Of a stretch of 64,000 nt of DNA, positions 1 to 64,000 are shown piece by piece. Under the pieces are notes generated by a model. The model was not told the origin of the DNA. It worked only from the letters and a program-made list of their open reading frames with translations, and ran no database searches. This DNA comes from a bacterium (lineage in GTDB: Bacteria > Omnitrophota > Gorgyraeia > Zapsychrales > Zapsychraceae). Both the position numbers and the translations under genes were made by a program. Numbering within the stretch: the first letter of the stretch is position 1; every line of letters starts with the position of its first letter. The stretch is from contig JAUIER010000021.1 in NCBI GenBank assembly GCA_030429765.1, positions 1,619-65,618 on the forward strand, in the 5' to 3' direction.

Positions 1-1647
1 GATGTAGATATCACGGCCCGCCAGTTCTAGTGGAGTGTAGGGTTTGACATTCTCGATCTTTTCCGGCGCGTAATACTTATGCGCCAGCAAGGTCGGCAGG
101 ATCTCAATCACCGATCCGACGATAACCGCAATGACAACCAGAACGGTAAAGAGCGCGGATAATCCCTCGAGATAACGGTGTCCCTGTTTGTCGGTCGTGA
201 ATTTACCGAGTGGTGGAGCTGAATACACCTCGGGTTCAGCCGGCTTGGAGGCCTTAATGGTCTTGAAGATGTTGTACATCATGATCACATACCCGGCCAG
301 ATACAGAAACCCGCCAAAGGCCCGCACGTAATACAGCGGAATGATCTTGGTTAAAGTCTCCACAAAGTCGGGATACACCAGGCGTGGCCCTTCCATGGCC
401 CGCCACATGAGCCCTTGGGTGATTCCCGCGGCCCACATCGAAAAGATGTACAAAAGAATCCCGGACATCGCCATCCAGAAATGAACATTTGCCAATTTTT
501 CGCTATAAAGCTCTGTCTTCCACAGCTTCGGCACGACATAGTACAAGATGGCAAAGATCATGAATCCGTTCCAGCCCAGAACCCCGGAATGCACGTGCCC
601 GATAATCCAGTCGGTGAAATGCGCCAGCGCGTTGACGGACTTAATCGACAACAACGGGCCTTCAAACGTGGACATCCCGTAGAACGTCACGGCCGCGACG
701 AGGAATTTGAGGATTGGCTCCTTCCTCACGCGATGCCACGCCCCGCGCATCGTCAACAGACCGTTGATCATCCCGCCCCAGCTCGGTGCCAACAGCATGA
801 TACTGAAGATCATCCCCAATGTTTGTGCCCAATCTGGTAAAGCGGAGTGCAGCAAATGATGCGGTCCGGTCCAGATGTAGATAAACACCAAGGCCCAGAA
901 ATGGATAATCGATAAACGATAGCTGTAGATCGGCCGATTGACCGCCTTGGGCAGATAGTAATACATCAGACCCAGATAAGGTGTTGTCAGGAAAAAGGCC
1001 ACGGCATTATGACCGTACCACCACTGAACCAGTGCGTCCTGGACTCCGGCATATACCGGATAGCTCTTGAATAGTGATACCGGCAGCGCGATGGAGTTGA
1101 CAATATGCAGCAACGCGACCGTTATAATCGAGGCCAGATAAAACCAGATAGCCACATACAGATGGCGTTCACGTCGTCGAGCGATCATCCCAAAGAAATT
1201 GACGGCAAACGCCACCCAGACCACCGCGATTAAGATGTCGATCGGCCATTCAAGTTCCGCGTACTCCTTGCCCGTCGTAATCCCGAGCGGTAAGGTGATT
1301 GCCGCGAGGACAATGATTAATTGCCACCCCCAAAAATGTATCTTGCTCAGTGCATCGGAAAAAATCCGGGTTTTCAATAGTCGCTGCGAAGAATGATACA
1401 CCCCGGCAAAAATCGCGTTACCGGCAAATGCAAAGATGGCCGAATTCGTATGAAGCGGACGCAGACGACCAAATGTGAACCATGGGAGTTTAAAATTCAG
1501 CTGCCAGAAGGCCAGCTGACTAGCGATAAAAACGCCGGCTAACAAGGCCACAGCCCCCCAGATGATGGTCGCGAGGAAAAACAGTTTCGGCGTTTCCTCA
1601 TCGTATGTAAAGTGTTCGAGATTATCTTTGGACTTGGATTGACTCAT
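1..1647 (-). CDS. ccoNO: cbb3-type cytochrome c oxidase, fused subunits I and II (CcoN-CcoO). Partial: the 3' end runs off the window start.
   Basis: Uninterrupted 549-codon minus-strand frame starting at the ATG at 1645-1647 (not in the ORF track because it has no stop in the window). The translation contains the CcoN haem/CuB histidine region HFTDWIIGHVHSGVLGW. Its C-terminal part matches the CcoO N-terminus (TM helix then KPYTPLELAGRDIYI). Confidence 0.85.
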   Translation of the reverse strand, partial: MSQSKSKDNLEHFTYDEETPKLFFLATIIWGAVALLAGVFIASQLAFWQLNFKLPWFTFGRLRPLHTNSAIFAFAGNAIFAGVYHSSQRLLKTRIFSDALSKIHFWGWQLIIVLAAITLPLGITTGKEYAELEWPIDILIAVVWVAFAVNFFGMIARRRERHLYVAIWFYLASIITVALLHIVNSIALPVSLFKSYPVYAGVQDALVQWWYGHNAVAFFLTTPYLGLMYYYLPKAVNRPIYSYRLSIIHFWALVFIYIWTGPHHLLHSALPDWAQTLGMIFSIMLLAPSWGGMINGLLTMRGAWHRVRKEPILKFLVAAVTFYGMSTFEGPLLSIKSVNALAHFTDWIIGHVHSGVLGWNGFMIFAILYYVVPKLWKTELYSEKLANVHFWMAMSGILLYIFSMWAAGITQGLMWRAMEGPRLVYPDFVETLTKIIPLYYVRAFGGFLYLAGYVIMMYNIFKTIKASKPAEPEVYSAPPLGKFTTDKQGHRYLEGLSALFTVLVVIAVIVGSVIEILPTLLAHKYYAPEKIENVKPYTPLELAGRDIYI

Positions 1648-1766
1648 AGGACACCTATTGGTTTAATAACATGTGTTTATCTGATTTATTATTTTGTACC
1701 TTAATATTAAATGAGAAATCAACATTCTTCAAGAGAAATGTCTGTTTTTGATGGGTTTTTATCCAC

Positions 1767-1973
1767 TTATTCATTCGATTTTTCTTCCGGATTATCGGTT
1801 TTAATCTCAGATCGCTCCTGCTCGGGCTGATCGCTTTCATCGTCGATCAGTATCCGATGAGATGGCGTGACAATATCATCATACTGTCCATTCTTAGCCG
1901 CCCAGATGTAGGCGATCAAAAAGCCCAATCCGAATAACAGTGTCATTGGAAACAGCAATGCGATAATTTCCAT
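1767..1973 (-). CDS. ccoS: cbb3 oxidase maturation protein CcoS/FixS
   Basis: 68 aa with a single TM helix and the conserved GQYDD motif; sits between ccoI and ccoNO. Confidence 0.75.
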   Translation of the reverse strand: MEIIALLFPMTLLFGLGFLIAYIWAAKNGQYDDIVTPSHRILIDDESDQPEQERSEIKTDNPEEKSNE

Positions 1974-1983
1974 TTACCTTCCC

Positions 1984-4383
1984 TCAATTGCGCCGGATAC
2001 GTATGCCGAAATAGGATGATAATAACACCGTCAGTGAACTCACCGGCATAATGATCGCGGCGCCCAGCGGGTTAATCAACCCCATCACCGCGAGAGTGAT
2101 CCCGGCTGCGTTGTACAAAATCGATATCGTCAGATTCCGTTTGACCGTGGATCGTGTGTCCCTTGCCACATCCAGTAATTTGGGTACGGATTCTATGCCA
2201 GGTTTCAATAAGTAAACATCAGACGATCGAAAGCTTACTTCCAGACTGCCCTGCACCGCTATGGAGACAAAAGCCGAGGCCAGCGCGACCGCATCATTGG
2301 CACCATCGCCGATCATGAGCGCCTTGGGCGCATTCTCAATGATCCGCTGCTTGTCTTCCGGATACATCGCGGCCTGAAACTCGCGAATCCCGAGTTGCTG
2401 AGCCACATTCTCCGCTACACTGGTGCTGTCACCAGTGAGCATGGTGACGTCGCCCAAGCGCTTTTGCAAACCGGTAACGGCGCCGTAAGATGACTGGCGA
2501 ATTTCATCACCCAGTCGGATTTGATCAATCAACTCTCCATCGACCAAAACCCCGACTTGCGTGGTGATCACATCGGTGCCTGCTGGACTGCTTGATGGTG
2601 TATGATCCGCCCGAATCTCTAATCGGCGACCATCAATGGTTCCCTGAACCCCTTGACCAATCACTTCTGCGTAATCCGTTAACGTGATCGTATTGACATC
2701 GTCAAGCTGACCCGAGGCATATTGCCGGATCGCGACACCGATCGGATGACGCGATTCTTTTTCCAGGGCGTAGGCCTCGGCATAGAGCGGCTGATGTTCA
2801 TCCTTGGCCCCCCAATTCAGCACCTTGAATCCACCGGTGGTTAATGTACCGGTCTTGTCGATAAATACCTGATCCGTTACGGCCAGTCGCTCAAGCACCT
2901 CGGGTCCTTTGAGCAGCGCGCCGAGTATCGCGCTGCATTTTAATCCGATGGTATACGCAAGCGGTGTCGCCAATGCTAGGGCGCATGGACAGGCTACAAT
3001 AATCAGGGCCAGTGCGCGCTTAAGGCCCTCTTCAAAATCCGACATTCCAAAGAACAATAAAATACCGCCGGCCATCGTGATAACGGCGAGTAAAAACCAT
3101 TTCGCGATGCGATCCGCCAGCGCAACGATCCGGGGCTTTTGTGCCTGCTCGATACTCCGGAAAATTTGTGACAAGCGCGTTTGATCGCCGACGGCTGTTA
3201 CTTCAATGGTAAACTGGCCGCTTTGATTGACCGTTCCCGCAAAGACCTCATGATCCGCGTTGACACGAACCGGGTGCGATTCGCCGGTCAACATGTGCAC
3301 ATCAACAAATCCATCCCCCGCCTTCACAATGCCATCGGCCGGCACCACGTCACCTTCCTGGATCTGCAACCTGTCCTTGAGATGTACTTTGTCGAGCGTC
3401 GTATCCACAAAACGCTGCTGCCCTTCATCCCAGCGATAGACATATTGCGGCATCAGAAACTCACTAAAATGCGCTCCGCCGGAAAATTTTTGATGCAGGC
3501 TTTTAAGAAAATAACGTGTCGATAACAACAGAAAAACAAAGATCGACAAGGAATCATAGTAGACTTCCGTCCGTCCGATACACAGGTGATACGTGCTGGC
3601 GGTGTACCCTAATAGCAGTGCCAAGGAAACCGGGACATCGATGTTGATTTGGCCCAGTCGGACGGCGGCGATGGCGCTCCGGTAAAACGGCCAGGCGCAA
3701 AATGAAATCACCGGCAGCATCAGGACAAAGCTCGACCACAAAAAGATTGTCAGTAATGTCCCTTCTACGCCCGAGTATATCGAGATAAATAAAAGCATGA
3801 TATTACCCGCGCAGAAGCCGGCTGTCCCGACCCTGATTAACTCACGATGAGTCTCACGCCGTCGTATTGACTCAATATCCTGAGAATTTTCTATCGGATG
3901 CGGCGTGTAGCCCAACTGCTGCAAGGTTGTGGCTAGCAAACTGAAGGAGCCATCGGCGGACAGTCTGACGCTCAAGATCGAAGAGCTCATATCCAGCTGC
4001 GCCTGCTCGACACCCGGCACCAGCATACCGATACGCTCAATCAACCACAGGCAGGCCACACAGTGGATTCCCTCCACATAGAATTTCATTTGCAGCTGAT
4101 CCGTACCATACGTGTATTTGAGCCGGTGTTCATCGCTGTCCAGATAATCGTAGCGGTGATCCGACACCGTAACCGGTTGGGACGGTGACAGCAATGGTGC
4201 GTCGCGTTTGATCCGGTAATACTGATCCAGATTATGCTTTGTCAAAATGCGATAGACCATTTTACATCCATCACAGCAAAAGACAGGTTTGTCTTGGGGC
4301 TGCGGCGAAGAAAATGTACGCGCTAGTGGAGTATCACAGTGAGTGCAATACCACGTCATCCGTTTATTCTGCAGTTCCGGCAT
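1984..4383 (-). CDS. ccoI: copper-translocating P1B-type ATPase CcoI/FixI
   Basis: CPC transmembrane metal site, DKTGTLT phosphorylation motif, GDGANDA hinge, and an N-terminal Cys-rich metal-binding region. The start was chosen at M23 of the track ORF so that it does not overlap the upstream gene. Confidence 0.85.
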   Translation of the reverse strand: MPELQNKRMTWYCTHCDTPLARTFSSPQPQDKPVFCCDGCKMVYRILTKHNLDQYYRIKRDAPLLSPSQPVTVSDHRYDYLDSDEHRLKYTYGTDQLQMKFYVEGIHCVACLWLIERIGMLVPGVEQAQLDMSSSILSVRLSADGSFSLLATTLQQLGYTPHPIENSQDIESIRRRETHRELIRVGTAGFCAGNIMLLFISIYSGVEGTLLTIFLWSSFVLMLPVISFCAWPFYRSAIAAVRLGQINIDVPVSLALLLGYTASTYHLCIGRTEVYYDSLSIFVFLLLSTRYFLKSLHQKFSGGAHFSEFLMPQYVYRWDEGQQRFVDTTLDKVHLKDRLQIQEGDVVPADGIVKAGDGFVDVHMLTGESHPVRVNADHEVFAGTVNQSGQFTIEVTAVGDQTRLSQIFRSIEQAQKPRIVALADRIAKWFLLAVITMAGGILLFFGMSDFEEGLKRALALIIVACPCALALATPLAYTIGLKCSAILGALLKGPEVLERLAVTDQVFIDKTGTLTTGGFKVLNWGAKDEHQPLYAEAYALEKESRHPIGVAIRQYASGQLDDVNTITLTDYAEVIGQGVQGTIDGRRLEIRADHTPSSSPAGTDVITTQVGVLVDGELIDQIRLGDEIRQSSYGAVTGLQKRLGDVTMLTGDSTSVAENVAQQLGIREFQAAMYPEDKQRIIENAPKALMIGDGANDAVALASAFVSIAVQGSLEVSFRSSDVYLLKPGIESVPKLLDVARDTRSTVKRNLTISILYNAAGITLAVMGLINPLGAAIIMPVSSLTVLLSSYFGIRIRRN

Positions 4384-4414
4384 AGTTGAACCATTGAGTT
4401 GGTGTTCAGACCGT

Positions 4415-5059
4415 CTACCGGGACGGACCTGATGACTTTCCAAACACAATCAGAAGCAGTTGCGGCCAGAACCGGGTAAACGGAAAAACAATTAAGATTA
4501 TGAATCCTGTGATGATATGAAGCTGCATCACATGCGGCAGCACCTGAACCGAATCCAGATGCGGCTGAAATTTTAAAATCGACCAGAGATAAGGTGAAAC
4601 ATTTGACGCGCCCCAGGAAGATCCCCAGCGATATACCGCGGCGGTCCAGCAACCCAGCATCACCTGGGATATCAGCAGGATCTCCATGATCATATCCATC
4701 GAGTTCGCGACGGTCCTGACCCGCGGATTAAACCAGCGGCGGAAAAATATCGATAACAAGGCGGTTAAGAAACCCAGCCCAAATACAAGCCCCGTCACTT
4801 CCAGCAGAACCATCCGTAACGGATCACCGTTAAAGGACAGCACCGCCGATGGAATCATCAAGGCGATGATGTGTCCGAACAGAATCACTAGAAATCCATA
4901 CTTCAATGGGACAACTTCCCAATCCAAATGCTCTCTGAGTTCACGTCGTCGCTCCGGCGTCAGTCTAAACACATGAGATTTGTGCTGAAAATAACTGCCG
5001 ACAAAAAACACAAGGATACTCAGATACGGCAACCAAGCATAAAGGAATTTTTGGGCCAT
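4415..5059 (-). CDS. NarI-family dihaem cytochrome b membrane protein (nitrate reductase gamma / DsrM / HdrE-like), with no NarGH partner nearby
   Basis: 214 aa with 5 TM helices. Block similarity to E. coli NarI, e.g. LPYLSILVFFVGSYF, ILFGHI, RRWFNPRVRT and VFPFTRF. The start codon overlaps the upstream stop (ATGA). Confidence 0.6.
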   Translation of the reverse strand: MAQKFLYAWLPYLSILVFFVGSYFQHKSHVFRLTPERRRELREHLDWEVVPLKYGFLVILFGHIIALMIPSAVLSFNGDPLRMVLLEVTGLVFGLGFLTALLSIFFRRWFNPRVRTVANSMDMIMEILLISQVMLGCWTAAVYRWGSSWGASNVSPYLWSILKFQPHLDSVQVLPHVMQLHIITGFIILIVFPFTRFWPQLLLIVFGKSSGPSR

Positions 5060-7239
5060 CAGTGTTTCCCTTCCCCTCTACGTTTATACCAAATACAGGA
5101 ATAAATTCCCAGCCATAAGAATACGCCCAGCCAGCCGGAGTACAACATGATACCCGAGTAATTTTTAGGGCTGGCGGATATTGGACGTGAGTTCACGTCC
5201 TTGAGATATGCCGTGATGTCAGTGATTTCATCGTCGGAAATGCTCTTTTTCCCATAGGCATCCATCTTCAACGGCGTGACAGGTTCTCGTAAAAATTGTG
5301 CAATCCCTTCGCTTCCCAGCCGAGAGTAGACGTCAGTCAAATCAGGACCGATGTTTCCGCCCGAAATAATCGACTCGTCCCGAATGCTATGACAACTGAT
5401 GCAGGATGGTCCCGCTCGAGTCAATCGTGCGGTTCCAATAAATAATTTCTTACCCTTTTGTTCAGGGGTCAGCACCAGCTCAAATTTTGGTTTGGAATCA
5501 CGTAATGCCGCGCTAGAAACCGCCGCCGTTGATGCCGCGGCCGCACTCGGCAGAACAGTCGGATTCTCCAGATATTTAATGATAGCTTCCACCTCTTCGT
5601 CTGTCAGATTCAAATCAGCCATCGGCACCTTGTATTCCTCCAGCAGCTCTATGGCGATCGGGTCTTCCTTGAGCATTTCAGACGGCTTTTGGATCATACG
5701 GACCAACCAGTCACGTTCCCGTCGTTGGGTCACATCCTTGAGATCCGGTCCGATCTTTTTGCCCTCACCAATCCCGTGACAGGCCGTGCAATGCATCTGG
5801 AACAAGGCCGCTCCATCATCGGAGGCCACCTCGACCGCCTGGGCCGCCGGTTCGTCCAGCGACTCTTCGCCGGAACCAACCTGGAGGAGAAAGTCCGCCA
5901 CCAACCGAAGCTTTTCATCCCCTAAGTGGGCGAATGACTGCATCTGCGCGAACTCTTCGCGTTTTTTACCCGGATTACGCGCCCAGCGGACAATGCCGTC
6001 GGGATTACCCTTATAAATGTCGTAGATCTCCGTAATCGGCGGCGCCGCAATGACGCGGTCATACGCGTGACAGGCCTTACAATTTTGAACAAAAATAGAA
6101 CGACCGGTTGGCGCGTCTGTGAGCGAATCACCTGCGTCCATCCCGGCAGCCAAACGCATCCGTGTTGCCAGTTCCAGACCGCGAAATTCCTGTGATTTCG
6201 TCTGAATTAATTTCTGATGAAAACGCAGGCTGTTGTTCCGGTATTGCTGTTGTCCCCAGCCAAGGGCAATGAACGCTGTCAAAAATAACAACACAATGAG
6301 CGAATGACGGCGCACACTCATCTGTCCGGCAAACAAATCTTGTGACAATTGGTATATGCTGATCAGGATCAGGGTCAACCCCAATCCGAACATGGTATAC
6401 ACGCCGGCGTCCAGTCCGATACGCGGCAGCGTCAAGACAAACAGCGGTCCAAACACGAGCAAGCCCACCGTCGACCATAGCGTCAGATGATAAAACAATC
6501 CGACAAGCTCTTTCACTGAAAAATCCTTGAGCTCTTTGGACTCCTCAATCTTCAGATGTAAAAATAATCCGGCAAAATACAGACCGGTAAGGCCAAGCGC
6601 GGCCATCAGAAAGGCCGCATATGTCGGAAAGACGTTGCCGATCTCCAATGCTGAGAAGAATCCCTGCACATGAACCCATTTGCCTGGAAACAGCATTAAG
6701 TTCACATTGCTGAGAATGATCAACGGAACAAATCCCAGCACCAGGATCGTCGCGACGCCGACACCGATGTGTCGGGCCTTTTGCGGTCCCCGCCATTTTT
6801 CCCAGGTGAATCGATGAGTGTACGCTAATACAAACCCCAGACACAAGATTGGCGCCAATCCAAGCCACGCCAATCCGGTCAGACTATTGGCGGTATAAAA
6901 CTGGGAGGCGTAACCCGCGCCGATAAAGAGCAACGGACCGATGGCCGAGACAATCGCCAGATTTTTGAACACCGTTACGCAACGGGATATGTACGCGGCC
7001 AATCGATCATAACGCTTGATCCGTAATCCCACACATTCTAAAATCACGCTTAGCAGCAAACTGCCGAAGGTTAATCCAACCAACACCGCATGAATGAATA
7101 CACCGATCACCACGGTGATATCCAAAACTTGAGGCCATACCGGTAAGCCCACCGGAATATCTCTTGGCACCGGTACACTAACGGCCCATGGCAATTGCGT
7201 ATGCAATACGTGCAGGAATGTTGACATCAGCTGGTTCAT
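5059..7239 (-). CDS. polytopic membrane protein fused to a trihaem c-type cytochrome domain, with a C-terminal TM helix; uncharacterised
   Basis: 726 aa. An N-terminal domain of about 330 aa has 8-9 predicted TM helices. It is followed by three CXXCH motifs (CKACH, CTACH, CISCH) and a final hydrophobic helix. ATGA overlaps on both sides. Confidence 0.6.
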   Translation of the reverse strand: MNQLMSTFLHVLHTQLPWAVSVPVPRDIPVGLPVWPQVLDITVVIGVFIHAVLVGLTFGSLLLSVILECVGLRIKRYDRLAAYISRCVTVFKNLAIVSAIGPLLFIGAGYASQFYTANSLTGLAWLGLAPILCLGFVLAYTHRFTWEKWRGPQKARHIGVGVATILVLGFVPLIILSNVNLMLFPGKWVHVQGFFSALEIGNVFPTYAAFLMAALGLTGLYFAGLFLHLKIEESKELKDFSVKELVGLFYHLTLWSTVGLLVFGPLFVLTLPRIGLDAGVYTMFGLGLTLILISIYQLSQDLFAGQMSVRRHSLIVLLFLTAFIALGWGQQQYRNNSLRFHQKLIQTKSQEFRGLELATRMRLAAGMDAGDSLTDAPTGRSIFVQNCKACHAYDRVIAAPPITEIYDIYKGNPDGIVRWARNPGKKREEFAQMQSFAHLGDEKLRLVADFLLQVGSGEESLDEPAAQAVEVASDDGAALFQMHCTACHGIGEGKKIGPDLKDVTQRRERDWLVRMIQKPSEMLKEDPIAIELLEEYKVPMADLNLTDEEVEAIIKYLENPTVLPSAAAASTAAVSSAALRDSKPKFELVLTPEQKGKKLFIGTARLTRAGPSCISCHSIRDESIISGGNIGPDLTDVYSRLGSEGIAQFLREPVTPLKMDAYGKKSISDDEITDITAYLKDVNSRPISASPKNYSGIMLYSGWLGVFLWLGIYSCIWYKRRGEGKH

Positions 7240-8672
7240 GGTGTCGGCTCCTCACGTTTGAGGTCTATGTCTTGATACTCCACGTCAGGAATCCCCATCA
7301 CCTGCGATCCACGAATGCGCCGACGGTTTTCCTTTATATTGTAAAGGAATGCAGACAGGGCCTTGACCTCATTTGAGTTGCCGGCAAATATCACTTTGTA
7401 AGGATGCGCTGATTCCATGTCACGGATGAAGGCCTGCGCTTGATCCTGTGACCATTGCCGTCCAAAGCGATGATTAAATCCTTTAATCAGACCATTAATA
7501 CCAGCGGCCGTATGACAGCTGGCGCAATTGAGTTTGAAGACGTCCTCACCCGCTTCAATCAGATTTGACTCCTTGGCCAACTTGTTCTGTGCGTATGTGG
7601 AATAGTGGAGAATACCATCCCGCTGGTAGACGGTGATTTCATCGGGACGAAGCTCATTGCTGGTGGAGAAACCGGCGATGGCATGCGGATATTGCAAGGC
7701 CAGCCGTGTCTTTTCAAAATGCCCCAGGATCAACAAACTCAGAAACGCCGGAAAAATCAATAATACCGTGGGGACTTTTTTGGGTTTCTGCATGCCGAAC
7801 AACATCACGATCACGATCGTCGATGAAATGAGGATCAGGACATGCGCGAACTCAAGATAACGGCCGGAAAAGGCCAATCCAGCCAGTGCGACCTCAAGAT
7901 TCGCTTTCATCGACACCGGAAACGCGCTCCAGTACCATTGAGCCCCTGCAATGGCGAATGATAACCAACTAAAGATCCATATCGCGACAGCCCTCACAAT
8001 CCGTCCGCGCAGATCAGAACCCGCTTCTGTATAACGCGCGGCAAAAAACCATATTAACAGCCCACCGGCTATGATTGATGATGTATAGCGATACGCCAGT
8101 TGCGGCCAATACATCGGGTTATAGAACCCGCCGCCCGCCTTGAGATGCAACGTCCAATGGCCGGGTTGGATCATAAATCCCAAAATAGATGAAAACACGC
8201 ACAGCAGGATAAACGCGGTCAGGCAGACGCCATGCCCCATCAGCATGTGACGTTGCTTGGCTTTGGTATCGTCGACTGACGCCCACGTCAAACTGTAGCG
8301 CAGCAAACAAGCGATGAGCCCCATGCCGGCAATCCAGGCGACCACCAACGGCCAGAAGAACACCCGTACAATCACGGCGAGTGTCTGCGGAGCGACCAAG
8401 GACGCGGATAACCACATCCCGATTCCCGCGAACAGTCCCACCGTGGTTACCAGCAAGAACATGACAAACGCGACCCGCTGCACAAAGCGGTCCAATGCAT
8501 CATCGTGATTGCGTGTCGCCATCCATTCAAACAGCACCAGCAATGGAAAACCGCCGATCAGAATCGGATGACTGACGCAAATGTGAATGACGGTCATCAT
8601 TGTCATCAAAAAGCGGTTACCGAAATAGTCCAGGTAGAAAACAGGAAAGTCCATTAACGTTGACCTCCCCAC
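7236..8672 (-). CDS. polytopic membrane protein fused to a monohaem c-type cytochrome domain; paralogue-like of the 726-aa protein
   Basis: 478 aa. An N-terminal domain of about 330 aa has multiple TM helices and a His-containing first helix. There is a single C-terminal CASCH motif. Its stop overlaps the downstream start (ATGA). Confidence 0.6.
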   Translation of the reverse strand: MGRSTLMDFPVFYLDYFGNRFLMTMMTVIHICVSHPILIGGFPLLVLFEWMATRNHDDALDRFVQRVAFVMFLLVTTVGLFAGIGMWLSASLVAPQTLAVIVRVFFWPLVVAWIAGMGLIACLLRYSLTWASVDDTKAKQRHMLMGHGVCLTAFILLCVFSSILGFMIQPGHWTLHLKAGGGFYNPMYWPQLAYRYTSSIIAGGLLIWFFAARYTEAGSDLRGRIVRAVAIWIFSWLSFAIAGAQWYWSAFPVSMKANLEVALAGLAFSGRYLEFAHVLILISSTIVIVMLFGMQKPKKVPTVLLIFPAFLSLLILGHFEKTRLALQYPHAIAGFSTSNELRPDEITVYQRDGILHYSTYAQNKLAKESNLIEAGEDVFKLNCASCHTAAGINGLIKGFNHRFGRQWSQDQAQAFIRDMESAHPYKVIFAGNSNEVKALSAFLYNIKENRRRIRGSQVMGIPDVEYQDIDLKREEPTP

Positions 8673-8714
8673 GGTTGTTCGGTGCCGATACGCATCACTA
8701 TTATTTTGTGCCGA

Positions 8715-9869
8715 TTACTCGTCATGATCCGGTCCATCTCTCAAACTAAATAAGGTTCCCTGTTTTGTGAATCTTAAGAACAATCCGATCCAAAGCCCGG
8801 TGATACAGATCAGTGAACTGAAATCCAGCCAGTGCACTTGAGGCTGCGGATACAAAGCCGGTTTGATCTGCCAGTACAAATCAACATACCGCATAATCGC
8901 GATGAGCGTGGCTACAAGACCCAGCGCGAGAAAATTCTCTTTGACCTTGCGAAGCAGTAATAACAGAAACGGCACCACAAAATGCAACGCAATGATCACA
9001 TAGATCCAGGTGAGCCATCCACCCTGTGTACGAACCAGGTACCACGGTGTTTCCTCCTGCAGGTTCCCCGACCAGATAATCAGAAATTGACTGAGACACA
9101 CATACACCCAAACCAGGTTGACACCAAACAAGAGATTACCCAGTTCGGCATTACGTTTGGCCGTATAATTGTTCTCTGTGATAAGCTGATTCTTTTGATA
9201 ATGAACTCCGACAACGATCCCGATAGCCAAAGCCGTCAGCGCGAAGCTGACCATATAAATCATCCCGAAGATCGTGGAGAACCAGTGCGCTTCGAGCGAC
9301 ATAATCAAATCATATGAGCAAAAGCTCACGGTCAAGGCATACACCAGGAGCCCAGCCCCGCTCACGCGCTGGAGCTTAAGCAGCAGTCCTTCATCCAGTG
9401 TGTGATCGTACTTGTCATGCATGTGATACAGGGCGATAAACAGGATGATCCATATGATCATGTAAATCGCCATGCGGGCGATAAAAAACGGTGTATTCAG
9501 ATAAGCCGCCTTGTGTTGCAGGATCGCGTCATGCGCCACGACATCGAGATGCGTCCATTCGTACAGCTCGTGCATGTTAAAGAGAATCGGCAGTGTCAGC
9601 GGCAACATCAGCGCGATATTTTTGATCGACCGGTCCAATAAGTTTCGAACGGCCATCCCCCATCCGCCACCGACGAGGTTGTGGATCATGATCAAAGCGG
9701 AACTCCCGACCGTGATTCCTAACCAAAAGACATACGCCACCAGATAGCCGGACGCAAATTCCTTGGGGCTTGACTGCGCGCCGATAAAGGTCATGATGCC
9801 GGCGATCACCCCGATGGCGAAACATCCGTTCGATACATTATTGATATGTCGTCTAGTTTGCAGATTCAT
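8715..9869 (-). CDS. actF: alternative complex III subunit ActF (NrfD-like membrane subunit)
   Basis: Polytopic membrane protein placed after actE. The start was moved to the internal ATG at 9869, which has an AAGGAG RBS. Confidence 0.7.
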   Translation of the reverse strand: MNLQTRRHINNVSNGCFAIGVIAGIMTFIGAQSSPKEFASGYLVAYVFWLGITVGSSALIMIHNLVGGGWGMAVRNLLDRSIKNIALMLPLTLPILFNMHELYEWTHLDVVAHDAILQHKAAYLNTPFFIARMAIYMIIWIILFIALYHMHDKYDHTLDEGLLLKLQRVSGAGLLVYALTVSFCSYDLIMSLEAHWFSTIFGMIYMVSFALTALAIGIVVGVHYQKNQLITENNYTAKRNAELGNLLFGVNLVWVYVCLSQFLIIWSGNLQEETPWYLVRTQGGWLTWIYVIIALHFVVPFLLLLLRKVKENFLALGLVATLIAIMRYVDLYWQIKPALYPQPQVHWLDFSSLICITGLWIGLFLRFTKQGTLFSLRDGPDHDE

Positions 9870-10461
9870 TTGACTCCTTGGAATCCTTGATCTGATCTTG
9901 TGTCGCGCTGGCCGCTTCCGGATCAGGCTTAAGTGACTGCAGATGCTGAATGTAGGCGACGACCGCCCAGCGATCTTCCGGGGACAACTGATTGGCATAA
10001 CTGGCCATCACACCGCGTCCATTGGTTATCACGTCATAAAAGTGTCCCGCCTCGGCCTGCCGCAGCCGTCGGTCATAAAATGACGGCGGTTGATTGAATC
10101 CGCGCTCGACCACCAGTCCGTTACCGCTCCCGGTCGGGCCATGGCAGACAATACAGTGAATGTTGTAACGATTGTGCCCGCGAAGGATGAGCTCATCGGT
10201 GATCTTTAATGGATTTTTCCGGATCAACTGATCCTTCATCCGACCCGTAAAATAGGCCTCGTCGTCCCGTAAAAATCCGCGCGCCACCGTTCCATTGACC
10301 AATGGACGTGAGGCTCGGCCATCCTTAAAGAATGAACTCGACTCATATGGCTTATAACGATTGCCGTCACGCATGTTGTCACATCCGACCGTCGTTATAA
10401 TGAATATAAGCGACAATCCCATGAGAAGCGTGCTGATTTTATTTTTCGATAATTTCAACAT
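9853..10461 (-). CDS. actE: alternative complex III subunit ActE (monohaem cytochrome c lipoprotein)
   Basis: Signal/lipobox (TTVGC) and a single CIVCHG haem motif; position within the act operon. Confidence 0.75.
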   Translation of the reverse strand: MLKLSKNKISTLLMGLSLIFIITTVGCDNMRDGNRYKPYESSSFFKDGRASRPLVNGTVARGFLRDDEAYFTGRMKDQLIRKNPLKITDELILRGHNRYNIHCIVCHGPTGSGNGLVVERGFNQPPSFYDRRLRQAEAGHFYDVITNGRGVMASYANQLSPEDRWAVVAYIQHLQSLKPDPEAASATQDQIKDSKESNESAN

Positions 10462-10993
10462 AACTTGAACCCAAACCTTCTAAAAATGCCTGACACTTCT
10501 TGGCGTCAAATTCACCGGAATCAGCCTCCACGCACAAAAAGAATTTGTCACGCGTGACGCCTTCAAAACGATCGACCTTAAAGACCGGATGATACGGTCG
10601 CGGCAGACCATTGCGTCCGATCATGCCAAAGACGGCGGTGAACGCTGCGAAGAGGACCGCCAGCTCAAATATGATCGGAATAAATGACACCCAGCTGTTG
10701 AACGGACGTCCGCCGACATTGTACGGATAAGCGATCACCGATAGATAATACTGCAGACCAAAACCGGTCAACGCGCCGATCAATCCGCCGCAGAAAACCG
10801 CCACCAGCAAGTTCGAGGGGCGATGGCCCAACGCCTCACTGAGACCGTGCACAGGAAACGGACTATAGGCATCCATCTGCACGTATCCTTTTTTGCGGGA
10901 TTCGTTAACGGCATGGATCAGATCGTCGGATGTGCTGAACTCCGCGATTACACCATGGTAAATGGATGAATTATCTGATGCTTTCTTGGTCAT
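10439..10993 (-). CDS. actD: alternative complex III subunit ActD (membrane-anchored)
   Basis: About 190 aa with C-terminal TM helices, lying between actC and actE. Confidence 0.55.
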   Translation of the reverse strand: MTKKASDNSSIYHGVIAEFSTSDDLIHAVNESRKKGYVQMDAYSPFPVHGLSEALGHRPSNLLVAVFCGGLIGALTGFGLQYYLSVIAYPYNVGGRPFNSWVSFIPIIFELAVLFAAFTAVFGMIGRNGLPRPYHPVFKVDRFEGVTRDKFFLCVEADSGEFDAKKCQAFLEGLGSSYVEIIEK

Positions 10994-12380
10994 GATCAAT
11001 CCTGTTATGTTTTCGCTCATGCGCCAGATGCTGCAGCTCCGAAATGGCGATAATCGGCATGATGCGGATAAACATTAACGTTAAGAATAAAAATAGTCCG
11101 ATGGACCCGATATAAGTTGTCCAGTCCCAAACCGTCGGGGTATACATCCCCCATGATGACGGCAGGTAATCCCGATGGAGGCTGGTAACGACGATAATAA
11201 AACGCTCGAGCCACATGCCGGTGTTCACCACTAGCGAGATAATAAACAAGACCAGCATATTTTTACGCAGCTTCGGCGACCATAATAATTGAGGAATGAT
11301 GGCATTGCACGCAATCAGGGCCCAATAGAACGGTGCGTACGGTCCGGTCATCCGGTTCCAGATCATAAATCCCTCATACTGACTCGCGCTGTACCATCCC
11401 ATGAATGCCTCCATCGCATAGCCGTAGGTAACGATCATCCCGGTCACCAGCATAACCTTGGCCATGTTATCCATGTGCTTGTCGGTGATATAACCTTCGA
11501 GGCGATAGATCTTGCGGATCGGAATACTGAGTGTGACAACCATCGCGAACCCGGAAAAGATCGCGCCCGCGACAAAGTATGGCGGAAATATCGTTGCGTG
11601 CCATCCCGGAATGACCGAGACCGCAAAGTCAAAACCCACGATCGTGTGAACCGAAATAACCAGAGGCGCCGCCAGCCCGGCCAATACCTTGTAGGCCTTT
11701 TCATAGCGTTCCCAGTGACGTGCCGATCCCCGCCACCCCAATGAGATGACGGCGTAAATCGTCTTGACCACTTGATTCTTGGCGCGGTCACGCATACAGG
11801 CCAAATCCGGGATCAATCCAACGAACCAAAACAAGAACGAGACGGTCGCGTACGTCGATACGGCAAAAACGTCCCACAGCAGCGGGCTGCGAAACTGCGG
11901 CCAGATATCCATGGTGTTGGGATATGGAAACAACCAGTAGGCGCGGTCCGGTCGACCCACATGCAATAGTGGAAATAATCCGGCACACGCCACGGCAAAC
12001 AAGGTCATGGCCTCGGCAAAACGATTGATCGACGTGCGCCATTTCTGATGCAGTAATAAGAGAATGGCCGAAATAAAAGTCCCGGCATGTCCAATCCCGA
12101 CCCACCAGACGAAGTTGATAATCGCGAATCCCCACCCGACAGGAACATTGATCCCCCAGATACCGATTCCGTCATTAAACAACCGGTACAACGAGTACTT
12201 CAGCAGGGCCAGCATTGCGACCGCGCCGATAAATCCGATGATCCATCCACGGCGTGTCGGAGACAACACCAGGCCGGAGATTCGATCGGCGACATCGGCG
12301 TAGCTGCTGCGGTCATCATAAATCTCTGCCGCGTCGCGTACCGATGGGTCTACAGTTTTTCGTTTAGGTCGCGGGTTCAA
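10971..12380 (-). CDS. actC: alternative complex III subunit ActC (NrfD/PsrC-like quinol-interacting membrane subunit)
   Basis: 469 aa polytopic protein; start overlaps the actB stop. Confidence 0.75.
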   Translation of the reverse strand: MNPRPKRKTVDPSVRDAAEIYDDRSSYADVADRISGLVLSPTRRGWIIGFIGAVAMLALLKYSLYRLFNDGIGIWGINVPVGWGFAIINFVWWVGIGHAGTFISAILLLLHQKWRTSINRFAEAMTLFAVACAGLFPLLHVGRPDRAYWLFPYPNTMDIWPQFRSPLLWDVFAVSTYATVSFLFWFVGLIPDLACMRDRAKNQVVKTIYAVISLGWRGSARHWERYEKAYKVLAGLAAPLVISVHTIVGFDFAVSVIPGWHATIFPPYFVAGAIFSGFAMVVTLSIPIRKIYRLEGYITDKHMDNMAKVMLVTGMIVTYGYAMEAFMGWYSASQYEGFMIWNRMTGPYAPFYWALIACNAIIPQLLWSPKLRKNMLVLFIISLVVNTGMWLERFIIVVTSLHRDYLPSSWGMYTPTVWDWTTYIGSIGLFLFLTLMFIRIMPIIAISELQHLAHERKHNRIDHDQESIR

Positions 12381-15300
12381 TGCTTGCCTCCTCCATGTTC
12401 AGAATGATCATGGACCGTTACATGTGCCGCCTTGGGTTTATGAGTTTCCAGTTTTGGATTCGGATTGCGAACGCGCGCTAAATAACTCAGTCGTGGGAAC
12501 GTATTCAGCTCAGTGAGCAGGCCATAGTTCAGCGGTGATTCCTTTAGACGGCTGACCTCGCTCTGGGGATCACGGATATTTCCGAAGCTGATCGCCTCGG
12601 CCGGGCAGACAGCCTGGCAGGCGGTCACCACTTCGCCATCTTTGATATCACGATTTTCTTTCTTGGCGGTAATGCGGGCCTGGTTAATGCGCTGCACACA
12701 GAATGTACACTTTTCCATGACCCCGCGGTTACGCACGGTCACATCGGGATTGCTGCGCAGCTTGGCCGGTTCACTATGCTTGTCCGCGTACTGGAAAAAG
12801 TTGAAACGTCGAACCTTGTATGGACAGTTATTCGAACAGTAACGGGTCCCCACGCAACGGTTATAGGTCATCTCATTCAGGCCTTCATCCGAATGACCTG
12901 TCGCCTGGACCGGACAAACCGGCTCGCATGGCGCGTTCTCACAATGCATACACATCACCGGCTGATGATGAGTCGTCGGCTGATCGATCTCGCCTTCATA
13001 GTAATTATCGACACGGATCCAGTGCATCTCGCGTCCTCGACGCACTTCTTCTTTTCCGACGACCGGTGTATTGTTCTCAGATTGACAGGCCGTCACACAC
13101 GCATTGCAGCCGACACATTGATTGAGATTGACCGTCATCCCCCATTGATGCGGAGCGCGGTCGGGATGTTGGGGATACATCGACAGCTCATACCCCTGCG
13201 TCCCGTGGGCATGCGCGTGCGCAAAGTCCGGATGATGCTTGTACTCGTCGAGACTGGCGGAACGAACCAATTCCCGTCCGTGCATGCTGTGATGGATCTG
13301 CGTCGACGCGAGCCCATATTTGATCCCCAATTTGGAAATCGTCGCGCCGGAGAGTCGCCACTGATGTTCGGCTGTTTGTAATTTCGTGACATTGAAGCCC
13401 TTGTCATTGCCAAGCGCGCCACTATGCTTGCGGCCGTAGCCTAAATAGGCGCTGACCGATTGGGCGCAATGGCCCGGTACGATCCAAACCGGCAAACTGA
13501 CACGAACCTTTCCGTTGGAGACTTCGACCATATCTTCATTTTCAAGTTTGTACTTCTCTGCGGTCGCCGGACTGACTAACAAGGCGTTGTCCCAGGTGAT
13601 CTTGGTTAATGGTTTGGGCAATTCCTGAAGCCAACCGTTGTTGGCAAAACGTCCGTCCCATACCGCCGGATCCGGATTGATCACCACTTCGATCTGATCG
13701 GCCTTGGTGCTGGACGGTCGATTGAGCTTACCCAGATCATCGGCGGCAAATTCCACCCGCATCTGGACTTTCTTTGGTTTAAAAGCCGTGCGCGCGACAA
13801 ACCCGTCATGTAAAGCCTTTCGCCAAACCAGTTCAAAGTCAACCGTCTTGGATGTTGATTTCCAGTAATCACGGACAATATCATGCGCCGTCTTAGCATC
13901 GGCGGAAATCAGTCCATGCAGAAACTCGTGCACAGAAATTCCGTTGTATAACGGATGAATCAAAGGCTGCATCATGGTCACGGTGCCGTCGGATGCCCGC
14001 CCGTCTGAAAACATTTCGAGAAAATGCATGGACGGAACATGCCACTGACAGGCCATGGCGGTTTCGTCCCGGTATAATCCAAAATGAACGGTATTCGATA
14101 CTTTGCCTAAATGAGTTTCAAAAGATAGCTCTCTTGCTGTGGTATATACTGGGTTGGTGTTCAGCATGATCAGCGTGTTGACGTCACCTTTTTCCATCGC
14201 CTGAGACAAATCGCTGATCGATTCCTGCAAGAGCTGCGGATTGCTTGCGACTGGCTGAATATAATTGACCGTGCGCGACACATTGTCGAGCCGGGCATTC
14301 ATACTGTGAGCCAATGCCTGCACCCATTGCGGCGCGCGGTCGCCCGCGATCACCAGACTTTCCCCCCGATGTTTGATTAGATCTTCGGCCACGACATGGA
14401 CCCATTTGATTTCCTCGTTTGAAAGCTTTCCATCGACAATGGCGGGAAATTTGACGCCGATCTGTTGAGCGAGAGCGCAAACCATTAACGTCATGCGGTA
14501 GCTGTTTTTGGCCATCAGATGATCGGCATTGGCCCCCGTCATCGTAGGAGACGATTCTATCGCGTAGAGCCGGTTCATTTGATTGACATCGCTGTCAACG
14601 ACACGTCGTCGGGCCGTAAACTCCCGGGTGTAGCGAAGATGCCCCGGTTGATTGTCCATAAAATTAGAATCCAGCGCCAAGATGGTTCGCGCACGTTTAA
14701 AATCATAGATCGGATCAACGTACTCGCCGAAGACCATTTGCTGTGCTCGACGGGCGTCGTCACTATGGATCGCCTCATGCTGATGCCATTTGATGCCCGG
14801 AAAGGCCTTGATCACCTGCCGGATCTGACTGGCTAAGGTCGGTGACACAATCCGGTCGGTGAGTATCCGCACGCCTTTACCCTCAGAATCCTTGAGTTCT
14901 TTGCGCAGAAAGCGATATAAATTGTTGATCGAATCTGCCTGACCATCCTTCAACACCTGGTTTGAGCGGTCAGGGTCGTAGAGGCCTAACACGGCGGACT
15001 GATGAATGGCGCTCGTCGCCCCCAGACTATCGACGTGCTCGGGATTGCCTTCGATCTTGGTCGGTCGCCCCATGTGGGATTCAACCAGTAGACCTGTTGA
15101 TGAACCGTTGAACGGCATGGATGTCGCAAAGTAAAGCGGCTTGCCCGGAATGATTTCCTCCGGAGCCGTGACGTACGGCACAATTTTTTCAAGCGGTTGA
15201 CGACTGCAGCCCGGCAGCATGGTCATCACCAGCGAGGCACCCATCAATTTGAGAAAATCGCGCCGGCTCAAATCCTCTTTGGCGGTCATCGGCGCCGAAC

Positions 15301-15439
15301 CATGCGGATACTCTTCCTGCAGAAACTGATTGAATTCCTCGGTCTCGGCCAGTTCATCCAGGCTGCGCCAGAATTTTTCTCCCTGCCGATTCTGCAGTTT
15401 GGCTCGAATTTGCTGTATTGTCATTTTTTTCTTGGCCAT
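12377..15439 (-). CDS. actB: alternative complex III subunit ActB (Tat-exported molybdopterin-oxidoreductase-like domain plus 4Fe-4S ferredoxin domain)
   Basis: 1020 aa. Twin-arginine signal (SRRDFLKLMGASL). C-terminal Cys clusters CVGCNACVTAC, CMHCENAPCEPVCP, CSNNCP and CTFC. Confidence 0.85.
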   Translation of the reverse strand: MAKKKMTIQQIRAKLQNRQGEKFWRSLDELAETEEFNQFLQEEYPHGSAPMTAKEDLSRRDFLKLMGASLVMTMLPGCSRQPLEKIVPYVTAPEEIIPGKPLYFATSMPFNGSSTGLLVESHMGRPTKIEGNPEHVDSLGATSAIHQSAVLGLYDPDRSNQVLKDGQADSINNLYRFLRKELKDSEGKGVRILTDRIVSPTLASQIRQVIKAFPGIKWHQHEAIHSDDARRAQQMVFGEYVDPIYDFKRARTILALDSNFMDNQPGHLRYTREFTARRRVVDSDVNQMNRLYAIESSPTMTGANADHLMAKNSYRMTLMVCALAQQIGVKFPAIVDGKLSNEEIKWVHVVAEDLIKHRGESLVIAGDRAPQWVQALAHSMNARLDNVSRTVNYIQPVASNPQLLQESISDLSQAMEKGDVNTLIMLNTNPVYTTARELSFETHLGKVSNTVHFGLYRDETAMACQWHVPSMHFLEMFSDGRASDGTVTMMQPLIHPLYNGISVHEFLHGLISADAKTAHDIVRDYWKSTSKTVDFELVWRKALHDGFVARTAFKPKKVQMRVEFAADDLGKLNRPSSTKADQIEVVINPDPAVWDGRFANNGWLQELPKPLTKITWDNALLVSPATAEKYKLENEDMVEVSNGKVRVSLPVWIVPGHCAQSVSAYLGYGRKHSGALGNDKGFNVTKLQTAEHQWRLSGATISKLGIKYGLASTQIHHSMHGRELVRSASLDEYKHHPDFAHAHAHGTQGYELSMYPQHPDRAPHQWGMTVNLNQCVGCNACVTACQSENNTPVVGKEEVRRGREMHWIRVDNYYEGEIDQPTTHHQPVMCMHCENAPCEPVCPVQATGHSDEGLNEMTYNRCVGTRYCSNNCPYKVRRFNFFQYADKHSEPAKLRSNPDVTVRNRGVMEKCTFCVQRINQARITAKKENRDIKDGEVVTACQAVCPAEAISFGNIRDPQSEVSRLKESPLNYGLLTELNTFPRLSYLARVRNPNPKLETHKPKAAHVTVHDHSEHGGGKH

Positions 15440-15457
15440 AGTCTCTCTACACCCTCA

Positions 15458-16198
15458 TTAACGGTGGCACGCTGAACAATTCATCGGACGGTTGACTTTT
15501 TGTAATTGATACTGATTTGGATTAATCTGTGCGTCTTTATCAGCAAATTCCTCCAAAAATCTGACATATGTCGACATATCGTCGCTGGACGGATTCACCT
15601 GGGCTTGATTGGTCATTCGTGCGGAACCTGAATCCCCGGTGACCATATCAAAAACATCTTTGGGTTCCCGCCTGTTGATCTCCGGATGCCGGTGACAATC
15701 CAGACACCATTTCATCAGCAGTGTATTGTCGCGGCTGACCACCTCCATTTGATCGATTTGTCCGTGACAGGTGACACAACCGATCCCTTTGTTGACGTGA
15801 ATGCTGTGATCGAAATAGACATGATCGGGAAGGTCATGAACTCTGACCCATTCGATAGGCATATTGGAGGCCTTGCTGGCATGCAATGGAGCCAGCAGCG
15901 GACTGTCTTTTTTGACAACTGAGTGGCACTTTAGACAAGTATCCGTCGTCGGGATGCCGGCAAACGAAGAGTTCTCGACAGATGTATGACAAAACCGGCA
16001 GTCCATTTGTAATTGCCCCACATGCAGTTCATGACTGAATGGGATAGGCTGCTGTTTTTCTTTCCCCACTTGAGTATAAATGGGTGAGCGTACATACGAG
16101 TACCCCATAAATCCCAGCAACGCGACTGTGCCCGCCGCCAGTAATAAACTTAACACGGATATTTTGTTCCAGATGGGTTGTCTAAACGGATACGGCAT
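15458..16198 (-). CDS. actA: alternative complex III subunit ActA (pentahaem cytochrome c)
   Basis: N-terminal TM helix plus five CXXCH motifs (CRFCH, CLKCH, CVTCH, CLDCH, CSACH). Confidence 0.85.
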   Translation of the reverse strand: MPYPFRQPIWNKISVLSLLLAAGTVALLGFMGYSYVRSPIYTQVGKEKQQPIPFSHELHVGQLQMDCRFCHTSVENSSFAGIPTTDTCLKCHSVVKKDSPLLAPLHASKASNMPIEWVRVHDLPDHVYFDHSIHVNKGIGCVTCHGQIDQMEVVSRDNTLLMKWCLDCHRHPEINRREPKDVFDMVTGDSGSARMTNQAQVNPSSDDMSTYVRFLEEFADKDAQINPNQYQLQKVNRPMNCSACHR

Positions 16199-16267
16199 AT
16201 GCTTGTAGATATGGCATATAAGATTGATTGCACGGTTCTGATAAGCAGATCAATTTATATTAATTTT

Positions 16268-16301
16268 ATAGCACAAAAATTTGGCAGAATGATAGCACAA
16301 A
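16268..16301. promoter_or_regulatory. 10-bp direct repeat (ATAGCACAAA x2, 24 bp apart) in the AT-rich region upstream of actA; putative operator/promoter element
   Basis: Exact repeat at 16268-16277 and 16292-16301, about 70-100 bp upstream of the actA start. Confidence 0.3.
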
Positions 16302-16369
16302 TCATTTAAAATTTAAATACCTTTTATAGATAAACTCTAGGCATTATGATGATCTGCCCAACTTGTTTA

Positions 16370-17275
16370 CTAAAAATGCAGCAGCAAGTTCACGTAAAGC
16401 CGTGAATCGAGTAAGTCGTCACGGTCCGACACGGTTTCTTCCCAGGCGGCACCTAGCTGTACATTGTCGGTTAGCAGGTAACGAAATCCGGCTGCTAAAG
16501 TAAGTGTTGTTCCGACGTTGGAGGATCCCAGGTTTAATACGTCATGCCCCTCGACGCCCACGGCCACTCTTTTGCCTTCGTCAATTGTACTGATCCCGTT
16601 AAATTCCAGAATCGGATAGAACTTTGGTAAGAGTTCATAGTCAAAGTGAATCGAATAATGCAGCTGACTGGTATTATCGGATCCATCAATCGCCAGATTG
16701 GTACCGATATTTCCCTGTACACCAAATTTCCCCCAATGCTTGGCTCCACTCACAAACAAATCGATAAATCCGTCTCCATGCCCTTGCAGTGATATGCCGG
16801 AGGTATCGATATCTCCTACCGGAATCTCGTATCGAGCCCCGGCCGTAACAATGTAATCATCGACTTCACTTTGAATTAAGGCGTACTTAAAACCAATAGC
16901 GATATTCGCCCCGCCCTCGGTATCAGAGAGCACGTTACCGAAGTGAAAGTCAGCAAATCCATCCTTGGTGGCGATTAATCCCAATCGGTCTGTCAGCGCC
17001 AATCGGGCTTGCGCCGCATACAAGTTTATCTGTCCGCCGCTGGTAATCGCGTCGTCCGGAATGATTTGATACCAGTACCATAGACTCGCTTCAGTCGTAA
17101 TGTAAGGTGTCTCGTTAAACAGCGCGTTACTCAATGGAGGAACATAACGCCGTTCCATGCCCGATGTGCTGCTGAAGGAGCCGCGGTCCCAGTCCCAGGC
17201 CGCTCCGGCCGAGGATGTAAACCCCAACGAAATTAGACTGATAAAACTGCCGATGACTAGTGTTTTGAACTTCAT
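16370..17275 (-). CDS. outer-membrane beta-barrel protein (MetA-pathway/phenol-degradation-like transporter family)
   Basis: Signal peptide, alternating amphipathic pattern, C-terminal Phe. Confidence 0.45.
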   Translation of the reverse strand: MKFKTLVIGSFISLISLGFTSSAGAAWDWDRGSFSSTSGMERRYVPPLSNALFNETPYITTEASLWYWYQIIPDDAITSGGQINLYAAQARLALTDRLGLIATKDGFADFHFGNVLSDTEGGANIAIGFKYALIQSEVDDYIVTAGARYEIPVGDIDTSGISLQGHGDGFIDLFVSGAKHWGKFGVQGNIGTNLAIDGSDNTSQLHYSIHFDYELLPKFYPILEFNGISTIDEGKRVAVGVEGHDVLNLGSSNVGTTLTLAAGFRYLLTDNVQLGAAWEETVSDRDDLLDSRLYVNLLLHF

Positions 17276-17426
17276 ATCCCCCCCTGATTTGATGAATTGA
17301 TTCAGATATCGATGAATTTGATACCTATAATGCTACTTATACATGTGATTATACGTATTAGAGACCCGTTGTCAAATACTATCATTTCAATATTTTCTGA
17401 TAATACTAGTCAGGATTACTTAGGTA

Positions 17427-18476
17427 TTACCATTCCAGCGCACCACCGGTCTGATACTCTGTTACACGGGTCTCGAAAAAGTTTTTCTCCTTTTTAAGAT
17501 CAATGATCTCGCTCATCCATGGGAATGGATTTTTTGATCCATAGAAGGCTGAAAGCCTGAGCTTTTCCAAACGACGGTCGGCCAGATATTGAACATACTC
17601 TTCGATAAGATCACAATTCAAGCCCAATATTCCATTAGGCAGACATTCTTTAATATAGGCTTTTTCCAGTGTCACCGCGCTTTTAATGAAGGTGTCAATT
17701 TCGGCCTTAAATTCGTCGGTCCATATTTTGGGATTTTCATCGACGATGGCATTGATCAGTTCAATGCCGAAATTCATGTGGATGCTTTCATCGCGCAGGA
17801 TGTACTGAATTTGTTCGACAGTTCCGGGTATTCGATTCTGCCGTCCAAAGGACAACATCGTCACAAACCCCCCGTAAAAAAAGATTCCCTCCGTGATCAC
17901 ATACAGCCCCACGCAATTCTTGATAAATGTCTGGAGCCCTTTGGTTGTTTTTAGATCTTCGATGTTCATATCCAGAATACTGCTGGTGCAGCTCATGGCA
18001 TGCTCGTCTTTGTCATATATCGCCTCGACTTCCCGGTACATATTGAACATCTCCCCTTCATCGAGCGATAGGGATTGAACAATATATTGAAAGGCGTGAA
18101 CATGGATGGCCTCCTCGAAGGCCTGCCTCAATAGATATTGCCGGCATTCCGGATTGTCAACACATCGATACACGGCCAGCACGAGATTATTTCCGACGAG
18201 CGTTTCGGCAGTGGCAAAAAAGCCCAATACCCGCTTGATCACATGCCGTTCATCATCCGTGAAGGCATCCGGATTCTTCCATTGCTCTATATCCCGCTGC
18301 ATGGAGATTTCGGTCGGCATCCAATGATTCGCGCATCCATCCAGATAGAAATTCCAGGCCCATCGGTATTTAATGGGAACTAATTGATTGCAATCCACCG
18401 TGCGTCCGTTATTAATGATCCGTTTGTCGTCCGCTGAGATTCGCTGATTGGTCATGAAAAATGATTGTTTCGACAT
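17427..18476 (-). CDS. nrdB: ribonucleotide reductase beta subunit (R2), class Ic-like, with Phe in the radical-Tyr position
   Basis: Near-colinear similarity to Chlamydia R2c ([30 protein letters not shown]). F follows the EEAxHxH metal ligands where class Ia proteins have Y. Confidence 0.75.
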
Positions 18477-18521
18477 AATGTCCTCCGATTGAATTCAAAT
18501 TAAGGGCATATCAAAAATGTT

Positions 18522-18683
18522 TTAAAATGGGGCTTCGGACTCGCGGGAATTCAGTTCCCGCTCAAGGATACGGATGTAATAACGGAAAACCCCCAGGATG
18601 GTCCGCAGCTTTTCCGTCTCATACGACTTGATATCGTCTTCCTTGGACTGTAACAATTTCACGAGTAGATTGAGATTCACCAT
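18522..18683 (-). CDS. small hypothetical protein (53 aa) between the Rrf2 regulator and R2
   Basis: ATG preceded by AGGAGG at a 7-nt spacer. It lies in the 290-bp gap between the two genes and is absent from the ORF track (under 60 aa). Confidence 0.4.
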   Translation of the reverse strand: MVNLNLLVKLLQSKEDDIKSYETEKLRTILGVFRYYIRILERELNSRESEAPF

Positions 18684-18769
18684 ATAGACCTCCTAGATTT
18701 CACCTCTATAAAGGTTAATCACATGTATTTATATATATTAAAGATAAAAAAATATTCCAATGGGCCGTA

Positions 18770-19162
18770 TCAAACCAAATCTTGAATGGTGGTGTTCCGG
18801 AGAAAATCCATGTAGACAGACTTGACCTGCTTCCATTTATCATGCACGGCACAAGGATGGACATCCGAGCATTTTTTGAGACCGAGCGCGCATCCTGACC
18901 AGATCGTCACATTGTCAATCGGCTCGACGATATCATACAAAGTGATCTTTTTAGGACTCTTTTTGAATTGAAATCCGCCGTGTAATCCGCGCTGCGACGT
19001 CAGAATGCCACGGCTGGCCTGGGCCTGAAGGAGTTTACTCAGGTAGTTCTGGGGGGCCCGGATTTTCTGAGCGATCGCACCTGCACCCATCCGTTGATCC
19101 CGGGGTAACCGGGCGAGTTCGGTCAGTGCGTTTATGACTAATGTGCTGGTTTTGCTTAACAT
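18770..19162 (-). CDS. Rrf2-family transcriptional regulator (IscR/NsrR-like, Fe-S binding cysteines)
   Basis: N-terminal wHTH and a C(x)nC(x)5C cysteine triad (SGCALGLKKCSDVHPC). Confidence 0.75.
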   Translation of the reverse strand: MLSKTSTLVINALTELARLPRDQRMGAGAIAQKIRAPQNYLSKLLQAQASRGILTSQRGLHGGFQFKKSPKKITLYDIVEPIDNVTIWSGCALGLKKCSDVHPCAVHDKWKQVKSVYMDFLRNTTIQDLV

Positions 19163-19248
19163 GATTTATTTAGATAACTACATGCTATTATAATCATACA
19201 TCGTTCTCTGTCAATACAGTTAACGAGATAATGCCCCAACGCAACGCT

Positions 19249-19716
19249 TTATTCGGCACTGAGATATCGACGACTGACCCGATGAATCAGCCAGATCAGC
19301 CAGATCGACCGAACAGACCACAGCCCCGTCCGGATGGTATTTGATTGCAGAAGTTTGGCATGTTGATCGGCATCAAAAACCGGATCCAGCCCATTGTGCG
19401 CGGGAACCGACATTCCCATCGTCACGATCCAAATCAAGATCACCAAACTTAAACCAAATATGGCCCCGCGGCGGGTGGTTAGGGGTTGTGGGTAGCGGAT
19501 CAGCAGTCCCGCGGTGATCAATTCGACGATCATCGGCAGCATCACCACGAGCGTGATCGCATGCAGGTGGTAATCGTGATAATCACGCCAGCCATCCCCC
19601 ACGTAGGCGAACAGCGGATAATTGACGATCTGTACCAGCCAAATCAAACCGGTTACAAAGAACGTGCAAAAGATATGTGTGATCCAAATCCAACTGCGCA
19701 TGAGATGATGCTGCAT
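19249..19716 (-). CDS. hypothetical polytopic membrane protein
   Basis: 4 predicted TM helices. Confidence 0.4.
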   Translation of the reverse strand: MQHHLMRSWIWITHIFCTFFVTGLIWLVQIVNYPLFAYVGDGWRDYHDYHLHAITLVVMLPMIVELITAGLLIRYPQPLTTRRGAIFGLSLVILIWIVTMGMSVPAHNGLDPVFDADQHAKLLQSNTIRTGLWSVRSIWLIWLIHRVSRRYLSAE

Positions 19717-19756
19717 ATAATTTTAAGGCCCGATCAGTTTGAAGATTAAAGTGAAA

Positions 19757-20221
19757 TTATCCAAAACGAAACAGAGTCCGTCCGTATGGAAAAAATGGCC
19801 ATGGGATGGAAACCAGCACGATGAGTAGTGTGAAAATGATACTTAAGGTGAGCCGCCGGCCGATGATTTGCGGATCGCTGGTTCGTTTGGACATCCACCC
19901 CCCGATATGTAAAACAATAAGGGCGATCGACATGGCGAAGAAATGCTCCAGGGCAAAAAATCTGAGGTGAGGATCGGCCATCATATCCACATCCGGCTGT
20001 AATGCCACCTTTACAATCGGACTGTAGAAAAAGTAGAGCAGCAATCCCAAAAGAAACTGAAAATCAAACACACCCAATGTGATGATCCGAAAGAGATGAT
20101 CATGACGGCCCCAGCCGCGTTTTTTCATCCAGCACTGATAGGCCTTTAATCCCAGCATGGCCAACAGGATCAGGACCAGCCAACGCCCCCATGAGTGCAG
20201 CAGCAATATCAGCGAATACAT
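19757..20221 (-). CDS. hypothetical His-rich 4-TM membrane protein (possibly cytochrome b561-like)
   Basis: Start moved to M19 to remove the overlap with the upstream gene. Conserved His residues in helices. Confidence 0.35.
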   Translation of the reverse strand: MYSLILLLHSWGRWLVLILLAMLGLKAYQCWMKKRGWGRHDHLFRIITLGVFDFQFLLGLLLYFFYSPIVKVALQPDVDMMADPHLRFFALEHFFAMSIALIVLHIGGWMSKRTSDPQIIGRRLTLSIIFTLLIVLVSIPWPFFPYGRTLFRFG

Positions 20222-20222
20222 G

Positions 20223-20840
20223 CTAGCCTTCGTCTCCGTCGATGGTTCCCAAATATCCCATGAATCCAAAGACACCGAACAGCAAGGTGCAGAGCGCCCC
20301 GATGACCATGACGGTATTGCTGAGAAAGCCGAGGATCGTATACATCAATCGTCCGGATGGCCGGTACATCCATCCCATGTTATCAATCTCTTTAATACGG
20401 TCGATGTTCCACTGGTATTCTTCAGCGACCCGCGGCCATTCGTGACGCGGCGTCAGCTGAATAAAATCCTGTACCGTATCCGTACCGATATCCCATAATC
20501 TGTCCCGGACCACCTGCATTTCATCATAAATGCGGTTTCGCTCGGTTCGCCCGGACTCACCATCCGGCTGTGCGTCGATTTGCTTTTCAAATTCACGAAT
20601 CTGAGCCTTGAGGTCCTTGACCTCTCTTACTGTATCGATATTCAAATGTCCCCGGTCGCTCATATATTGGTAAATCTTGGATTTGAGCTCAATATTCTTC
20701 TGGACCAATTTGGAGCGCTCCTTACCGATCGTCATCACCTTGCCTTTGGACAATCCGATAACGCCGGCGAGTCCCACCACAAAGATTCCCACACTGATGG
20801 ACGCCATGACAAACCACTCTTTAAAATGTCTGTTCATCAT
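20223..20840 (-). CDS. hypothetical membrane-anchored coiled-coil protein
   Basis: N- and C-terminal TM helices with a charged helical middle. Confidence 0.4.
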   Translation of the reverse strand: MMNRHFKEWFVMASISVGIFVVGLAGVIGLSKGKVMTIGKERSKLVQKNIELKSKIYQYMSDRGHLNIDTVREVKDLKAQIREFEKQIDAQPDGESGRTERNRIYDEMQVVRDRLWDIGTDTVQDFIQLTPRHEWPRVAEEYQWNIDRIKEIDNMGWMYRPSGRLMYTILGFLSNTVMVIGALCTLLFGVFGFMGYLGTIDGDEG

Positions 20841-20882
20841 CGTAAACCTCGATTCCTTTTAGGCCTCTCACCTTTCATTTTA

Positions 20883-22376
20883 TCATGGATTGGGTTTCTG
20901 CCTAGCGTTTAAGATTTCATCACGCCGCTGCAGCGCTTTTTGATAATTGGGCGCGATTTTAACGGCCGCATTTAAGTGCTCTAGCGCCAAGTCGTCACGA
21001 TACAGCTTTTCATAGACAAGTGCAAGATTAAAATGTGCCAGTGCATTATGAGGATTCAGCTGAATTGAACGTCTTAAATCTTCGACGCCTTTAGAAAATG
21101 CTCCTTGACGAATAAACGCATTAGCCCGCTTTAGATATACAAAATCATTGTCGGGAAATCGATGAATGGCATCGCTCCAAAGCGCGATACTATACCGCCA
21201 TACATACGTCCGCTGATGCGTTTGAAACACCAACCCAACTGCGGCAAACAAGGCCAGCCCCAGCATCAACGATCTCGCCCGATGCTGATGCAATTGATTC
21301 CAAACCGCCAGGCCAATCCAGCCGACGGCAATCCACAACCCCAATCCCGGAAAATATATAAACCGCTCATAGATCAGCGAGGCATTCACCTTCACAAGAT
21401 GCAAGGCCGGGGCCATAAGGACGGCAAAGGCAAATAGCCCCCCGCTCACCACCGGCTGACGCCATCGGACAAGCACCCATGTAAAAACAATCAGTCCCAA
21501 CACAAACACAATGGCCATCTCGGTGATTTGGGCGGTGGTCAAAGGCATGATCGACTCGATCGGATAATAAGCACTTAGTCCAAAGGGGGCGAGCACCTTA
21601 ACAGCGTACATCGCCAGGGCATACCCGGACAACAGGACTTTTTCGACCACACCTATCCCCGGCAGATCCGGCCAAACCTGATTGGCTGAAACAATCGTCA
21701 CACCACCTATCATCAACGCGATAATCAAAAATGGCAGCATACGTTTCAAAGCACGCGCGAGTGACAACTGGTTGATCCAGATCCAGTAGCCGCCGATAAC
21801 GAACGGCAATGTGAGGGCCATGGGTTTACACAGCAACGAGGCTAAGAAGGCTATCAGTGCACCGACGTAATAAGGATTCATGGATGAGCGTTCTTTTCGT
21901 CCCGTCCCCTCTTCAACCCATAAAAGATTCAGGGCCAACAAAGCAAACATCGCGGCCAACAGATCCTTACGGGAAGAGATCCAGGCTACAGACTCGACTT
22001 GTAACGGATGAATGGCAAAAAGAAGTGTTGCTATCCACACCACCCCCTCCGCTAATCGCAAACGCGTGAGCAAAACAAAAACCCCGACGATATTCATGAT
22101 GTGCAGCAGGAGATTGACCGCATGGAAACCCGTGGGGTGCCCGCGGAACAAATGGGCATCGATCCCGAGGGAGATCATCGTCAAGGGATAGTATCGGCCT
22201 TCCACCGGTTGTGTGAAGACCTGCCCGACAGATTTGAGTGTCAAGGACTGAACCAGCGGATTCCGAAGGATGAATAAGTCATCATCCCAATTGACGAATC
22301 CGTGCTGCAGCACAGGGAGATAGATAATTATTGTAAGGAAACAAATGGAAAAAAGGATGGATAGGCGCGGCTTCAT
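20883..22376 (-). CDS. TMTC/PMT-like polytopic membrane protein with C-terminal TPR repeats (putative protein O-mannosyltransferase, DUF1736-type)
   Basis: About 11 TM helices, a HPLQVESVAWISSRKD motif, and C-terminal TPR repeats. Confidence 0.55.
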   Translation of the reverse strand: MKPRLSILFSICFLTIIIYLPVLQHGFVNWDDDLFILRNPLVQSLTLKSVGQVFTQPVEGRYYPLTMISLGIDAHLFRGHPTGFHAVNLLLHIMNIVGVFVLLTRLRLAEGVVWIATLLFAIHPLQVESVAWISSRKDLLAAMFALLALNLLWVEEGTGRKERSSMNPYYVGALIAFLASLLCKPMALTLPFVIGGYWIWINQLSLARALKRMLPFLIIALMIGGVTIVSANQVWPDLPGIGVVEKVLLSGYALAMYAVKVLAPFGLSAYYPIESIMPLTTAQITEMAIVFVLGLIVFTWVLVRWRQPVVSGGLFAFAVLMAPALHLVKVNASLIYERFIYFPGLGLWIAVGWIGLAVWNQLHQHRARSLMLGLALFAAVGLVFQTHQRTYVWRYSIALWSDAIHRFPDNDFVYLKRANAFIRQGAFSKGVEDLRRSIQLNPHNALAHFNLALVYEKLYRDDLALEHLNAAVKIAPNYQKALQRRDEILNARQKPNP

Positions 22377-22419
22377 GTCTGAACGTCACCTTTTGAAACT
22401 GCCGTTGGATTGATCTCAA

Positions 22420-22776
22420 TCAACCGAATTTTTCCTGTAGAAAGGCGTTGATATCGTTGGATTCATACATCCATTGGTCTTGACCGTCGGACGTGATCCT
22501 CAAGCACGGGACTTTGCGTTTGCCGCCCCCGTCCACTAACTGCTTCGCGATGTCCGGCTGCCGGGCGTCACGAAGCTCAATATTGAGGCCCAACCGTCGG
22601 ATCTGCCGCCGAACCTTAACGCAGAACGGACAGGTATGAAATTGATATAATGACATATGACGCGTTTGATCATCAACTTCAGCCTGTTCCGCTGCAGAAC
22701 GCGTCATCGGCCGCGGCCGGGTCAACGCGTCCCACGCGAGTATCATAGCTCCTAAAATGGCTCGGATGAATTTCAT
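22420..22776 (-). CDS. glutaredoxin-family protein (CPFC active site)
   Basis: FHTCPFCVKV thioredoxin-fold motif. Confidence 0.6.
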   Translation of the reverse strand: MKFIRAILGAMILAWDALTRPRPMTRSAAEQAEVDDQTRHMSLYQFHTCPFCVKVRRQIRRLGLNIELRDARQPDIAKQLVDGGGKRKVPCLRITSDGQDQWMYESNDINAFLQEKFG

Positions 22777-22785
22777 CGATGCTCC

Positions 22786-23130
22786 CTAATGACCGTATTT
22801 TTCCGCGCATTGAATGCACATGACTGATTCCGGCAGGGCCTTCAGCCGCTCGATACCGATTGTTCCCTTGCAATAATGGCAGATGCCGAAGGTTCCGTCG
22901 TCGAGTTTTTTAAGGCCCTCTTCGAGTTTGAGGATATTGCTGCGGGCGGTCTTGAGATTGGCCTCCTGCATCTTCTGGATCTGGATGGCGTCCATACGCG
23001 TTAAGCGTCCCAACGAGACGTCCGGTTCGACAGGTTTGGAGGTCTCCTCTAGACTGGCCAAGTTCGACTTGATCTCTGCGATCCGTGCTTCGATCGCTGA
23101 CTTGAGCTCTGCTTTGTCTTCTGGCGTCAT
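22786..23130 (-). CDS. DksA/TraR-family C4 zinc-finger protein
   Basis: Coiled-coil N-terminus and CHYC...CIQC zinc finger. Confidence 0.7.
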   Translation of the reverse strand: MTPEDKAELKSAIEARIAEIKSNLASLEETSKPVEPDVSLGRLTRMDAIQIQKMQEANLKTARSNILKLEEGLKKLDDGTFGICHYCKGTIGIERLKALPESVMCIQCAEKYGH

Positions 23131-23138
23131 TTTCTCAA

Positions 23139-23480
23139 TTAGCCTTGAAACATTTTAAATAGGTATGTGTGAATCAAATATCCCGCCGCCAACAAGGCCG
23201 TTCCCATGAGGAATGATGCGACAAAATTTAGCTTCAGCCATTTGTGACAGATAAACGGAATAAAAAACAACATCGACAGCGGAACCGCCGCGACTATCGA
23301 TGTGGTAAACTTGTTGATTTTAAGCATATCCTGATGTTCAACATATGCGAACAGGATAGCGATCATAGAGGTCAGTGGTAACGCAATGATAAACCCGGCA
23401 AGCACCGGTTTACGGCCTGCAACCGATGACGCCAGCGCGATCAGGACAGCCGCCACTAAAATTTTGACAACGAAAAGCAT
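23139..23480 (-). CDS. small hypothetical 4-TM membrane protein
   Basis: Hydropathy. Confidence 0.35.
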   Translation of the reverse strand: MLFVVKILVAAVLIALASSVAGRKPVLAGFIIALPLTSMIAILFAYVEHQDMLKINKFTTSIVAAVPLSMLFFIPFICHKWLKLNFVASFLMGTALLAAGYLIHTYLFKMFQG

Positions 23481-23591
23481 AGATCCGAACCTCTTGAAAG
23501 ATACTCTATCACAGATCGGAACGTTGCCCTAGACAAGATTACATAAATGTAACATCCAGGAATTAGATTTGCGGTAGATGGCAATCGGCGA

Positions 23592-23831
23592 TTATTTCTT
23601 GTGACGAAATGTGATCCGCCCCTTGCCCAGGTCGTACGGAGACAGGGCGACGGTAACCTTATCGCCCGGCAGAATTTTGATGAAGAATTTTCGAAGCTTG
23701 CCAGCCGGATACGCCGTCACCATGTGTCCGCCGTGGATCTCCACGGAAAACTTGGCATTGGATAATGCCTTGGTGACCACACCTTCGACTTCAATCGCTT
23801 CTTCTTTTGATGATGCTTCTTCTTTAGCCAT
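23592..23831 (-). CDS. infA: translation initiation factor IF-1
   Basis: The translation from the ATG at 23831 matches the IF-1 S1 fold ([62 protein letters not shown]). The track ORF is over-extended at its N-terminus. Confidence 0.85.
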
Positions 23832-24147
23832 AAAAAGTTGTGTCCTTTGTTCGTTAAGTAAATTCGTTGACACCCGCCAATGGGTTGTATGTCCTGCAAA
23901 CCAACATCGCTGAGCGCCTGTATCTGCAATTATGAGCAATATTGAGCCAAATGTCAATTTTTGTTCACACAAGCTGTCCGGCAGAACGGAATATCCGCCT
24001 GACATCAAAGTCATTAATATAACACGGGTTGCCTAAAGTGCAACCCCTGGTTACAGGAATTGTTGTTCTGCAAGTTGGGCCTCAAAAATGCCACAGAATA
24101 GATTTTGGGTTTGCAAAATATCTCTAAGGCAGTATGATAGTAGTTCT

Positions 24148-26316
24148 ATGCCGAAAACAAAGCCCACAAAAATTATCACGGTGGCCAATCGGCTGCCGGT
24201 CACGATCTCCGACACGATCCGTAAATCCCCGGGTGGACTGGTTTCTGCCCTGGACGGTGTTAAAGAGGAGTTTCAGCTGCATTGGATCGGCTGGCCCGGG
24301 ATTGTCACCGATAATCCCAAGCGTCAAAAAGAGATCCGCCACCAATTAAGCAAATACGACTTCTCGCCTGTGTTCCTCTCCGAGAATGAAGTTGATGATT
24401 ATTATCAGGGCTATTCCAATTCGGCCCTCTGGCCGGCCTTTCATTATTTTCCGCATTATGTCCGCGTGGAAGATAACTGGTGGAAATCTTATCAGGAGGT
24501 CAATCGAAAATTTGCCGAGCGCATTATCAAAGAGGCTCAACCCGAAGACCTGATCTGGGTGCATGATTACCACCTGATGCTGGTACCCGGCTATGTCAAG
24601 AAGGTCCGACCGGAGCTCAAGATCGGATTCTTTCTACATACCCCCTTTCCTTCATATGAAATCTTCCGCTGCCTTCCGCATCGCAAAGAGATTCTCGAAG
24701 GTGTCATCCGAGCCGACTTGATCGGATTTCATACCTATGGTTACCTCAGGCATTTTCGCAGTTCATTGATACGACTGCTTAACATCGAGGCCGAGATGGA
24801 TGGATTCGGCCTGGATAACAAGCGCACATCGATGGGCGTCTTTCCAATCGGTATCAATGCCAAGTCATTTGTAGAAGGCATCAAAACGCCTGAATGCAAG
24901 AAGCATCTCAAACAGCTCAAGCAAACTTATAAGGGCCGCAAGATCGTCTTGAGTGTGGAACGGCTGGACTACACCAAGGGAGTGATTCGCCGTCTGCGCG
25001 CCATCGAAAAGTTTTTGCAGCGCCGCCCCAAGCATGATGATGTTGTGTTTATATTTATCAGTGTTCCATCACGAGATGTTGTCAAGGAGTACACCCAGCT
25101 GCGGGAAGACATCTCCAGCATGATCGGACGCATCAATGGGGCCTTTTCGGACATTCATCACACGCCGATCCATTTTATACATCGTTCGGTTGAGTTCTCC
25201 GAGCTTTGCGCGTTGTATTCAGCCGCGAGCGTTGCCTTTGTCACGCCGTTAATCGACGGGATGAATCTGGTGGCCAAGGAGTATCTGGCCTGCCACAAGG
25301 ATGGTAAGGGATCGTTGATCTTAAGCGAGTTTGCCGGCGCCGCGCATGAACTGTACGACGCGATCATCGTAAATCCGTACGATATCGAATCGATGGTCTC
25401 AGGATTAGAACGGGCCGTTGATACTGAGAGTCATGATCAGCACCGCTCGTCGATCATGCGTCAGCATATCTTGGAATATGATTCGCAGAATTGGGCGCGC
25501 GCCTTCATCCGCAGTCTGGTGCACACGCCGGATTACCGCTCACCTTCATCTCAAACCAATGAATCTCTGAAACGGATGGTCCAATCGGTCCGAAAGGCCA
25601 AGTCTGCCGCCGTCTTTCTGGACTATGACGGCACCTTACGTGAGTTCGAGCGCTATCCCCGTCATGCCAAACCTACACAGGATATTCTCAAACTGCTCAA
25701 AAAACTTGCGTCCAAATTTGATGTATATATCCTCAGCGGACGAAAATCCGAGGATCTCCAGGAATGGATGGGACAACTGCCGATCACATTAATCAGTGAA
25801 CACGGCTATCAGATTCGCTTCGCGGGACACGAAAAATGGAAACGCATGCAGAAATCTTTAAATCTCTCATGGAAACAACAGATCCTCGAGATCCTGGAAC
25901 GCTATGTCGCGACGACGCCCGGTAGCTTTATCGAAGATAAAAATTGCGCGATTGTCTGGCATTATAAACGATCTGACCCGGAATTCGGCGCGTGGAAATC
26001 TCAGCTTCTGCTCGGCATGCTTTCCGAAATGACCGGCAACCTCCCGGTGGAAGTCCATCAGGGCCACTTCACTATTCAGATCAGCGCGGTGCAGGTCAGT
26101 AAAGGCGCGGCGATTCAGCAGTGTCTGAGTAAAAAGAACTACGATATGATCCTCTGTGCCGGTGACGATCAGACCGACGAGAATATGTTCCGGGTTGACC
26201 ATCCGGCCTTGCAATCGATCAAGGTGGGTGACGGTGAGACCGCCGCCGCCTTCCAGGTCAAGGATCCGTCAGCCCTGCGGTCACTGCTCAACAAACTGGC
26301 GGCACCGGCAAAATAG
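24148..26316 (+). CDS. bifunctional trehalose-6-phosphate synthase / trehalose-6-phosphate phosphatase (OtsA-OtsB fusion)
   Basis: N-terminal GT20 domain (LPV...LVSAL...HW.GW) and C-terminal HAD phosphatase domain (VFLDYDGTL ... GDDQTDE). Confidence 0.8.
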   Translation: MPKTKPTKIITVANRLPVTISDTIRKSPGGLVSALDGVKEEFQLHWIGWPGIVTDNPKRQKEIRHQLSKYDFSPVFLSENEVDDYYQGYSNSALWPAFHYFPHYVRVEDNWWKSYQEVNRKFAERIIKEAQPEDLIWVHDYHLMLVPGYVKKVRPELKIGFFLHTPFPSYEIFRCLPHRKEILEGVIRADLIGFHTYGYLRHFRSSLIRLLNIEAEMDGFGLDNKRTSMGVFPIGINAKSFVEGIKTPECKKHLKQLKQTYKGRKIVLSVERLDYTKGVIRRLRAIEKFLQRRPKHDDVVFIFISVPSRDVVKEYTQLREDISSMIGRINGAFSDIHHTPIHFIHRSVEFSELCALYSAASVAFVTPLIDGMNLVAKEYLACHKDGKGSLILSEFAGAAHELYDAIIVNPYDIESMVSGLERAVDTESHDQHRSSIMRQHILEYDSQNWARAFIRSLVHTPDYRSPSSQTNESLKRMVQSVRKAKSAAVFLDYDGTLREFERYPRHAKPTQDILKLLKKLASKFDVYILSGRKSEDLQEWMGQLPITLISEHGYQIRFAGHEKWKRMQKSLNLSWKQQILEILERYVATTPGSFIEDKNCAIVWHYKRSDPEFGAWKSQLLLGMLSEMTGNLPVEVHQGHFTIQISAVQVSKGAAIQQCLSKKNYDMILCAGDDQTDENMFRVDHPALQSIKVGDGETAAAFQVKDPSALRSLLNKLAAPAK

Positions 26317-26324
26317 GCAATCCG

Positions 26325-26720
26325 ATGCATCAGCTCAAACTCAAAACCACTCAACGCGATCAAATTATCGACATCTCGCCGCAATGCGCCGACTTTGTCG
26401 CCTCACAGGATCTAACGGAAGGGATCTTACTCGTCTACTGCCCGCACACCACCGCGGCAATATCCGTCAATGAAAACTATGATCCCGATGTCAAATCTGA
26501 CATGTTGCGATTCATGCGGGACTTGATCCCCCAAAATGCCGGATTTGATCACGCAGAGGGCAACAGCGACTCTCACATCAAAGCCGGTCTCTTCAATTTC
26601 TCACAGGCATTCATTGTTGCCGATGGCAAGATTCAATTAGGGCAATGGCAAGGCGTCTACTTTATGGAATTCGACGGCCCCCGACACCGAACGGTGTGGC
26701 TGAAAGGTATGGCGGGTTGA
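26325..26720 (+). CDS. YjbQ/UPF0047 family protein (secondary thiamine-phosphate synthase)
   Basis: CPHTTAAISVNENYDPDV signature. Confidence 0.7.
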   Translation: MHQLKLKTTQRDQIIDISPQCADFVASQDLTEGILLVYCPHTTAAISVNENYDPDVKSDMLRFMRDLIPQNAGFDHAEGNSDSHIKAGLFNFSQAFIVADGKIQLGQWQGVYFMEFDGPRHRTVWLKGMAG

Positions 26721-27332
26721 TTATTTACCTTTAAGCTGCTTGCGAATGGTTTTGACCATAAAGCGCACATCATCATCCGGCCAGAACAGGTCCTTGACCA
26801 ATCCATCCGCTCCAATTAAATAAATATATGAGGTATGATCAATCAGATATCCCAGCGCGGATTCCGTCCGCACTTTTTCATACCACGCCTTGTAAGACTT
26901 GACCACCGAATCAACATCTTCCTGTGTGCCGGTCAATCCAATACCGTTGACCTTGAAGTAATTCAGGTATTCCCGGATTTTCTCGACGGTATCACGCTCT
27001 GTATCCACGGAGACAAATACGGTGATCACTTGTTCCCGTTCAGCCTCGCTCAATTGACTGTACACGCGGCTGACACGCGACAAGGTGAGTGGGCACACAT
27101 CCGGACACGAAAGATAACCGAAGAATAATAGCACCAGCTTGCCTCGGACATCTTTAAGCTCAAAGGTCTCGCCGTTCTGATCCGTTAACGTAAAATTGGC
27201 GCTGGGATTAAACGTTGACAGATCCTTCCCTCCCGGCCCGGTGCCGGCTGCGACCGGTTGGCCCATGAGACACCCAGCAAGCGCCACACTCAAGATCCAG
27301 ACTAACGAATGGTTTTTAAATTTCATCATCAT
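26721..27332 (-). CDS. SCO1/SenC copper chaperone (thioredoxin-like, CxxxC)
   Basis: Signal peptide and a CPDVCP motif. The start was reassigned to the ATG cluster directly after AAGGAG. Confidence 0.8.
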   Translation of the reverse strand: MMMKFKNHSLVWILSVALAGCLMGQPVAAGTGPGGKDLSTFNPSANFTLTDQNGETFELKDVRGKLVLLFFGYLSCPDVCPLTLSRVSRVYSQLSEAEREQVITVFVSVDTERDTVEKIREYLNYFKVNGIGLTGTQEDVDSVVKSYKAWYEKVRTESALGYLIDHTSYIYLIGADGLVKDLFWPDDDVRFMVKTIRKQLKGK

Positions 27333-27336
27333 CTCC

Positions 27337-27864
27337 TTAATGACTACCCTTATGACTCCCTTTGTGACTGCCCTTGTGGCTGCCTTTATGACTGCCCTTG
27401 TCGTCCGCATCCATATCCATGGGATGCTTTACAATCGCCCGGGTATGATAGCGGTCACCGTTAGCCAATACCAGGGAGATGTTGACGTGACCGTCCGTTT
27501 GCAGCTCTCGGGTTAATCCGATCAGCATCACATGCAGACCGCCTGGTTCAAACAAGACCGTCTCGCCGGGATTAATCTCTATTGAAGGCAATTGCGCCAT
27601 ACGCATGACACCATCAACGGTTTCCATGGTATGGAGTTCGACATGTTCCGCGACGGAACTCTCGGCCGCGACGATTGTGATCATTCGCTCGCTCATGTTG
27701 GTGACATCCATGTAGGCCGCGGTGTTCATCACCGACGGCGGCATTCCTTTCACCCAGGCGTTGTCAATCCGGATCTCCGGATCGTGGGCCACCCCGGGGC
27801 GCGTAACGATCAGCATGGTCGTAATGGCGGCTATAAAGGCTACACATACTCTTGATTTAATCAT
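27337..27864 (-). CDS. periplasmic copper chaperone PCu(A)C (DUF461), with a C-terminal (GSHK)5 His-rich tail
   Basis: Signal peptide, His/Met copper-site pattern, and a tandem GSHKGSHKGSHKGSHKGSH C-terminus. Confidence 0.7.
   Translation of the reverse strand: MIKSRVCVAFIAAITTMLIVTRPGVAHDPEIRIDNAWVKGMPPSVMNTAAYMDVTNMSERMITIVAAESSVAEHVELHTMETVDGVMRMAQLPSIEINPGETVLFEPGGLHVMLIGLTRELQTDGHVNISLVLANGDRYHTRAIVKHPMDMDADDKGSHKGSHKGSHKGSHKGSH
27340..27399 (-). repeat. tandem 12-nt coding repeat encoding (Gly-Ser-His-Lys)n at the 3' end of the PCuAC gene
   Basis: Five consecutive GSHK units in the translation; the DNA repeats an atgact/gtgact-ccctt periodicity. Confidence 0.7.
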
Positions 27865-28286
27865 GGTGACGACTCCTTTGATTGATCAGATTTTTGAAGG
27901 GATTCCAGATATTTAGCAATGGCATTGAGTTCGTTGGTTGGCAGATGATCATACTTGGGCATCGCGCTGCCCTGCCGGCGAATTCCATTTTTAATCGACT
28001 GACGGATAGCCGGCGCCGTGTTCCCTTGTAAATACGCGTTTGGATCGTGCAAGTTGATCGGCCGCGGATAAAAACGTTCCGCGGTCAGCCCGTCGCCCCG
28101 TCCTTCTTTGCCGTGACAAACCGCGCAACCATGCATCAAGTAGTACTCACGACCTTCCTCGATTAACTTGAGATCTCTTGCTGATACAACATCGGGGTCC
28201 GCGGAATTATTCCCGCATCCTGTGCTGAGTAAGAGTCCGGCGGTGAGGACTCCGATCGACATAAGAAAGACAACATGCTTTGCCAT
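27861..28286 (-). CDS. monohaem c-type cytochrome lipoprotein
   Basis: Lipobox LLSTGC and a CAVCHG motif; stop overlaps the PCuAC start. Confidence 0.75.
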   Translation of the reverse strand: MAKHVVFLMSIGVLTAGLLLSTGCGNNSADPDVVSARDLKLIEEGREYYLMHGCAVCHGKEGRGDGLTAERFYPRPINLHDPNAYLQGNTAPAIRQSIKNGIRRQGSAMPKYDHLPTNELNAIAKYLESLQKSDQSKESSP

Positions 28287-28373
28287 AGGTCTGGTTTGTA
28301 TGAATAGGTTCGACGGGTAAGAATAAGCTAGTATTTTAAGCGATTTTCAGGAAAAGTAAAGGTCGGCGTAGAC

Positions 28374-28691
28374 CTATGGAGTTTTGTGCCCCCAGAATCC
28401 GTCGCATTTGGAGACCGTGACATCGCCTAGCACACAACATTGACAGGCCAGCCTGAGCGGGGAACCCGATTTATGCGGAGGAAAGCCTAATCGCCAATGC
28501 TCCATGGCTGTCTTATCCGTTACTTGACCCTTGATAAGAACCGCGCACGTGCCGCAGCTGCCGAATCCCCGGCAGTTGATCCAGCGGGCCTTGCCGTTAT
28601 AAGGAGAGAGTCCATGTCTGAGCAGGGCGCGCCGCAGGTTTTCGCCATGGGCCACTTGAATTTGGGTTGATCCGAAACTTATGACGGGCAT
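28374..28691 (-). CDS. 2Fe-2S ferredoxin-like protein
   Basis: CRGFGSCGTCAV ... LACQC cysteine pattern. Confidence 0.6.
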   Translation of the reverse strand: MPVISFGSTQIQVAHGENLRRALLRHGLSPYNGKARWINCRGFGSCGTCAVLIKGQVTDKTAMEHWRLGFPPHKSGSPLRLACQCCVLGDVTVSKCDGFWGHKTP

Positions 28692-28700
28692 GAGAGATCC

Positions 28701-29078
28701 TTACGCATCATCCGCCTGCCACACATTCGCCTTGAGATCTTCAAGTCGAATAATGTTTAATGCGGATGCATCCGTCGCCTCTAAAATAACCTTGGGCGCC
28801 GCGCCGAATTCAAAGGCCTGCTGCCAACGGGCCGCGCACAGACACCACTGATCTCCGGGAATGAGTCCCGGAAAATCATATTCCGGACGGGGTGTTGACA
28901 GATCATTGCCCGCCGCCTTGGTGAATTCCAAAAATGCCTGCGTTAACCGGACACACACGGTGTGCTGCCCGAAATCTTCCGGACCGGTCCGGCAGTATCC
29001 GTCACGGTAAAAACCGGTCATCGGAAATTTACAGCAAGGTTGGAGCGCTGTCCCCAGGACATTGATAGGTGTGTTCAT
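28701..29078 (-). CDS. DUF2237 family protein
   Basis: N-terminal LGTALQPCC...GFYRDGYCRTGPED motif. Confidence 0.5.
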   Translation of the reverse strand: MNTPINVLGTALQPCCKFPMTGFYRDGYCRTGPEDFGQHTVCVRLTQAFLEFTKAAGNDLSTPRPEYDFPGLIPGDQWCLCAARWQQAFEFGAAPKVILEATDASALNIIRLEDLKANVWQADDA

Positions 29079-29097
29079 AAAATCCTTTAGATGAAAA

Positions 29098-29475
29098 TTA
29101 CAGGTTGGAAAAAATATCGATTTGATTACCGTCAGGATCCAGAAGGCAGGCATAGCGCTGCCCCCAAAACGCGTCCCATGGCGCGCGCAGTCCGGTAAAA
29201 CCGGCGGCGGTGATTTGATCGTACAACTGATTGACGACCGACGGTGATTCCTGTTTGAACGCCAGCACCAATCCGTTGCCGGGCTTGGGCGACCAGTCGG
29301 GATTGAACTTTTGGGTCAACTCCACGCTGTCCAGCATGATTCGCACACCGCTTGGGGTGGTCCCTTCATAATGCCCCTCTCCGGACTGTTCAGTTAAATC
29401 TACGCCCAGAAATCCATAAAATAATTGTGATTGAGCGGTATCGGCGCTGACGATTCCAATCGCGTCCAGGCTCAT
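29098..29475 (-). CDS. glyoxalase/VOC family protein
   Basis: Paired beta-alpha-beta-beta-beta module length and profile. Confidence 0.5.
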   Translation of the reverse strand: MSLDAIGIVSADTAQSQLFYGFLGVDLTEQSGEGHYEGTTPSGVRIMLDSVELTQKFNPDWSPKPGNGLVLAFKQESPSVVNQLYDQITAAGFTGLRAPWDAFWGQRYACLLDPDGNQIDIFSNL

Positions 29476-29486
29476 AGCAGTCCTTT

Positions 29487-29942
29487 CTAATTGGCAAAGA
29501 TGTCATCCGGATCATACAATCCAAACACATCCGTGGAATATCCACTCTTTGACCAATTCAATGTGTAATTGGTTTTGTCGTTGGTTTCGGGATTTCCATA
29601 GAGAGTGATCTTGGCCCGCCCGTATTCGGTTTGCCCCCTCCTCGGAGAGTAGCCCTTGATATCAATTACCATATAGTATTTTGGAAGGGATCCGGTCATG
29701 TGCGACCAGATATATCCCAGCGGCGGGGCTGTCTTAATGGATGAATACTGCAGACCGTCAATGACCATCTCACGGCGCTTAAGGATTTCCACGCCATGCG
29801 GGTATGGCTTGACAAACATCATCGCCCACTGATGACGCACCGTCATCGAAAAGTAAAAAATCATCAGCACCGCGAGTGCAAACATGATCGCGATAAAGTA
29901 ATACCTGATCAGCCAAGTGTTGATTCCACGGTTGCGGGTCAT
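29487..29942 (-). CDS. hypothetical membrane-anchored protein
   Basis: One N-terminal TM helix. Confidence 0.35.
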   Translation of the reverse strand: MTRNRGINTWLIRYYFIAIMFALAVLMIFYFSMTVRHQWAMMFVKPYPHGVEILKRREMVIDGLQYSSIKTAPPLGYIWSHMTGSLPKYYMVIDIKGYSPRRGQTEYGRAKITLYGNPETNDKTNYTLNWSKSGYSTDVFGLYDPDDIFAN

Positions 29943-30008
29943 ACTTCAATCATAGCCCAATATGCGTGGTTTTGCAATCCGAGCACAAAAAATTTGATTT
30001 CAGCCTGT

Positions 30009-30398
30009 CTATTTCCGAAACACCCACCATTTAAATACCACAAAGGTGAAAATAGCGGTTAACGCGGTGGCGATGATCAAGGCGGTTCGGACCCTCTCGG
30101 GATAGAAATATAGGATCAGCTGGTTGATCCCGATGTTGACAACCAGGGCCAAGGTGTTGGCGATGACAAAGCGGCCGACTTCATTGGCGGATTGTCCTTG
30201 AGATTCAAAGGTCCACATTTTATTTAGCAAATAACCTAATACGCCACCGGCCGTAAATGAGATCCCCTTGGCCAGCGCAGATGGCATCATCGGCTGAAGC
30301 AGCAAATACATCCCCATATCGGTTCCGACCACCAAAGCGCCGCTGACGGTGAACCGTATCATCTGCGTGGCTGTGTGACTGGATAGGGCCTCGCTCAT
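30009..30398 (-). CDS. GtrA-family membrane protein
   Basis: About 130 aa, 4 TM helices, GtrA-like conserved N and F positions. Confidence 0.5.
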   Translation of the reverse strand: MSEALSSHTATQMIRFTVSGALVVGTDMGMYLLLQPMMPSALAKGISFTAGGVLGYLLNKMWTFESQGQSANEVGRFVIANTLALVVNIGINQLILYFYPERVRTALIIATALTAIFTFVVFKWWVFRK

Positions 30399-30691
30399 GA
30401 AACAATGGCCTCCCCGATATACTTGATCAACTTGAACGGGAGCACAATGATTTCTTTGGCTCCCCAAATCACTGTTTTCAACAGACCATGATTTTCTTCC
30501 GTGGCAATTTCTGTTTCGATCGGTCGTGTGTGGCTGTTGGCTTCGGTGACCACCCCGCTTGTCCCCGTCGAATAAGTCGCGGTGGCAGTTGATTCGGCCT
30601 CAACGACGACTCCCCTGTCAACCTGAATAACCACACAGATAAACATCCCCATAACAATGCGAACTAAAAAATGTAGACGACGGATTTTCAT
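30395..30691 (-). CDS. small secreted hypothetical protein
   Basis: Start re-set to the ATG that has an AAGGAAGGA RBS; signal-peptide-like N-terminus. Confidence 0.35.
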   Translation of the reverse strand: MKIRRLHFLVRIVMGMFICVVIQVDRGVVVEAESTATATYSTGTSGVVTEANSHTRPIETEIATEENHGLLKTVIWGAKEIIVLPFKLIKYIGEAIVS

Positions 30692-30704
30692 AGTCGATCC
30701 TTCC

Positions 30705-31955
30705 TTAGGATATTGACTCAACATATTGTTGAATCTGGGATTGATAATGTCGTCCGCTTTGGCTTTCGCACAATTGTTTAAGATTCGTGACGATATGCTC
30801 CTTGATCTTGGGGTAGGATTCTCCGAAATGCAGGATCGGGTCGAACGCCTGGGACAGAAAATCACCATAGTCAAGAATTTGACTGACAATCTTCAATTGT
30901 CCTTCGCTGTCAAAATGCCGTCCACTGGGAACATGACGTTCTGACAGATGCTGTAAAGCGATCGTCAAATAATCGATACAAAGTATACTGACAAATGGTT
31001 CGTTCAGACCCGGGGACAAGGCGCGAACAGCAATGGAAACAATCCGTTGAATCGCAAAGGCATTATCCTGATGCACCGTTCGCACAGCGCCGAGAATACA
31101 GGCCTCACGGATACGGCATTCCGTCGATTCCTTGTCTTGATCCGGTGCGACAAATTGCCCTATTCGCTGCCCCTGTGTGACCAGATCTCCCGGCATGATA
31201 TCCAGTTCGATATATACCTCCGAATCCTCCACCAGCTCCGCCAGCATATCCAGGGCGATGGCCTGCACGTATCCATTCTCCTTGGCGTACAACGCCTGTC
31301 CTTGTTGGTCCATCTTATGTTTGAATCGCTGGTGCTGGGATTCATCCGGCCGATCGGCTGCCGTTTTCATTTCATCGAATTTTATCGGATACACGCGACC
31401 AAATCCTTCAATAAGTTCATTCGCCAGCTGCCGGGTAATTGTGTGCGGTTGTATTTGCAGCGTCACATGATGGATGAAGTAAATCAGTATACACAAGCTC
31501 CCCAGCGTAAGAAACAGACCGAGTGAAACGGAAATGTGCGGAACAAATGATCCGCTCTCGTGGTTACCGATGTTTCGCAGCACAAGCAGACAATAGATGA
31601 AAGTCGATACCAAAGTTCCCAGGACAAATTGCGTGACCCGGTCTCCCATAAAATGACGCATCACCTGCGGACCGTACTGGGACGAGGCCAGGGTGAATAC
31701 AACCATCGTCATCGAAAATAACAAACCGATCACCGTTATCAAAGATCCGACAATACTGCTCAGCAATTGCCGCGCCCCCTCAACGCTTCCAAACCGGAGC
31801 CAGGAAATATCCATTGCCCAGCTATCAGAAAGGGTCGAGCTGTCGATCGACATCGTCACCTTCAGGAGGATTAACACCCCGACGAGCATCAATGACGGGA
31901 TAAACCAGTAGCTCTGAATAATCGTGTTCCAGATGAGCATAATACGGTCGCGCAT
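30705..31955 (-). CDS. DUF2254 family membrane protein
   Basis: N-terminal TM bundle followed by a soluble domain. Confidence 0.5.
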   Translation of the reverse strand: MRDRIMLIWNTIIQSYWFIPSLMLVGVLILLKVTMSIDSSTLSDSWAMDISWLRFGSVEGARQLLSSIVGSLITVIGLLFSMTMVVFTLASSQYGPQVMRHFMGDRVTQFVLGTLVSTFIYCLLVLRNIGNHESGSFVPHISVSLGLFLTLGSLCILIYFIHHVTLQIQPHTITRQLANELIEGFGRVYPIKFDEMKTAADRPDESQHQRFKHKMDQQGQALYAKENGYVQAIALDMLAELVEDSEVYIELDIMPGDLVTQGQRIGQFVAPDQDKESTECRIREACILGAVRTVHQDNAFAIQRIVSIAVRALSPGLNEPFVSILCIDYLTIALQHLSERHVPSGRHFDSEGQLKIVSQILDYGDFLSQAFDPILHFGESYPKIKEHIVTNLKQLCESQSGRHYQSQIQQYVESIS

Positions 31956-31958
31956 ATC

Positions 31959-32867
31959 CTAAGTTCCCTTCCTGGATAGTTCGCTCACGACCGTGGACAG
32001 ACGTTCACCTCCCTTGATCCCGAAATCCAATGTGCGTATTGGGAATGGAATACAAATATCGCTTTGATTGTACGCCCGTTTGATGTGGCGAATCGCTTCA
32101 TCCCGGCCCTTAAGATAGTCTCTTTGCTTGTGGAATGTCACCCAGAAGTGGAGCTGAAAATTGATGGAGCTGTCACCGAATTCTTCAAAATACAATTCCA
32201 CCGGATGCGTTTGATCCAGATTCGAGACTTGCCGGACGGCCTTGATCGTGACATCCCGGACCTGCTCTAGATCATCACCGTATGAGACACCGACCGCCAG
32301 ATCAATCCGCCGCTTGCCCATTAAACTAAAATTAATCACCGCGTTTTCAAAAATCTGCTTATTGGGAATGAAGATGGACTGCCCCTGAAAGGTCCGCATC
32401 ATCGTGTCACGTAGATGTATCGCCTCGATCACACCGACTTGACCATTGGTCTCAATGATATCCCCCACGCGAAACGGATAGTCCTTACGGATGACCAGCG
32501 CGATTCCCGCGATAAAATTCGCAGCCACATCCTGAAACGCGAATCCGATCGCCAGTCCGACAATCCCGACACCCGCTAAAACGGAGAATACGGCCTCGTC
32601 GAGTTTCAGGATATTTATGGCCAGCAGAAAACCCATCAAAAAGGTACCCAACCGAACCAGGATCCCGACGAAATTGACCAGCGCTTTGTTGCTCACATAT
32701 TTGCGGAGGATTTTTTCAACAAGACTCCGGACAAATCCGGATATATAGTGAAAGGCGATGATGATCAAGCCGGCCAGCACGGCGTTTGGCAGGATCAGGA
32801 TCGCGCCCTGTATCCAGGATTCAAACTTGCCGCGCAGCAGCTCCAGGGAGTTACTGACATTTATCAT
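31959..32867 (-). CDS. mechanosensitive ion channel, MscS family
   Basis: 3 TM helices then the conserved MscS beta domain. Confidence 0.75.
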   Translation of the reverse strand: MINVSNSLELLRGKFESWIQGAILILPNAVLAGLIIIAFHYISGFVRSLVEKILRKYVSNKALVNFVGILVRLGTFLMGFLLAINILKLDEAVFSVLAGVGIVGLAIGFAFQDVAANFIAGIALVIRKDYPFRVGDIIETNGQVGVIEAIHLRDTMMRTFQGQSIFIPNKQIFENAVINFSLMGKRRIDLAVGVSYGDDLEQVRDVTIKAVRQVSNLDQTHPVELYFEEFGDSSINFQLHFWVTFHKQRDYLKGRDEAIRHIKRAYNQSDICIPFPIRTLDFGIKGGERLSTVVSELSRKGT

Positions 32868-32934
32868 ATCACACCTCCCACGCCTGACGTGCGGCCACTG
32901 AGTTGATTAGATGGCAGTTGTTCGAACATCATTA

Positions 32935-33285
32935 TTATCCTCCATGCGCTTCTTCATCGAGTTTTTCCTGACATTCAATGCAATGCTCCGCATAGGGTAT
33001 CGCCTTAAGTCGTTCTATGTTGATATCCTCACCGCAGGCAATACACTGACCGAACGTACCGGTCTCAATCCGGCCGAGCGCCTTTTGGATCATCTCGATC
33101 TCTTCGACCTCATGATCCCGTTTCAGCTCCGCCAGATCCTTGTTCTGGTGATGCGCGGTGGCTTCACCTGAATCCTGCGGCAATTTTTTTTGAAGCTGAT
33201 CGCTGTGCCGGTCTTTGATGGCTTGTAACTCCGTGATCTTATCTTCCAATTTGGATTGGATTTGACTGATAAATTTTTGGTCCAT
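32935..33285 (-). CDS. DksA/TraR-family C4 zinc-finger protein (second copy)
   Basis: CIACGEDI...CIECQ zinc finger. Confidence 0.7.
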   Translation of the reverse strand: MDQKFISQIQSKLEDKITELQAIKDRHSDQLQKKLPQDSGEATAHHQNKDLAELKRDHEVEEIEMIQKALGRIETGTFGQCIACGEDINIERLKAIPYAEHCIECQEKLDEEAHGG

Positions 33286-33584
33286 TATTTAGCCTTCGCT
33301 GTTTTTTTGGTTGCGGATTTCGCATACCCACGTTTGATGGATTCCCATTCCCGTGTGGTTTTGGCTTTGCTGAGTTTCTTGGTCGTTTTATCTAATTCTT
33401 CGGACAACGTGACACTAACGATCTGACTCGTGTTAAAAACCACTTCGACCTTTTTATTTTGAAGGGCAACAACATAATCCTTGCCGACTTCCTGAATCAC
33501 GTACCCAGCCTTGAGATTGGTCGTGTCTTTGATAATCACCTTTCTGTTCTTGAGCTTTTTGAGCACTTCCTGCCATGATTTCAT
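33285..33584 (-). CDS. hypothetical protein with a Lys-rich C-terminal tail
   Basis: Start reset to the ATG with a GGAAGGGAG RBS. Confidence 0.35.
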   Translation of the reverse strand: MKSWQEVLKKLKNRKVIIKDTTNLKAGYVIQEVGKDYVVALQNKKVEVVFNTSQIVSVTLSEELDKTTKKLSKAKTTREWESIKRGYAKSATKKTAKAK

Positions 33585-33644
33585 ATCTCTCTCCCTTCCG
33601 ATCGATGGATTACATTGATCCATCATCTGTGATATTAATCGTGA

Positions 33645-34916
33645 TTACTGATTGTCAATAAAGGCTGTCGCCGAGGCATGCATAAAATTCCGGAGCAGTT
33701 TGGCTTGAGTCTCCAACTTATTCAGGGTGCGATGCCACGGGCTGTCCTCGACGCTGGAGTTTTTGGGTCGTGTTTCAAGGACCCGGTCGTATAACTTGAG
33801 GGCACCGTCCACACATCGCTGAACGTCATACAATTCGGCCGTCTTTTTGGCGTTTCGAGCCAAGGCCCCACGCTTCTGCGGGGACTGTGACGTCAACCAT
33901 CTAAGGGCAGCGACAAACTGATCCGTATCTTCCTCCTGGACCAGACATCCGTTTTTCCTGTCTTCGATGATATCCCGCACGCCCGGGGCGTCCACGCCCA
34001 CCACGGGAGTACCCGCCGCCATGGATTCAGCCAGGACAAGTCCCTGCGTCTCACTCTGCGAGGCAAACGCAAAGACATCCAGGCCGGTGTAGGCGCTGAC
34101 AAGTTGACGGTTGCGCAGCACTCCGGTGCAGACAAGCCGTTCGGACAAGTCATGTTTTTTAAAGACCTCCTGAAGTTCACCGAGCGATGGTCCGCTTCCG
34201 ACCACTACAAAATAGGCGTCGTCGTGGTCCTTCATAAATGCCGCGACACTCTCGGCAAGAAAAATAACATTCTTTTCCGGCGCGACGCGACCAATGATTC
34301 CAATGACAAACGCATCCAGAGGAATATCAAAGAATCGTCTAAACGTACGCCCGTCACCTTCTTTGAAATTGTCGACATAAATACCGGTCGGCAATACCTC
34401 GATAGGTGTCCTGACATTATGCGATTTGAGCAGCTCCGCCACACTTTGACTCGGCGCGATGACTTGATCGCAGAGATTGGCGTATCCTTTGGCCAATTCC
34501 ACGACAAACTTTTTGACCGCCTGCGAATCGCCGGCCGGCAGGTAATGTGTATTCTTGGCGTACAGCGTGTGATTGGTAAAGACGATGGGGATATTAAAAC
34601 GTGTTGCCGCGCGCAGCGCTGTGTCACCGATCAAAAACGGATGATGGGTGTGAATGATATCCGGTTGAAATTGTTTCAGGGTGTGATTGAGATCCGTACT
34701 GATCGGCAATTCGATCGAAAAATCCGTATCAGAAATATTCTTGATCGCCGGGACACGAAATACACCCTCTTCGTGTTTCGGTACACCTTCGCTCTCAGGC
34801 GCAACAATCAGGACATTGTGACCACGGCCGCGATATTCCGATGAGAAAACCTCGACCGACTTTTCCAGTCCTCCGACGATCGGATGATACGTATTTGTCA
34901 TCATGACGATATTCAC
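33645..34916 (-). CDS. glycosyltransferase family 4 (GT-B, retaining)
   Basis: N-terminal Gly-rich motif (TYHPIVGGLEK) and C-terminal E-x7-E region (GLVLAESMAAGTPVVG). Confidence 0.75.
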   Translation of the reverse strand: MNIVMMTNTYHPIVGGLEKSVEVFSSEYRGRGHNVLIVAPESEGVPKHEEGVFRVPAIKNISDTDFSIELPISTDLNHTLKQFQPDIIHTHHPFLIGDTALRAATRFNIPIVFTNHTLYAKNTHYLPAGDSQAVKKFVVELAKGYANLCDQVIAPSQSVAELLKSHNVRTPIEVLPTGIYVDNFKEGDGRTFRRFFDIPLDAFVIGIIGRVAPEKNVIFLAESVAAFMKDHDDAYFVVVGSGPSLGELQEVFKKHDLSERLVCTGVLRNRQLVSAYTGLDVFAFASQSETQGLVLAESMAAGTPVVGVDAPGVRDIIEDRKNGCLVQEEDTDQFVAALRWLTSQSPQKRGALARNAKKTAELYDVQRCVDGALKLYDRVLETRPKNSSVEDSPWHRTLNKLETQAKLLRNFMHASATAFIDNQ

Positions 34917-34920
34917 CGTG

Positions 34921-37200
34921 TTACACCTCCTTATCCGTTGCTGGATGGTTTATTCGATCAATGGTTAACCGACCTCGGGTTTCGCTGGCCTTCACCGGCT
35001 CCATAAACGGCATGTCAATCGTGATCGATGGCGCCTCTCCATGGTGATCGAGGTCCCAGGTGATTTCAACGTTTTCTTCCCGACGCTGTATGGAAATGTC
35101 AATCACCCCCATGGTCGTATAGGCCGAATTCAACTGGATGGGACGGTCCTCTTCAAGCCACGCCAGATCAATGCCTGATCCCAGGACCAGGGTCCGATCC
35201 TGCTCAATCTCCCGCACAAAACAATTGCGGATCATCATGATCCATTCCGTGGAGGCCCATGTGTGTTGACCATCGCCCATGCATCCGCCGCGGGTGATCG
35301 GATGAACAGCCTCGGGCCATTGTCCCGTCGGCGAAGCCAGTTCCGCGATACCGCTGATCAGCTCAAAACATTTGGGATCCTTGGCCTGAAGAAGAATCTG
35401 GGCCAGGTGCATGGTCAGATACGGATTGATGCCGGAATGGCTCATATCATGGAACAGCCCGTTATGGACCAGACAATTGTCGGCCAGGTATTGAGCCGTA
35501 TCCAATACGCGAACATCCTTCTGGATATGCAACTGTAACGGATAGGCACAGACCAGGGAACCCACCGCGGATGAATCCAGCCGTCGATAGGGTGATGACG
35601 GAATCGCCAACCGTCCCAGGCGATGGGTCGCGGCCTGAAGGCTGGCGTCGACGGCGGACCGTAACGCGTTGGCGGTTTCCAGGCATAAGAGTTCGACTTC
35701 GTCTTCCCCATAAGATTTTGACAAGAACGCTCCGGCTTCAAGTCCCGCGATGCTCCAAAAGTTATCCCAGTAGTAAAAGTCATTGGGACCAAAATGTTCC
35801 GCGCTGAAGCCCGACGGCATCAGCCCCGCATGCGGTTGATCGAGCTCGTCTGACAATCGCTTACGAACGATCCAGCGAATACCTTTGTGGATCATCGGTT
35901 TCCAGGCTGCCTTGGGTGCTTGATGGGTGATTCGGCAAAACTGTTCGATCAGCCACAGCACCTGACCATTGGAATCCCATTCGCCTTCTTGCGATTCAAA
36001 ATATCCGGATGCCTTTTGACGTTTTTCAAACCCATCAATAATCCGTTCGGCCCGCTCGTGATAGCCTGTGCATAACAGACCATAAGTGATGTAGACGGCA
36101 TCCCGAAACCAAAACCGCTTGTATACGTATGGTCCGGCAAAAACATCTCCGGCGGTGTGGGCCAATAAGTTTCGAACGGACGCTTCAAAGAGATACGCGT
36201 AGTTTTTGTAGGGCAATTCCAACTGGCACCCCGTGTCACGGTATTCGCTCCAGCGTGACTGATACGTCGAATCAAAATCAGGGGCTGTATCCGGATTTTC
36301 CAACGGGATCTGCACCGATGTTTCAAACTCCGTACCCGGTTTCAGACGATAAACCGCTGCCCCTGAACACATTTCCATCGGGCAATCGATATCGAGCGGA
36401 TCTGACGCTTGACTGATTCGATCATACACATCCCCTTTCTCGAAATTGGAAAGGGCAAAATGATCCGGTTGGTCTTTGAAGTGAACCCAATGCTCATGAT
36501 TGACCTGCATTGACGGGCGTTTGGGATCGACATGGATTTCCCTGATAAGACTCACCCCCTCTGGGTTGTAAGGTCGTACCGACAGACAAAACCAGGCATC
36601 CCGCTCACATTTGGCCGTGTATCGGATGTCACACGCCGGCTCGCCATTGACCATCGTCAACTGAGCGGTTGAACCAATCTGCTTGTTCGTCCGTTGACTG
36701 TTCGTGACAACAGCATTGTCGTGCTCAAAGTCCACGATCTGCTCCACAGCGGCAAGCCTTGAAGGAATCAGGTCGTCGCCGTGGGGTTCACAGATCCACG
36801 CATCTATGGACCATCCATCCCACAAAGGGGTTATCAATCCCCGCGGATCAATCAATGGTGTCTCGGCCTGATCAGGCAGCGTTAGCGCTGTCCAGTTGCG
36901 ATGGGTCAGATTGATGTGAGTTAAAGAAAAAGAGCGCGGGATAAAAGACGGATTGGTCGGATCAAACTGCTGATGGATCCAGAACGGCCAGATCCAATCC
37001 AGATTATGCTGGATGACCTGAGCATTGAGCAATCCGCGGGCATGTAAAACCGCCGTCGCCCGCAGCAGTTCGGTGGGAGCCAACACCTCAGATGGTTGAG
37101 AGAAACGGCTGACCTTCGTGAATAGACTGAAAGGATCGAGAAATCCATGGGCCTTGGTGGCTTTCTGGATCATATTTTTCCAAATGAAATTTTGCAGCAT
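34921..37200 (-). CDS. large glycoside hydrolase, six-hairpin (alpha/alpha)6 type (GH63/GDE-like); specificity unknown
   Basis: 759 aa Trp/Asp-rich soluble protein adjacent to the GT4 gene; only weak recognisable motifs. Confidence 0.35.
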   Translation of the reverse strand: MLQNFIWKNMIQKATKAHGFLDPFSLFTKVSRFSQPSEVLAPTELLRATAVLHARGLLNAQVIQHNLDWIWPFWIHQQFDPTNPSFIPRSFSLTHINLTHRNWTALTLPDQAETPLIDPRGLITPLWDGWSIDAWICEPHGDDLIPSRLAAVEQIVDFEHDNAVVTNSQRTNKQIGSTAQLTMVNGEPACDIRYTAKCERDAWFCLSVRPYNPEGVSLIREIHVDPKRPSMQVNHEHWVHFKDQPDHFALSNFEKGDVYDRISQASDPLDIDCPMEMCSGAAVYRLKPGTEFETSVQIPLENPDTAPDFDSTYQSRWSEYRDTGCQLELPYKNYAYLFEASVRNLLAHTAGDVFAGPYVYKRFWFRDAVYITYGLLCTGYHERAERIIDGFEKRQKASGYFESQEGEWDSNGQVLWLIEQFCRITHQAPKAAWKPMIHKGIRWIVRKRLSDELDQPHAGLMPSGFSAEHFGPNDFYYWDNFWSIAGLEAGAFLSKSYGEDEVELLCLETANALRSAVDASLQAATHRLGRLAIPSSPYRRLDSSAVGSLVCAYPLQLHIQKDVRVLDTAQYLADNCLVHNGLFHDMSHSGINPYLTMHLAQILLQAKDPKCFELISGIAELASPTGQWPEAVHPITRGGCMGDGQHTWASTEWIMMIRNCFVREIEQDRTLVLGSGIDLAWLEEDRPIQLNSAYTTMGVIDISIQRREENVEITWDLDHHGEAPSITIDMPFMEPVKASETRGRLTIDRINHPATDKEV

Positions 37201-37303
37201 TAATTCGCCTTCCCCTATTTACGTCCTGGTTTACCCTGGAGTCTCGTGGACTTGATCTCGTCCGCCTTGCCGTACTCGGATTTTTACGGTATGATCGGGC
37301 CGT

Positions 37304-39427
37304 ATGAAAAATTTTATTGGCCCCATTTTATTGTGGTTCTTGCTAACGACTACCATTTCCGCGTTGAGTGCACGGCTGTTTTTCCAGCGGGTCGATCTGA
37401 CGCCGGATGTTGATCAAAATTTTTTCTTTGCCAGTGACGATCCCCACATTCAGACCGAAGAACGTATTTCGGCCCTTTTCAAACGTCAGGATTCGCAGCT
37501 GATAATCAGCATCCACGGCCATATCGATTCGCCTGAGTACTTTGGTACGATTGAAACGCTGTCAGCTCAACTCGCGACCATCGACGGGGTCGTCAGCCTC
37601 AAAAGCATTGCCTCCGGCCCCAAAAACCTCAAAGACGCCCGGCAAAGCCCGCTGTGGAATCGTATACTGGTGTCGGATGATCAGCGCTCGACAAATATCA
37701 TCCTCTTCATCGACGAGGCCATGCTTTCCAGCATTATAGACCCGGTCGAATTGCAGTTACAAGCAATAATCCCGGAATCGAAGTTTACCCTCTCGGGCCA
37801 GCCCTATATCGTGCATCAAATCCGGAAGAATCTGTCGCATGACGTCAAGCGTTTCTCTGCGCTGACGCTGACCGTCTTCGGTGCGTGGGTGCTTATCCTC
37901 TACCGCTCTGTATGGTTGCTGACGGGAATGCTCATTTGCTGCCTGAATGTCATTGCCTGGACGTTTATTGCCACCGATTATCTGCACGTTCCTTTGGGTA
38001 TCCTGACAGCGAATTTGTCGAGCATGGTGTTTGTCGTTACATTTTCCCATATTATTTATCTCACATACAACTGGAAGCGGATCAAGGACGCCAAAAAAAG
38101 GATGTCACGCCTTATCATGGCTATTCGGCAAACATGGCCGGCTTCGTTCTGGAGTATGGCTACCACCGTCGCGGGCTTTAGCTCCCTGATGTTTGTTCCG
38201 GCCAAGCCTTTGCGGGACCTGGGTGTGGCCGGCGTCGCCGGAACGTTGATCGCCTTGGTCTTGACGTACGCGATCTATCCGCTCTTTCTCTTGATGACCC
38301 GGCAGCCCGAAATATCTCCATCACATCAACCGCTGTACGACATGTTAGACAAACAGTCCAGCCGCCTGCGATCTGTCGCGGTCACGCTGGTCTTGATGTC
38401 GATCCCCGGTCTGTTTTACCTCAATACCGATCCGAGCATGCTGCAATTTTTTAGTCCCCGCAGCCCGATTCACCGGGGACTCAGCTACATTGACCGCAAC
38501 GGCGGCAGTAGTCCATTGAATCTGGTGATCAAGGCCGATGACGGCAGCACCCTCGATTCCCAAGCGGCCTATGAACGGATGTGGCGCCTGCAGACACAAC
38601 TGGAAGCCCTGCCGTCCGTGGGCTCGGTGATCTCTTTGCCGGTGCTGATGGCCGAGGCCAAACAGGAACCCCTGGCCATCTTTCTGGTATGGGACTGGCT
38701 GCTCGACATTCTGGACAAGCCTAAATATGAACGGATCGCCCAGAGCTTTATCTCTCAAGATCGGACTCACGGGATGTTTTATCTGCGAATGAACGAACAG
38801 CTTCGTCAGAAATCACGCCTCGATGTCATCGGCGACATTCACCGAATCACCCGGAGCAATGGATTCGAACCCAACTTAACCGGCGGTGTTTACTATCTTC
38901 AGGCGCAACTGTCGCGCCTGGTGGTGACAAGCCTCAAGGATGGATTACTCAAGCTGCTGTTGGTTTTTCTGCTCGTTGGACTGGTTCTCAACCGCTCGAT
39001 CCGCGGCGCGTTGGCCATGGCCAGCTGTGTGTTAATTGCCCCGCTGGTTATTCTCGGGGTATTCGGTTTCTATCAGATTCCACTAGATATTATTTCCTCA
39101 CCCGCCTCGAATATCGCGATGGCGATCGGTGTGGACGCGTTGCTGCATTTGACGGCGGCCTATCGTCGGCATCGGCGCGACACGGATTCTCTGCAGGAGG
39201 CCTGGCAGTCTGCCCGGCGTGAGATGTGGCCGCCCATCATGGCCTCAACAACAGTTGTCATCGTCGGTTTCGCCATGCTTCTATGCTCCGGCTTTCCGCC
39301 AACGCAACGCTTTGGTTTGGCCGTGATCATCGGTACAGTCATCGCGGGTGGTGCGGCTATGTTCGTCTACCCCCGCCTGTGCCAGACATCCAAGCCGCTG
39401 GTTGATGATCAATCGTCATCAGCATAA
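37304..39427 (+). CDS. RND-superfamily MMPL/HpnN-like exporter (two SSD-type TM bundles)
   Basis: 707 aa, 12 TM helices in a 1+5 / 1+5 arrangement. Confidence 0.65.
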   Translation: MKNFIGPILLWFLLTTTISALSARLFFQRVDLTPDVDQNFFFASDDPHIQTEERISALFKRQDSQLIISIHGHIDSPEYFGTIETLSAQLATIDGVVSLKSIASGPKNLKDARQSPLWNRILVSDDQRSTNIILFIDEAMLSSIIDPVELQLQAIIPESKFTLSGQPYIVHQIRKNLSHDVKRFSALTLTVFGAWVLILYRSVWLLTGMLICCLNVIAWTFIATDYLHVPLGILTANLSSMVFVVTFSHIIYLTYNWKRIKDAKKRMSRLIMAIRQTWPASFWSMATTVAGFSSLMFVPAKPLRDLGVAGVAGTLIALVLTYAIYPLFLLMTRQPEISPSHQPLYDMLDKQSSRLRSVAVTLVLMSIPGLFYLNTDPSMLQFFSPRSPIHRGLSYIDRNGGSSPLNLVIKADDGSTLDSQAAYERMWRLQTQLEALPSVGSVISLPVLMAEAKQEPLAIFLVWDWLLDILDKPKYERIAQSFISQDRTHGMFYLRMNEQLRQKSRLDVIGDIHRITRSNGFEPNLTGGVYYLQAQLSRLVVTSLKDGLLKLLLVFLLVGLVLNRSIRGALAMASCVLIAPLVILGVFGFYQIPLDIISSPASNIAMAIGVDALLHLTAAYRRHRRDTDSLQEAWQSARREMWPPIMASTTVVIVGFAMLLCSGFPPTQRFGLAVIIGTVIAGGAAMFVYPRLCQTSKPLVDDQSSSA

Positions 39428-39431
39428 GTGA

Positions 39432-40334
39432 TTAACCCGCCGTCTCTTGAAGTTGATTAACATTGAGGTCGATCGACGCCCTGTGCTCAGACTTTTGTTT
39501 GCCGATAAACAGGGTGCGATGCGGAAACGGAATCTCGATGCCATGTTGATCGAACACCTTTTTAAGCCGCTTGTTGAACTCACGGGCCACTCCCCATTGT
39601 TTTATCGGCTTGGTCTTGGTACGTGCCTTGATAATAAGCGCCGAATCAGCGAATTCGTCCAAACCCAGTATTTCGATCGGCTCCAGAATATCTTCCTTAT
39701 AGTTCGAATCCGCTCTCAGGTCACGGTCGACTTGTTTGACCAGATCGATCACTTGATCGATATCTTCTTGGTAAGATACGCCGATATCAAAGACATACCG
39801 CGAGTACTCCTTGGTCATATTGGTGACTGTGTCAATCTCGCCGTTCCGCACGAAGTGGACGTTACCGGCCAGGTCACGCAGGATCACCATACGCAACGTA
39901 ACCTTCTCGACCAGTCCGCTTTTTCCACCAATCTCGACGACGTCGCCCACACGGATTTGATCTTCCAGGAAGATAAAGAAACCGCTGATAATATCCTCCA
40001 CCAGTTTCTGAGCGCCAAAACCAACAGCCACCCCCACGACACCGGCCGCAGCAATAATCGGTCCGATATTGATACCCAATTCCTGCAGGATCATCATAAA
40101 CGCCACCGCAAATATGATGATATTGACCGCGTTTCGGATAAGATTGCTGACCGTGTCGGTTCGTTTCTGAGATTCGACACTATCATTGTGCCCTTTATAT
40201 AAGTTAAATATTTTGTTCGCGACGACTCCGGTGAGCTTTACTGCGATTAGCATCAGTAGCAGAATTAATGCTATTTGTAATCCGCTGGTGAGCAGCCACC
40301 CGGCCGCTTTCTCGATCAATTGTGAAACGTCCAT
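39432..40334 (-). CDS. mechanosensitive ion channel, MscS family (second copy)
   Basis: 3 TM helices plus the conserved MscS core. Confidence 0.75.
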   Translation of the reverse strand: MDVSQLIEKAAGWLLTSGLQIALILLLMLIAVKLTGVVANKIFNLYKGHNDSVESQKRTDTVSNLIRNAVNIIIFAVAFMMILQELGINIGPIIAAAGVVGVAVGFGAQKLVEDIISGFFIFLEDQIRVGDVVEIGGKSGLVEKVTLRMVILRDLAGNVHFVRNGEIDTVTNMTKEYSRYVFDIGVSYQEDIDQVIDLVKQVDRDLRADSNYKEDILEPIEILGLDEFADSALIIKARTKTKPIKQWGVAREFNKRLKKVFDQHGIEIPFPHRTLFIGKQKSEHRASIDLNVNQLQETAG

Positions 40335-40350
40335 CGTTAACTCCCTTCGA

Positions 40351-40707
40351 TTACTCTAAGTATTCTCCGTGCCAGTCTTCCCAAACGAATTTGGGTTCGA
40401 TGAGCGGGTCCTTGAATTCGTCCGGCCAATTGAATGGAAACGTCAAAGTTTCCAATACGCCCGCTCCCAACCGAAGGCCGGTTCCGGCAAAGCCCTTGAC
40501 CAATCCGATTGTCCAACCTTTGGCCACGCCCTGGCTCCGGGAGGTGAGATCGATCCCTCTGGCAATCTCGATGGGTGACGATACAGCGTTCACGACACCG
40601 CGACTGAGCTTGTCATGCCAGCGATACTCCTCCAATAAATCCGCACTGACGGGACTGGCGATTAGTACAAAACCGGCGGCTATAGCCAGTAATTGTCTTG
40701 TATGCAT
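40351..40707 (-). CDS. secreted hypothetical protein
   Basis: Start reset to the ATG with an AAGGAGG RBS; signal peptide. Confidence 0.4.
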   Translation of the reverse strand: MHTRQLLAIAAGFVLIASPVSADLLEEYRWHDKLSRGVVNAVSSPIEIARGIDLTSRSQGVAKGWTIGLVKGFAGTGLRLGAGVLETLTFPFNWPDEFKDPLIEPKFVWEDWHGEYLE

Positions 40708-40720
40708 TACGCTTTCCTCC

Positions 40721-40873
40721 TTAATTATCGATAATTTGTCCGTCTTCCGCGTCCTTGGCCACGGCCACTCCGGCAGCCGCTCCTCCCGCAAACAATAACG
40801 GCGCACAACCGGTGGTCGTGATTACCGTAACTAGCAGGATCAGAATAAGTGTGATTCGGTTCGTTCGTTTCAT
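40721..40873 (-). CDS. small glycine-zipper lipoprotein (50 aa)
   Basis: MKRTNRITLILILLVTVITTTGC lipobox followed by a GGAAAGVAVA glycine zipper. Confidence 0.4.
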   Translation of the reverse strand: MKRTNRITLILILLVTVITTTGCAPLLFAGGAAAGVAVAKDAEDGQIIDN

Positions 40874-40917
40874 CTAGTCTCCTTCCCTATGAATTAACGT
40901 AAAGGCATATTGATCCG

Positions 40918-41079
40918 TTAAGCCGCTCGTCGGCCGGTGAACAGTGAAACAACGAACATCACGAGAAAAACCATGAATAGTATTTTGGCGATGGACGCGG
41001 CTGTGCCGGCGATACCGCCAAAACCCAAAACCCCGGCAATCAAAGCAACAACCAAAAATGTAACTGACCAGTTCAACAT
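40918..41079 (-). CDS. DUF1328/UPF0391 small membrane protein (53 aa)
   Basis: [25 protein letters not shown]...AKILF matches the family consensus. Confidence 0.6.
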
Positions 41080-41290
41080 AAGTACCTCCTTTTTAAACGC
41101 TTAGTTAATCAAACATAAATATAAAGCCATCAGCTAACCAGTGAATGGATGGCAACCCGATTGTTAGCCTACGATCGTAGTTCAGATGTCGCTGAAACAA
41201 TTGACGCCGGCTGAATTGCAGCTGTCATTGCTACGGCTCCCAAAATTGCAGGTGCTCGCCATCTCATCATTTACCTCCTTGTTGCGTTAC

Positions 41291-41506
41291 CTAGACATCT
41301 TTATCGACACTGAGTTTGGACACATATTCTTCGACTTCTTGCTTCACCTTCTCACGGTGACGTCCTGACCGAACTTGAACCGCACCAATCAAACGGTCAA
41401 TCTCGCCATCGATAATATTGATGTCATCATTGGTGAGCTCTCCCCATGTTTCCTTGATTGATCCTTTGACTTGATTCCAACGTCCTTTGAGTATATCCGC
41501 ATTCAT
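41291..41506 (-). CDS. CsbD-family general stress protein
   Basis: MNADILKGRWNQVKGSIKETWGELTNDD motif; RBS AAGGAG. Confidence 0.7.
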   Translation of the reverse strand: MNADILKGRWNQVKGSIKETWGELTNDDINIIDGEIDRLIGAVQVRSGRHREKVKQEVEEYVSKLSVDKDV

Positions 41507-41653
41507 ATTGATCTCCTTTGTTAGTGGGGTGAGCTGTCGATCCATCACCCATAGCTACAGTATAGGGGGTGACTAGCCGTGTGAATATCGGTGCAGACTG
41601 AATAGAATGTAAGAATCAGAAAGATAGGATGTAGGACAATTCTGACAGTTGAA

Positions 41654-43123
41654 TTACAGGATCGGAGATACCAAACGGCACAGGGAATTACGAAGCTTGA
41701 TCGGCAGACTGAGTTGACTGAAGTCTTTCAGGGTAAATTCCGTGGAATTGTCGAGATCAATAGTGAATTGACGGTCCAATTCCTGGGTTAATTCGGTATT
41801 ATAGATGACGGCATTGATCTCATAGTTTAAGCGAAAACTGCGGATATCCAGATTGGCCGTTCCCAACGAACACATCTGACCGTCGCAGGAAAAGATCTTG
41901 GCATGGAAAAAGCCTGGTTGGTAAAAGTAGATCTTGACCCCCGCCCGGATCAGATCCTCCAGATACGAAAACGCCGCCCAATAGGTGATCCGCGGTTTAT
42001 CCGGATTGCCCGTCAACAGCAGTTTGACGTCCACACCGCGCATGGCCGCTGTCTTCAAGGCCATCACAATGCTTGGTTCGGGCACAAAGTACGGGCTACT
42101 GATGTAGACGTTTTTACGGGCGGAAGTGATCAAGGTGAAATAGGCATGCAGAATGGACGGCCATTGCGAGTCAAAACCGGACGTGGGCAGCTGCATGGCG
42201 ACCGGCGGATGATCCATGGACTGTTCAAAATCCACGGGGTAATACTTTTCATCGAAGATGTCATCATTCGACACCGTGTTATACCAATCAATGGCGAATA
42301 CCGCCTGCAAAACACTGGCCGCTTCACCCTCCACCCGCATATGGGTGTCGCGCCACGCGTCAAACTCTTTTCCGCCATCAATATACTCCTGACCGACATT
42401 CATGCCTCCGGTGTATCCGATCGTTCCGTCTATCACCGCGATCTTTCGGTGGTTACGGTAATTGATCGTGTGAATCTTAAAGTTCGACAAATAGTTGAAA
42501 AATGGATACGCCTCGATCCCGGCCTCACGCATCTCTTTGACATAATCGCCGCAAAGCGTAAACAGACTTCCCGAAAAATCATACAAGATCCGAACCTCCA
42601 CGCCCGCGCGAACTTTCTCCAGCAGAATCTCCTTGAGTTCCTGCCCCAAGGCGTCGTCAGAATACCAGATGAAATACTCCAGATGAATGAAACGCTTGGC
42701 TGCCCGAAGATCCTTTTTCAGGGCATCAAATTTGTCCGCCCCTTGATGAAAAAATTGCACCCGGTTTTCTGTTGTAAGGTAGGAATGGGAATTATTCTTG
42801 AGCAGCTCGACCAGCTTGGCTTCGATAAAATGGTCTTTGAGCTGCACCCGTTCGGCCTTTGATTCCGACAGATCTCTTAACGGGAGAAAGATCTGCAATA
42901 ATTGCTTGGCGACCGCTTGCGGAAGGCGTGACTTGTTGTCATAGGCGCGTCGCCAATTGCGACCGACAATGAGATACAAGGCGAACCCAAAACCCGGCAT
43001 CAAGATAAAAATCAAAATCCACGCAAATGTCTCCGTGGGTTCTCGATTATCGAGCAGCAACACGATAACGGTAGCGATTAAATATATCTGAAAGATCAGC
43101 AGCAGGAGCGTAATAAGACCCAT
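41654..43123 (-). CDS. cls: cardiolipin synthase (PLD superfamily, two HKD motifs)
   Basis: N-terminal 2 TM helices; HRKIAVIDG and HAKIFSCDG HxK motifs. Confidence 0.8.
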   Translation of the reverse strand: MGLITLLLLIFQIYLIATVIVLLLDNREPTETFAWILIFILMPGFGFALYLIVGRNWRRAYDNKSRLPQAVAKQLLQIFLPLRDLSESKAERVQLKDHFIEAKLVELLKNNSHSYLTTENRVQFFHQGADKFDALKKDLRAAKRFIHLEYFIWYSDDALGQELKEILLEKVRAGVEVRILYDFSGSLFTLCGDYVKEMREAGIEAYPFFNYLSNFKIHTINYRNHRKIAVIDGTIGYTGGMNVGQEYIDGGKEFDAWRDTHMRVEGEAASVLQAVFAIDWYNTVSNDDIFDEKYYPVDFEQSMDHPPVAMQLPTSGFDSQWPSILHAYFTLITSARKNVYISSPYFVPEPSIVMALKTAAMRGVDVKLLLTGNPDKPRITYWAAFSYLEDLIRAGVKIYFYQPGFFHAKIFSCDGQMCSLGTANLDIRSFRLNYEINAVIYNTELTQELDRQFTIDLDNSTEFTLKDFSQLSLPIKLRNSLCRLVSPIL

Positions 43124-43926
43124 TAGGCATCACTCCAGGTAAACTCACAAACCACCGGTAGATGATCTGAGCTCCAAACAGTCTGACGATTGCGGGCAAC
43201 CTCCACCGAACGTGGACGCAGACGCCCCTTGTAGCATATATGATCCAGCTGTTGGCTTGGGCAGGCAGACAGATACGTGTTCATGTTCTTATTCCCGTGG
43301 TTCGAATCATTGACCACCTCGAATCGTTTTTTGAGCGCCGACAGCTCCGGCGAATCGATGCCGGCATTGAGATCACCGACCAACACGACATCCTCATTCG
43401 ATGCTATATCTCCCATCCATCCGGGACCGAGCAGATCATTCACCTGCTCCATTCGTTCGTGATGGCGTAATCCCAGGTGCGTATTGATCACATTTAAGCC
43501 ACCCTGTTGCGTCTCACACCGCATCCAAATGGCCTCGCGCGGTTCACATAAAAACGCGAACATCGGCAGCCGGCCCAACCATGCCGGGCGTAGCGGCGAC
43601 GAGGCGAGTTCCTGAGACCTAATAATCTCAAACGGCAGCCGACTGAGCAAGGCAATGCCGTATTGATCCTGCGGATTATCGAGGGCGGATTGAAAATGAT
43701 ATTTGTAGCCCAGCTCCTCAGCGATGACCTGCGGTTGATTGTGACGCCTCGATCCCTCCTTACCGATCAGGACTTCCTGCAGGGCCACAATATCCGGATC
43801 CTGCTGCCGGATGACCCGCGCGATGCGCTCTGGGTCCGTCCGAAAGTCCAATCCCCGGCAACTATGGACATTGTACGTCATGATCCGAACAGATGTCTTT
43901 GAATGGCCCGTTGAGTTCGTCATCAC
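43123..43926 (-). CDS. endonuclease/exonuclease/phosphatase (EEP) family protein
   Basis: IMTYNVH...ALQEV... EEP motifs. Confidence 0.65.
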   Translation of the reverse strand: MMTNSTGHSKTSVRIMTYNVHSCRGLDFRTDPERIARVIRQQDPDIVALQEVLIGKEGSRRHNQPQVIAEELGYKYHFQSALDNPQDQYGIALLSRLPFEIIRSQELASSPLRPAWLGRLPMFAFLCEPREAIWMRCETQQGGLNVINTHLGLRHHERMEQVNDLLGPGWMGDIASNEDVVLVGDLNAGIDSPELSALKKRFEVVNDSNHGNKNMNTYLSACPSQQLDHICYKGRLRPRSVEVARNRQTVWSSDHLPVVCEFTWSDA

Positions 43927-43931
43927 TCACC

Positions 43932-44564
43932 TTACCCGATCAGTTTATTTTTAACCGCGTAGATGGCCAGTTCCGCATTGCTGTTGAGATTCATCTTTTC
44001 CAGGATGCGTGAGCGGTAGGTGCTGATCGTCTTGACACTCAACGACATTTCATGCGCGATATCCGAAACGCTTTGACCGGTGGCCAGTTTACGAAACACA
44101 TCAAATTCACGGTCCGAGAGCGTCTCATGCGGCATCTCATCCACATCGCTATCCAGTAACATTGCCATATTCTCCGCCAGCGATTCGCTTACATACTTGC
44201 GGCCGGCGGCCACCTTCCGGACCGCCTCGACCAATTCTTCACCCTTGGCTGTTTTACTGACATAGCCTGACGCCCCTGATTTGAGCGCCCGCACCGCGTA
44301 GTCTTCTTCGGGATGCATGCTGACCATCAGCACCGCCTGATCGGCCTTGAGTTTTTTGATATCCTGTAATACATCAAGCCCGCTTCGTCCGGGCATTGAA
44401 ATGTCAAGAATGACAACGTCAAATGTCTCGTTCCGAAGCAACTCAAGCGCCTCACGTCCGTCATTGGCCTCGCCCGACACCCGGCAGTCGCCCTGATCCT
44501 CGAGCACTTCTTTGAGCCCTTTACGGACTATCGGAAAATCGTCAGCGATCAAAACTGTTATCAT
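43932..44564 (-). CDS. two-component response regulator, NarL/FixJ (LuxR-type HTH) family
   Basis: REC domain (DDFPIVR...D...K) plus a C-terminal LuxR HTH. Confidence 0.8.
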   Translation of the reverse strand: MITVLIADDFPIVRKGLKEVLEDQGDCRVSGEANDGREALELLRNETFDVVILDISMPGRSGLDVLQDIKKLKADQAVLMVSMHPEEDYAVRALKSGASGYVSKTAKGEELVEAVRKVAAGRKYVSESLAENMAMLLDSDVDEMPHETLSDREFDVFRKLATGQSVSDIAHEMSLSVKTISTYRSRILEKMNLNSNAELAIYAVKNKLIG

Positions 44565-44567
44565 GAA

Positions 44568-46259
44568 TTATCCTTTCTCTCGATTTAAAGGCAGCGTGAC
44601 CTTGACCTGCGTGCCCCGCCCCTGGATCCCCTGAATTTGGATAGTGCCCCCGAACATCTCCGCGCGCTCCTTCATCCCCATCAGTCCAAATGAATTCGAC
44701 GCCTTGAGATTGGCCTCCGCGATACCGATGCCGTTGTCATGCACCTTCAGCATAATATGATCCTCGAGGCACGATACGCTGATGTCCGCCCGGGTCGCCT
44801 CGGCGTGCCGGGCGATATTGGTCAGGCACTCCTGAAAAATCCTGAATAGCGCCGTGCCCACCTCACCGGGGAGATCAATGTGATCCCGATCAATGTCGAT
44901 CATACAACGGACACCCGATCGTTTTTCAAATTCTTTGGCCTGCCAATTGATTGCTTCCAATACGCCCAGGTCATCCAGTATGCTCGGCCGCAGCTGGGCC
45001 ACCAGACGCTGGACGGATGATATGGTATTATCAATCAGTTGCCGGGTTTCCTCAATACGCTTCTTAAATTTATCGTCGGCGTCCTGTCCCGCATGCGATT
45101 CAAACCAGCTGACATCCATCTTGATCGCGGTCAGCAATTGCCCCAATTCATCATGGATCTCACGCGCCATGGTCGCCCGTTCCTGCTCACGGATTGTTGT
45201 CATATGCGCCCCGAGTGTCTTGAGACGTTGCTGCGAATCGCGCAGGTCATTCTCAATCTGGGCCTGCTCAATGATTTCGAGTTCTAACTGCCGGTTGTGT
45301 TCATCGAGTTGACGGGTCTGATCGGCGATCTGTCCTTCCAGGTCTTCATTGGACTGCTCGGAGTGACGCAGACGCTGCTCATATTTTCTCGCCGAGTCCA
45401 TCAGCTTGTCCAGACGCTCACGCTGCTCGGAGAGTTCCCGGGTGCTGTCGTAAATTTTCTCTTCCAGGGCCCGGCTTTCAACGGATTTGCTGTGAATCTG
45501 GTCCTGCAGCTCACGCAGCTTCCGATTTTTACGTTCCTCCTGCTCCACTTGCTCCGTGATATCCCTGGAAATCGTGGACGCGCCGATAATTTTTCCGCCC
45601 AGGGTTCGAATCGGTGACAGATTCAAGGCCACATGGATCAAGCGGCCGTCCTTGTGCTCTCTGACCGTTTCTAAATTAGTGATCGTTTCATCTTTGCGTA
45701 GACGTCCGAGGATCTCAGGAAATTGTGATTTCAAATATTCAGGAAAGACCGTCTTGATTGATCGGCCGCGCATTTCATCCGCAGTGTATCCATAGAGCCT
45801 CTCGGCGCCCTTATTCCAATAAATGACCCGTCCCGACAAGTCCTTGGCAATAATCGAATCAGCAGCGGATTCCACCATCGAGGCCAGAATCCATACCTGA
45901 CGCTGTGTCTGTTTGAATTTTATCCCCACAATCACAATCGTCCAAATCCCCACGATCACCAGCATCCGATTCACGATACCGGTACTCCAATCACCGGAGT
46001 CAACGGAATAAAAAATTCCGACGGTCGTCAGAACCGATGTCAGGACCGCAAAAAAGACAACCGGTTTAAGGCGGTCCGATAGCAAGGCCAGAAAGATAAC
46101 GATTAAATAGAGTAGCGGGGTGTTGACTCCGATCGGGGTGAGATGGTCAACATAAAGAATAATACCGGAAAGAATACATCCAAGGGTGGTGATGCGGATT
46201 TCTGTGAGTTTGATATGCCGTTGCAAATGCCTTCCTTCCGTATGTATTGTAGACGACAT
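44568..46259 (-). CDS. sensor histidine kinase (membrane sensor, PAS, coiled-coil, HisKA_3/HATPase)
   Basis: H-box REIHDELGQ and ATPase N/G boxes. Confidence 0.8.
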   Translation of the reverse strand: MSSTIHTEGRHLQRHIKLTEIRITTLGCILSGIILYVDHLTPIGVNTPLLYLIVIFLALLSDRLKPVVFFAVLTSVLTTVGIFYSVDSGDWSTGIVNRMLVIVGIWTIVIVGIKFKQTQRQVWILASMVESAADSIIAKDLSGRVIYWNKGAERLYGYTADEMRGRSIKTVFPEYLKSQFPEILGRLRKDETITNLETVREHKDGRLIHVALNLSPIRTLGGKIIGASTISRDITEQVEQEERKNRKLRELQDQIHSKSVESRALEEKIYDSTRELSEQRERLDKLMDSARKYEQRLRHSEQSNEDLEGQIADQTRQLDEHNRQLELEIIEQAQIENDLRDSQQRLKTLGAHMTTIREQERATMAREIHDELGQLLTAIKMDVSWFESHAGQDADDKFKKRIEETRQLIDNTISSVQRLVAQLRPSILDDLGVLEAINWQAKEFEKRSGVRCMIDIDRDHIDLPGEVGTALFRIFQECLTNIARHAEATRADISVSCLEDHIMLKVHDNGIGIAEANLKASNSFGLMGMKERAEMFGGTIQIQGIQGRGTQVKVTLPLNREKG

Positions 46260-46320
46260 GTATTGTACATGGTATCGGGCGGCTCACAAACTCATTTTTA
46301 GCCGCCTGCTCATGGCGGAC

Positions 46321-47271
46321 CTAGAACAGCGGCTGATACATTCCGTAGCCTTCGGCCTCTAAGCGATCCTGCGGAATGAACTTTAACGCGGCGGAGTTGA
46401 TGCAGTAGCGCAGTCCGGTCGGCGCCGGACCGTCGGGAAACACATGCCCCAGATGCGAATCGCCGTACTTGCTGCGCACCTCCACGCGGGTCATCCCATG
46501 GGAGGTGTCTTTGACCTCGACGACATGATCGGCTTCCAGCGGCCGGGTGAAACTCGGCCAACCGGTTCCCGAACGGAATTTATCCGTGGAACTAAACAAC
46601 GGCTCACCGGAAACCACATCGACGTAGATGCCCGGTTTCTTATTGTCCCAGTATTCATTGCGAAAAGGCGGCTCGGTTCCGTCTTTCTGCGTGACGTAAA
46701 ACTGCATTTCCGTCAGACGCTCTTTGAGCTGCCGTTCATCCATGCGTTCGCGCTGTTTGCGGTAAAAGTTTTGATGATGCGCCTCCGCCGGATAAAAGCG
46801 CTGCGCGGCCCGGATCTCGGTGGACACCTTCTTGGCCGGATGTTTGGATTGAAGGCGATCTCTGGACTGTTGCGCGATCTGGATTTGATCGGCTGTTGTT
46901 GCGTAGATCACTGAACGGTACTGATAACCGCTCCGGCCTTTCTCGAATGCTTGATGGGGATCGATCTCATCCCAGTAGACGTTGAGCAGGTCCACGTACT
47001 TTAACTGATTGGGATCATAGCTGACCTTAACGGCCTCGACATGATCGGTTTTACCGCTGGTGAGATCTTTGTAGGTGGGATTGGGTTGACGTCCGCCGGT
47101 GTATCCAGAGACAACCTCCGTGACCCCCGTCATCTGTTCAAATTGGTCCTCCAGACACCAGAAACAACCCCCGGCAAATATGGCCTCGACGGAATCCTCC
47201 GCATCAACTGCAGTGCCCGCCGCTCCACCGATCAGTGCGACAAATAAAAGGGAAAATAGAATGGATTTCAT
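46321..47271 (-). CDS. msrAB: bifunctional peptide methionine sulfoxide reductase MsrA-MsrB, secreted
   Basis: Signal peptide, MsrA GGCFWC motif, and an MsrB C-terminal domain with CINSAAL. Confidence 0.8.
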
Positions 47272-47334
47272 GTAAGGTCCTTGGCTGACAGATTGACGGT
47301 TGTAATTTCCCCTGCAACAATCCGCGGCCGCGGC

Positions 47335-48585
47335 TTATTCATGTGAGGAAGACCGGGCCAAATGCTGCCAGTCGGCCCCGCTGGGATTCTGAAAGACGCG
47401 TAGATCAAACTCGCCGATCACCGCCAGCATGTGATCAAAGATGTCGGCCTGAATGCCTTCGTAATTCACCCAGTTCTGGTCCTTGGAAAATACATAGATC
47501 TCGATGGGCAGTCCATTCGCGTTCGGCGCCAGATGCCGCACCAGAAAGGTCATCTTGTCATGGATCATCGGATGATGTTTGAGATAACTGATCATGTACG
47601 CGCGGAACGTCCCGACATTGGTCAGCCGCCGTCCGCTCAACACGTCTTCCGGCCGCACATTGTTGGTGTCGTTGTGGGTCTGCACGTCCTTGACCTTTTG
47701 CTCCAGGTATTCCTTGAGATAATCGAATGTCATCAATTTTTGAAGCATCGCATCATCCAGAAAACGGATCGAGTTCATATCGATATTCAGTGAGCGCTTG
47801 ATGCGCCTTCCGCCGGACTCGGACATCCCCTTCCAGTTTTTAAACGAATCCGTGATCAGCGCGTAAGTCGGAATCGTCGTGATGGTCTTGTCCCAGTTCT
47901 GCACCATGACCGTCGTCAGAGTGACATCGATCACATCACCGTCCGCCCCGTAGTTGGGCATTTCAATCCAGTCACCCACCGCCACCATGTTATTGGCCGA
48001 GAGCTGGACCCCCGCCACCAGCCCCAGCAAGGCATCCTTGAACACCAACATCAAAACCGCCGTCAATCCCCCGAAGATACTCAGAAAACCCCACGGCGAA
48101 CGGTCCATTAACGTCGCGACCACAAAAAGTCCGGTGAAGAAATACACAATGATCTTGATCACCTGAATGTAGCTTTTGATCGGTTTGCGGCGCGAGACTT
48201 CGTAGCGTTTGTAGATCGTCAACAGCGCGTCAAGGATTGCGTTGATCACCAGACAGGCCACGATGATCATGTATGTGTTGGCCAATCGATGAATCGCGGT
48301 GTCCACAGTCTCGGACGTGGCAAACCACGTCGGGGCGATAAAGTAGATCAGCATCGCCGGCACAAAATGCGACAGGTTATGAAAGACATCCTTCTGGACC
48401 AGGATATCGTCCCATTTGTTGTCGGTCTTGGCGGCAAACCGCTTGATAAACTCAACGATAATCCGTTTGGCAATGATGTTGGAGACGATACACAGGACGA
48501 TCAGCACGATCAGTTTGATCGTTATGGCCAGGAGCGGCACGTAGGTTGACGGGACTCCCCAGGACGACAGAAAATTTTGGATCAT
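47335..48585 (-). CDS. mechanosensitive ion channel, MscS superfamily (YbdG/MscM-like; third copy)
   Basis: 416 aa, 5 TM helices plus the MscS core. Confidence 0.65.
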   Translation of the reverse strand: MIQNFLSSWGVPSTYVPLLAITIKLIVLIVLCIVSNIIAKRIIVEFIKRFAAKTDNKWDDILVQKDVFHNLSHFVPAMLIYFIAPTWFATSETVDTAIHRLANTYMIIVACLVINAILDALLTIYKRYEVSRRKPIKSYIQVIKIIVYFFTGLFVVATLMDRSPWGFLSIFGGLTAVLMLVFKDALLGLVAGVQLSANNMVAVGDWIEMPNYGADGDVIDVTLTTVMVQNWDKTITTIPTYALITDSFKNWKGMSESGGRRIKRSLNIDMNSIRFLDDAMLQKLMTFDYLKEYLEQKVKDVQTHNDTNNVRPEDVLSGRRLTNVGTFRAYMISYLKHHPMIHDKMTFLVRHLAPNANGLPIEIYVFSKDQNWVNYEGIQADIFDHMLAVIGEFDLRVFQNPSGADWQHLARSSSHE

Positions 48586-48669
48586 GGTGGTGACCTTTCA
48601 GCTTGGATTTTTATGGATGCCTCGATTTTACAGCAAATCCGCGGGAGGGTAAAGACCGACCGTCAAAAT

Positions 48670-49560
48670 TTAACCTTCGGCCGGAACCAGATCGGCTAAT
48701 TGGCGCACGGCGTCTGCCTGCCGGATCTGCTGGGCGATGGACTGCAATGGCTCGATGCGGGCGGTGCGGGATTTGTAGACCAGTCCGATCTCCCGGCTAA
48801 AACGTTTGGGTAGCGGATGATAGTCCAGTCCGTCATTGTCGCGCCGGGCCAGCGCCGGCATCAAGGTAATGTCCGCGCTCGTGGCGACCATCAGCCGGAT
48901 GGTCTCCAGGCTGGTGGCCCGGACCACACGGTTCAAACGATTGGGATTCAGTTGACAAAGATTGATGGTCTGTTCGGACATGCAATGCTCCGCTGACAGA
49001 ATTAAAAAGCGCGATTCCTCGGGAGGCGTCAATTTGTCCAGGTTCATCCGCTCGACCACCGGATTGTCCCTGGCGCACGCCAGATAGAACGGTTCAGTGA
49101 ACAGACGCGCCGCGCTCAGCACCGATACCTTTACCGGTAACGCCAGGATCGCGGCATCAATCCGCTCATCCATCAAACTGCGCAGCAATTCTTCAGTCGT
49201 AGATTCCTCGAGGTCCACACCTTCAACGTTCATCAGGATCGGAAAGATGTACGGCGCGACCGTGGCGATTGCCCCGATTCGCACCGGTGTGACATCGGGA
49301 GTATCAGGCGGCTCGGCCGCGTGACGGATCTGATCCACTTCCTGCATGATCGTTTCCAGATGCCGCAGGATTTTCAGGCCGTAGGGAGACAGTCGCACAC
49401 CGCGCTGATCACGGATAAAGATCGGATGGCCCAGCTCTCGCTCGACCTTTTTGATCTGGATACTTAAGGAAGGTTGACTAACATGACATATCTCCGCCGC
49501 CCGGGCAAAGCTGCCGCTGTCGACCGCGGCCAAGATGTACTCGATATCGCGCAGATTCAT
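48670..49560 (-). CDS. oxyR: LysR-family peroxide-sensing regulator OxyR-like
   Basis: The N-terminal HTH closely matches OxyR. Cysteines are spaced HC(x)8C (EHCMSEQTINLC), as in OxyR C199/C208. Confidence 0.65.
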   Translation of the reverse strand: MNLRDIEYILAAVDSGSFARAAEICHVSQPSLSIQIKKVERELGHPIFIRDQRGVRLSPYGLKILRHLETIMQEVDQIRHAAEPPDTPDVTPVRIGAIATVAPYIFPILMNVEGVDLEESTTEELLRSLMDERIDAAILALPVKVSVLSAARLFTEPFYLACARDNPVVERMNLDKLTPPEESRFLILSAEHCMSEQTINLCQLNPNRLNRVVRATSLETIRLMVATSADITLMPALARRDNDGLDYHPLPKRFSREIGLVYKSRTARIEPLQSIAQQIRQADAVRQLADLVPAEG

Positions 49561-50315
49561 GATGGGTCTTGAGGATCTTCCGCCCCCAGGGTGAAACCTT
49601 TTTGGCGCATGGTCTCCCGCAGACGTTCATACCACCAGCCGTAACCAGGGCCGCTCGGGTGAATATGATCGGGCGCGTAATATTTGTCCGCCTCCAGAAG
49701 GAACAGATCTTCCGAGCGTTCCCGGAACAGATCGATATAACCGACCCCTTTAGCGGCGGCCACTTCCATGTAGATATCCCGCACGCGCTCGGTCCGGTGT
49801 GTGTAGAAATCACTGATCGGCCGGATAAACAACGGGGCCCCGCCGACGTTTCCTGAATGCAGCATCACAATCTGATCGCTGAGCATCCGGGCGCGGGCCA
49901 CCACCCGTTCAATCCCCTGACGAATGGCGGCATAGTCCGTCAGGTACAGAATATCGTTCCCCCCGATCTGTATCACCACCAGGTCATAACGTCGCTGGCC
50001 TGACGCTGTAAAGGCATCAAGCAGATCAGCGATCTTGCGTCCGTTCTTACTGTTATTTTCAATATGCGCGGCGGGAAAATCGGCACCCAAACGGCCGGCA
50101 ATGCTTTGTTCATCGCTTTCAGCCCCTGTCCCCACTCCTGTGCTGTCGCCGAGAATCAGGATGCGAATCTCCGCCGATTCATCCACCCGTTCAAAGGGTT
50201 GAAGTTTCGCGTAAGACTGGCCAAGCCGGTACTGGAGAATGATCAGTTGGCAAGCGGCGATCACCAGCACAACGGCCAGTGTGAGTACGGCAGATATTTT
50301 TAGAAACAACTTCAT
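49557..50315 (-). CDS. SGNH/GDSL-family hydrolase
   Basis: ILILGDSTGVG block I; D-x-x-H near the C-terminus. Confidence 0.6.
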   Translation of the reverse strand: MKLFLKISAVLTLAVVLVIAACQLIILQYRLGQSYAKLQPFERVDESAEIRILILGDSTGVGTGAESDEQSIAGRLGADFPAAHIENNSKNGRKIADLLDAFTASGQRRYDLVVIQIGGNDILYLTDYAAIRQGIERVVARARMLSDQIVMLHSGNVGGAPLFIRPISDFYTHRTERVRDIYMEVAAAKGVGYIDLFRERSEDLFLLEADKYYAPDHIHPSGPGYGWWYERLRETMRQKGFTLGAEDPQDPS

Positions 50316-50331
50316 AGGTCTATCGGATGAT

Positions 50332-50354
50332 CGTCCGGGTTTGCGCCCCGGACG
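50332..50354 (-). terminator. GC-rich hairpin (8-bp stem CGTCCGGG/CCCGGACG) between the DUF3592 and SGNH genes; possible attenuator or terminator
   Basis: Perfect inverted repeat with a 7-nt loop, followed on the minus strand by a U-containing stretch. Confidence 0.3.
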
Positions 50355-50368
50355 GCTATCAATCTAGG

Positions 50369-50836
50369 CTAGCTATTCTTAAAATCACGAATCAACGACA
50401 ATACGACCACCCCGACGACGATCAGGCAAAAGACAATGAAACCGTATAGGTAATGCGCCTGCACCGGCGTGCGGACAATAATCGCCTCGCTGGCATTGGC
50501 CGGATTATAGTAGGCGGTGAATGTCCGTCCTTGTGGATATTCGTTGAGATCGACAAAGATCTCCCGCGACACTGAATTGGTGCGGTACACCTGGTCGTCG
50601 ACCTGATATTCATAATTCAGGGTCTGTTCAATGCCCTGCTGTACCCGGTCCCGGTCTTTTTTGGTATCGAGCGTCAAATCGGGATCCAGCACCGTGGCCT
50701 CCACCGCGATCCAGCCTTCCTCCACAAAGCCCTGATTGATCCCCTGCCAGCAGATATGAATGAAATAAAACGTCACGCTCAATACAATCGCCGCGGTAAT
50801 CAGCGACTGCACCGGCAACTTTCGAGATTTCGACAT
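50369..50836 (-). CDS. DUF3592-like membrane protein
   Basis: N- and C-terminal TM helices flanking a beta-rich domain. Confidence 0.4.
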   Translation of the reverse strand: MSKSRKLPVQSLITAAIVLSVTFYFIHICWQGINQGFVEEGWIAVEATVLDPDLTLDTKKDRDRVQQGIEQTLNYEYQVDDQVYRTNSVSREIFVDLNEYPQGRTFTAYYNPANASEAIIVRTPVQAHYLYGFIVFCLIVVGVVVLSLIRDFKNS

Positions 50837-51108
50837 GCCCCTATACTAGCGGATAACAGGCGGGAATGTAAGTATTTTTTAGAGTGATAGGCGATCTGGA
50901 GACCAATCCTACTTGCGGCTTGGTGCATCCAAAATCGCACCGGCCGGGTATCTTCAGCCGCGAAACGGGAATGTCAGACTTCAAACTAGATCTGTTCTTA
51001 AAAAGGAAATGAATCGTCCTTATTCCACGTTCCGCCAGATAATTGTTGCTACTTTGCGGATACAATGCTATATTCTTACTGGTAAGATTTTCGAAAAGGA
51101 GGTTTTTC

Positions 51109-51372
51109 ATGATTAAGTTCTCAACTACTAAACTAACGTCTAAGGGGCAAGTAGTCATCCCGGAAGATATCCGTGAACGGCTCGGCCTGAATCCGGGAAC
51201 CCAGTTCATCGTGATGGAGCAGGACGATGCCATTATTTTCAAGATCATCTCTCCCCCGGCCAAAAGTGAGTTGACCAAACTTCTAAAAAATGCCAGAAAG
51301 CAGGCTCGTCAGGCCGGCCTCAAGTCCTCTGACATTGATAAGGCCGTAAAAAAAGTCCGCGCCAAGAGATGA
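51109..51372 (+). CDS. AbrB/MazE/SpoVT-family antitoxin (VapB-like)
   Basis: Starts MIKFSTTKLTSKGQVVIPEDIRERLGL (swapped-hairpin fold), with an AAAGGAGG RBS. Overlaps the toxin gene by 4 bp. Confidence 0.7.
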   Translation: MIKFSTTKLTSKGQVVIPEDIRERLGLNPGTQFIVMEQDDAIIFKIISPPAKSELTKLLKNARKQARQAGLKSSDIDKAVKKVRAKR

Positions 51373-51776
51373 ATGTCATTTTGGATACCAACGTTTTCGT
51401 GTCCGGACTGTTTTTTAAGTCCGGCCCACCTGGCAAGATTATGGATGCCCTCATTGCTGAAAGATTTAAATTGATTATCTCCCCTCCAATCTTCGCCGAA
51501 TACCTTCGAACAGTAGCTGCGTTGAACGCAGATTACCCACAGATAAATACAGAAGCCCTTTTAGATATAGTATTTCTTAAATCTATTCTGTACGAACCGA
51601 TGGAATTATCCGAACCAGTCACTGCCGACCCCAAAGATGACATGTTTATTGCCTGCGCTTTAGCCAGTAAATGCGGATTGATCGTCAGCGGCGATAAACA
51701 TCTTCTCAATGTTTCTGGACATCAGGGCATCAAGGTTTTAAAACCACGCCAGTTCTACGATGAACATCTGAGTTAG
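51369..51776 (+). CDS. PIN-domain toxin (TIGR00305-type)
   Basis: ILDTNVFVSG ... ADPKDDMFIACA ... IVSGDKHLL acidic PIN residues. Confidence 0.7.
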   Translation: MNVILDTNVFVSGLFFKSGPPGKIMDALIAERFKLIISPPIFAEYLRTVAALNADYPQINTEALLDIVFLKSILYEPMELSEPVTADPKDDMFIACALASKCGLIVSGDKHLLNVSGHQGIKVLKPRQFYDEHLS

Positions 51777-51887
51777 TCCTCCCATATCGATTTTTAAATT
51801 CTATGATGGTAAGTATTGTGTCGAGCTTTGAGCGCACATTCCTGCCAATGATATAATTCTTATAAACTCATTCACAGGAGTGACCCC

Positions 51888-52931
51888 ATGCTTTTCTCTA
51901 ACCAATTCATCAATCTATTCTCGGAACTCACCCAAAGTCATCTAAAGAACCAAATCGCATTCCTTAAGGTCGAGAATCAAATCCTCCGCAACAAGTGTCC
52001 GTACAAACGCATGGTTTTAACCGACAAGGAACGGAACCGGTTGATCAAATTCGGCCACCCTCTCGGTGGAGATATCAAACAGATTATTTCCATCGTTAAT
52101 TCCAGAACCTTTTACGCCTGGATTCAAAAACAACGCAACCCTAGTTATGGGTCTCAAAGGCGGGGCCGGCCACGTAAACTCACCATAACCATTAAAGAAC
52201 TGATTGTTGAAATGGCAAAGCGCAATAAATGGGGTTACACGAAGATTATCGGTGAACTGAAAAAACTGGGTATTATCAAAACCTCAAAAACGTCGGTTAA
52301 AAACGTGTTGATGGAGTATGGAATTGATCCGTTAAGCATCCGATCTGAAGGATCATGGGACCAGTTCTTAAAGCGAACCTTTCAAACATTATGGGCGTGC
52401 GACTTCTTTGCCAAAACCGTCTGGACTCCCCTGGGCCCCAAAATCTTTTACTGCCTCTTTTTTATTAATGTACGGAGTCGTAAGGTCCATATTGCCGGTA
52501 TAACGACCAACCCTAACAAACAATGGACCTTGACCCAGATAGAGAAACTTAAGTCAACATTTCAGGATGAGCTCGTTGAAAAAGCGGTCCTGATCCGGGA
52601 CCGAGACACTAAGTATTCCCATGAATTTGATAAATTCTTCAAAGATCAGGGCATCAAAGTTTTACCCACCCCCTACCGTTCACCGAATATGAATCCCTAT
52701 GCCGAAAGCTGGGTAGCTACGATCAAACGGGAATGCTTAAATCATTTTATTGTCCTGGGACGAGTGCATCTTGAATATTTGATCAGGGAATTCGTCAGTT
52801 ACTATAATCATCACCGGCCTCATTCGTCGATGAACAATGAACCGTTGACACAATACAAGAAGACCAAGTATGGAAAAATCCTCGCGAAGCCGGTGCTCGG
52901 AGGATTGATTCATGATTATTATATTGAATAA
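51888..52931 (+). mobile_element. DDE transposase/integrase (rve catalytic core with an N-terminal HTH); single-ORF IS-type
   Basis: The DDE-fold region (WACDF ... RDRDTKY ... ESW.ATIKRE) is typical of the rve family. Confidence 0.6.
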
Positions 52932-53093
52932 GTAATTATGAATTTCATTAGGAATTTATTTTACTACGGAAGGAGTGTATGCAAGACCCTCAATTTCAAT
53001 ATGAATATTCTTTTTCAATCGCAGAATGACCCTTTGTTTGTGATTCATCCCACCCTAAAATCCACATCAAAGCGGGTGAGCTAATTATTGTAC

Positions 53094-53249
53094 TCACCTC
53101 ATTCGAAAATTTTTAAAATTTTTTGGGTTACTACTGATATTTTGACACGGAATTTCTGCACCTACAGTGGCGCCAACATCAACTTGCGTTAATAAGCCAC
53201 CTACTCCTCCAGCCCCTTGGATTGATTGTGACAGGTCCAAGCCCCACAC
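53094..53249 (-). pseudogene. truncated RHS-core remnant (51 codons), a degenerate copy of the 5' end of the downstream RHS cassette
   Basis: Encodes VWGLDLSQSIQGAGGVGGLLTQVDVGA and then terminates. It is about 75% identical over roughly 80 nt to 54665-54744. Confidence 0.5.
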
Positions 53250-53375
53250 GAATAGGGGTATGCAAAATTTCGCCTATAAGCGTTTTTGGACTCACTTATC
53301 TTTCAAAGAACGAACCCGTTCTGGTGGGAACGGGGCAAACAACACGATCATTTTCTACTGACACGTATTACATTG

Positions 53376-53783
53376 TCATTCGCTTATTGTCATATTCTCT
53401 ATACTCTTGGGGTGCTCCGCTAACCATTGCACGTACCGTACAGGCTCTTCTTCCCATTTCTTAATTCTTCGTTTATTCCACCGATTTTCCAACTTCACTG
53501 TAATTTCATCGAATCTGCTAAGTCGATGAGTAATCACCTCTTTGCTGAATACTTTGGTTTGATCTAACTTTCGCCAATTTTCAATACCAATATTAGAAGC
53601 CTGGGCTTCCTGCATGATAGATAAAGCAATATTAACTTTTTCATCTACTAATTGATTGTTTAGCGTTCGCTGAATAACGAAGTAACTAGCTAATGCTAGC
53701 ACAAGCAATGTGGTGACTGCTAGCCTTCGATTCGACAAGCTATTCAATAACCTCTTTAATTTCAGTTTCCTCTTCTTCTCCAC
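53376..53783 (-). CDS. candidate RHS-toxin immunity protein (hypothetical, membrane-anchored)
   Basis: Sits immediately downstream of, and overlapping, the RHS C-terminal toxin ORF; N-terminal TM helix; AT-rich. Confidence 0.4.
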   Translation of the reverse strand: MEKKRKLKLKRLLNSLSNRRLAVTTLLVLALASYFVIQRTLNNQLVDEKVNIALSIMQEAQASNIGIENWRKLDQTKVFSKEVITHRLSRFDEITVKLENRWNKRRIKKWEEEPVRYVQWLAEHPKSIENMTISE

Positions 53784-54744
53784 AGCAACAATTCCATTCT
53801 ATAACTAACTTCCGGTGAATATTATTACTAGTTTTAGCATTTGCTCTAATTGTCGGCGACCCAGTTGTTGAGATTAATGGACCTGCACGTGTTTCTTCAT
53901 TAAATTGTACTGTATCATTAGGCCAAATTAAATCATCAAACCTTGCATAAAAGGCTAGGCCTTCAATTGTAATTCTACCCTTTGTTCCCAATCCAAAATC
54001 AGACGTCCTCCAATGATCTTCCATGCCTTTCAAAGATGAAGGTATTTTGCCGTGTGCATAGTACCAACGTTCCGTATAGTTAAACGTTTTGCCGTTATCA
54101 CGATTTCCCAAACTACCATAATTAGAAAGCAATTTATCTGTCGTAATATCGTTGTCGTTCTGATCTTTAATGTCTAAAGAATGCACTATTTTCTGAGCTA
54201 CTACACCATTATCCCTTTCATAATTCTCGGCTCCTTTTATAAGCCAGCGAATACCCCACCAAGCCAAACCACACTTGCCGGTCTTAATGCTGGACAGGTT
54301 CACATAGTTCAAAATGAACTTTGGCTTATACGTGGTTAATCCGTCTTTGTCAAAATTCTTTATAGGATCATTTAAAACGAAATTATAAAGACTTTGACCA
54401 TCCTTTACATCAATCGGATCCCTATTCAGCCATCTCCCCGTATCCGGATCATAAAACCTTAGCCCGTAATAGTACAGACCATAGTTATCATCCAGATACT
54501 TTGTACTGAACCGGTATGGATTCCCCGCAGCGACTGCGCCGCTGGCAAGGATAGAATTACCATAAGGATCGTATTCATAGTGTGCGTCTATCGACCCATC
54601 CGAATTGTCGATCAGCTGACCCACATTCCCATTGCCGTCATAGAGATAGGCGTAGGATTTCACCGCGCCTATATCTACTTGTGTCAGAAGGCCTCCGATG
54701 CCGCCTGCGCCTTGCATGGATTGAGAAAGATCCAGTCCCCACAC
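53740..54744 (-). CDS. orphan RHS C-terminal cassette: end of the RHS core (YD repeats, PxxxxDPxGL-like DKDGL) followed by an unknown toxin domain of about 190 aa
   Basis: YLYDGNGNV, YEYDPYGN, YYYGLRFYDPDTGRWLNRDPI and DKDGL motifs. GTG start with no upstream RHS repeats in frame. Confidence 0.7.
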   Translation of the reverse strand: MWGLDLSQSMQGAGGIGGLLTQVDIGAVKSYAYLYDGNGNVGQLIDNSDGSIDAHYEYDPYGNSILASGAVAAGNPYRFSTKYLDDNYGLYYYGLRFYDPDTGRWLNRDPIDVKDGQSLYNFVLNDPIKNFDKDGLTTYKPKFILNYVNLSSIKTGKCGLAWWGIRWLIKGAENYERDNGVVAQKIVHSLDIKDQNDNDITTDKLLSNYGSLGNRDNGKTFNYTERWYYAHGKIPSSLKGMEDHWRTSDFGLGTKGRITIEGLAFYARFDDLIWPNDTVQFNEETRAGPLISTTGSPTIRANAKTSNNIHRKLVIEWNCCCGEEEETEIKEVIE

Positions 54745-54893
54745 AGACTGGACTTCGTATTCTCGCCGGGTGTGCGTTTTTTTTGATGCCCTATATCACT
54801 ATCAAAGAACTGTATTATTTTAACAACTTATTAGATATATGTAAACAAACAGAATCGTGTTGGAACATAGCCAGCTATTCTTAAAATTATATT

Positions 54894-55616
54894 TCAACTA
54901 TTTAATTGAATATGCTGTTTTAATAATTTTGCCGCCATCCACGCTTCATGATGACAATGCCGAAACTTGTCCTTTGACCCACAAAAACAAAGCGTTTGTC
55001 TGGTTATTTCCTCCGAGGAATGAATAATATCTTGGTTTCGCTTCATTAGTGAGTTTATCGTTTCCAATACTAAAGTTTTCTTATTGCTTATCTGATTAAT
55101 AGTTTCTGCAAAACATTCCAATATGCCGGGATCACCGTGACTGTAATCTTTCCAGGCCCAATGACCATTTTTCTCAAAATAACTTTGAGCGTAAAAGAAG
55201 GGTATCACCAATATAGTAAGCAATTCCACTACTGTATAGTTAGCTGTCAGTTTAATCTTTTCTACGGCTTTGGGGCATAAACAAAGATCGCCTCTCGGAT
55301 TTACATGTAAATCGCCCATCGGTATTTTGCTTCTAACCGAAAATCTTTCTAAACGTTTCCCCGTTTCATATACTTTTGGAACAAAAAGGTCTTTTTTATA
55401 TTCAATTTTAATGTGGTACTTATCCTTAACATAATATGGGGACACCTGCTTCACTTGATCTGGAAAGATTGTATATTTTTCGGCGGCGGCTGGGTCATAC
55501 AGCATATCAAATTCCAGCTCACCATATATAAGTGGCAATCCGTTAATTTCATCGACCGTTAATCCAGAAAATCGTTTATGTAACCATTTTATTTCCTCAC
55601 CTGATATTGTTTTCAT
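54894..55616 (-). CDS. E2-like (UBC-fold) protein with a C-terminal SEC-C motif; candidate Cap2-like E2-only component of a CBASS operon
   Basis: The HVNPRGDLCLCP motif resembles the E2 HPN...G.ICL active site. The C-terminal CFCGSKDKFRHCH resembles a SEC-C motif. It follows the CD-NTase gene with a 3-bp gap. Confidence 0.45.
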   Translation of the reverse strand: MKTISGEEIKWLHKRFSGLTVDEINGLPLIYGELEFDMLYDPAAAEKYTIFPDQVKQVSPYYVKDKYHIKIEYKKDLFVPKVYETGKRLERFSVRSKIPMGDLHVNPRGDLCLCPKAVEKIKLTANYTVVELLTILVIPFFYAQSYFEKNGHWAWKDYSHGDPGILECFAETINQISNKKTLVLETINSLMKRNQDIIHSSEEITRQTLCFCGSKDKFRHCHHEAWMAAKLLKQHIQLNS

Positions 55617-55619
55617 GGG

Positions 55620-56831
55620 TCATTGAACCAAATGCCTCCCCGATGGCTTGGAATTTACAACGATAGGGCCGGTATATAGTGAATCTTCTATCTTGTTACT
55701 GGATATTCCCTCTATCCTTTCAAGAGATTTTGCGTTGATTCTCGAAGAGAAGCCGCTCCTTATGTCCTCTAGCAGTTCCTCTAAATCAACCGAGGCTCCT
55801 AACTTTTGAAAATCGGATTTAGCTTTCTCCAACCAGTTCCAAAAGTGCTTTTCAAGTTCGGGCTTCTTCAACCATTTGTCTGCAAAATCTTCTCCACCAT
55901 CAATTCTTTTCGGATTCGCTGGATTCGGCACCTTAGGAAATTCTTTGTTCACATAATTTCCCATATTAGACAGGATACTATTCATAGCATCATACAAATT
56001 CGATTCACCATTATATGCTTTCGCCGCCAACGTTGTGATAAGTATTGATGCGGGTTTAAGTTCATGGTTATCCTTAAACGTTTGATCACGATGCCGCTTT
56101 AATATTTGAACACAACGCTGAAGGGGTGTTTTCCACATAAATGTTGGCAATTCCTCGATATTTGCCGCTTCGTAAAGTTTGATACGTTCAGCAAGAAATT
56201 GCTCTGCTAATCTAGCCCTAGATTCAAACCATCTAGCATATCCTTCCGGATTACTGATTAGCCAGCGGTCACAAATCTGGTCATATTCCGGATGTCGATC
56301 ATCTGTAATGTTCACCGTTAAACCAGAAATGGCTTGAGATAAGCTTTCGCCTACCCCTGATCTAATCAAGTAATTTAGAATTTCTGCTCGTTTAGAAGAG
56401 TCCGCAGGGATACATGGTACTATATCCATATAAAAACTTAAATCGTCAGCATATTTTAATCGCCAGCAACGATGCTTTTCTTCAATTGGTGATTTTATCG
56501 AGTTGTAATCACGGTACGCCTCAATTTCTTTTCCAATAAGCCGTTTTAGATAGCATTGGGTATGCGTATGTGGAAAAATACCCTCTGTGAGTTCGCATGC
56601 TAAATCCAAGTCGTAAGGCGCATTTTCATCAACGGGATATGTAGCTGTTCCTAATCGAAACGACCCTTGAGGAAAAATATGTGGTTTGTTGATTTTACAA
56701 TTGGCCCCATCTCGTCTAAGCCATCTTGCCATATCTTCATATCTAGACCTTGCTCTTTCGTAAGCTGAGTCCGGCAACTCTAAAGACTCGGCTATTGACT
56801 CTAATATTTTGCTAATTAGTTGTTGTTTCAC
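55620..56831 (-). CDS. cGAS/DncV-like nucleotidyltransferase (CD-NTase, SMODS-type), CBASS cyclase
   Basis: GSFRLGTATYP...DLDLA pol-beta NTase motif (GS...[DE]h[DE]h) and a typical N-terminal helix (SAYERARSRYEDMARWL). Confidence 0.6.
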   Translation of the reverse strand: MKQQLISKILESIAESLELPDSAYERARSRYEDMARWLRRDGANCKINKPHIFPQGSFRLGTATYPVDENAPYDLDLACELTEGIFPHTHTQCYLKRLIGKEIEAYRDYNSIKSPIEEKHRCWRLKYADDLSFYMDIVPCIPADSSKRAEILNYLIRSGVGESLSQAISGLTVNITDDRHPEYDQICDRWLISNPEGYARWFESRARLAEQFLAERIKLYEAANIEELPTFMWKTPLQRCVQILKRHRDQTFKDNHELKPASILITTLAAKAYNGESNLYDAMNSILSNMGNYVNKEFPKVPNPANPKRIDGGEDFADKWLKKPELEKHFWNWLEKAKSDFQKLGASVDLEELLEDIRSGFSSRINAKSLERIEGISSNKIEDSLYTGPIVVNSKPSGRHLVQ

Positions 56832-56840
56832 TTTATCCTC

Positions 56841-57776
56841 CTAAAGCTTGTGTTCAGGTTCAAATGGATCGGCTTTATGATCCATAAATTTATTTTTGAA
56901 CAATGGTACGACGCTTCGACTAAAACTGGCCGCCTTGCTTAACAAATCTTTCTCCGACAATTTATCAAGTTCAAATAATTGGTCTGGAACTTTTGGATCA
57001 ACTCTTAACACATTATCTTCTCCCAATAGGAGTGATATTTGAGCGTTAACTCCCATACTTTGACCTCGCAGGGCTACTTGTATTGCTTGTTTTTTCCATT
57101 GCCACAGCCCGCCTCTGTTTAAATTCTCCGGCCTATGCACTACTTGGTCAGTGGTGCCGAGGCTCAAGATTCGTATTTGCTCCAAAGATATACCCAGAAA
57201 TGATATAGCTTCAACAACTCCAATCATTGAAGGATTATTTGCCCAAACGCCACCGTCGATATGTCGTATATGATCAATTTCAGTACATGCTGGAAAATAG
57301 GTTGGTGCGGCACTTGTTGCTAAGGCCACCTTCCACGCCGGGACTTTAAAATCCCTCCCCAATCTATCATGGTGAGCGGTTTTAAATAAGTACACGCCGT
57401 CATCTCCGATGTTATATGATGGAATTACTAACCTGTTACTACTCTCACCAAATAACCTGTCTCCAAAACAATTCGGATCTCTTAATGCCTCTTTTAACGG
57501 TTCTTGAGCATATTTGTTCCGAAATAAATTTGTTCGCTTGTTACCGAAGATTGATTTACCTTTATTTACATAAAAATTTACGATTTCTCGAGGATGAAGT
57601 CCCAACCCAAGACCAATTGCAATAATACCCCCGGTAGACGTTCCTAATATCAAATCAAAATGTTCACGAATTGAAATTTTTAGATCGTTTTCCCAGTGGG
57701 CTAACACAGCCGCTGAGAATAAACCTTTGATACCTCCTCCATCTAATGATAATATTTGAAATTTTTTGTCAGCCAT
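56841..57776 (-). CDS. patatin-like phospholipase (CapV-like CBASS effector)
   Basis: DGGGIKG oxyanion motif, GTSTG nucleophile elbow, and DGG catalytic Asp. Confidence 0.8.
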   Translation of the reverse strand: MADKKFQILSLDGGGIKGLFSAAVLAHWENDLKISIREHFDLILGTSTGGIIAIGLGLGLHPREIVNFYVNKGKSIFGNKRTNLFRNKYAQEPLKEALRDPNCFGDRLFGESSNRLVIPSYNIGDDGVYLFKTAHHDRLGRDFKVPAWKVALATSAAPTYFPACTEIDHIRHIDGGVWANNPSMIGVVEAISFLGISLEQIRILSLGTTDQVVHRPENLNRGGLWQWKKQAIQVALRGQSMGVNAQISLLLGEDNVLRVDPKVPDQLFELDKLSEKDLLSKAASFSRSVVPLFKNKFMDHKADPFEPEHKL

Positions 57777-57806
57777 TTCTCAAATACTCCAAACTGCTGT
57801 AGGTTT

Positions 57807-58100
57807 TTAAATCACTTCTCGTTGAAATGTCGTGTTTTTACTTTGTTTAGCAACTTTCTTAAATGCTGATTGCTGTTTTAAATCTCTACTGCTATTGACT
57901 GAGTCTTTCGTTTCAACTTCAATAATTTTCCGTTGTGTACCTTTTTTGGCAATAACGTCTGGCCGATATCCACCAAAAGTCTTAGGCTTAGAAAATCCGG
58001 GCACGTCGGCGCTGACATCATATCCTAGTTGTTGAAACTTGTCGGCAAGCTGCTTAACTTTACGGTTGTGCTTTCCTTGATTTGAACTATTTCGGGGCAT
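57807..58100 (-). CDS. small hypothetical protein with a possible PD-(D/E)xK nuclease-like core
   Basis: A ...GYRPDVIAKKG...IIEVETKD pattern (D ... E.K) in 97 aa. Confidence 0.3.
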   Translation of the reverse strand: MPRNSSNQGKHNRKVKQLADKFQQLGYDVSADVPGFSKPKTFGGYRPDVIAKKGTQRKIIEVETKDSVNSSRDLKQQSAFKKVAKQSKNTTFQREVI

Positions 58101-58713
58101 ATCCTACCTCCTAATTAAGGATTTAAAAAAATGAATTCTGTTCTTGATCGGATTTGCGACTGTGCTAAACTGGGAGATAATAAATCAGAAAGGTAGGAAT
58201 CGGAGAGCAAAATGTAAGATCGTTCAACGGTTTCAGCCAATAGTCGAAGCAAGTCCATCGGTGTCGTAACACAAATACCAAATACAGTATTTCACACTAC
58301 AACATCATACTATATATAGTATTACCGAGTATTCGTATGTCAAGAAAAATTTGCCCTCCACAGATGGAATATTTTGTTCTCTCTCCTAATCGTAATCTCT
58401 AAATCAATTAATTACAGTTATTTACGATAATTTTAAAGTTCTGCCATTTTTTATGTTTTTTTTAGAATAAATGGAGTTTTTAGGCGAGTTTCTACTTAAT
58501 GGATGTTTCGGCTATAGCATAACAACGCCTATTCCTCGGCGTGGAACCCAATAGGCTTCTTTTTCGGCTTCCTGAACCCGAAAATACAGGCCAGAATTCC
58601 CAAAATCGTCCGCAGAATTAGGATAATCAGCCGGATGATAAACTTCACAAGCCAATATCCGCATAAATAGGCGAGCGTGTAACGGGTAGGATTATGTCTC
58701 ATATGCATCCATT

Positions 58714-59646
58714 TTACCTTGCACTGTCTTTCTCCCGTGGGTGGGTCTTTTGGTGGGTTTTGCGTAGATCGGTGATATTTAAACGCACATAATGCTTGAG
58801 CGTGTCCAGCGATTCATGGCCCAATAGTTCTTTGACGTGGTAAATGTTGGCCCCGGCCCGGATCATTTCAGTGGTGCAACTGCGCCGGAACGTATGGCTT
58901 GATACCCGCACATCAAAATCCAAATTATCCGTATATTTCTTAAGCCAGTTTTTAATGATGTGATACGCACAACGGTTGCCCCGCTCCGTTACAAAAAGGG
59001 CTTGCTCACGGGGATTGCTTATCAAAAACGGCCTGATCCCGACTATGTAACTTTCCACATACCGTAAAGCCGTCTTGCCAATCGGCACGATACGGTCTTT
59101 ATTGCCCTTGCCATGCACCAAAGCCGTACCGTGATCAAGATTAACTTCTACCACATCAAGCCCCAACACTTCACTCACCCGTAAACCACAGGAATACATC
59201 AACTCCAAAAGTGTGCGGTTGCGGTAACCGATTAATGTTGTCGTATCAATGCTGTTAAACAACTGTTTTACCTGCGTGTGAGTTAGGACGTTTTGCGGTA
59301 GCAAGCGTGGCATCTTAACCCGCTTTAATGCTTTGGGAATATCCTTAAGCACATAACCCCGTACTGCCAGATAAGTCAGCCATCCCCGTACACTGTTAAT
59401 CCGAATATTCATGGTGCTGGGCTTTAACGGTAATCCTTTTACCGTACGCCAGTTTAATAAATGGGCGTGCCATGCGTCGATATGCCGGATATGGATTTGT
59501 TCGGGCGTATCAACCTGTTGGTACAATGTCATCCACTGGATAAACCCGTCCACCGACTTGCAGATTTTCTTAACGGTCATCTCGCTGTAATACTGCGCCC
59601 GCAGGTGTTGTAAATATTCCAGTTTTAATTCATCCAATGTCTTCAT
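58714..59646 (-). CDS. tyrosine recombinase/integrase (XerC/D-like)
   Basis: R...HxxR...Y catalytic residues (HTFRRSCTT ... LLGHESLDTLKHYV). Start reset to MKTLDELK so that it abuts the upstream recombinase. Confidence 0.8.
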   Translation of the reverse strand: MKTLDELKLEYLQHLRAQYYSEMTVKKICKSVDGFIQWMTLYQQVDTPEQIHIRHIDAWHAHLLNWRTVKGLPLKPSTMNIRINSVRGWLTYLAVRGYVLKDIPKALKRVKMPRLLPQNVLTHTQVKQLFNSIDTTTLIGYRNRTLLELMYSCGLRVSEVLGLDVVEVNLDHGTALVHGKGNKDRIVPIGKTALRYVESYIVGIRPFLISNPREQALFVTERGNRCAYHIIKNWLKKYTDNLDFDVRVSSHTFRRSCTTEMIRAGANIYHVKELLGHESLDTLKHYVRLNITDLRKTHQKTHPREKDSAR

Positions 59647-60555
59647 TGCCCCGGCCTTGTCTTTTTGTGTGTTTTGATCATATCCGTGATCCGTATCTGT
59701 AAGTATTGCGAAAGTGATTTCAATGAGGCGTGGCCTAACAACATTTGCAGCTGTACCGGGTGCGCCCCGTTCATCAGCATATGCGTGGCACATGCCCGTC
59801 TTAGACTATGCGCCGAAATACTCTTAAGAATGCCTGCTTCTTGTACATACGCCCGGATCATTTGATCCACCCGTGTCCCGCTGATTGCCCGCCCGTCTTT
59901 GGTCAACCACAACTCCGCTAAATCTTCTTTGTTGGCTATTAGTTTCTGACGGGCGTCGTTGATGTATTCTTTTAGCCAGCGTCTTGCGTGTTTACCTAAC
60001 GGCACCATCCGTTCTTTACGCCCTTTACCGAACACACGAATCCGGCCCCTTTCAAAATTTACGTCCTGCGTTCGCATGGATAAAAGTTCTCCTCGGCGCA
60101 CGCCTGTCGTATACATTACCTCAAGGATCGCCCGGTCACGCACCCCGAATACCGTTGTCGTGTCCGGCATGCTTAACAGTTGTTCCATCTCTTTTTGAGT
60201 CGGCACTGGCTGTAAATGACGATTAGCCCGGGGAATCGTTAATTGATCCGCCGGATTAAAAAAGATAAACCGCCCTTCCTCCAGAAAATCGTCTGATACT
60301 CCACAAATATCCGCTAACGCTGTTGACCGTACAACCCCGTTCAAAAATATGTCCCCGGTAACTTTCCAGATCGCTCAACTGCACATCAGCCAGACGGTCA
60401 CAGCCCGTACCGTTTAGATAGACCAGTAAATCCACAACCGCTTGTTGACGGAGGGTGACGGTTCTAACGCTGTAATTCTGTTGCCGGATCGAAGCGATAA
60501 ATGCTTGTAATTCTTCGACCCCGAATCCTGTATAGGGTGGTTTGGCTTTTCGCAT
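59643..60555 (-). pseudogene. second tyrosine recombinase, split into two ORFs by a +1 frameshift at a C4/G4 homopolymer (about 60335-60338); either a pseudogene or a sequencing error
   Basis: The N-terminal SAM-like domain ORF (60256-60555) and the catalytic-domain ORF (59643-60344) overlap. Removing one G restores ...HIFERVVRSTALADI... Confidence 0.6.
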
Positions 60556-60721
60556 AATGTTGACCTGTCTCTATGATGCTACTTTTTATTTATGTATATA
60601 TAATCCGTCGGATTATGGGATGTTACCATTAACTTATTTAATTGCTGTTGGTTATGTCAATTTTAACAGCGGAAAGGTACTTAAAAGGTGGGTGAAAGCT
60701 CCTGAAAGCTGTTGAATGCTA

Positions 60722-63016
60722 CTAGGCTTTGAGTTCTTGGATATCAGTTAATCCTAATAGGAACTTCTCCCCGCTTTTACCCTGTCCTTCATACGCCAAT
60801 CGGTAACAGTAACGCATACCGTTACGCCCGGCCTGAACAATCACATACTCAAACTCGATTAACTCCCTTAAATGAATGTGTAACCGGGTATTGCTCCATC
60901 CCGTGAACTCCCGGATATCCCGACGGCTGAATGTTACACCTGATCGGCTAGGCGCCTCGTCTTTTAAATCTTTGATTTTATGCTCGATCATGTCATCTAG
61001 CTGGATCAAAAGGTCCCGGCTAGGCTGTGAGAGTTCATCCAACGACCTGCCCAAAACTTCATGGGCTAACTTGTTGGTAATCTCGATATCCACAATATCC
61101 ACTTCGATGAACGGAATGGAATTGCCGTTTTTATTTTCATATTTAACCTCTTTGACCATCTGCCGTAAAAAGGCCACTGTCTTTATTAAGTTCAAGTATT
61201 TTGGTTGATCTCGCCGGCTCTGTAACCGATCATCCCCGTATGTTAACTTATCGGCGTATGGATTCTTGACCGCCATGTTCTTTAACAACCGTTGAAAATT
61301 CCTGTGCCGTTTAATAACATTTTCAATTTGTACGTTGTGCGTTGGCCCATCGGATAAATGATTCTTCCGTTGGAAATTCAGGATTTTCCGGGTCTGCTCA
61401 CGGCTTTCATCAATGGACGTTACGAAAAACCGGGATTTGGTTTCAGGGTCTATTTTGGGGTTGGTCGTCGTTAAAAATACAGCTGTCGGCCCCTCAACCC
61501 TGTTTTCCATAGTGGTTAATTTCCCGGTCGCTAAATCCTTAATCGTGGATTCACTGGCAAGGCTCCTCGCACTGATTAAATTCCGTATGGCATAACTGGC
61601 GTCTTCGGCCCCGTCGCCTTCTTCCAATGCCAATACTTTGTGCTTCAATGATTGGGCGTCCTTATAGAACAATGCTTTTCCTGAAAGGCTCGTTAGCTTG
61701 CGCAAATCTTCTTCCGGGCAAAATGTACAGACCGCATCCTGTAAGGCTGTCTTGCCTGCCCCTGAACTCGACATAATCAATAACGCCAAAGGCACGTCTC
61801 TTTTACGGCTGGTCATAACAAGATACCCCAATAATTTGTTAGGCTCCTCACCTACGAGTCCGCACACTTCAAAATCCTTGATGATCTGCTCCATTAAATC
61901 GGGGCGCTTGCCGAATTCTTCCGCTTCCCTTTTCTCCCGTTCGCTCATACACTCTAAAACGGATATATCGGCCTTATCTCTGCCCGGCTGGTATTTCTCA
62001 CAAGCCACCATTAAACGGGTCACATCACTTTCGATGGTTTCAGGGGATTGAGCGAAAATCCGGCATATATCTTGGATCAATGCTTTGCGTGCCCTCGCCG
62101 TATAAAAATCCAAAGTATCCACGTGCAATTTCCCGGCATGCTTAACCCGTACCGTCGCCCTTAACCGCCTTGCGGACTTGGCGAGTCCAATCACCTGATA
62201 TTTCCGCTGTCCATAGCAGACCGATATATCCGCATCTGGATCACCGTCCGGATCGTCCACACGTTTATTCTGCAAACTTTCATTGATATCCGCATCCAAG
62301 AAGGATGTTAACTGCTCCCGCCCCTCAGCTATTAAATAGCTGTTGATGCTATGATCCATCGGCAACTGCCTGACTTGGCAGTTAATCGCATGGTCATTAA
62401 ATAGTTCGACAAGGTTGGTTTCCTGTCCGTTGCCGTTAACAATCATGATGTTGCTCACTCCACAGTCTTTAAAGAGTTTCGCATCTTCATGGCTAACTGA
62501 ATATTCTCCTACTGTTGCAACCACATTAAAGTAGCCTACACTGGCAACGCTTAAGGCATCTATCACGGATGATACTAGTACAATATTTGGGTACGTCTTA
62601 ATAACTCCCGTATTCCATAATCCAGAGGGTTGACTAGGCAAGTAAACAGGAGTTTCCTGTCCTGCTTTAGTACAGTAACCGCATAATGTCCTGATATTGC
62701 CTTCAAAATCATACACCGGGATAACCAGACAATTCTCAAACCGTTCTTCTGCTTTTGCATCTAAAATACCTGTCTGAACTAAATCATCAATAATCTGTCC
62801 CTTACGGGGTAATATCTGCCTTAATTGACCATCGGAATATCCAATGGCGTATCTATCCCATATCCCGGTATCGGTAATCCCTTGTTGATTAAGAAAGTCC
62901 CGTCCTTCGCTCGTATCGGCTAAATTCTTGGCATATACCGACACTACCTTGTCTAATAACTGCCTGACCTTTTCCTGAGAAACACAACTCTCCCTAATCT
63001 CCTGCTTACTTGTCAT
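60722..63016 (-). CDS. replication primase-helicase-like protein: toprim-like central domain plus a C-terminal P-loop (SF3-like) NTPase
   Basis: Walker A SSSGAGKT, Walker B VLALEEGD, a TTN motif, and a toprim-like segment with NGNG in place of DxD. Confidence 0.5.
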   Translation of the reverse strand: MTSKQEIRESCVSQEKVRQLLDKVVSVYAKNLADTSEGRDFLNQQGITDTGIWDRYAIGYSDGQLRQILPRKGQIIDDLVQTGILDAKAEERFENCLVIPVYDFEGNIRTLCGYCTKAGQETPVYLPSQPSGLWNTGVIKTYPNIVLVSSVIDALSVASVGYFNVVATVGEYSVSHEDAKLFKDCGVSNIMIVNGNGQETNLVELFNDHAINCQVRQLPMDHSINSYLIAEGREQLTSFLDADINESLQNKRVDDPDGDPDADISVCYGQRKYQVIGLAKSARRLRATVRVKHAGKLHVDTLDFYTARARKALIQDICRIFAQSPETIESDVTRLMVACEKYQPGRDKADISVLECMSEREKREAEEFGKRPDLMEQIIKDFEVCGLVGEEPNKLLGYLVMTSRKRDVPLALLIMSSSGAGKTALQDAVCTFCPEEDLRKLTSLSGKALFYKDAQSLKHKVLALEEGDGAEDASYAIRNLISARSLASESTIKDLATGKLTTMENRVEGPTAVFLTTTNPKIDPETKSRFFVTSIDESREQTRKILNFQRKNHLSDGPTHNVQIENVIKRHRNFQRLLKNMAVKNPYADKLTYGDDRLQSRRDQPKYLNLIKTVAFLRQMVKEVKYENKNGNSIPFIEVDIVDIEITNKLAHEVLGRSLDELSQPSRDLLIQLDDMIEHKIKDLKDEAPSRSGVTFSRRDIREFTGWSNTRLHIHLRELIEFEYVIVQAGRNGMRYCYRLAYEGQGKSGEKFLLGLTDIQELKA

Positions 63017-63070
63017 ATTAACCCTCCCGTTTATCGGCTGACTAATTTATTTTCATTGGCATATCATATA

Positions 63071-63162
63071 TGGTATAGTATTATATTCCATATGTAGTAT
63101 TTGTCAACCCAAATTATTTACACCCAAATGTATATTCACGATGTAATTTGTGGTATAGTATT
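63071..63162. promoter_or_regulatory. divergent promoter/operator region carrying two exact copies of TGGTATAGTATT (63071-63082 and 63151-63162)
   Basis: The 12-mer direct repeat lies 80 bp apart between the primase-helicase gene and the divergent XRE gene. Confidence 0.4.
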
Positions 63163-63180
63163 TCTTACCAAAGGAAACTT

Positions 63181-63507
63181 ATGAAATACGCTAAAAACAT
63201 TAAAAAATTACGTATCAAAGCAGGGTTATCCCAAGATGAATTCGCCCGGCTTTTAAAAGTCCCCCAACCAAATGTCAACCGCTGGGAAAATGGTGTAATT
63301 ACCCCCTCCTTAAAAACCATTGAAAAAATGGCCCAAGTTCTACAAGTCCCGTCAGATGCCATCCTGTTTAACAAATCCGACAAAGAAAAAATCAAAACGT
63401 CCAGTAAAGCCTTAACAGCACGCCTTAAGAAAATCGAAAAACTATCCTATACTGATCAACAAGCCATATTCCAAATCATTGACGCCTTCCTCAAATCCAA
63501 AAAGTAA
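63181..63507 (+). CDS. XRE-family (Cro/CI-type) HTH transcriptional regulator
   Basis: MKYAKNIKKLRIKAGLSQDEFARLLKVPQPNVNRWENG HTH; AAGGA RBS. Confidence 0.75.
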   Translation: MKYAKNIKKLRIKAGLSQDEFARLLKVPQPNVNRWENGVITPSLKTIEKMAQVLQVPSDAILFNKSDKEKIKTSSKALTARLKKIEKLSYTDQQAIFQIIDAFLKSKK

Positions 63508-63508
63508 T

Positions 63509-63979
63509 TTACTGTTCTTTCGGCACCCCATACGTCTTTATAAAATCCTCCTTGAGAATAAAATTAAAATACTGTCCAACTGCAATCAATCGCCCTGATT
63601 TCACCAGATCATGCTCAATCTTGAGTAATTTATCCCTGATCTGCTCTGTCTCGCAGATATAGACCACATTCCGATCCTTAACGTCCTTCCGCTTAGCGTA
63701 AAACTGAAATATCTTCCCGTACCGACCCGGAGCCTTCAAAGACCGTTCATACTCCAAAAAGTACTTCTGACGACTGCCGTCTTTCCGCTGTCTCCAAAAT
63801 ATCGCATCCGGCACCTTATGAGCCGTTATCCCATCTTTCTTATGTACAGGTAATGACCTGATATATTCCTCACTCCACCAGTCCACCACATTGATCTTGT
63901 CCACTTTTTCTAATATCGTCCTTAATTTATTGATCTCTAAAGAATGAGGAACCTTAGATAACAGCTTTTCACCCCGCAC
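63509..63979 (-). CDS. hypothetical protein of the mobile element (possibly N-terminally longer; near the window edge)
   Basis: ORF only. Confidence 0.3.
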   Translation of the reverse strand: MRGEKLLSKVPHSLEINKLRTILEKVDKINVVDWWSEEYIRSLPVHKKDGITAHKVPDAIFWRQRKDGSRQKYFLEYERSLKAPGRYGKIFQFYAKRKDVKDRNVVYICETEQIRDKLLKIEHDLVKSGRLIAVGQYFNFILKEDFIKTYGVPKEQ

Positions 63980-64000
63980 CTTGAACCTTGGAATATCTGG

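Follow-up and report, generated by a model that had tools for sequence, protein, structure and literature searches.

A cytochrome bd-like gene pair without residues of the bd-type O2-reducing site, with extra haem c domains and a NarI-like partner, encoded between Alternative Complex III and cbb3 oxidase genes

The gene pair considered here has its closest described relatives in two subfamilies of the cytochrome bd superfamily, OR-C1a and OR-C1b (Murali et al. 2021). The OR-C1 proteins are encoded by adjacent paralogous CydA-like genes, and each consists of eight transmembrane (TM) helices and, C-terminal to them, a periplasmic CXXCH domain; the Q-loop and the ligands of haem b558 (H186 and M393 in CydA) are absent, and the OR-C proteins have no quinol site of their own (Murali et al. 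2021). The equivalents of Glu99 and Glu107, which in canonical bd oxidases are a haem ligand and a proton-channel residue, respectively, are conserved in OR-C1a (Murali et al. 2021), and the paralogous 'b' protein is Glu-less and keeps the equivalent of His19. For the OR-C1 family as a whole, the reduction of O2 with cytochrome c as electron donor is a hypothesis of the literature, in which no biochemically characterised OR-C member was found. Two other systems are relevant to the comparison. In NarI, H56 and H205 are the ligands of the proximal haem bP, and H66 and H187 those of the distal haem bD (PMC5338063). In ACIII-oxidase clusters such as that of the Flavobacterium johnsoniae ACIII-aa3 supercomplex (PDB 6BTM), a cytochrome c-dependent terminal module is placed directly after actABCDEF.

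The locus described here lies in a 64,000-nucleotide stretch of bacterial DNA (the window), in which the gap between actF and ccoI is occupied, as originally predicted, by three ORFs on the same strand, termed X1, X2 and X3 (Table 1). Both predicted overlaps were recovered: the stop of X1 and the start of X2 form an ATGA (7236-7239), and the TGA stop of X2 and the ATG start of X3 have one base in common (TGATG at 5059). The start of X1 had been placed at the GTG at 8672, but is most likely the ATG at 8654, which fits the family N-terminus MDFP; the start of ccoI is most likely the ATG at 4383, so that ccoI does not overlap X3. The layout recalls the ACIII-aa3 arrangement in having such a module directly after actABCDEF, but the module is here bd-derived rather than haem-copper, and is followed by a full cbb3 gene set. 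The upstream genes were assigned with Pfam and NCBIfam models as encoding ActA (multihaem), ActB (FeS/molybdopterin-like), ActC (NrfD), ActD (PF11821) and ActE (monohaem). The possibility that X1-X3 are themselves known ACIII subunits was rejected, in that neither Pfam nor NCBIfam gave an Act-family match that would indicate homology to ActA-F or the small ActG/H, and ActA-F are all accounted for upstream.

Table 1. Coordinates of genes and sequence features at the locus, counted from the first nucleotide of the window.
Feature	Position	Strand	Remarks
actA-actB-actC-actD-actE-actF	8715..16198	-	Alternative Complex III (ACIII); directly upstream of X1; Pfam/NCBIfam
X1	7236..8654	-	472 aa; OR-C1a-type CydA-like subunit
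X1 His24	8583..8585	-	E. coli CydA H19 / Geobacillus H21; alignment to 5DOQ_A
X1 Ala106 to Leu113	8316..8339	-	positions of Glu106/Glu113, both substituted in the lineage
X1 CASCH	7512..7526	-	haem c attachment motif (residue 377); Pfam PF13442, E=1.3e-6
X2	5059..7239	-	726 aa; OR-C1b-type CydA-like subunit
X2 His50	7090..7092	-	aligns with X1 His24; H19 equivalent
X2 Ala209	6613..6615	-	periplasmic start of TM5
X2 haem c domain 1	5860..6117	-	CKACH at 6067-6081 (residue 387); common to all family members
X2 haem c domain 2	5560..5832	-	CTACH at 5776-5790 (residue 484); extra, lineage-specific
X2 haem c domain 3	5182..5472	-	CISCH at 5389-5403 (residue 613); extra, SoxX-like
X2 ninth TM helix	5065..5154	-	C-terminal membrane anchor; AF2 helix 696-725
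X3	4415..5059	-	214 aa; NarI-derived 5-TM cytochrome b, predicted monohaem
ccoI	1984-4383	-	downstream of X3
ccoS	1767-1973	-	downstream of ccoI
ccoNO (fused)	from ~1650, off window start	-	context region 1..4383

X1 and X2 had been described as paralogue-like, with a guess that they might be c-fused cytochrome bd-like proteins, and the comparisons establish both points. The paralogy of the two proteins extends over their whole length (BLASTP, 23% identity over 385 aa, E=1e-3; profile-profile alignment of the families with hhalign, probability 98.9%, E=3.6e-17), and their membrane domains are homologous to that of CydA. The X1-family profile matches subunit I of the Geobacillus cytochrome bd (5DOQ_A) with E=6.3e-11, and the AF2 model of X1 (pLDDT 75) retrieves cytochrome bd chains as all of its top 20 matches in a Foldseek search of the PDB (best 5DOQ_A, E=1.2e-4). 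The X2-family profile alone has no match among PDB sequences, and the top eight Foldseek matches of its model (pLDDT 77) are all CydA (best 9R2G_A, E=3.6e-4). The Pfam CydA-type model PF01654 has no match to X1 or X2, and none in a set of 21 family members. The two families are also represented by a gene pair (locus L083) in Hydrotalea sandarakina, on a scaffold for which Table S7 of Murali et al. 2021 gives an OR-C1a gene next to an OR-C1b gene; the family is therefore already known, and X1 and X2 are its 'a' and 'b' subunits, that is, two CydA-fold proteins, each with fused periplasmic c-type haem. The genes adjoin each other in 82 of 84 loci.

The membrane part of X1 is modelled as eight TM helices (residues 13-318), after which comes one class-I haem c domain (residues ~337-443) with the single CXXCH that had been noted; neither a Q-loop nor a ninth helix is present in the AF2 model. 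In X2, eight TM helices (residues 36-337) precede three haem c domains, and a ninth TM helix comes last. The CXXCH domains of both proteins are predicted to be periplasmic from the topology of CydA and the positive-inside rule (in X1, about 14 Lys and Arg residues in inside loops vs about 2 in outside loops), rather than to lie on the cytoplasmic side, where the original prediction held that they could not be haem-loaded. The resemblance to canonical CydAB (PDB 5DOQ, 6RKO) comprises the same membrane-domain fold (Foldseek TM about 0.5-0.6) and sequence-level homology of the first four helices, including the H19 position. The differences are the absence of the Q-loop and of the M393 and E445 regions, eight rather than nine TM helices, an invariant Arg189 in X1 at the position of H186 (alignment to 5DOQ_A), a subunit II that is a paralogue of CydA rather than CydB, and the haem c fused to each subunit. 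The absence of the Q-loop and of the b558 ligands, as well as the His19 equivalent in both window proteins, is shared with OR-C1.

The lineage, a rare outlier seen in the window and in the Logan contigs L004, L088 and L089, departs from OR-C1 at the residues by which a bd-type O2-reducing site is defined. The X1 profile alignment pairs H24, E106 and E113 with H21, E101 and E108 of 5DOQ_A, the two glutamates corresponding to E99 and E107 in E. coli; residues 106 and 113 are Glu/Glu in 81 of 83 X1-like sequences, and the only exceptions are the window (Ala/Leu) and L004 (Gln/Leu). The H19/H21 position, that of the axial ligand of the high-spin haem, is His in X1 of the window and Phe in L004. 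In X2, which has no Glu in TM3, every one of the 83 X2-like sequences that extend over position 50 has His there, and position 209, which is His in 83 of 85, has lost this residue only in the window and L004; judged by position rather than by alignment, it may correspond to H186 of CydA. Among family-conserved positions, 47% are altered in the clade in X1, vs 30% in X2, and both proteins stay intact across 45-54% divergence. The pair in this lineage has thus lost the defining residues of a bd-type O2-reducing site. This loss argues against canonical bd chemistry, and it is no proof that haem binding or all catalysis has been lost.

In the same lineage, X2 has acquired two further haem c domains as well as a membrane anchor, and X3 has been gained; the OR-C1 family itself is known, and what is new is a bd-like pair without the oxidase residues, with extra haem c and a NarI-like partner. 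The three CXXCH motifs and the additional C-terminal helix of X2 were already apparent to the original prediction, and in a census of X2 relatives three CXXCH motifs occur in the window and L004 only. Domain 2 resembles the monohaem cytochrome c of Rhodothermus marinus and the cytochrome c domains of SCO1 fusions (phmmer vs PDB, 2L4D 4e-16, 3CP5 1e-14), and domain 3 matches NCBIfam TIGR04485 (E=1e-16). The ninth helix, found in the family alignment only in the lineage's two sequences, is hydrophobic and is followed by a positively charged tail, KRRGEGKH.

X3 had been called a NarI-like dihaem cytochrome b, of which the first part holds and the second does not. It matches the NarI gamma model PF02665 with E=3e-37 and 128.7 bits (cut-off 22.9) and has the 5-TM topology of NarI (PDB 1Q16 chain C); against the NCBIfam narI equivalog it reaches 70 bits, which is under the cut-off of 105. 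In the alignment to 1Q16_C and 3EGW_C the ligands of the distal, periplasmic-side haem bD are kept (H63 and H181), but in all four clade members Lys and Pro (K53 and P199) take the place of H56 and H205, which bind haem bP, so that X3 is probably monohaem. R82 supplies a basic residue at the position of the Q-site Lys86, the cytoplasmic loop, rich in Ser, has been remodelled, and the NarH-facing C-terminal tail of roughly 28 aa on the cytoplasmic side is deleted; the residues at the ligand and Q-site positions read K-H-R-H-P, and the tail is missing, in four of four members. The closest relatives are four-His NarI proteins of 43-47% identity, located in narGHJI operons in both cases where the contigs were inspected, and their similarity indicates that X3 descends from a genuine NarI. 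Unlike NarI, X3 has no NarG or NarH gene near it, in agreement with the original prediction: the trio is flanked by ACIII and cco genes, no NarG/NarH-like partner was found among these or the larger window ORFs scanned, and no NarGH-type catalytic or FeS gene was found around X3 in the window or L004. The bP ligands are likewise missing from about one third of the NarI-family representatives covered by a residue census, so having a single haem is not by itself diagnostic of a relay role for a NarI-like protein.

The placement of X3 could be read as incidental. X1 and X2 would remain an OR-C1 enzyme or relay that depends on cytochrome c, and X3 would be a separate small cytochrome b, with for instance an accessory or assembly role in the cbb3 operon, that happens to lie between the gene sets. 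The order of the genes is consistent with this, since ccoI-ccoS-ccoN come next after X3 in each of the three contigs that reach that far (the run X3-ccoI-ccoS-ccoN being kept in L088) and 83 of the 84 OR-C1 loci have no NarI-like gene. Against it stand the overlap of the X2 stop with the X3 start and the strict co-occurrence of X3 with a triheme, anchored X2: where the contig includes X2 (L004, L089), the X3 clade is found only beside the triheme form, L088 begins at X3, and none of the other 83 OR-C1 loci has an X3. Described cbb3 operons are also not known to include a NarI-like subunit, and we regard a separate X3 as quite improbable. The complete order actABCDEF-X1-X2-X3-ccoI-ccoS-ccoNO recurs in L004, and canonical OR-C1 pairs likewise come after actABCDEF in Elusimicrobiota (L034, L035), an order which suggests an ancestral unit of ACIII and OR-C1.

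With the signature residues of the oxidase gone, the wiring of ACIII to the oxidase, offered by the original prediction as an alternative to a bd-like identity, becomes the more plausible functional reading in this lineage, for proteins that are bd-like nonetheless. We infer, with a probability of about 0.5, that X1, X2 and X3 form an oxidase-derived electron-transfer module between quinol or ACIII and the cbb3 oxidase which does not reduce O2. The trio would act as a membrane-anchored relay of the surrounding ACIII-to-cbb3 branch, in which electrons would enter from the ActA/ActE haems of ACIII and/or from quinol oxidised at the periplasmic-side site of X3, the latter with release of protons to the periplasm, and would pass through the haem b of X3 and the four c haems to the cbb3 oxidase. 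The 16 CydA-like helices would serve mostly as a scaffold, and X3 would keep its periplasmic-side haem b and the neighbouring quinol-site residue without a cytoplasmic docking face. The association of X3 with X1 and X2, and of the trio with ACIII or cbb3, is proposed from gene order and translational coupling, and a quinol-oxidising X3 beside a full ACIII looks redundant, which counts against a relay.

The retention of haem-ligand-type histidines in the window (X1 H24, X2 H50) bears on whether the trio is still a terminal oxidase, namely an OR-C1 bd-type O2 reductase made quinol-dependent by a NarI-type quinol site. Electrons would then pass from quinol through the haem b of X3 and the c haems to haems at H24 and H50 and on to O2, and the protons would need a source other than the lost Glu channel. 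The established membership of OR-C1 and the distal haem and Q-site Arg kept in X3 are in keeping with such an enzyme, and the addition of a quinol site to a family that has none would be architecturally sensible. We nevertheless consider it unlikely: the glutamates found in the other 81 of 83 relatives, whose counterparts in canonical bd oxidases are a haem ligand and a proton-channel residue (Murali et al. 2021), are Ala/Leu or Gln/Leu here, the Phe at the His19 position in the sister genome means that the site is not conservable across the clade, and the genes of a cbb3 oxidase lie directly downstream.

A reverse or branched electron flow of the lithotrophic kind, in which cytochrome c or donors in the periplasm would supply the quinone pool by way of the c haems and the haem b of X3, would make use of the multiple periplasmic c haems of X2, including the SoxX-like domain, and of a P-side quinone site in X3. 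It is highly improbable, because such a flow would run uphill thermodynamically, the one b haem offering no pair of haems across the membrane through which the membrane potential could be used, and there is no sign of lithotrophy in the 64 kb window.

The relay from ACIII to cbb3 may be specified further, and more tentatively, as an undescribed adaptor to cbb3 from ACIII and/or quinol, composed of a catalytically dead pseudo-oxidase scaffold, a quinol site with a single haem that derives from NarI, and a wire of four c haems, a possibility for which the odds are clearly below even. If it is correct, the adaptor would couple ACIII and/or the quinol pool, both physically and electronically, to a cbb3 oxidase whose CcoP is monohaem; the CcoP encoded in L004 has one haem.

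The genes relevant to this analysis, which comprise the Alternative Complex III (ACIII) set actABCDEF, the trio X1-X2-X3 and the cco genes of the cbb3 oxidase, are all carried on the minus strand, and the ACIII set upstream of the trio is complete. X1 and X2 are the CydA-like paralogues fused to haem c domains, while X3 is the NarI-like cytochrome b. The ATG at 8654 is favoured over the GTG at 8672 as the start of X1 because of the family N-terminus MDFP. An ATGA is common to the stop of X1 and the start of X2, the stop of X2 overlaps the start of X3 by one base (TGATG), and no convincing terminator was found between the genes of the locus. X1 has one CXXCH motif, and X2 has three together with a C-terminal hydrophobic helix. 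The open reading frames, the stop/start overlaps, the motif counts and this helix all agree with the anatomy of the locus given in the original prediction. The open reading frame directly before actA encodes a protein of 301 aa that has a signal peptide, ends in ...LLLHF and gives a faint match to an outer-membrane beta-barrel model; a 301-aa gene also precedes actA in the sister contig L004 (from a Logan assembly; same lineage).

Features of the locus and its surroundings, in window positions
Feature	Position	Strand	Remark
ccoNO (fused)	extends past window start	-	downstream of X3
ccoS	1767-1973	-	downstream of X3
ccoI	1984-4383	-	downstream of X3
X3	4415-5059	-	214 aa
X2	5059-7239	-	726 aa
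X1	7236-8654	-	472 aa
actF	8715 to about 9869	-	
actE	9853-10461	-	one CXXCH
actD	10439-11020	-	PF11821
actC	10971-12380	-	NrfD family
actB	12377-15439	-	
actA	15458-16198	-	five CXXCH
301-aa ORF	16370-17275	-	
Sigma-70-like promoter	17375-17348		12/12 perfect; upstream of the 301-aa ORF
Fused trehalose-6-phosphate synthase/phosphatase	24088-26316	+	
SCO1/SenC copper chaperone	26721-27410	-	
Three MscS-type channels	31959-32867, 39432-40334, 47335-48585	-	
CBASS-like pair and island entries	55620-57776 (-), 58714-59793 (-), 51888-52931 (+), 60722-63016 (-)		

The membrane domains of X1 and X2 were matched by no model in Pfam or NCBIfam, PF01654 matched 0 of the 21 members of the X1 family, and single-sequence phmmer searches of the PDB returned cytochrome c domains only. 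A profile of the X1 family matches subunit I of the cytochrome bd of Geobacillus thermodenitrificans (5DOQ_A, E=6.3e-11, residues 13-223), in an alignment that places X1 His24 on Geobacillus H21 (E. coli H19) and the family residues Glu106 and Glu113 on E101 and E108 (E. coli E99 and E107). The full-length X2 profile was swamped by cytochromes c in the PDB, and nothing significant was found there with the profile cut to the transmembrane domain, so the link between X2 and CydA rests on profile-profile comparison and fold search. Aligned to each other by hhalign, the X1 and X2 families show homology from end to end (probability 98.9%, E=3.6e-17), and X2 His50 falls on X1 His24. The AlphaFold models, for which the family alignments served as input (pLDDT 75 for X1 and 77 for X2), each contain eight transmembrane helices followed by cytochrome c domains; in Foldseek searches of the PDB the top 20 matches of the X1 model are all bd chains (best 5DOQ_A, E=1.2e-4), and the top 8 of the X2 model are all CydA (best 9R2G_A, E=3.6e-4). 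Three other assignments were rejected: matches to ActC, ActF and PsrC, which would indicate an NrfD/ActC-like protein, rank below all bd chains with E>0.02, and neither a PuuD-like urate oxidase nor a b561-type protein is backed by a family or fold match.

The architecture of X1 and X2 is that named OR-C1a/OR-C1b by Murali, Gennis and Hemp (2021): two adjacent CydA paralogues of eight helices, lacking the quinol site and carrying C-terminal periplasmic haem c, in which His19 is kept in both members and E99/E107 in the "a" member. One related locus, L083, lies on the Hydrotalea sandarakina scaffold LX80DRAFT_scaffold00003.3, for which Table S7 of that study has the neighbours 2595638911 (OR-C1a) and 2595638910 (OR-C1b), and this ties the related loci directly to the published dataset. 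The identification of X1 and X2 as OR-C1-type cytochrome bd relatives is solid, and the suggestion that they belong to the c-fused bd-like families was right, the profile and structure searches of the N-terminal domains having supported CydA but not NrfD or b561. The two families are found in Zixibacteria (which hold the closest X2 relatives, at ~46% identity), Acidobacteriota, Verrucomicrobiota, Bacteroidota, Elusimicrobiota and other phyla, and 447 relatives were found in GTDB representative genomes. The OR-C1 family is thus already described, yet it goes undetected by general domain libraries: these widespread enzymes are annotated just as "cytochrome c", their membrane domain being unrecognised by Pfam. 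No biochemical characterisation of the family was found in the literature searched.

The topology was read from the helices of the AF2 models together with the positive-inside rule. The predicted cytoplasmic loops hold ~14 (X1) and ~16 (X2) Lys and Arg residues, against ~2 in the periplasmic loops of each protein, and the tail behind the ninth helix of X2 reads KRRGEGKH. Since the N-terminus of CydA is periplasmic and eight helices follow, all four haem c domains are predicted to face the periplasm, where maturation is possible, and not the cytoplasmic side, a placement of the CXXCH motifs that would have told against the original prediction.

The key residues were tabulated over 84 related loci, with 83 X1-like and 85 X2-like sequences, the two genes being adjacent in 82 of the 84. 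His24, His29, Glu106 and Glu113 are present in 81 of the 83 X1-like sequences; the exceptions are the window, with Ala106 and Leu113, and L004, with Phe24, Gln106 and Leu113. The window and L004 also stand apart in X2: His209, where TM5 begins on the periplasmic side, is present in 83/85 and is replaced by Ala in the window and Leu in L004, and these two alone among the related loci have an X2 with three CXXCH motifs and the extra C-terminal helix. The loss of bd active-site and proton-channel residues is therefore lineage-specific and is correlated with these gains. Of the family-conserved positions, this clade has altered 74 of 158 in X1 but only 32 of 105 in X2. Its two members nevertheless share 45-54% identity and have kept their full length, so they are under selection and not decaying. 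The main rival reading, that X1-X2-X3 is still an oxidase which is now fed by quinol via X3, is unlikely, since the equivalent of His19 is also gone in L004 and no bd-type site is therefore conserved across the clade.

The extra haem c domains of X2 differ in kinship: domain 2 is similar to a monohaem cytochrome c from Rhodothermus marinus (3CP5, E=1e-14), and domain 3 is SoxX-like. In an Ignavibacteria MAG (L067), a 532-aa X2-like protein encoded from about 9860 has two CXXCH motifs and no NarI-like neighbour, and may be an intermediate architecture. In the haem c domain of X1, the window has Lys at residue 420 (7395-7397), where the family motif YMPPFPG carries the likely axial Met; L004 has kept the Met.

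X3 is a clear member of PF02665 (E=3e-37). The proteins closest to it beyond its clade have 242 aa, 43-47% identity and the full set of four His ligands; two of these, P0150 and P0171, had their contigs examined and lie in cytochrome c-narG-narH-narJ-narI operons. X3 was aligned to these relatives and to E. coli NarI (1Q16_C/3EGW_C), in which haem bD is ligated by H66 and H187 and haem bP by H56 and H205 (PMC5338063). The distal bD pair is retained in X3 as H63 and H181, whereas Lys53 and Pro199 stand in place of the proximal bP ligands, the Ser-rich cytoplasmic loop has given way to other sequence and ~28 C-terminal residues are absent; the quinol-site position K86 is Arg82, as it also is in the closest four-His NarI relatives. 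The pattern is identical in 4/4 members of the clade (P0143, P0144, P0145 and P0223). X3, which had been described as a dihaem cytochrome, is because of these changes predicted to hold a single b haem, near the periplasmic face and beside a quinol site, with no cytoplasmic docking surface. Such proteins are not unique to this clade: of the other NarI-family representatives whose alignment spans both TM2 and TM5 (within P0224-P0372), about one third lack the bP ligand positions, with Arg frequent at the H56 position and the distal pair retained. These may be monohaem NarI-like proteins of a widespread class, and the minimal quinol-interacting module that X3 represents, with only a periplasmic-side haem and a Q site, may recur elsewhere.

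The gene order is conserved in the relatives that carry X3. In L004 it is actABCDEF-X1-X2-X3-ccoI-ccoS-ccoNO, as in the window, continuing with ccoQ-ccoP-ccoG and further genes; L088, with an X3 that is 85% identical, has X3-ccoI-ccoS-ccoN, and L089 has a 727-aa X2 and then an identical X3. None of the other 83 OR-C1 loci carries X3. The reading in which X3 is unrelated to X1 and X2 is improbable. The variant is very rare in public data, being known only from three Logan contigs besides the window. In a search of 1.84 billion representative proteins the X3 clade has a single other representative before the next match falls to 39% identity, and a metagenome contig search with X3 returned only two contigs, both short and distant. 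The CcoP of L004 (17901-18446; 181 aa, one CXXCH) is monohaem by its sequence, and behind the cco genes there stand tatA and the gene of a further monohaem cytochrome c (119 aa).

ACIII genes lie within 10 kb of the OR-C1 pair in 6 of the 84 loci. In two Elusimicrobiota loci, L034 and L035 (about 800-11400), a canonical OR-C1a/OR-C1b pair with Glu106 and Glu113 intact stands directly behind actABCDEF on the same strand, and a strand switch right after X2 in L034 indicates that the operon ends there, so that the locus looks like a self-contained ACIII and bd-like unit. These pairs suggest an ancestral ACIII and OR-C1 unit, and their position in some phyla supports the view that canonical OR-C1 enzymes are cytochrome c-fed partners of ACIII.

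From the residue losses and the gene order we infer, with a probability of about 0.5, that the bd-derived pair has lost O2 reduction and, with X3, relays electrons from ACIII or quinol to cbb3. O2 reduction by the pair would have been abandoned in this lineage and taken over by cbb3, and the 16 helices of X1 and X2 would act as the scaffold that carries four c haems on the periplasmic side, to which X3 would add one P-side b haem and a quinol site. The electron source would be ACIII (ActA/ActE), quinol oxidised by X3, or both, and the electrons would be handed by the c haems and the X3 b haem to the oxidase; a module that drives reverse electron flow through the same components is very improbable. 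If the relay reading is true, it represents a new way to wire ACIII to cbb3. No published description of the variant (a Glu-less "a" member, a triheme anchored "b" member and a monohaem NarI descendant, between ACIII and cbb3) was found in the literature searched. The correlation, within one lineage, of the loss of bd active-site residues with gained haem c domains, a membrane anchor and a NarI-derived subunit is a pattern striking for the specialist, and it provides a natural experiment on the repurposing of respiratory enzymes.

Elsewhere in the window, the trehalose, SenC and MscS genes give the neighbourhood a stress or osmoprotection flavour. A CBASS-like defence pair, in which a CD-NTase (SMODS/DncV-like, 403 aa) adjoins a patatin phospholipase effector (311 aa), sits in an apparent mobile island that also encodes a primase-like protein, a tyrosine integrase and an rve_3 transposase.

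Follow-up and report, generated by a model that had tools for sequence, protein, structure and literature searches.

The 64-kb stretch of DNA analyzed here (hereafter the window) carries an intact, 5′-truncated Rhs tip together with a candidate immunity gene, and this cassette lies just downstream of an HTH gene, a primase-like gene and two tyrosine recombinase genes, with a CBASS operon between. On balance, we favor the view that an integrated plasmid-like element has the cassette at the end nearest its recombinases and either brought the tip in or displaced it. The order of backbone followed by core fragment recurs between full-length rhs or cdiA genes and orphan tips, or on a free plasmid, at six other loci, and such elements may be a vehicle by which Rhs tips are swapped.

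The toxin ORF carries the tail of an RHS core

The toxin gene is a 334-aa ORF with a GTG start (53740..54744, minus strand), whose first 136 aa are the end of an RHS core and whose remaining 198 aa form a C-terminal domain (CTD). The core tail (54337..54744, minus strand; aa 1-136 of the ORF) runs from VWGLDLSQS to DKDGL, the latter having a lysine in place of the proline of the DPxGL cleavage motif. Residues 58-136 matched TIGR03696 (Rhs_assc_core) over model positions 1-76 of 76 (E 1e-21; 77.3 bits), which exceeds the curated cut-off of 32.5 and identifies the segment as RHS core, and the last 110 positions of NF041261 (RHS_core; 1152-1261 of 1261) aligned to residues 25-136. Long RHS ORFs of Ca. 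Brocadia sp. WS118 contain an internal segment to which the tail was 68-74% identical, and genome and metagenome scans with the tail returned no relative above 74% identity. The ORF has no YD-repeat shell 5′ of the core, as a full-length Rhs would have; it has the make-up of an Rhs orphan module, i.e., a 5′-truncated core fragment, homologous to full-length cores, plus a variable tip.

A preliminary description of this DNA had reported the 334-aa GTG ORF, an overlapping 135-aa ORF and a 51-aa ORF, all of which were found at the positions it gave, and its reading of the first two as a 5′-truncated tip with an ORF in the immunity position was confirmed as regards anatomy. It had also asserted that the window holds no full-length rhs gene; this was borne out by tblastn with four full-length RHS proteins, which matched RHS-like sequence in the 64 kb solely at the two tail copies. 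The further claim that the ORF begins exactly at a conserved core stretch holds for the GTG, which stands at the core, and for the core end at DKDGL, but the frame is open for 17 codons 5′ of the GTG and these codons are non-RHS.

The N-terminus of the 334-aa ORF is not hydrophobic (maximum hydropathy 1.09). The NCBI form of the protein is 325 aa long. Upstream lies a leader (54745..54893, minus strand) with a promoter-like site at 54845-54817, and the proximal ~50 nt of this leader resemble, weakly, the linker that precedes the RHS tail at the Brocadia locus L070, with a score that 6 of 500 shuffles reached. A 7-bp inverted repeat (TCCAGTC-N8-GACTGGA; 54731..54752) is centered on the GTG and junction, and L070 has these arms too, except that one pair is G-T; alone, the repeat carries little weight. 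It was also considered whether full-length Brocadia rhs paralogues have recombined with one another at the VWGLDLSQS junction; identity shows no step there, and the idea is not supported.

The C-terminal domain and its predicted toxin family

The CTD (53740..54336, minus strand; 198 aa and stop codon) had no match in Pfam, NCBIfam, PADLOC or PDB. When 40 members of its family were scanned against Pfam, nine families each drew a hit from a single member, the best E-value being 0.006; a PDB profile search gave nothing below E 0.44, and Foldseek against PDB gave nothing at E<=0.001. A word-index protein search with the toxin returned the self-match only, to which a profile search added only one more protein. 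The earlier suggestion of a new toxin family thus stands insofar as no curated family matched, but the domain is not unique: 47 credible distant homologues were found, in which it is always C-terminal. Its partners among them are RHS cores, where it follows just after the DPxGL-type end, eCIS_core (PF13699), and a Sec signal peptide with a short RHS tail, the last arrangement being found in seven short proteins (P0008, P0016, P0017, P0023, P0026, P0030 and P0041). The window CTD keeps all the invariant residues of the family. The AF2 model is all-beta and confident (pLDDT 91.7, pTM 0.88); a single-sequence AlphaFold model was unusable (pLDDT 31.5). Judged by its C-terminal placement and fusion partners, the domain is a true polymorphic-toxin tip, and by these searches and the confident predicted fold it defines a small, uncharacterised and unannotated family of predicted polymorphic toxins.

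Two cysteine pairs of the CTD covary, with both present in 33 sequences, neither in five and a mixture in two (Fisher 3e-5, in a test that ignores phylogenetic non-independence). Together with the membrane- or signal-anchored immunity candidates of the family, this suggests that the CTD acts outside the cytoplasm. Some CTD homologues are fused to eCIS_core, a context with no obvious route to a periplasmic target, which speaks against extracytoplasmic action.

The candidate immunity gene

The 135-aa ORF (53376..53783, minus strand) overlaps the toxin ORF by 44 nt. Its product, for which an exact NCBI record exists, had no family match. Its N-terminus is basic and is followed by a single transmembrane segment (LAVTTLLVLALASYFVI), with a hydropathy maximum of 2.40 at residues 21-37, and an N-terminal hydrophobic anchor or signal peptide was present in all three immunity candidates of the CTD family that were examined. 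The protein is, from its sequence, probably membrane-anchored and facing the periplasm; position, intact frame and membrane anchor make it the candidate immunity protein. A terminator-like hairpin with a T-run (53315..53334, minus strand) follows just 3′ of its stop codon. The GC content of CTD and immunity gene is 0.38-0.39, as against 0.52 for the core genome.

A second RHS-tail copy

Further downstream is an 80-nt RHS-tail remnant (53170..53249, minus strand), inside the 51-aa ORF (53094..53249). Strict local alignment paired 54744-54665 exactly with 53249-53170, with 58 of 80 nt identical, and a Brocadia RHS protein matched the remnant in tblastn at E 3e-10, far beyond chance. Codon differences between the two copies were 15 synonymous and 3 non-synonymous; being mostly synonymous, they indicate that both copies diverged under protein-coding selection. 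As the preliminary description had it, the remnant shares the core start and encodes 26 conserved residues, although it does not stop there, since 24 unrelated codons precede the stop codon. The leader 5′ of this copy (53250..53314, minus strand) is weakly similar to that of copy 1 (in-register local alignment, score reached by 15 of 500 shuffles).

The truncated tip and the remnant had together been read as footprints of serial displacement by recombination. Both are present, but in the window the cassette follows the HTH/primase/recombinase backbone, not an rhs gene. Moreover, the 5′ boundary common to both copies recurs at the Brocadia locus along with ~50 nt of similar upstream flank, which points to descent from a common element-borne cassette and leaves serial displacement with independent breakpoints less favored. 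A simple model of serial insertion predicts that pieces of the backbone should remain in the interval from the immunity gene to copy 2; a search there found none, which speaks against the element model. The remnant is flanked by an IS element (51853..52939, plus strand) with an IS3/IS481-like transposase (51888..52931) and weak proposed terminal repeats. The idea that this IS truncated copy 2 is unsupported, as the only candidate terminal repeats put its end at 52939, 230 nt from the end of the remnant.

The backbone upstream of the cassette

The backbone begins with the HTH regulator (63181..63507, plus strand), which is divergent from the primase gene and shows DNA similarity to the HTH region of L070. 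The primase-like replication protein (764 aa; 60722..63016, minus strand) contains a DNAG_N domain and is 64% identical to its L070 counterpart, and 42 plasmid records carry proteins that are ~36% identical to it across 92% of its length; a scan of viral contigs with it gave nothing. Two tyrosine recombinase genes follow on the minus strand, i.e., A (59646..60555), which is apparently frameshifted near 60288, and B (58714..59793; Phage_integrase E 9e-37). They are 70% and 74% identical to their counterparts on the Brocadia contig PHFX01000015, B matching L070 8750..9676 at 74% and Janthinobacterium XerC at 28%. The CBASS operon (54894..58100, minus strand), composed of an AHJR-like gene and genes for a patatin phospholipase, a CD-NTase and an E2-like protein, lies between recombinase B and the cassette. 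The window therefore has the gene order HTH, primase-like, tyrosine recombinase, homologous to that of other loci, and a core fragment and tip 3′ of the recombinase, though with a ~4-kb CBASS insertion intervening. The second element end is absent from the window; the element runs off it, and L166 adds only about 305 nt. The region is a mosaic of low GC content in which an IS and a VapBC-like pair are also found. Recombinase A being apparently frameshifted, the ~4 kb of CBASS between recombinases and cassette, and the weakness of the flank similarities all speak against the element model.

Related elements in other bacteria

The Candidatus Brocadia contig PHFX01000015 (L070) has a backbone syntenic with that of the window. 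Directly after recombinase B, that contig carries a gene that reads into VWGLDLSQS, meeting the RHS tail at the junction seen in the window, and that has a start codon, a signal peptide and a linker in frame with the tail. The Brocadia locus has no CBASS insertion, and where it encodes the signal peptide, the window has the end of the CBASS E2-like gene instead. Some 40 kb upstream, and on the same strand, the Brocadia contig also carries a long RHS ORF that ends in a tip of its own.

Comparable arrangements were found elsewhere among the contexts inspected, which were those of top hits and not a random sample. In Ralstonia Po82, an RHS gene is followed by primase, Xer and an orphan RHS fragment that shares 1088 nt at 95% with the main gene, and in Ralstonia GMI1000 by a primase remnant, Xer and an RHS fragment. 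The Janthinobacterium locus runs from Rhs through HTH-primase-XerC to four small ORF pairs, Imm26 among them. In Paraburkholderia, CdiA is followed by two tandem HTH-primase-XerC units with an orphan after each; both orphans open with a piece of cdiA that starts at the same point, and the leaders that precede them are 88% identical. E. coli SCU-113 has VgrG, Rhs and then two 7.1-kb units that are 94% identical, with an 84-87-nt RHS core-end fragment after each XerC. With no more than 77-84% identity to the resident core, the 84-nt core fragments there are a poor RecA substrate. The module was present in 56 of 5426 complete E. coli genomes, at a median of 4 places per genome. An 11.3-kb circular plasmid of Lonsdalea carries the same backbone with Rhs tip/immunity pairs, among them an RHS-core-end/endonuclease tip with an NTF2 immunity gene. 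Homologous modules on Leptospira plasmids had no toxin neighbors.

Discussion

Taken together, the data indicate that the window cassette is probably a tip carried or displaced by an element of this kind. Such elements carry a 3′ fragment of a polymorphic-toxin gene along with a tip and an immunity gene, and we infer that a circular form recombines with a resident rhs or cdiA gene at its conserved 3′ core. This would yield, in order, the resident gene, the new tip, its immunity gene, the backbone of the element, the core fragment and the old tip, so that the window cassette could be either an incoming or a displaced tip, depending on the direction of displacement. Anatomy, homologies, synteny and the recurrence of the arrangement are observations; how the element integrates, which way displacement ran, and where and whether the toxin acts are inferred. 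The 80-nt copy would be the vestige of another tip, and the CBASS operon would be cargo of the element. Lacking both a YD shell and a signal peptide, the cassette alone is undeliverable; it may serve as a reserve tip, re-attachable through 408 nt of core homology, with the immunity gene protecting the cell. Since neither a full-length rhs nor the second element end lies in the window, integration into rhs is a hypothesis for this genome. The toxin domain itself would most likely act outside the cytoplasm. We advance more tentatively, as a reading somewhat short of probable, that the HTH/primase/Xer module is the episomal tip-displacement vehicle postulated in 2009, i.e., a small plasmid that carries a short 3′ core fragment with a new tip and immunity gene and that inserts, possibly site-specifically through its Xer-like recombinases, at the 3′ core of rhs or cdiA, with the window cassette as a junction product in a planctomycete-like genome and its tip as a new, disulfide-stabilised extracytoplasmic toxin fold.

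The cassette might instead belong to a classical orphan array, left over from RecA-mediated displacement, with the primase/recombinase element and CBASS having landed nearby and no mechanistic link between them. There is ample precedent for orphan modules that contain core fragments (Jackson, 2009; PMC2935791), the low-GC mosaic region with its IS and VapBC-like pair would suit chance neighbors, and the flank similarities are weak. Nevertheless, we regard such an array as unlikely, given that the window has no rhs upstream of the cassette, that the same backbone adjoins the same junction in Brocadia, and that the backbone-then-core-fragment order occurs at six further loci in four genera, two of them with tandem units (Paraburkholderia and E. 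coli SCU-113) and one a free plasmid.

Two other readings were weighed. That the ORFs are decaying pseudogenes with no current function would accord with the GTG start, with the lack of a shell, a signal peptide and a strong ribosome-binding site, and with a frameshifted recombinase A and a clearly vestigial copy 2. It is hard to reconcile, however, with uninterrupted 334-aa and 135-aa frames, the retention of every invariant family residue, a high-confidence predicted fold, the terminator-like hairpin that closes the pair and the mostly synonymous differences between the copies, and we consider it very improbable. Marginally more remote still is a small toxin gene that stands by itself and has its own start of expression, after the fashion of the family members with a signal peptide and an RHS tail. 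There are seven such short homologues with a Sec signal peptide, the Brocadia counterpart has its start codon, signal peptide and linker in frame, and a promoter-like site lies 73 nt upstream of the window ORF; yet the N-terminus of that ORF is not hydrophobic, and the stretch that encodes the signal peptide in Brocadia is here taken up by the end of the E2-like gene. The window ORF thus shares the core tail and the CTD family of those short proteins and differs from them in having no signal peptide.

The integration proposed here can be set beside tRNA-gene islands. These integrate at the 3′ end of a conserved gene and bring along, next to the recombinase, a substitute for that end; once they have inserted, the gene's original 3′ end lies displaced on their far side. 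In contrast to those islands, the proposed replacement 3′ end would bring a new toxin and would therefore be diversifying rather than neutral, and site-specific catalysis is hypothetical here. Activation of an orphan in Salmonella was reportedly described by Koskiniemi and co-workers in 2014. Rhs orphan modules resemble the window cassette in having a 5′-truncated core fragment, a variable tip and an immunity gene, in being re-attachable via core homology, and in being followed by vestigial fragments further downstream (PMC2935791). For Rhs C-terminal displacement, circular carriers were proposed, and neither the carriers nor any associated recombinase were ever identified (PMC2935791). The window cassette differs in that it follows a primase/tyrosine-recombinase backbone with no main rhs upstream in the window, and here a candidate carrier is seen.

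The rAID-1 clusters of Bacteroidales likewise begin with an Xer-like tyrosine recombinase, after which come low-GC genes that run in the same direction and are related to interbacterial toxins, and they contain repeated intergenic sequences (Ross et al., 2019; 10.1101/471110). The window also has a 5′ Xer-like recombinase and co-directional low-GC genes, all on the same strand. However, rAID-1 is defined by a recombinase >44% identical to BF9343_RS08045 and an array of immunity genes; its arrays consist of immunity genes only, with no primase-type replication gene and no toxin core fragment reported, whereas the window holds a toxin and immunity pair. No description of an HTH/primase/Xer element that carries tips was found in the open-access literature searched.

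The means by which Rhs and CDI toxins gain new tips have been in question ever since C-terminal displacement was first reported. The candidate carrier proposed here is a small replicon with an Xer-like recombinase, which lies between current and discarded tips in several phyla and classes. If this is true, one mechanism, testable in E. coli, would account for the diversification of toxins, for orphan arrays and for the joint transfer of offensive tips and defence systems, here CBASS.

The cassette and its second core copy

The preliminary description had placed three ORFs at this site, and their positions were confirmed, as was its account of the 334-aa ORF (53740..54744, minus strand) as opening with a GTG at the end of an RHS core; the core part closes with DKDGL. 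TIGR03696 (RHS repeat-associated core domain) matched residues 58-136 of this ORF at 77.3 bits (cut-off 32.5), and the last 110 positions of the RHS_core model aligned with residues 25-136. The candidate immunity gene, a 135-aa ORF (53376..53783, minus strand), overlaps the toxin ORF by 44 nt. Strict local alignment recovered the reported 80-nt second core copy exactly, pairing 54744-54665 (copy 1) with 53249-53170 (copy 2, within a 51-aa ORF at 53094..53249, minus strand). The copies are identical at 58 of 80 nt, and their codon differences comprise 15 synonymous and 3 non-synonymous changes; the copies have therefore diverged as coding sequence and do not reflect a recent local duplication. 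The window also lacks a full-length rhs gene, as had been stated, given that tblastn with four full-length RHS proteins matched only the sites of copies 1 and 2 in the 64 kb. Apart from the requirement for a parent gene, the cassette has the features that define an Rhs orphan module. The initial reading was broadly right and the finding real; the more interesting result is the element to which the cassette belongs.

The C-terminal domain defines a family of predicted toxin tips

The C-terminal domain (CTD, 198 aa) had been called unrecognised, and indeed Pfam, NCBIfam and PADLOC contained no match to it. PDB sequences, searched by profile, gave no match below E 0.44, and a word-index protein search with the CTD protein matched only itself. 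HMMER, run in full against 1.84 billion representatives, yielded 48 further proteins besides the query at E<=0.001 (best 3e-16); P0013, a long repetitive protein, looks spurious, leaving 47 credible homologues. The domain was C-terminal in every homologue, following on the DPxGL end of RHS cores (e.g., P0009, P0012, P0022, P0029, P0033), on eCIS_core (PF13699) domains (P0018, P0027, P0034, P0040) or, in seven short homologues, on a Sec signal peptide and a short RHS tail. Because this modular pattern is the signature of polymorphic-toxin tips, the CTD is predicted to be one. An alignment of 40 sequences revealed invariant G23, Q48, E89, D107, G120 and W181 as well as a W[ND]CC motif, and all invariant positions are kept in the window protein. 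In a Pfam scan of the 40 members no family was common to two; nine families were hit in one member each, with a best E-value of 0.006.

The sole significant structural neighbor of the CTD model (53740-54336) was an uncharacterized 337-aa protein of Chrysochromulina ericina virus CeV-01B (Foldseek E 4e-6, TM 0.61). At locus L162 (682-4179), a large serine recombinase immediately precedes P0029, a 616-aa 5'-truncated RHS protein of the family; here the recombinase adjoining a truncated rhs gene is of a second kind. On a planctomycete chromosome (L078, 5345-7065), a frameshifted RHS fragment is followed by the 201-aa CTD-family ORF P0044 and then by a signal-peptide protein, which by eye resembles that downstream of P0022 in L080 (VVYWxAMxIG and ALPKL motifs in both).

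The cassette lies in a low-GC region

From about 51 kb to the window end, GC falls from about 0.52 to about 0.40. Read on the minus strand from the window end, the gene order is a partial replication-relaxation-like gene, a divergent HTH gene, a 764-aa primase-like gene, two tyrosine recombinases (A and B), a four-gene CBASS operon, the Rhs cassette, the copy 2 remnant, an IS element, a VapBC-like pair and core-genome genes. Compared with a 311-aa Brocadia homologue, recombinase A (59646-60555, minus strand) is split over two frames near 60288, which represents either a frameshift (pseudogene) or a sequencing error. The CBASS operon (54894-58100, minus strand), inserted between recombinase B and the cassette, is complete, comprising an AHJR-like nuclease-fold gene, a patatin phospholipase effector, a CD-NTase and an E2-like gene whose product has a SEC-C motif. 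Logan contig L081 (SRR24442552) contains the identical DNA and terminates 30 nt inside the RHS tail. Between the remnant and the core genome lie the MazE/PIN (VapBC-like) pair (51043-51776, plus strand) and an IS3/IS481-like IS (51853-52939), whose proposed terminal repeats are weak.

A Brocadia counterpart shares the 5' boundary

The closest relatives of the core tail were found in a MAG of Candidatus Brocadia sp. WS118 (68-74% identity), and searches of genome, metagenome and protein collections returned none closer; exact look-up of the toxin ORF gave no record. In Brocadia, VWGLDLSQS, with which the window tail begins, is internal to long RHS ORFs that carry three different tips and immunity genes, so the window ORF is a genuine 5' truncation. 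Brocadia contig PHFX01000015 carries a colinear set, with 64% identity to the window primase-like protein and 70% and 74% to the recombinases. About 120 nt after its recombinase B, an ATG opens a signal peptide and a 40-aa linker that continues in frame as VWGLDLSQS; the junction matches, to the nucleotide, that in the window, where CBASS replaces the signal-peptide-encoding part. Over about 50 nt upstream of this junction the window resembles Brocadia (score reached by 6 of 500 shuffles), and copy 1 resembles copy 2 (15 of 500), both alignments being in register. Judged from these alignments, descent from a common cassette carried by an element best accounts for the shared 5' boundary.

About 40 kb upstream, on the same Brocadia contig and strand, is a long RHS ORF with its own tip. 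Between its tail and the downstream one, identity rises from 73% in the first 66 nt to 94% across nt 67-113; this step is compatible with a recombination breakpoint around +80, the point at which window copy 2 stops. The junction GTG is the center of a perfect 7-bp inverted repeat (TCCAGTC N8 GACTGGA, 54731-54752). The repeat is kept at the Brocadia junction with one G-T pair and absent from copy 2, and could be a recombinase site or chance. Downstream of the main Brocadia RHS tip and immunity gene (L009, 2747-10894) are genes for a nuclease/phosphatase of the EEP family, a protein with a TIR domain, a trypsin-like peptidase and a DUF488 protein, and another integrase-family gene, a set that looks like island cargo.

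Homologous modules accompany Rhs and CdiA tips elsewhere

Forty-two plasmid or megaplasmid records encode homologues of the window primase-like protein, which share about 30-37% identity with it over most of its length. Among the contexts inspected, that in Ralstonia solanacearum Po82 has, in order, RHS (1725 aa), primase, Xer and a 475-aa RHS fragment that has 1088 nt in common with the main gene at 95%; in GMI1000 the order is RHS, a primase remnant, intact Xer and a second RHS fragment. In Janthinobacterium lividum, Rhs (2317 aa) and its immunity gene precede HTH-primase-XerC and four small ORF pairs, including an Imm26 protein, with a further primase remnant. In Paraburkholderia, CdiA and its immunity gene are followed by two tandem HTH-primase-XerC units, each with an orphan tip after it (a HYD1 ADP-ribosyltransferase and an HNH nuclease); both orphans open with a cdiA fragment from the same position, and the leaders before the fragments are 88% identical.

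In E. coli SCU-113, VgrG, a chaperone and Rhs precede two 7.1-kb units (94% identity), each consisting of a core fragment, HYD1 tip, immunity gene, SymE/HTH, primase and XerC, with an 84-87-nt fragment encoding the last 27 RHS core residues after each XerC. Primase-XerC DNA occurred in 56 of 5426 complete E. coli genomes, always on the chromosome and at a median of four places per genome. Each unit in E. coli (L174, SCU-113; NZ_CP051765, 2384000-2426988) and Lonsdalea has an HTH gene and a SymE-family gene divergent from the primase, and ISEc1 (ISAs1 family) copies adjoin short RHS core-end fragments in L174. The backbone is also carried by an 11,289-bp circular plasmid of Lonsdalea populi, on which an ORF opens with an RHS core end (NPVGWIDPFGL) and goes on into an endonuclease tip, which has an NTF2 immunity gene; the plasmid also bears a second tip, of the HNH type. 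Leptospira plasmids hold the module and partition genes, and no toxins, which fits the module being a replicon.

A proposed route of tip exchange

We propose that a circular replicon of core fragment, tip, immunity gene, HTH, primase and recombinase would recombine with a resident toxin gene at its conserved 3' core. Reading from the resident gene would then run into the new tip, with the backbone next, and the old tip would be left behind the backbone, its 5' boundary set by the element's own core fragment. Repeated events would be expected to produce tandem units and decayed primase remnants. Xer-like recombinases could catalyze the crossover, as could RecA; the 84-nt E. coli fragments are 77-84% identical to the resident core, and this leans towards site-specific recombination. 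The window tip could be either an incoming or a displaced one. Against the proposal for this window, no rhs gene was seen on either side, no backbone remnant lay between the immunity gene and copy 2, and recombinase A appears frameshifted.

Tip displacement via circular intermediates and an episomal tip reservoir were proposed by Jackson et al. (PMC2935791). The rAID-1 clusters of Bacteroidales (10.1101/471110) are alike in their Xer-like recombinase, low GC and repeated intergenic sequences, but hold only immunity genes and have no replication gene. A search of an open-access library found no account of a primase/Xer element beside Rhs or CdiA tips, a result that bounds that library and is no proof of novelty.

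Probable site of action and possible export

Two cysteine pairs covary in the CTD family, which suggests two disulfides. The "DC" cysteine and the second "CC" cysteine were both present in 33 sequences, both absent from five and mixed in two, one of them the window protein (Fisher 3e-5, kinship ignored); one sequence has lost both C22 and C183. A basic N-terminus and a single hydrophobic segment mark the window immunity candidate, and the proteins encoded downstream of two other members (L078, L080) have N-terminal signal peptides. Together, cysteine covariation and these N-termini favor, with moderate confidence, extracytoplasmic folding and action of the toxin, a view that the eCIS-linked versions do not easily fit. 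In Brocadia, the gene after recombinase B (L070, 9798-10113) fuses a Sec signal peptide and the 40-aa linker in frame to the RHS tail; a small protein made from a carried or displaced tip could thus still undergo export.

Follow-up and report, generated by a model that had tools for sequence, protein, structure and literature searches.

A putative single-E2 CBASS operon with a patatin effector and a knuckle-bearing E2-like protein in a bacterium of the Omnitrophota

Introduction

The canonical type II CBASS, DncV-CapV-Cap2-Cap3 of Vibrio cholerae, combines a cGAMP-type cyclase with a patatin effector and subjects the C-terminus of the cyclase to ubiquitin-like regulation (Cap2 being an E1-E2 fusion and Cap3 a JAB protein). 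Another architecture, described as "type II-short" or "E2-CBASS", has a single E2 and neither E1 nor JAB; to our knowledge, only one E2-only CBASS, that of Serratia, has been dissected so far. In the Serratia marcescens system (SmCdnG-SmE2 with a 2TM-SAVED effector, PDB 8hsb; Yan et al., bioRxiv 10.1101/2022.05.25.493364; Xiao et al., PMC12948482), a UBC-fold E2 of about 160 aa, whose catalytic Cys is preceded by a His, accompanies a long clade-G cyclase, which has a folded helix plus three-stranded sheet as its E2-binding motif and a flexible C-terminus with a Gly followed by one residue. Clade G is predominant and cyclases are long in E2-CBASS generally, and BdCdnG, like SmCdnG, comes from such a system (PMC12948482). 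The two-gene CdnG-Cap5 system of V. cholerae 365-96 (PDB 9woo), in which VcCdnG produces 3'2'-cGAMP and the effector is a Cap5-like SAVED-HNH nuclease, is described in a paper that does not discuss an E2 (PMC12804361). Type II-short E2s are also catalogued in PADLOC (CBASS "E2" models PDLC00859, 00865, 00871 and 00872).

The locus described here lies in a window of 64,000 nucleotides (the whole stretch of DNA that was analysed), for which an earlier note had proposed a three-gene CBASS-like operon resembling type II-short. It shares with the V. cholerae DncV operon the pairing of a cyclase with a patatin phospholipase and, presumably, a control of the cyclase C-terminus by ubiquitin-like means, but it has no E1 domain and no JAB/Cap3, and its cyclase is of clade G and not of DncV's clade. 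With the Serratia system it shares a lone E2 (neither E1 nor JAB being present), which is of the UBC fold and has the Cys and upstream His, as well as a long cyclase of clade G; the C-terminus of the window cyclase is likewise presumed to be flexible and has a Gly near its end. It differs in its effector (patatin versus 2TM-SAVED), in the length of its E2 (240 aa), in a C-terminal helical extension of about 90 residues with a CxCx8CH knuckle that SmE2 lacks, and in having five residues instead of one after the tail Gly, and the folded E2-binding motif is not predicted in its cyclase; no sequence similarity to SmE2 is detectable. The closest solved cyclase is VcCdnG, although the window has a phospholipase where V. 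cholerae 365-96 has a nuclease; Cap5-like effectors occur in the nearest relatives of the window operon.

Results

Three ORFs were found, all on the minus strand and exactly where the earlier note had placed them: a CapV-like patatin phospholipase effector of 311 aa (56841-57776), a clade-G-like CD-NTase (cGAS/DncV-like cyclase) of 403 aa with a GTG start (55620-56831), and an E2-like regulator of 240 aa (54894-55616). None of the three is truncated relative to its homologs, no catalytic or metal-binding residue is lost, and PADLOC models assign the proteins, at scores far above chance, as CBASS effector, cyclase and E2. The whole operon is compact (2.9 kb), with intergenic gaps of 9 nt (patatin to cyclase) and 3 nt (cyclase to E2), correcting the 10 and 4 bp given before. 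Shine-Dalgarno sequences are present as GGAGG overlapping the patatin stop codon and as GGGAGG ahead of the E2 ATG, while scans for promoters and terminators gave results no better than for shuffled sequence. Scans of the E2 protein and of neighbouring genes detected no E1 or JAB, as the earlier note had held, and a ThiF/E1 region is absent from the 240-aa protein; judged by its gene content, the locus is not a canonical type II CBASS with Cap2 and Cap3.

The assignment of the effector as CapV-like was borne out by model searches. The protein matched Pfam Patatin above the gathering score (1.5e-24), the PADLOC CBASS effector phospholipase model at 7.3e-106, the NCBIfam CBASS_lipase equivalog with 268 bits (cutoff 200) and CapV-type phospholipases in the PDB at 5.5e-41. 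The patatin motifs are present: the oxyanion DGGG (57732-57743), the nucleophile motif GTS47TG (57630-57644) and the catalytic D174GG (57246-57257).

The cyclase matched Pfam SMODS and DncV-like_NTFase, both above their gathering scores, and the PADLOC cyclase model PDLC00780 at 5.9e-119, whereas its score against the NCBIfam cGAS model (73.6 bits) was under the cutoff of 150. The GS and DxD motif of a nucleotidyltransferase, claimed previously, is there as G56S57 (56658-56669) and D74xD76 (56601-56615), together with D136 (56418-56432), and the catalytic residues did not vary among 30 homologs. In the PDB, the matches at E <= 0.01 were VcCdnG (9woo, 2.4e-107; about 55% identity over residues 7-378), SmCdnG (3.4e-26) and BdCdnG (5.8e-11), with no other clade matched at that threshold; in its 403 aa and its exclusively CdnG relatives the protein agrees with the long clade-G cyclases of E2-CBASS. 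The AlphaFold (AF2) model (pLDDT 84) ends, as a monomer, in helices 350-361 and 367-374 followed by a disordered tail (376-403, pLDDT < 50); the folded E2-binding motif of SmCdnG is not predicted in it, and the tail could fold only upon E2 binding. For EcCdnG a phage-protease activation loop has been described (PMC12991175), of which no clear counterpart was found in the window cyclase, its model having only one short low-confidence loop near 301-320.

The E2-like protein can be aligned with its homologs from residue 1, which indicates that its correct length is 240 aa, although the record for P0001 gives 203 aa. Seven PADLOC E2 models matched it at E <= 1e-15 (best 9.3e-30; PDLC00865, 00872 and 00871 from 9e-30 to 1.5e-26), across residues 63-230 including the knuckle, although the SEC-C subfamily to which it belongs is a divergent branch (best about 100 bits, partial coverage). 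In Foldseek searches with its AF2 model (pLDDT 87), the top matches were almost all of the UBC/UEV fold, among them UFC1, the UEV domain of TSG101 and SmE2 (8hsb_B), with probabilities of 0.90-0.99 but modest further figures (E 0.02-0.2, target-normalised TM 0.45-0.54). The segment that had been suggested as an E2 active site, H104-V-N106-PRGDL-C112-L-C114 (55275-55307), was confirmed as such a candidate: hhalign aligned H104-x-N106 with the HPN motif of UbcH5B, and C112 with the catalytic Cys85 of that protein, at a low overall probability (8.6%). Both alignments of homologs show H104 and C112 without variation, and H160-G161 (within 55131-55145) is invariant too; across the wider family, C114 can be G or T. 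The predicted nucleophile is C112 and the predicted general base H104, a pair that parallels H87/C101 of SmE2 (bioRxiv 10.1101/2022.05.25.493364). No E2 family of Pfam matched the protein, and sequence searches of the PDB, run both with the E2 itself and with two profiles of its family, returned only zinc-knuckle peptides of SecA and YchJ and no E2, neither SmE2 nor Cap2, so that the E2 identity rests on the PADLOC models, the fold match and the motif register.

The predicted SEC-C-type knuckle, C210-F-C212-GSKDKFRH-C221-H222 (C210-x-C212-x8-C221-H222; 54951-54989), barely exceeded the Pfam SEC-C cutoff (PF02810; 20.5 bits versus 20.4). Its four ligands are invariant in 24 homologs, and C210, C212 and C221 also over a wide alignment. 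The earlier note had singled the knuckle out as unusual, which holds insofar as none of the E2s characterised to date has it, but it is not peculiar to this locus: in a family comprising about 2,000 clusters, 129 of 144 full-length representatives contain CxCx(5-12)C[HC], and a knuckle-bearing relative of 219 aa matches PDLC00859 over its full length (1.8e-82). The knuckle typifies a large E2 family, a related form of which PADLOC already lists as a CBASS E2. Most likely the knuckle would coordinate a metal ion and stabilise the C-terminal extension. We found no structure of, or experiment on, the knuckle-bearing class in the literature; a lactococcal plasmidome paper that mentions both SEC-C and type II CBASS was set aside, its SEC-C protein (Rugutis) being unrelated to its CBASS.

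Homologs of the E2 are always encoded directly downstream of a partner gene, and the order effector-cyclase-E2 is found again in distant phyla, where the place of the effector is taken variously by patatin, Cap5-like SAVED-HNH, Cap4/SAVED or small TM proteins. Such swapping of effectors is typical of CBASS. In nearly every locus with a readable partner gene, the gene upstream of the E2 homolog closes with a shared tail, GPxxxN-xx-P-x-x-[P/R/Q]-[W/H/Y] followed by 2-7 residues, carried not only by cyclases but also by ThsB-type TIR proteins and one MBL-fold protein. In the window cyclase it corresponds to residues 388-403 (55623-55670), GPIVVNSKPSG398-R-H400-LVQ, a presumed tag for recognition and processing by the E2; a PDB search with this tail alone gave nothing meaningful. 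The Gly stands five residues before the end, which would fit a removal of the trailing residues to expose it. Among the 120 closest cyclase homologs the tail ends were KPW (64), RPW (28), GRH (16, the form of the window), SPW (6) and others (6), and at least two variable residues always trail the W or H. The "conserved C-terminal glycine" reported for E2-CBASS appears, in the sequences compared, only in the window's own subclade (PSG398-RH).

With most of the wider family having K or R at this position and then P-W, Gly-dependent ubiquitin-like chemistry may not apply to this E2 class. The same CBASS operon might then be read differently, its E2 reading the conserved P-x-x-[P/R/Q]-[W/H/Y] tail as a cue for docking or for cleavage, either as a tail-specific cysteine protease or transpeptidase that cuts past the aromatic residue or His, or as a non-covalent clamp that keeps the partner enzyme inactive until infection. 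It would be in line with the position equivalent to G398 being G in only 16 of the 120 homologs, against about 100 that have K, R or S there (an equivalence with G406 of SmCdnG that is an assumption, the register of the two tails not being established), with the invariant part of the tail being the P-W that follows, or R-H in the window subclade, and with the grafting of the same kind of tail onto ThsB-TIR and MBL-fold partners. Moreover, G406R in SmCdnG abolished the linkage (bioRxiv 10.1101/2022.05.25.493364), so that K or R at the equivalent site would misfit the published chemistry. Nevertheless, the window subclade does carry the Gly and the catalytic His/Cys pair of the SmE2 type is conserved, and for this operon we regard a Gly-independent E2 as unlikely.

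The surroundings of the operon are those of a mobile island. GC content is 0.39 in its patch and 0.51 across the window's first 50 kb, and the neighbours of the operon include an AHJR-like gene, an orphan RHS toxin tip, recombinases (one tyrosine recombinase apparently frameshifted) and an IS transposase. The AHJR-like gene, 30 nt upstream, was considered as a fourth member and rejected as a conserved operon partner, because it has only 9 homologs and these stand beside unrelated cassettes (MmeI-like RM, HTH/Gp49 genes, a 517-aa SEC-C protein); nor is it related to the DUF2188 gene that related operons have at the same position. A decaying, nonfunctional remnant among mobile debris would agree with the low GC and the broken neighbours, but the full-length ORFs, the intact catalytic and metal-binding residues and the retained ribosome-binding sites and coupling argue against it, as does the fact that defence systems usually reside in such islands, and we hold it to be very improbable. 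That the 240-aa protein is an unrelated SEC-C metal-binding protein beside a two-gene (type I) CBASS is hardly credible, for although NCBI names one homolog just "SEC-C metal-binding domain-containing protein" and the sequence searches of Pfam and of solved E2s were negative, the PADLOC E2 models, the UBC/UEV matches including SmE2, the HPN/Cys register and the constant position of the gene behind a partner with a conserved tail all speak for an E2.

Discussion

The earlier note had made its reading depend on an NTase/SMODS match for the cyclase gene and a UBC fold for the E2 gene; both were found, so that "type II-short-like CBASS" is the right label. The three-gene locus belongs to an already described architecture and therefore adds another member and no new kind. 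From the analysis as a whole, we consider it likely that the three genes form an intact single-E2 CBASS operon (type II-short/E2-CBASS) that works as follows.

By homology, the three genes would be translated as a coupled unit, and the E2 would bind the cyclase by its disordered C-terminal tail. To trim the last few residues and to hold the cyclase as a covalent adduct, the E2 would rely on C112 together with H104 and, probably, H160; this would prime or restrain the cyclase, as SmE2 does to SmCdnG (bioRxiv 10.1101/2022.05.25.493364; PMC12948482). Upon phage infection the cyclase would produce a cyclic dinucleotide, most likely 3'2'-cGAMP as VcCdnG does; product specificity may differ even between cyclases that are 55% identical. 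The cyclic dinucleotide would activate the patatin, membrane lipids would be degraded and the cell would die before phage release.

For the family, a broader idea may be put forward, which we consider possible but on balance doubtful. The knuckle-bearing E2s may represent a portable regulatory module that recognises a transferable tag some 16 residues long, which has been attached to signalling enzymes unrelated to one another (CD-NTases of various sizes, TIR proteins of the ThsB type and one MBL-fold protein), and possibly processes it without dependence on a C-terminal Gly, unlike every described ubiquitin-like system including the published E2-CBASS; the G-R-H of the window, as opposed to the K/R-P-W of the majority, would then be a derived flavour. 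A literature search for TIR or Thoeris paired with an E2 found no relevant title or abstract, an absence that is no proof of novelty.

The locus alone changes little, being one more E2-CBASS that PADLOC or DefenseFinder would pick up. However, the rules taken from Serratia (an E2 of about 160 aa, a terminal Gly and a folded E2-binding motif) misfit a much larger branch of E2s, characterised by the zinc knuckle and a partner tail that mostly lacks the Gly and contains P-W. The occurrence of the tail on TIR proteins suggests that control of the E2 type may reach beyond CBASS to Thoeris-like signalling, and the window operon, compact and with a Gly-containing tail, would be a convenient bridge between the two tail types.

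The operon and its class

The three genes lie on the minus strand at exactly the coordinates proposed in the earlier note: a patatin phospholipase gene (56841-57776, 311 aa), a CD-NTase gene with a GTG start (55620-56831, 403 aa) and a gene for an E2-like protein (54894-55616, 240 aa), although they are separated by 9 nt and 3 nt rather than by 10 and 4 bp. A GGAGG sequence overlapping the stop codon of the patatin gene and a GGGAGG ahead of the E2 ATG make the three genes look translationally coupled.

By sequence, the 311-aa protein is a patatin phospholipase (Pfam Patatin 1.5e-24; PADLOC CBASS phospholipase effector 7e-106; NCBIfam equivalog "CBASS cGAMP-activated phospholipase" 268 bits, cutoff 200) with the motifs GTS47TG and D174GG both intact, and its nearest solved relatives in the PDB are CapV-type enzymes (5.5e-41). 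The nucleotidyltransferase identity proposed for 55620-56831 held, with Pfam matches to DncV-like_NTFase and SMODS, a PADLOC cyclase match (6e-119), and G56S57, D74xD76 and D136 invariant among 30 homologs. The PDB matches of this cyclase at E <= 0.01 were three clade-G enzymes only: VcCdnG (9woo; 2.4e-107, ~55% identity), SmCdnG (3.4e-26) and BdCdnG (5.8e-11). VcCdnG, the nearest characterised cyclase, produces 3'2'-cGAMP (PMC12804361).

Neither an E1 domain nor a JAB gene was found in the E2 protein or its neighbours, as the earlier note had stated, and its type II-short-like CBASS reading was borne out: an effector, a long clade-G cyclase and a lone E2 make up the "E2-CBASS" class characterised in Serratia marcescens (bioRxiv 10.1101/2022.05.25.493364; PMC12948482). 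The locus is real, its interpretation was right, and it is an ordinary representative of a known class. In Serratia, the E2 shortens the cyclase at its C-terminal end and attaches G406 either to C101, as a thioester, or to K159, as an isopeptide; cyclase-to-cyclase conjugation increases cGAMP output, and defence depends on the E2 and on both its Cys and its His (bioRxiv 10.1101/2022.05.25.493364; PMC12948482).

The cyclase tail and the proposed mechanism

The protein identities, catalytic residues, gene coupling and synteny come from the sequences themselves. For the chemistry, product, trigger and phenotype we reason by analogy with SmCdnG-SmE2 and VcCdnG: the E2 would engage the C-terminal tail of the cyclase and probably trim and conjugate it via C112 and H104; upon infection the cyclase would synthesise cGAMP, probably the 3'2' isomer, which would activate the patatin, with membrane destruction and abortive infection as the outcome.

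A "highly conserved C-terminal glycine" is reported for E2-CBASS (bioRxiv 10.1101/2022.05.25.493364; PMC12948482). The window cyclase ends in PSG398-R-H400-LVQ (55623-55670). Among its 120 closest homologs (P0038-P0157), the tail core is KPW in 64, RPW in 28, GRH in 16, SPW in 6 and other in 6, always followed by at least two variable residues; the GRH minority is the window's subclade. Given the K/R-P-W majority, the reported glycine, though found in the window, is no general property of this cyclase/E2 branch. The main rival keeps the CBASS identity but gives this E2 class non-Gly chemistry or non-covalent clamping; cleavage of the window tail could possibly fall after G398 or after H400, or the tail may simply be bound. 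An AF2 monomer model of the window cyclase predicts disorder for residues 376-403 and shows nothing like the folded E2-binding motif of SmCdnG, a helix plus beta-sheet. In the E2 itself, a wide alignment leaves H104, C112 and H160-G161 unchanged whereas C114 varies, which makes C112 the likely nucleophile, and the H104/C112/H160 set mirrors H87/C101/H152, which are essential in SmE2 (Yan et al., bioRxiv 10.1101/2022.05.25.493364).

The E2-like protein and its knuckle

Seven PADLOC E2 models matched the 240-aa protein at E <= 1e-15 (best 9e-30). With 24 homologs as input, AlphaFold gave a confident model (pLDDT 87) that has an N-terminal helix, beta-sheet, active-site loop and long crossover helix, as expected of a UBC fold, followed by a helical extension and then the knuckle. 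The best Foldseek matches of this model in the PDB were almost all UBC/UEV proteins (UFC1, TSG101-UEV), with SmE2 of the Serratia CdnG-E2 complex at rank 3, at modest scores (probabilities 0.90-0.99, target-normalised TM 0.45-0.54). A profile alignment to human UbcH5B, of low overall probability (8.6%) and so a lead and no test, paired H104-V-N106 with H75-P-N77, C112 with the catalytic Cys85, and VPKVYET with PPKVAFT. That the protein is no E2 is poorly supported: Pfam reports a SEC-C motif only (20.5 bits, cutoff 20.4), and the PDB sequence searches with the single protein and two family profiles returned no E2, only SecA/YchJ knuckle peptides, but the PADLOC models and the UBC/UEV matches uphold the E2 claim made for 54894-55616. 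The NCBI copy (P0001) has 203 aa and starts at M38; since homologs align from residue 1, with W11, L19 and G32 invariant, and a 240-aa copy is present in Logan assemblies, the database start appears to be 37 codons too late.

The SEC-C-like knuckle had been noted as unusual. It is indeed absent from SmE2, the sole single-E2 protein studied, and no mention of it on these E2s was found in the literature searched, but it is common to a large E2 family rather than specific to this locus. C210, C212, C221 and H222 are invariant in the 24 homologs, and the three cysteines remain so in a wider alignment including relatives of 211-219 aa, where the knuckle reads CPCxC-x5-C-x2-H. An exhaustive profile search placed 2,039 cluster representatives in the family at E <= 1e-3 (255 at E <= 1e-30), and CxCx(5-12)C[HC] occurs in 129 of the 144 full-length top representatives. 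The 219-aa knuckle-bearing form is a full-length match to PADLOC E2 model PDLC00859 (1.8e-82), so a related form is already catalogued as a CBASS E2, and PADLOC alignments of the window E2 also extend across the knuckle; prevalence and matches together make it a hallmark of the family.

Genomic surroundings

The operon (39% GC, compared with 51% in the window's first 50 kb) sits in a mobile, low-GC patch, at whose edge a toxin-antitoxin pair of MazE and PIN type (51043-51776) and an IS transposase that has an rve integrase core (51888-52931) lie on the plus strand. Some 150 nt past the E2 stop codon begins an orphan RHS C-terminal tip lacking the RHS repeat body (Rhs_assc_core 9.6e-22), followed by an overlapping 135-aa ORF that could be an immunity gene (together 53376-54744, minus). 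Beyond the patatin gene, also on the minus strand, come two tyrosine recombinases side by side (58714-60555), of which the second seems to be frameshifted, with its 99-aa N-terminal ORF and its 233-aa catalytic ORF lying in different frames, and a protein of 764 aa whose N-terminal domain is of the DnaG primase type (60722-63016); no tRNA gene was found in 45-64 kb. The recombinases, the primase-like protein and the GC drop at ~51-58.6 kb look like an integrative element carrying defence genes. A decayed remnant is a poorly supported reading of the operon, whose catalytic motifs are intact.

An AHJR-like PD-(D/E)xK protein (57807-58100, minus, 97 aa; Pfam 1.3e-8; RPD...EVETK) is encoded 30 nt ahead of the patatin gene and has its own AGGAGG ribosome-binding site; further upstream lies the best promoter-like site (58343-58316), from a scan that did no better than on shuffled sequence. 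We rejected it as a CBASS component because its few homologs (only 9 found) adjoin unrelated defence-like cassettes (MmeI-like RM, HTH/Gp49 genes or a 517-aa SEC-C protein). The gene may instead be a sign of a hotspot for defence cassettes.

Related operons and tail-bearing partners

Among the related loci, E2 homologs always directly follow a partner gene, often overlapping it, and the effector varies: patatin (the window, L013, L017, L027-L029), Cap5-like SAVED-HNH (L001/L005, L030, L032), Cap4/SAVED (L004) or small TM proteins, a shuffling typical of CBASS. The window's nearest operon relatives (L001/L005, L030, L031, L032) combine the Cap5-like effector with a further pair of conserved genes downstream of the E2 (e.g., L030:6783-7984), one nucleoside 2-deoxyribosyltransferase-like (162 aa) and one 4HFCP_synth-like (~243 aa), both without a PADLOC match and absent from the window. 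Many operons carry a 77-aa DUF2188 gene (PADLOC candidate PDC-S16, 5e-36), usually just before the effector (L027:3817-4050, L028:6896-7129, L029:1093-1326, L002:4266-4499), a position taken in the window by the unrelated AHJR-like gene. Many are also preceded, upstream of the effector, by a gene of at least ~205 aa ending ...IQGVV... (L002, L007, L010, L015, L016, L018, L019, L021, L023, L024; in L002 with precomputed Pfam Peptidase_S24 and, weakly, LexA_DNA_bind), in L001 instead by a divergent Peptidase_M78 gene (116-463); these may be transcriptional control modules, and the window has no equivalent.

Unexpectedly, at nearly every locus with a readable upstream gene, the partner ends in GPxxxN-xx-P-x-x-[P/R/Q]-[W/H/Y] plus 2-7 variable residues. 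The same tail terminates ThsB-type TIR proteins of ~200 aa (Pfam ThsB_TIR 1.5e-26; PADLOC ThsB/PDC-M50B), which take the cyclase's place directly upstream of the E2 match in L012, L016, L019 (5381-5989), L020 and L023, loci from Patescibacteria and a few other MAGs; in several, a 130-140-aa TM protein precedes the TIR (PDC-M50A where scanned). An MBL-fold protein of 360 aa (L017:4911-5993; weak Lactamase_B match, 8e-4, below the Pfam cutoff), found once and flanked by a patatin gene and an E2 homolog, ends in KKQPSKPWLNG and makes a third class of partner with this tail, unrelated to the other two. A tail-bearing TIR next to a knuckle-bearing E2 suggests that a Thoeris-like signalling enzyme is under E2-type control. 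It is the family comparison, rather than the locus itself, that holds the interest.
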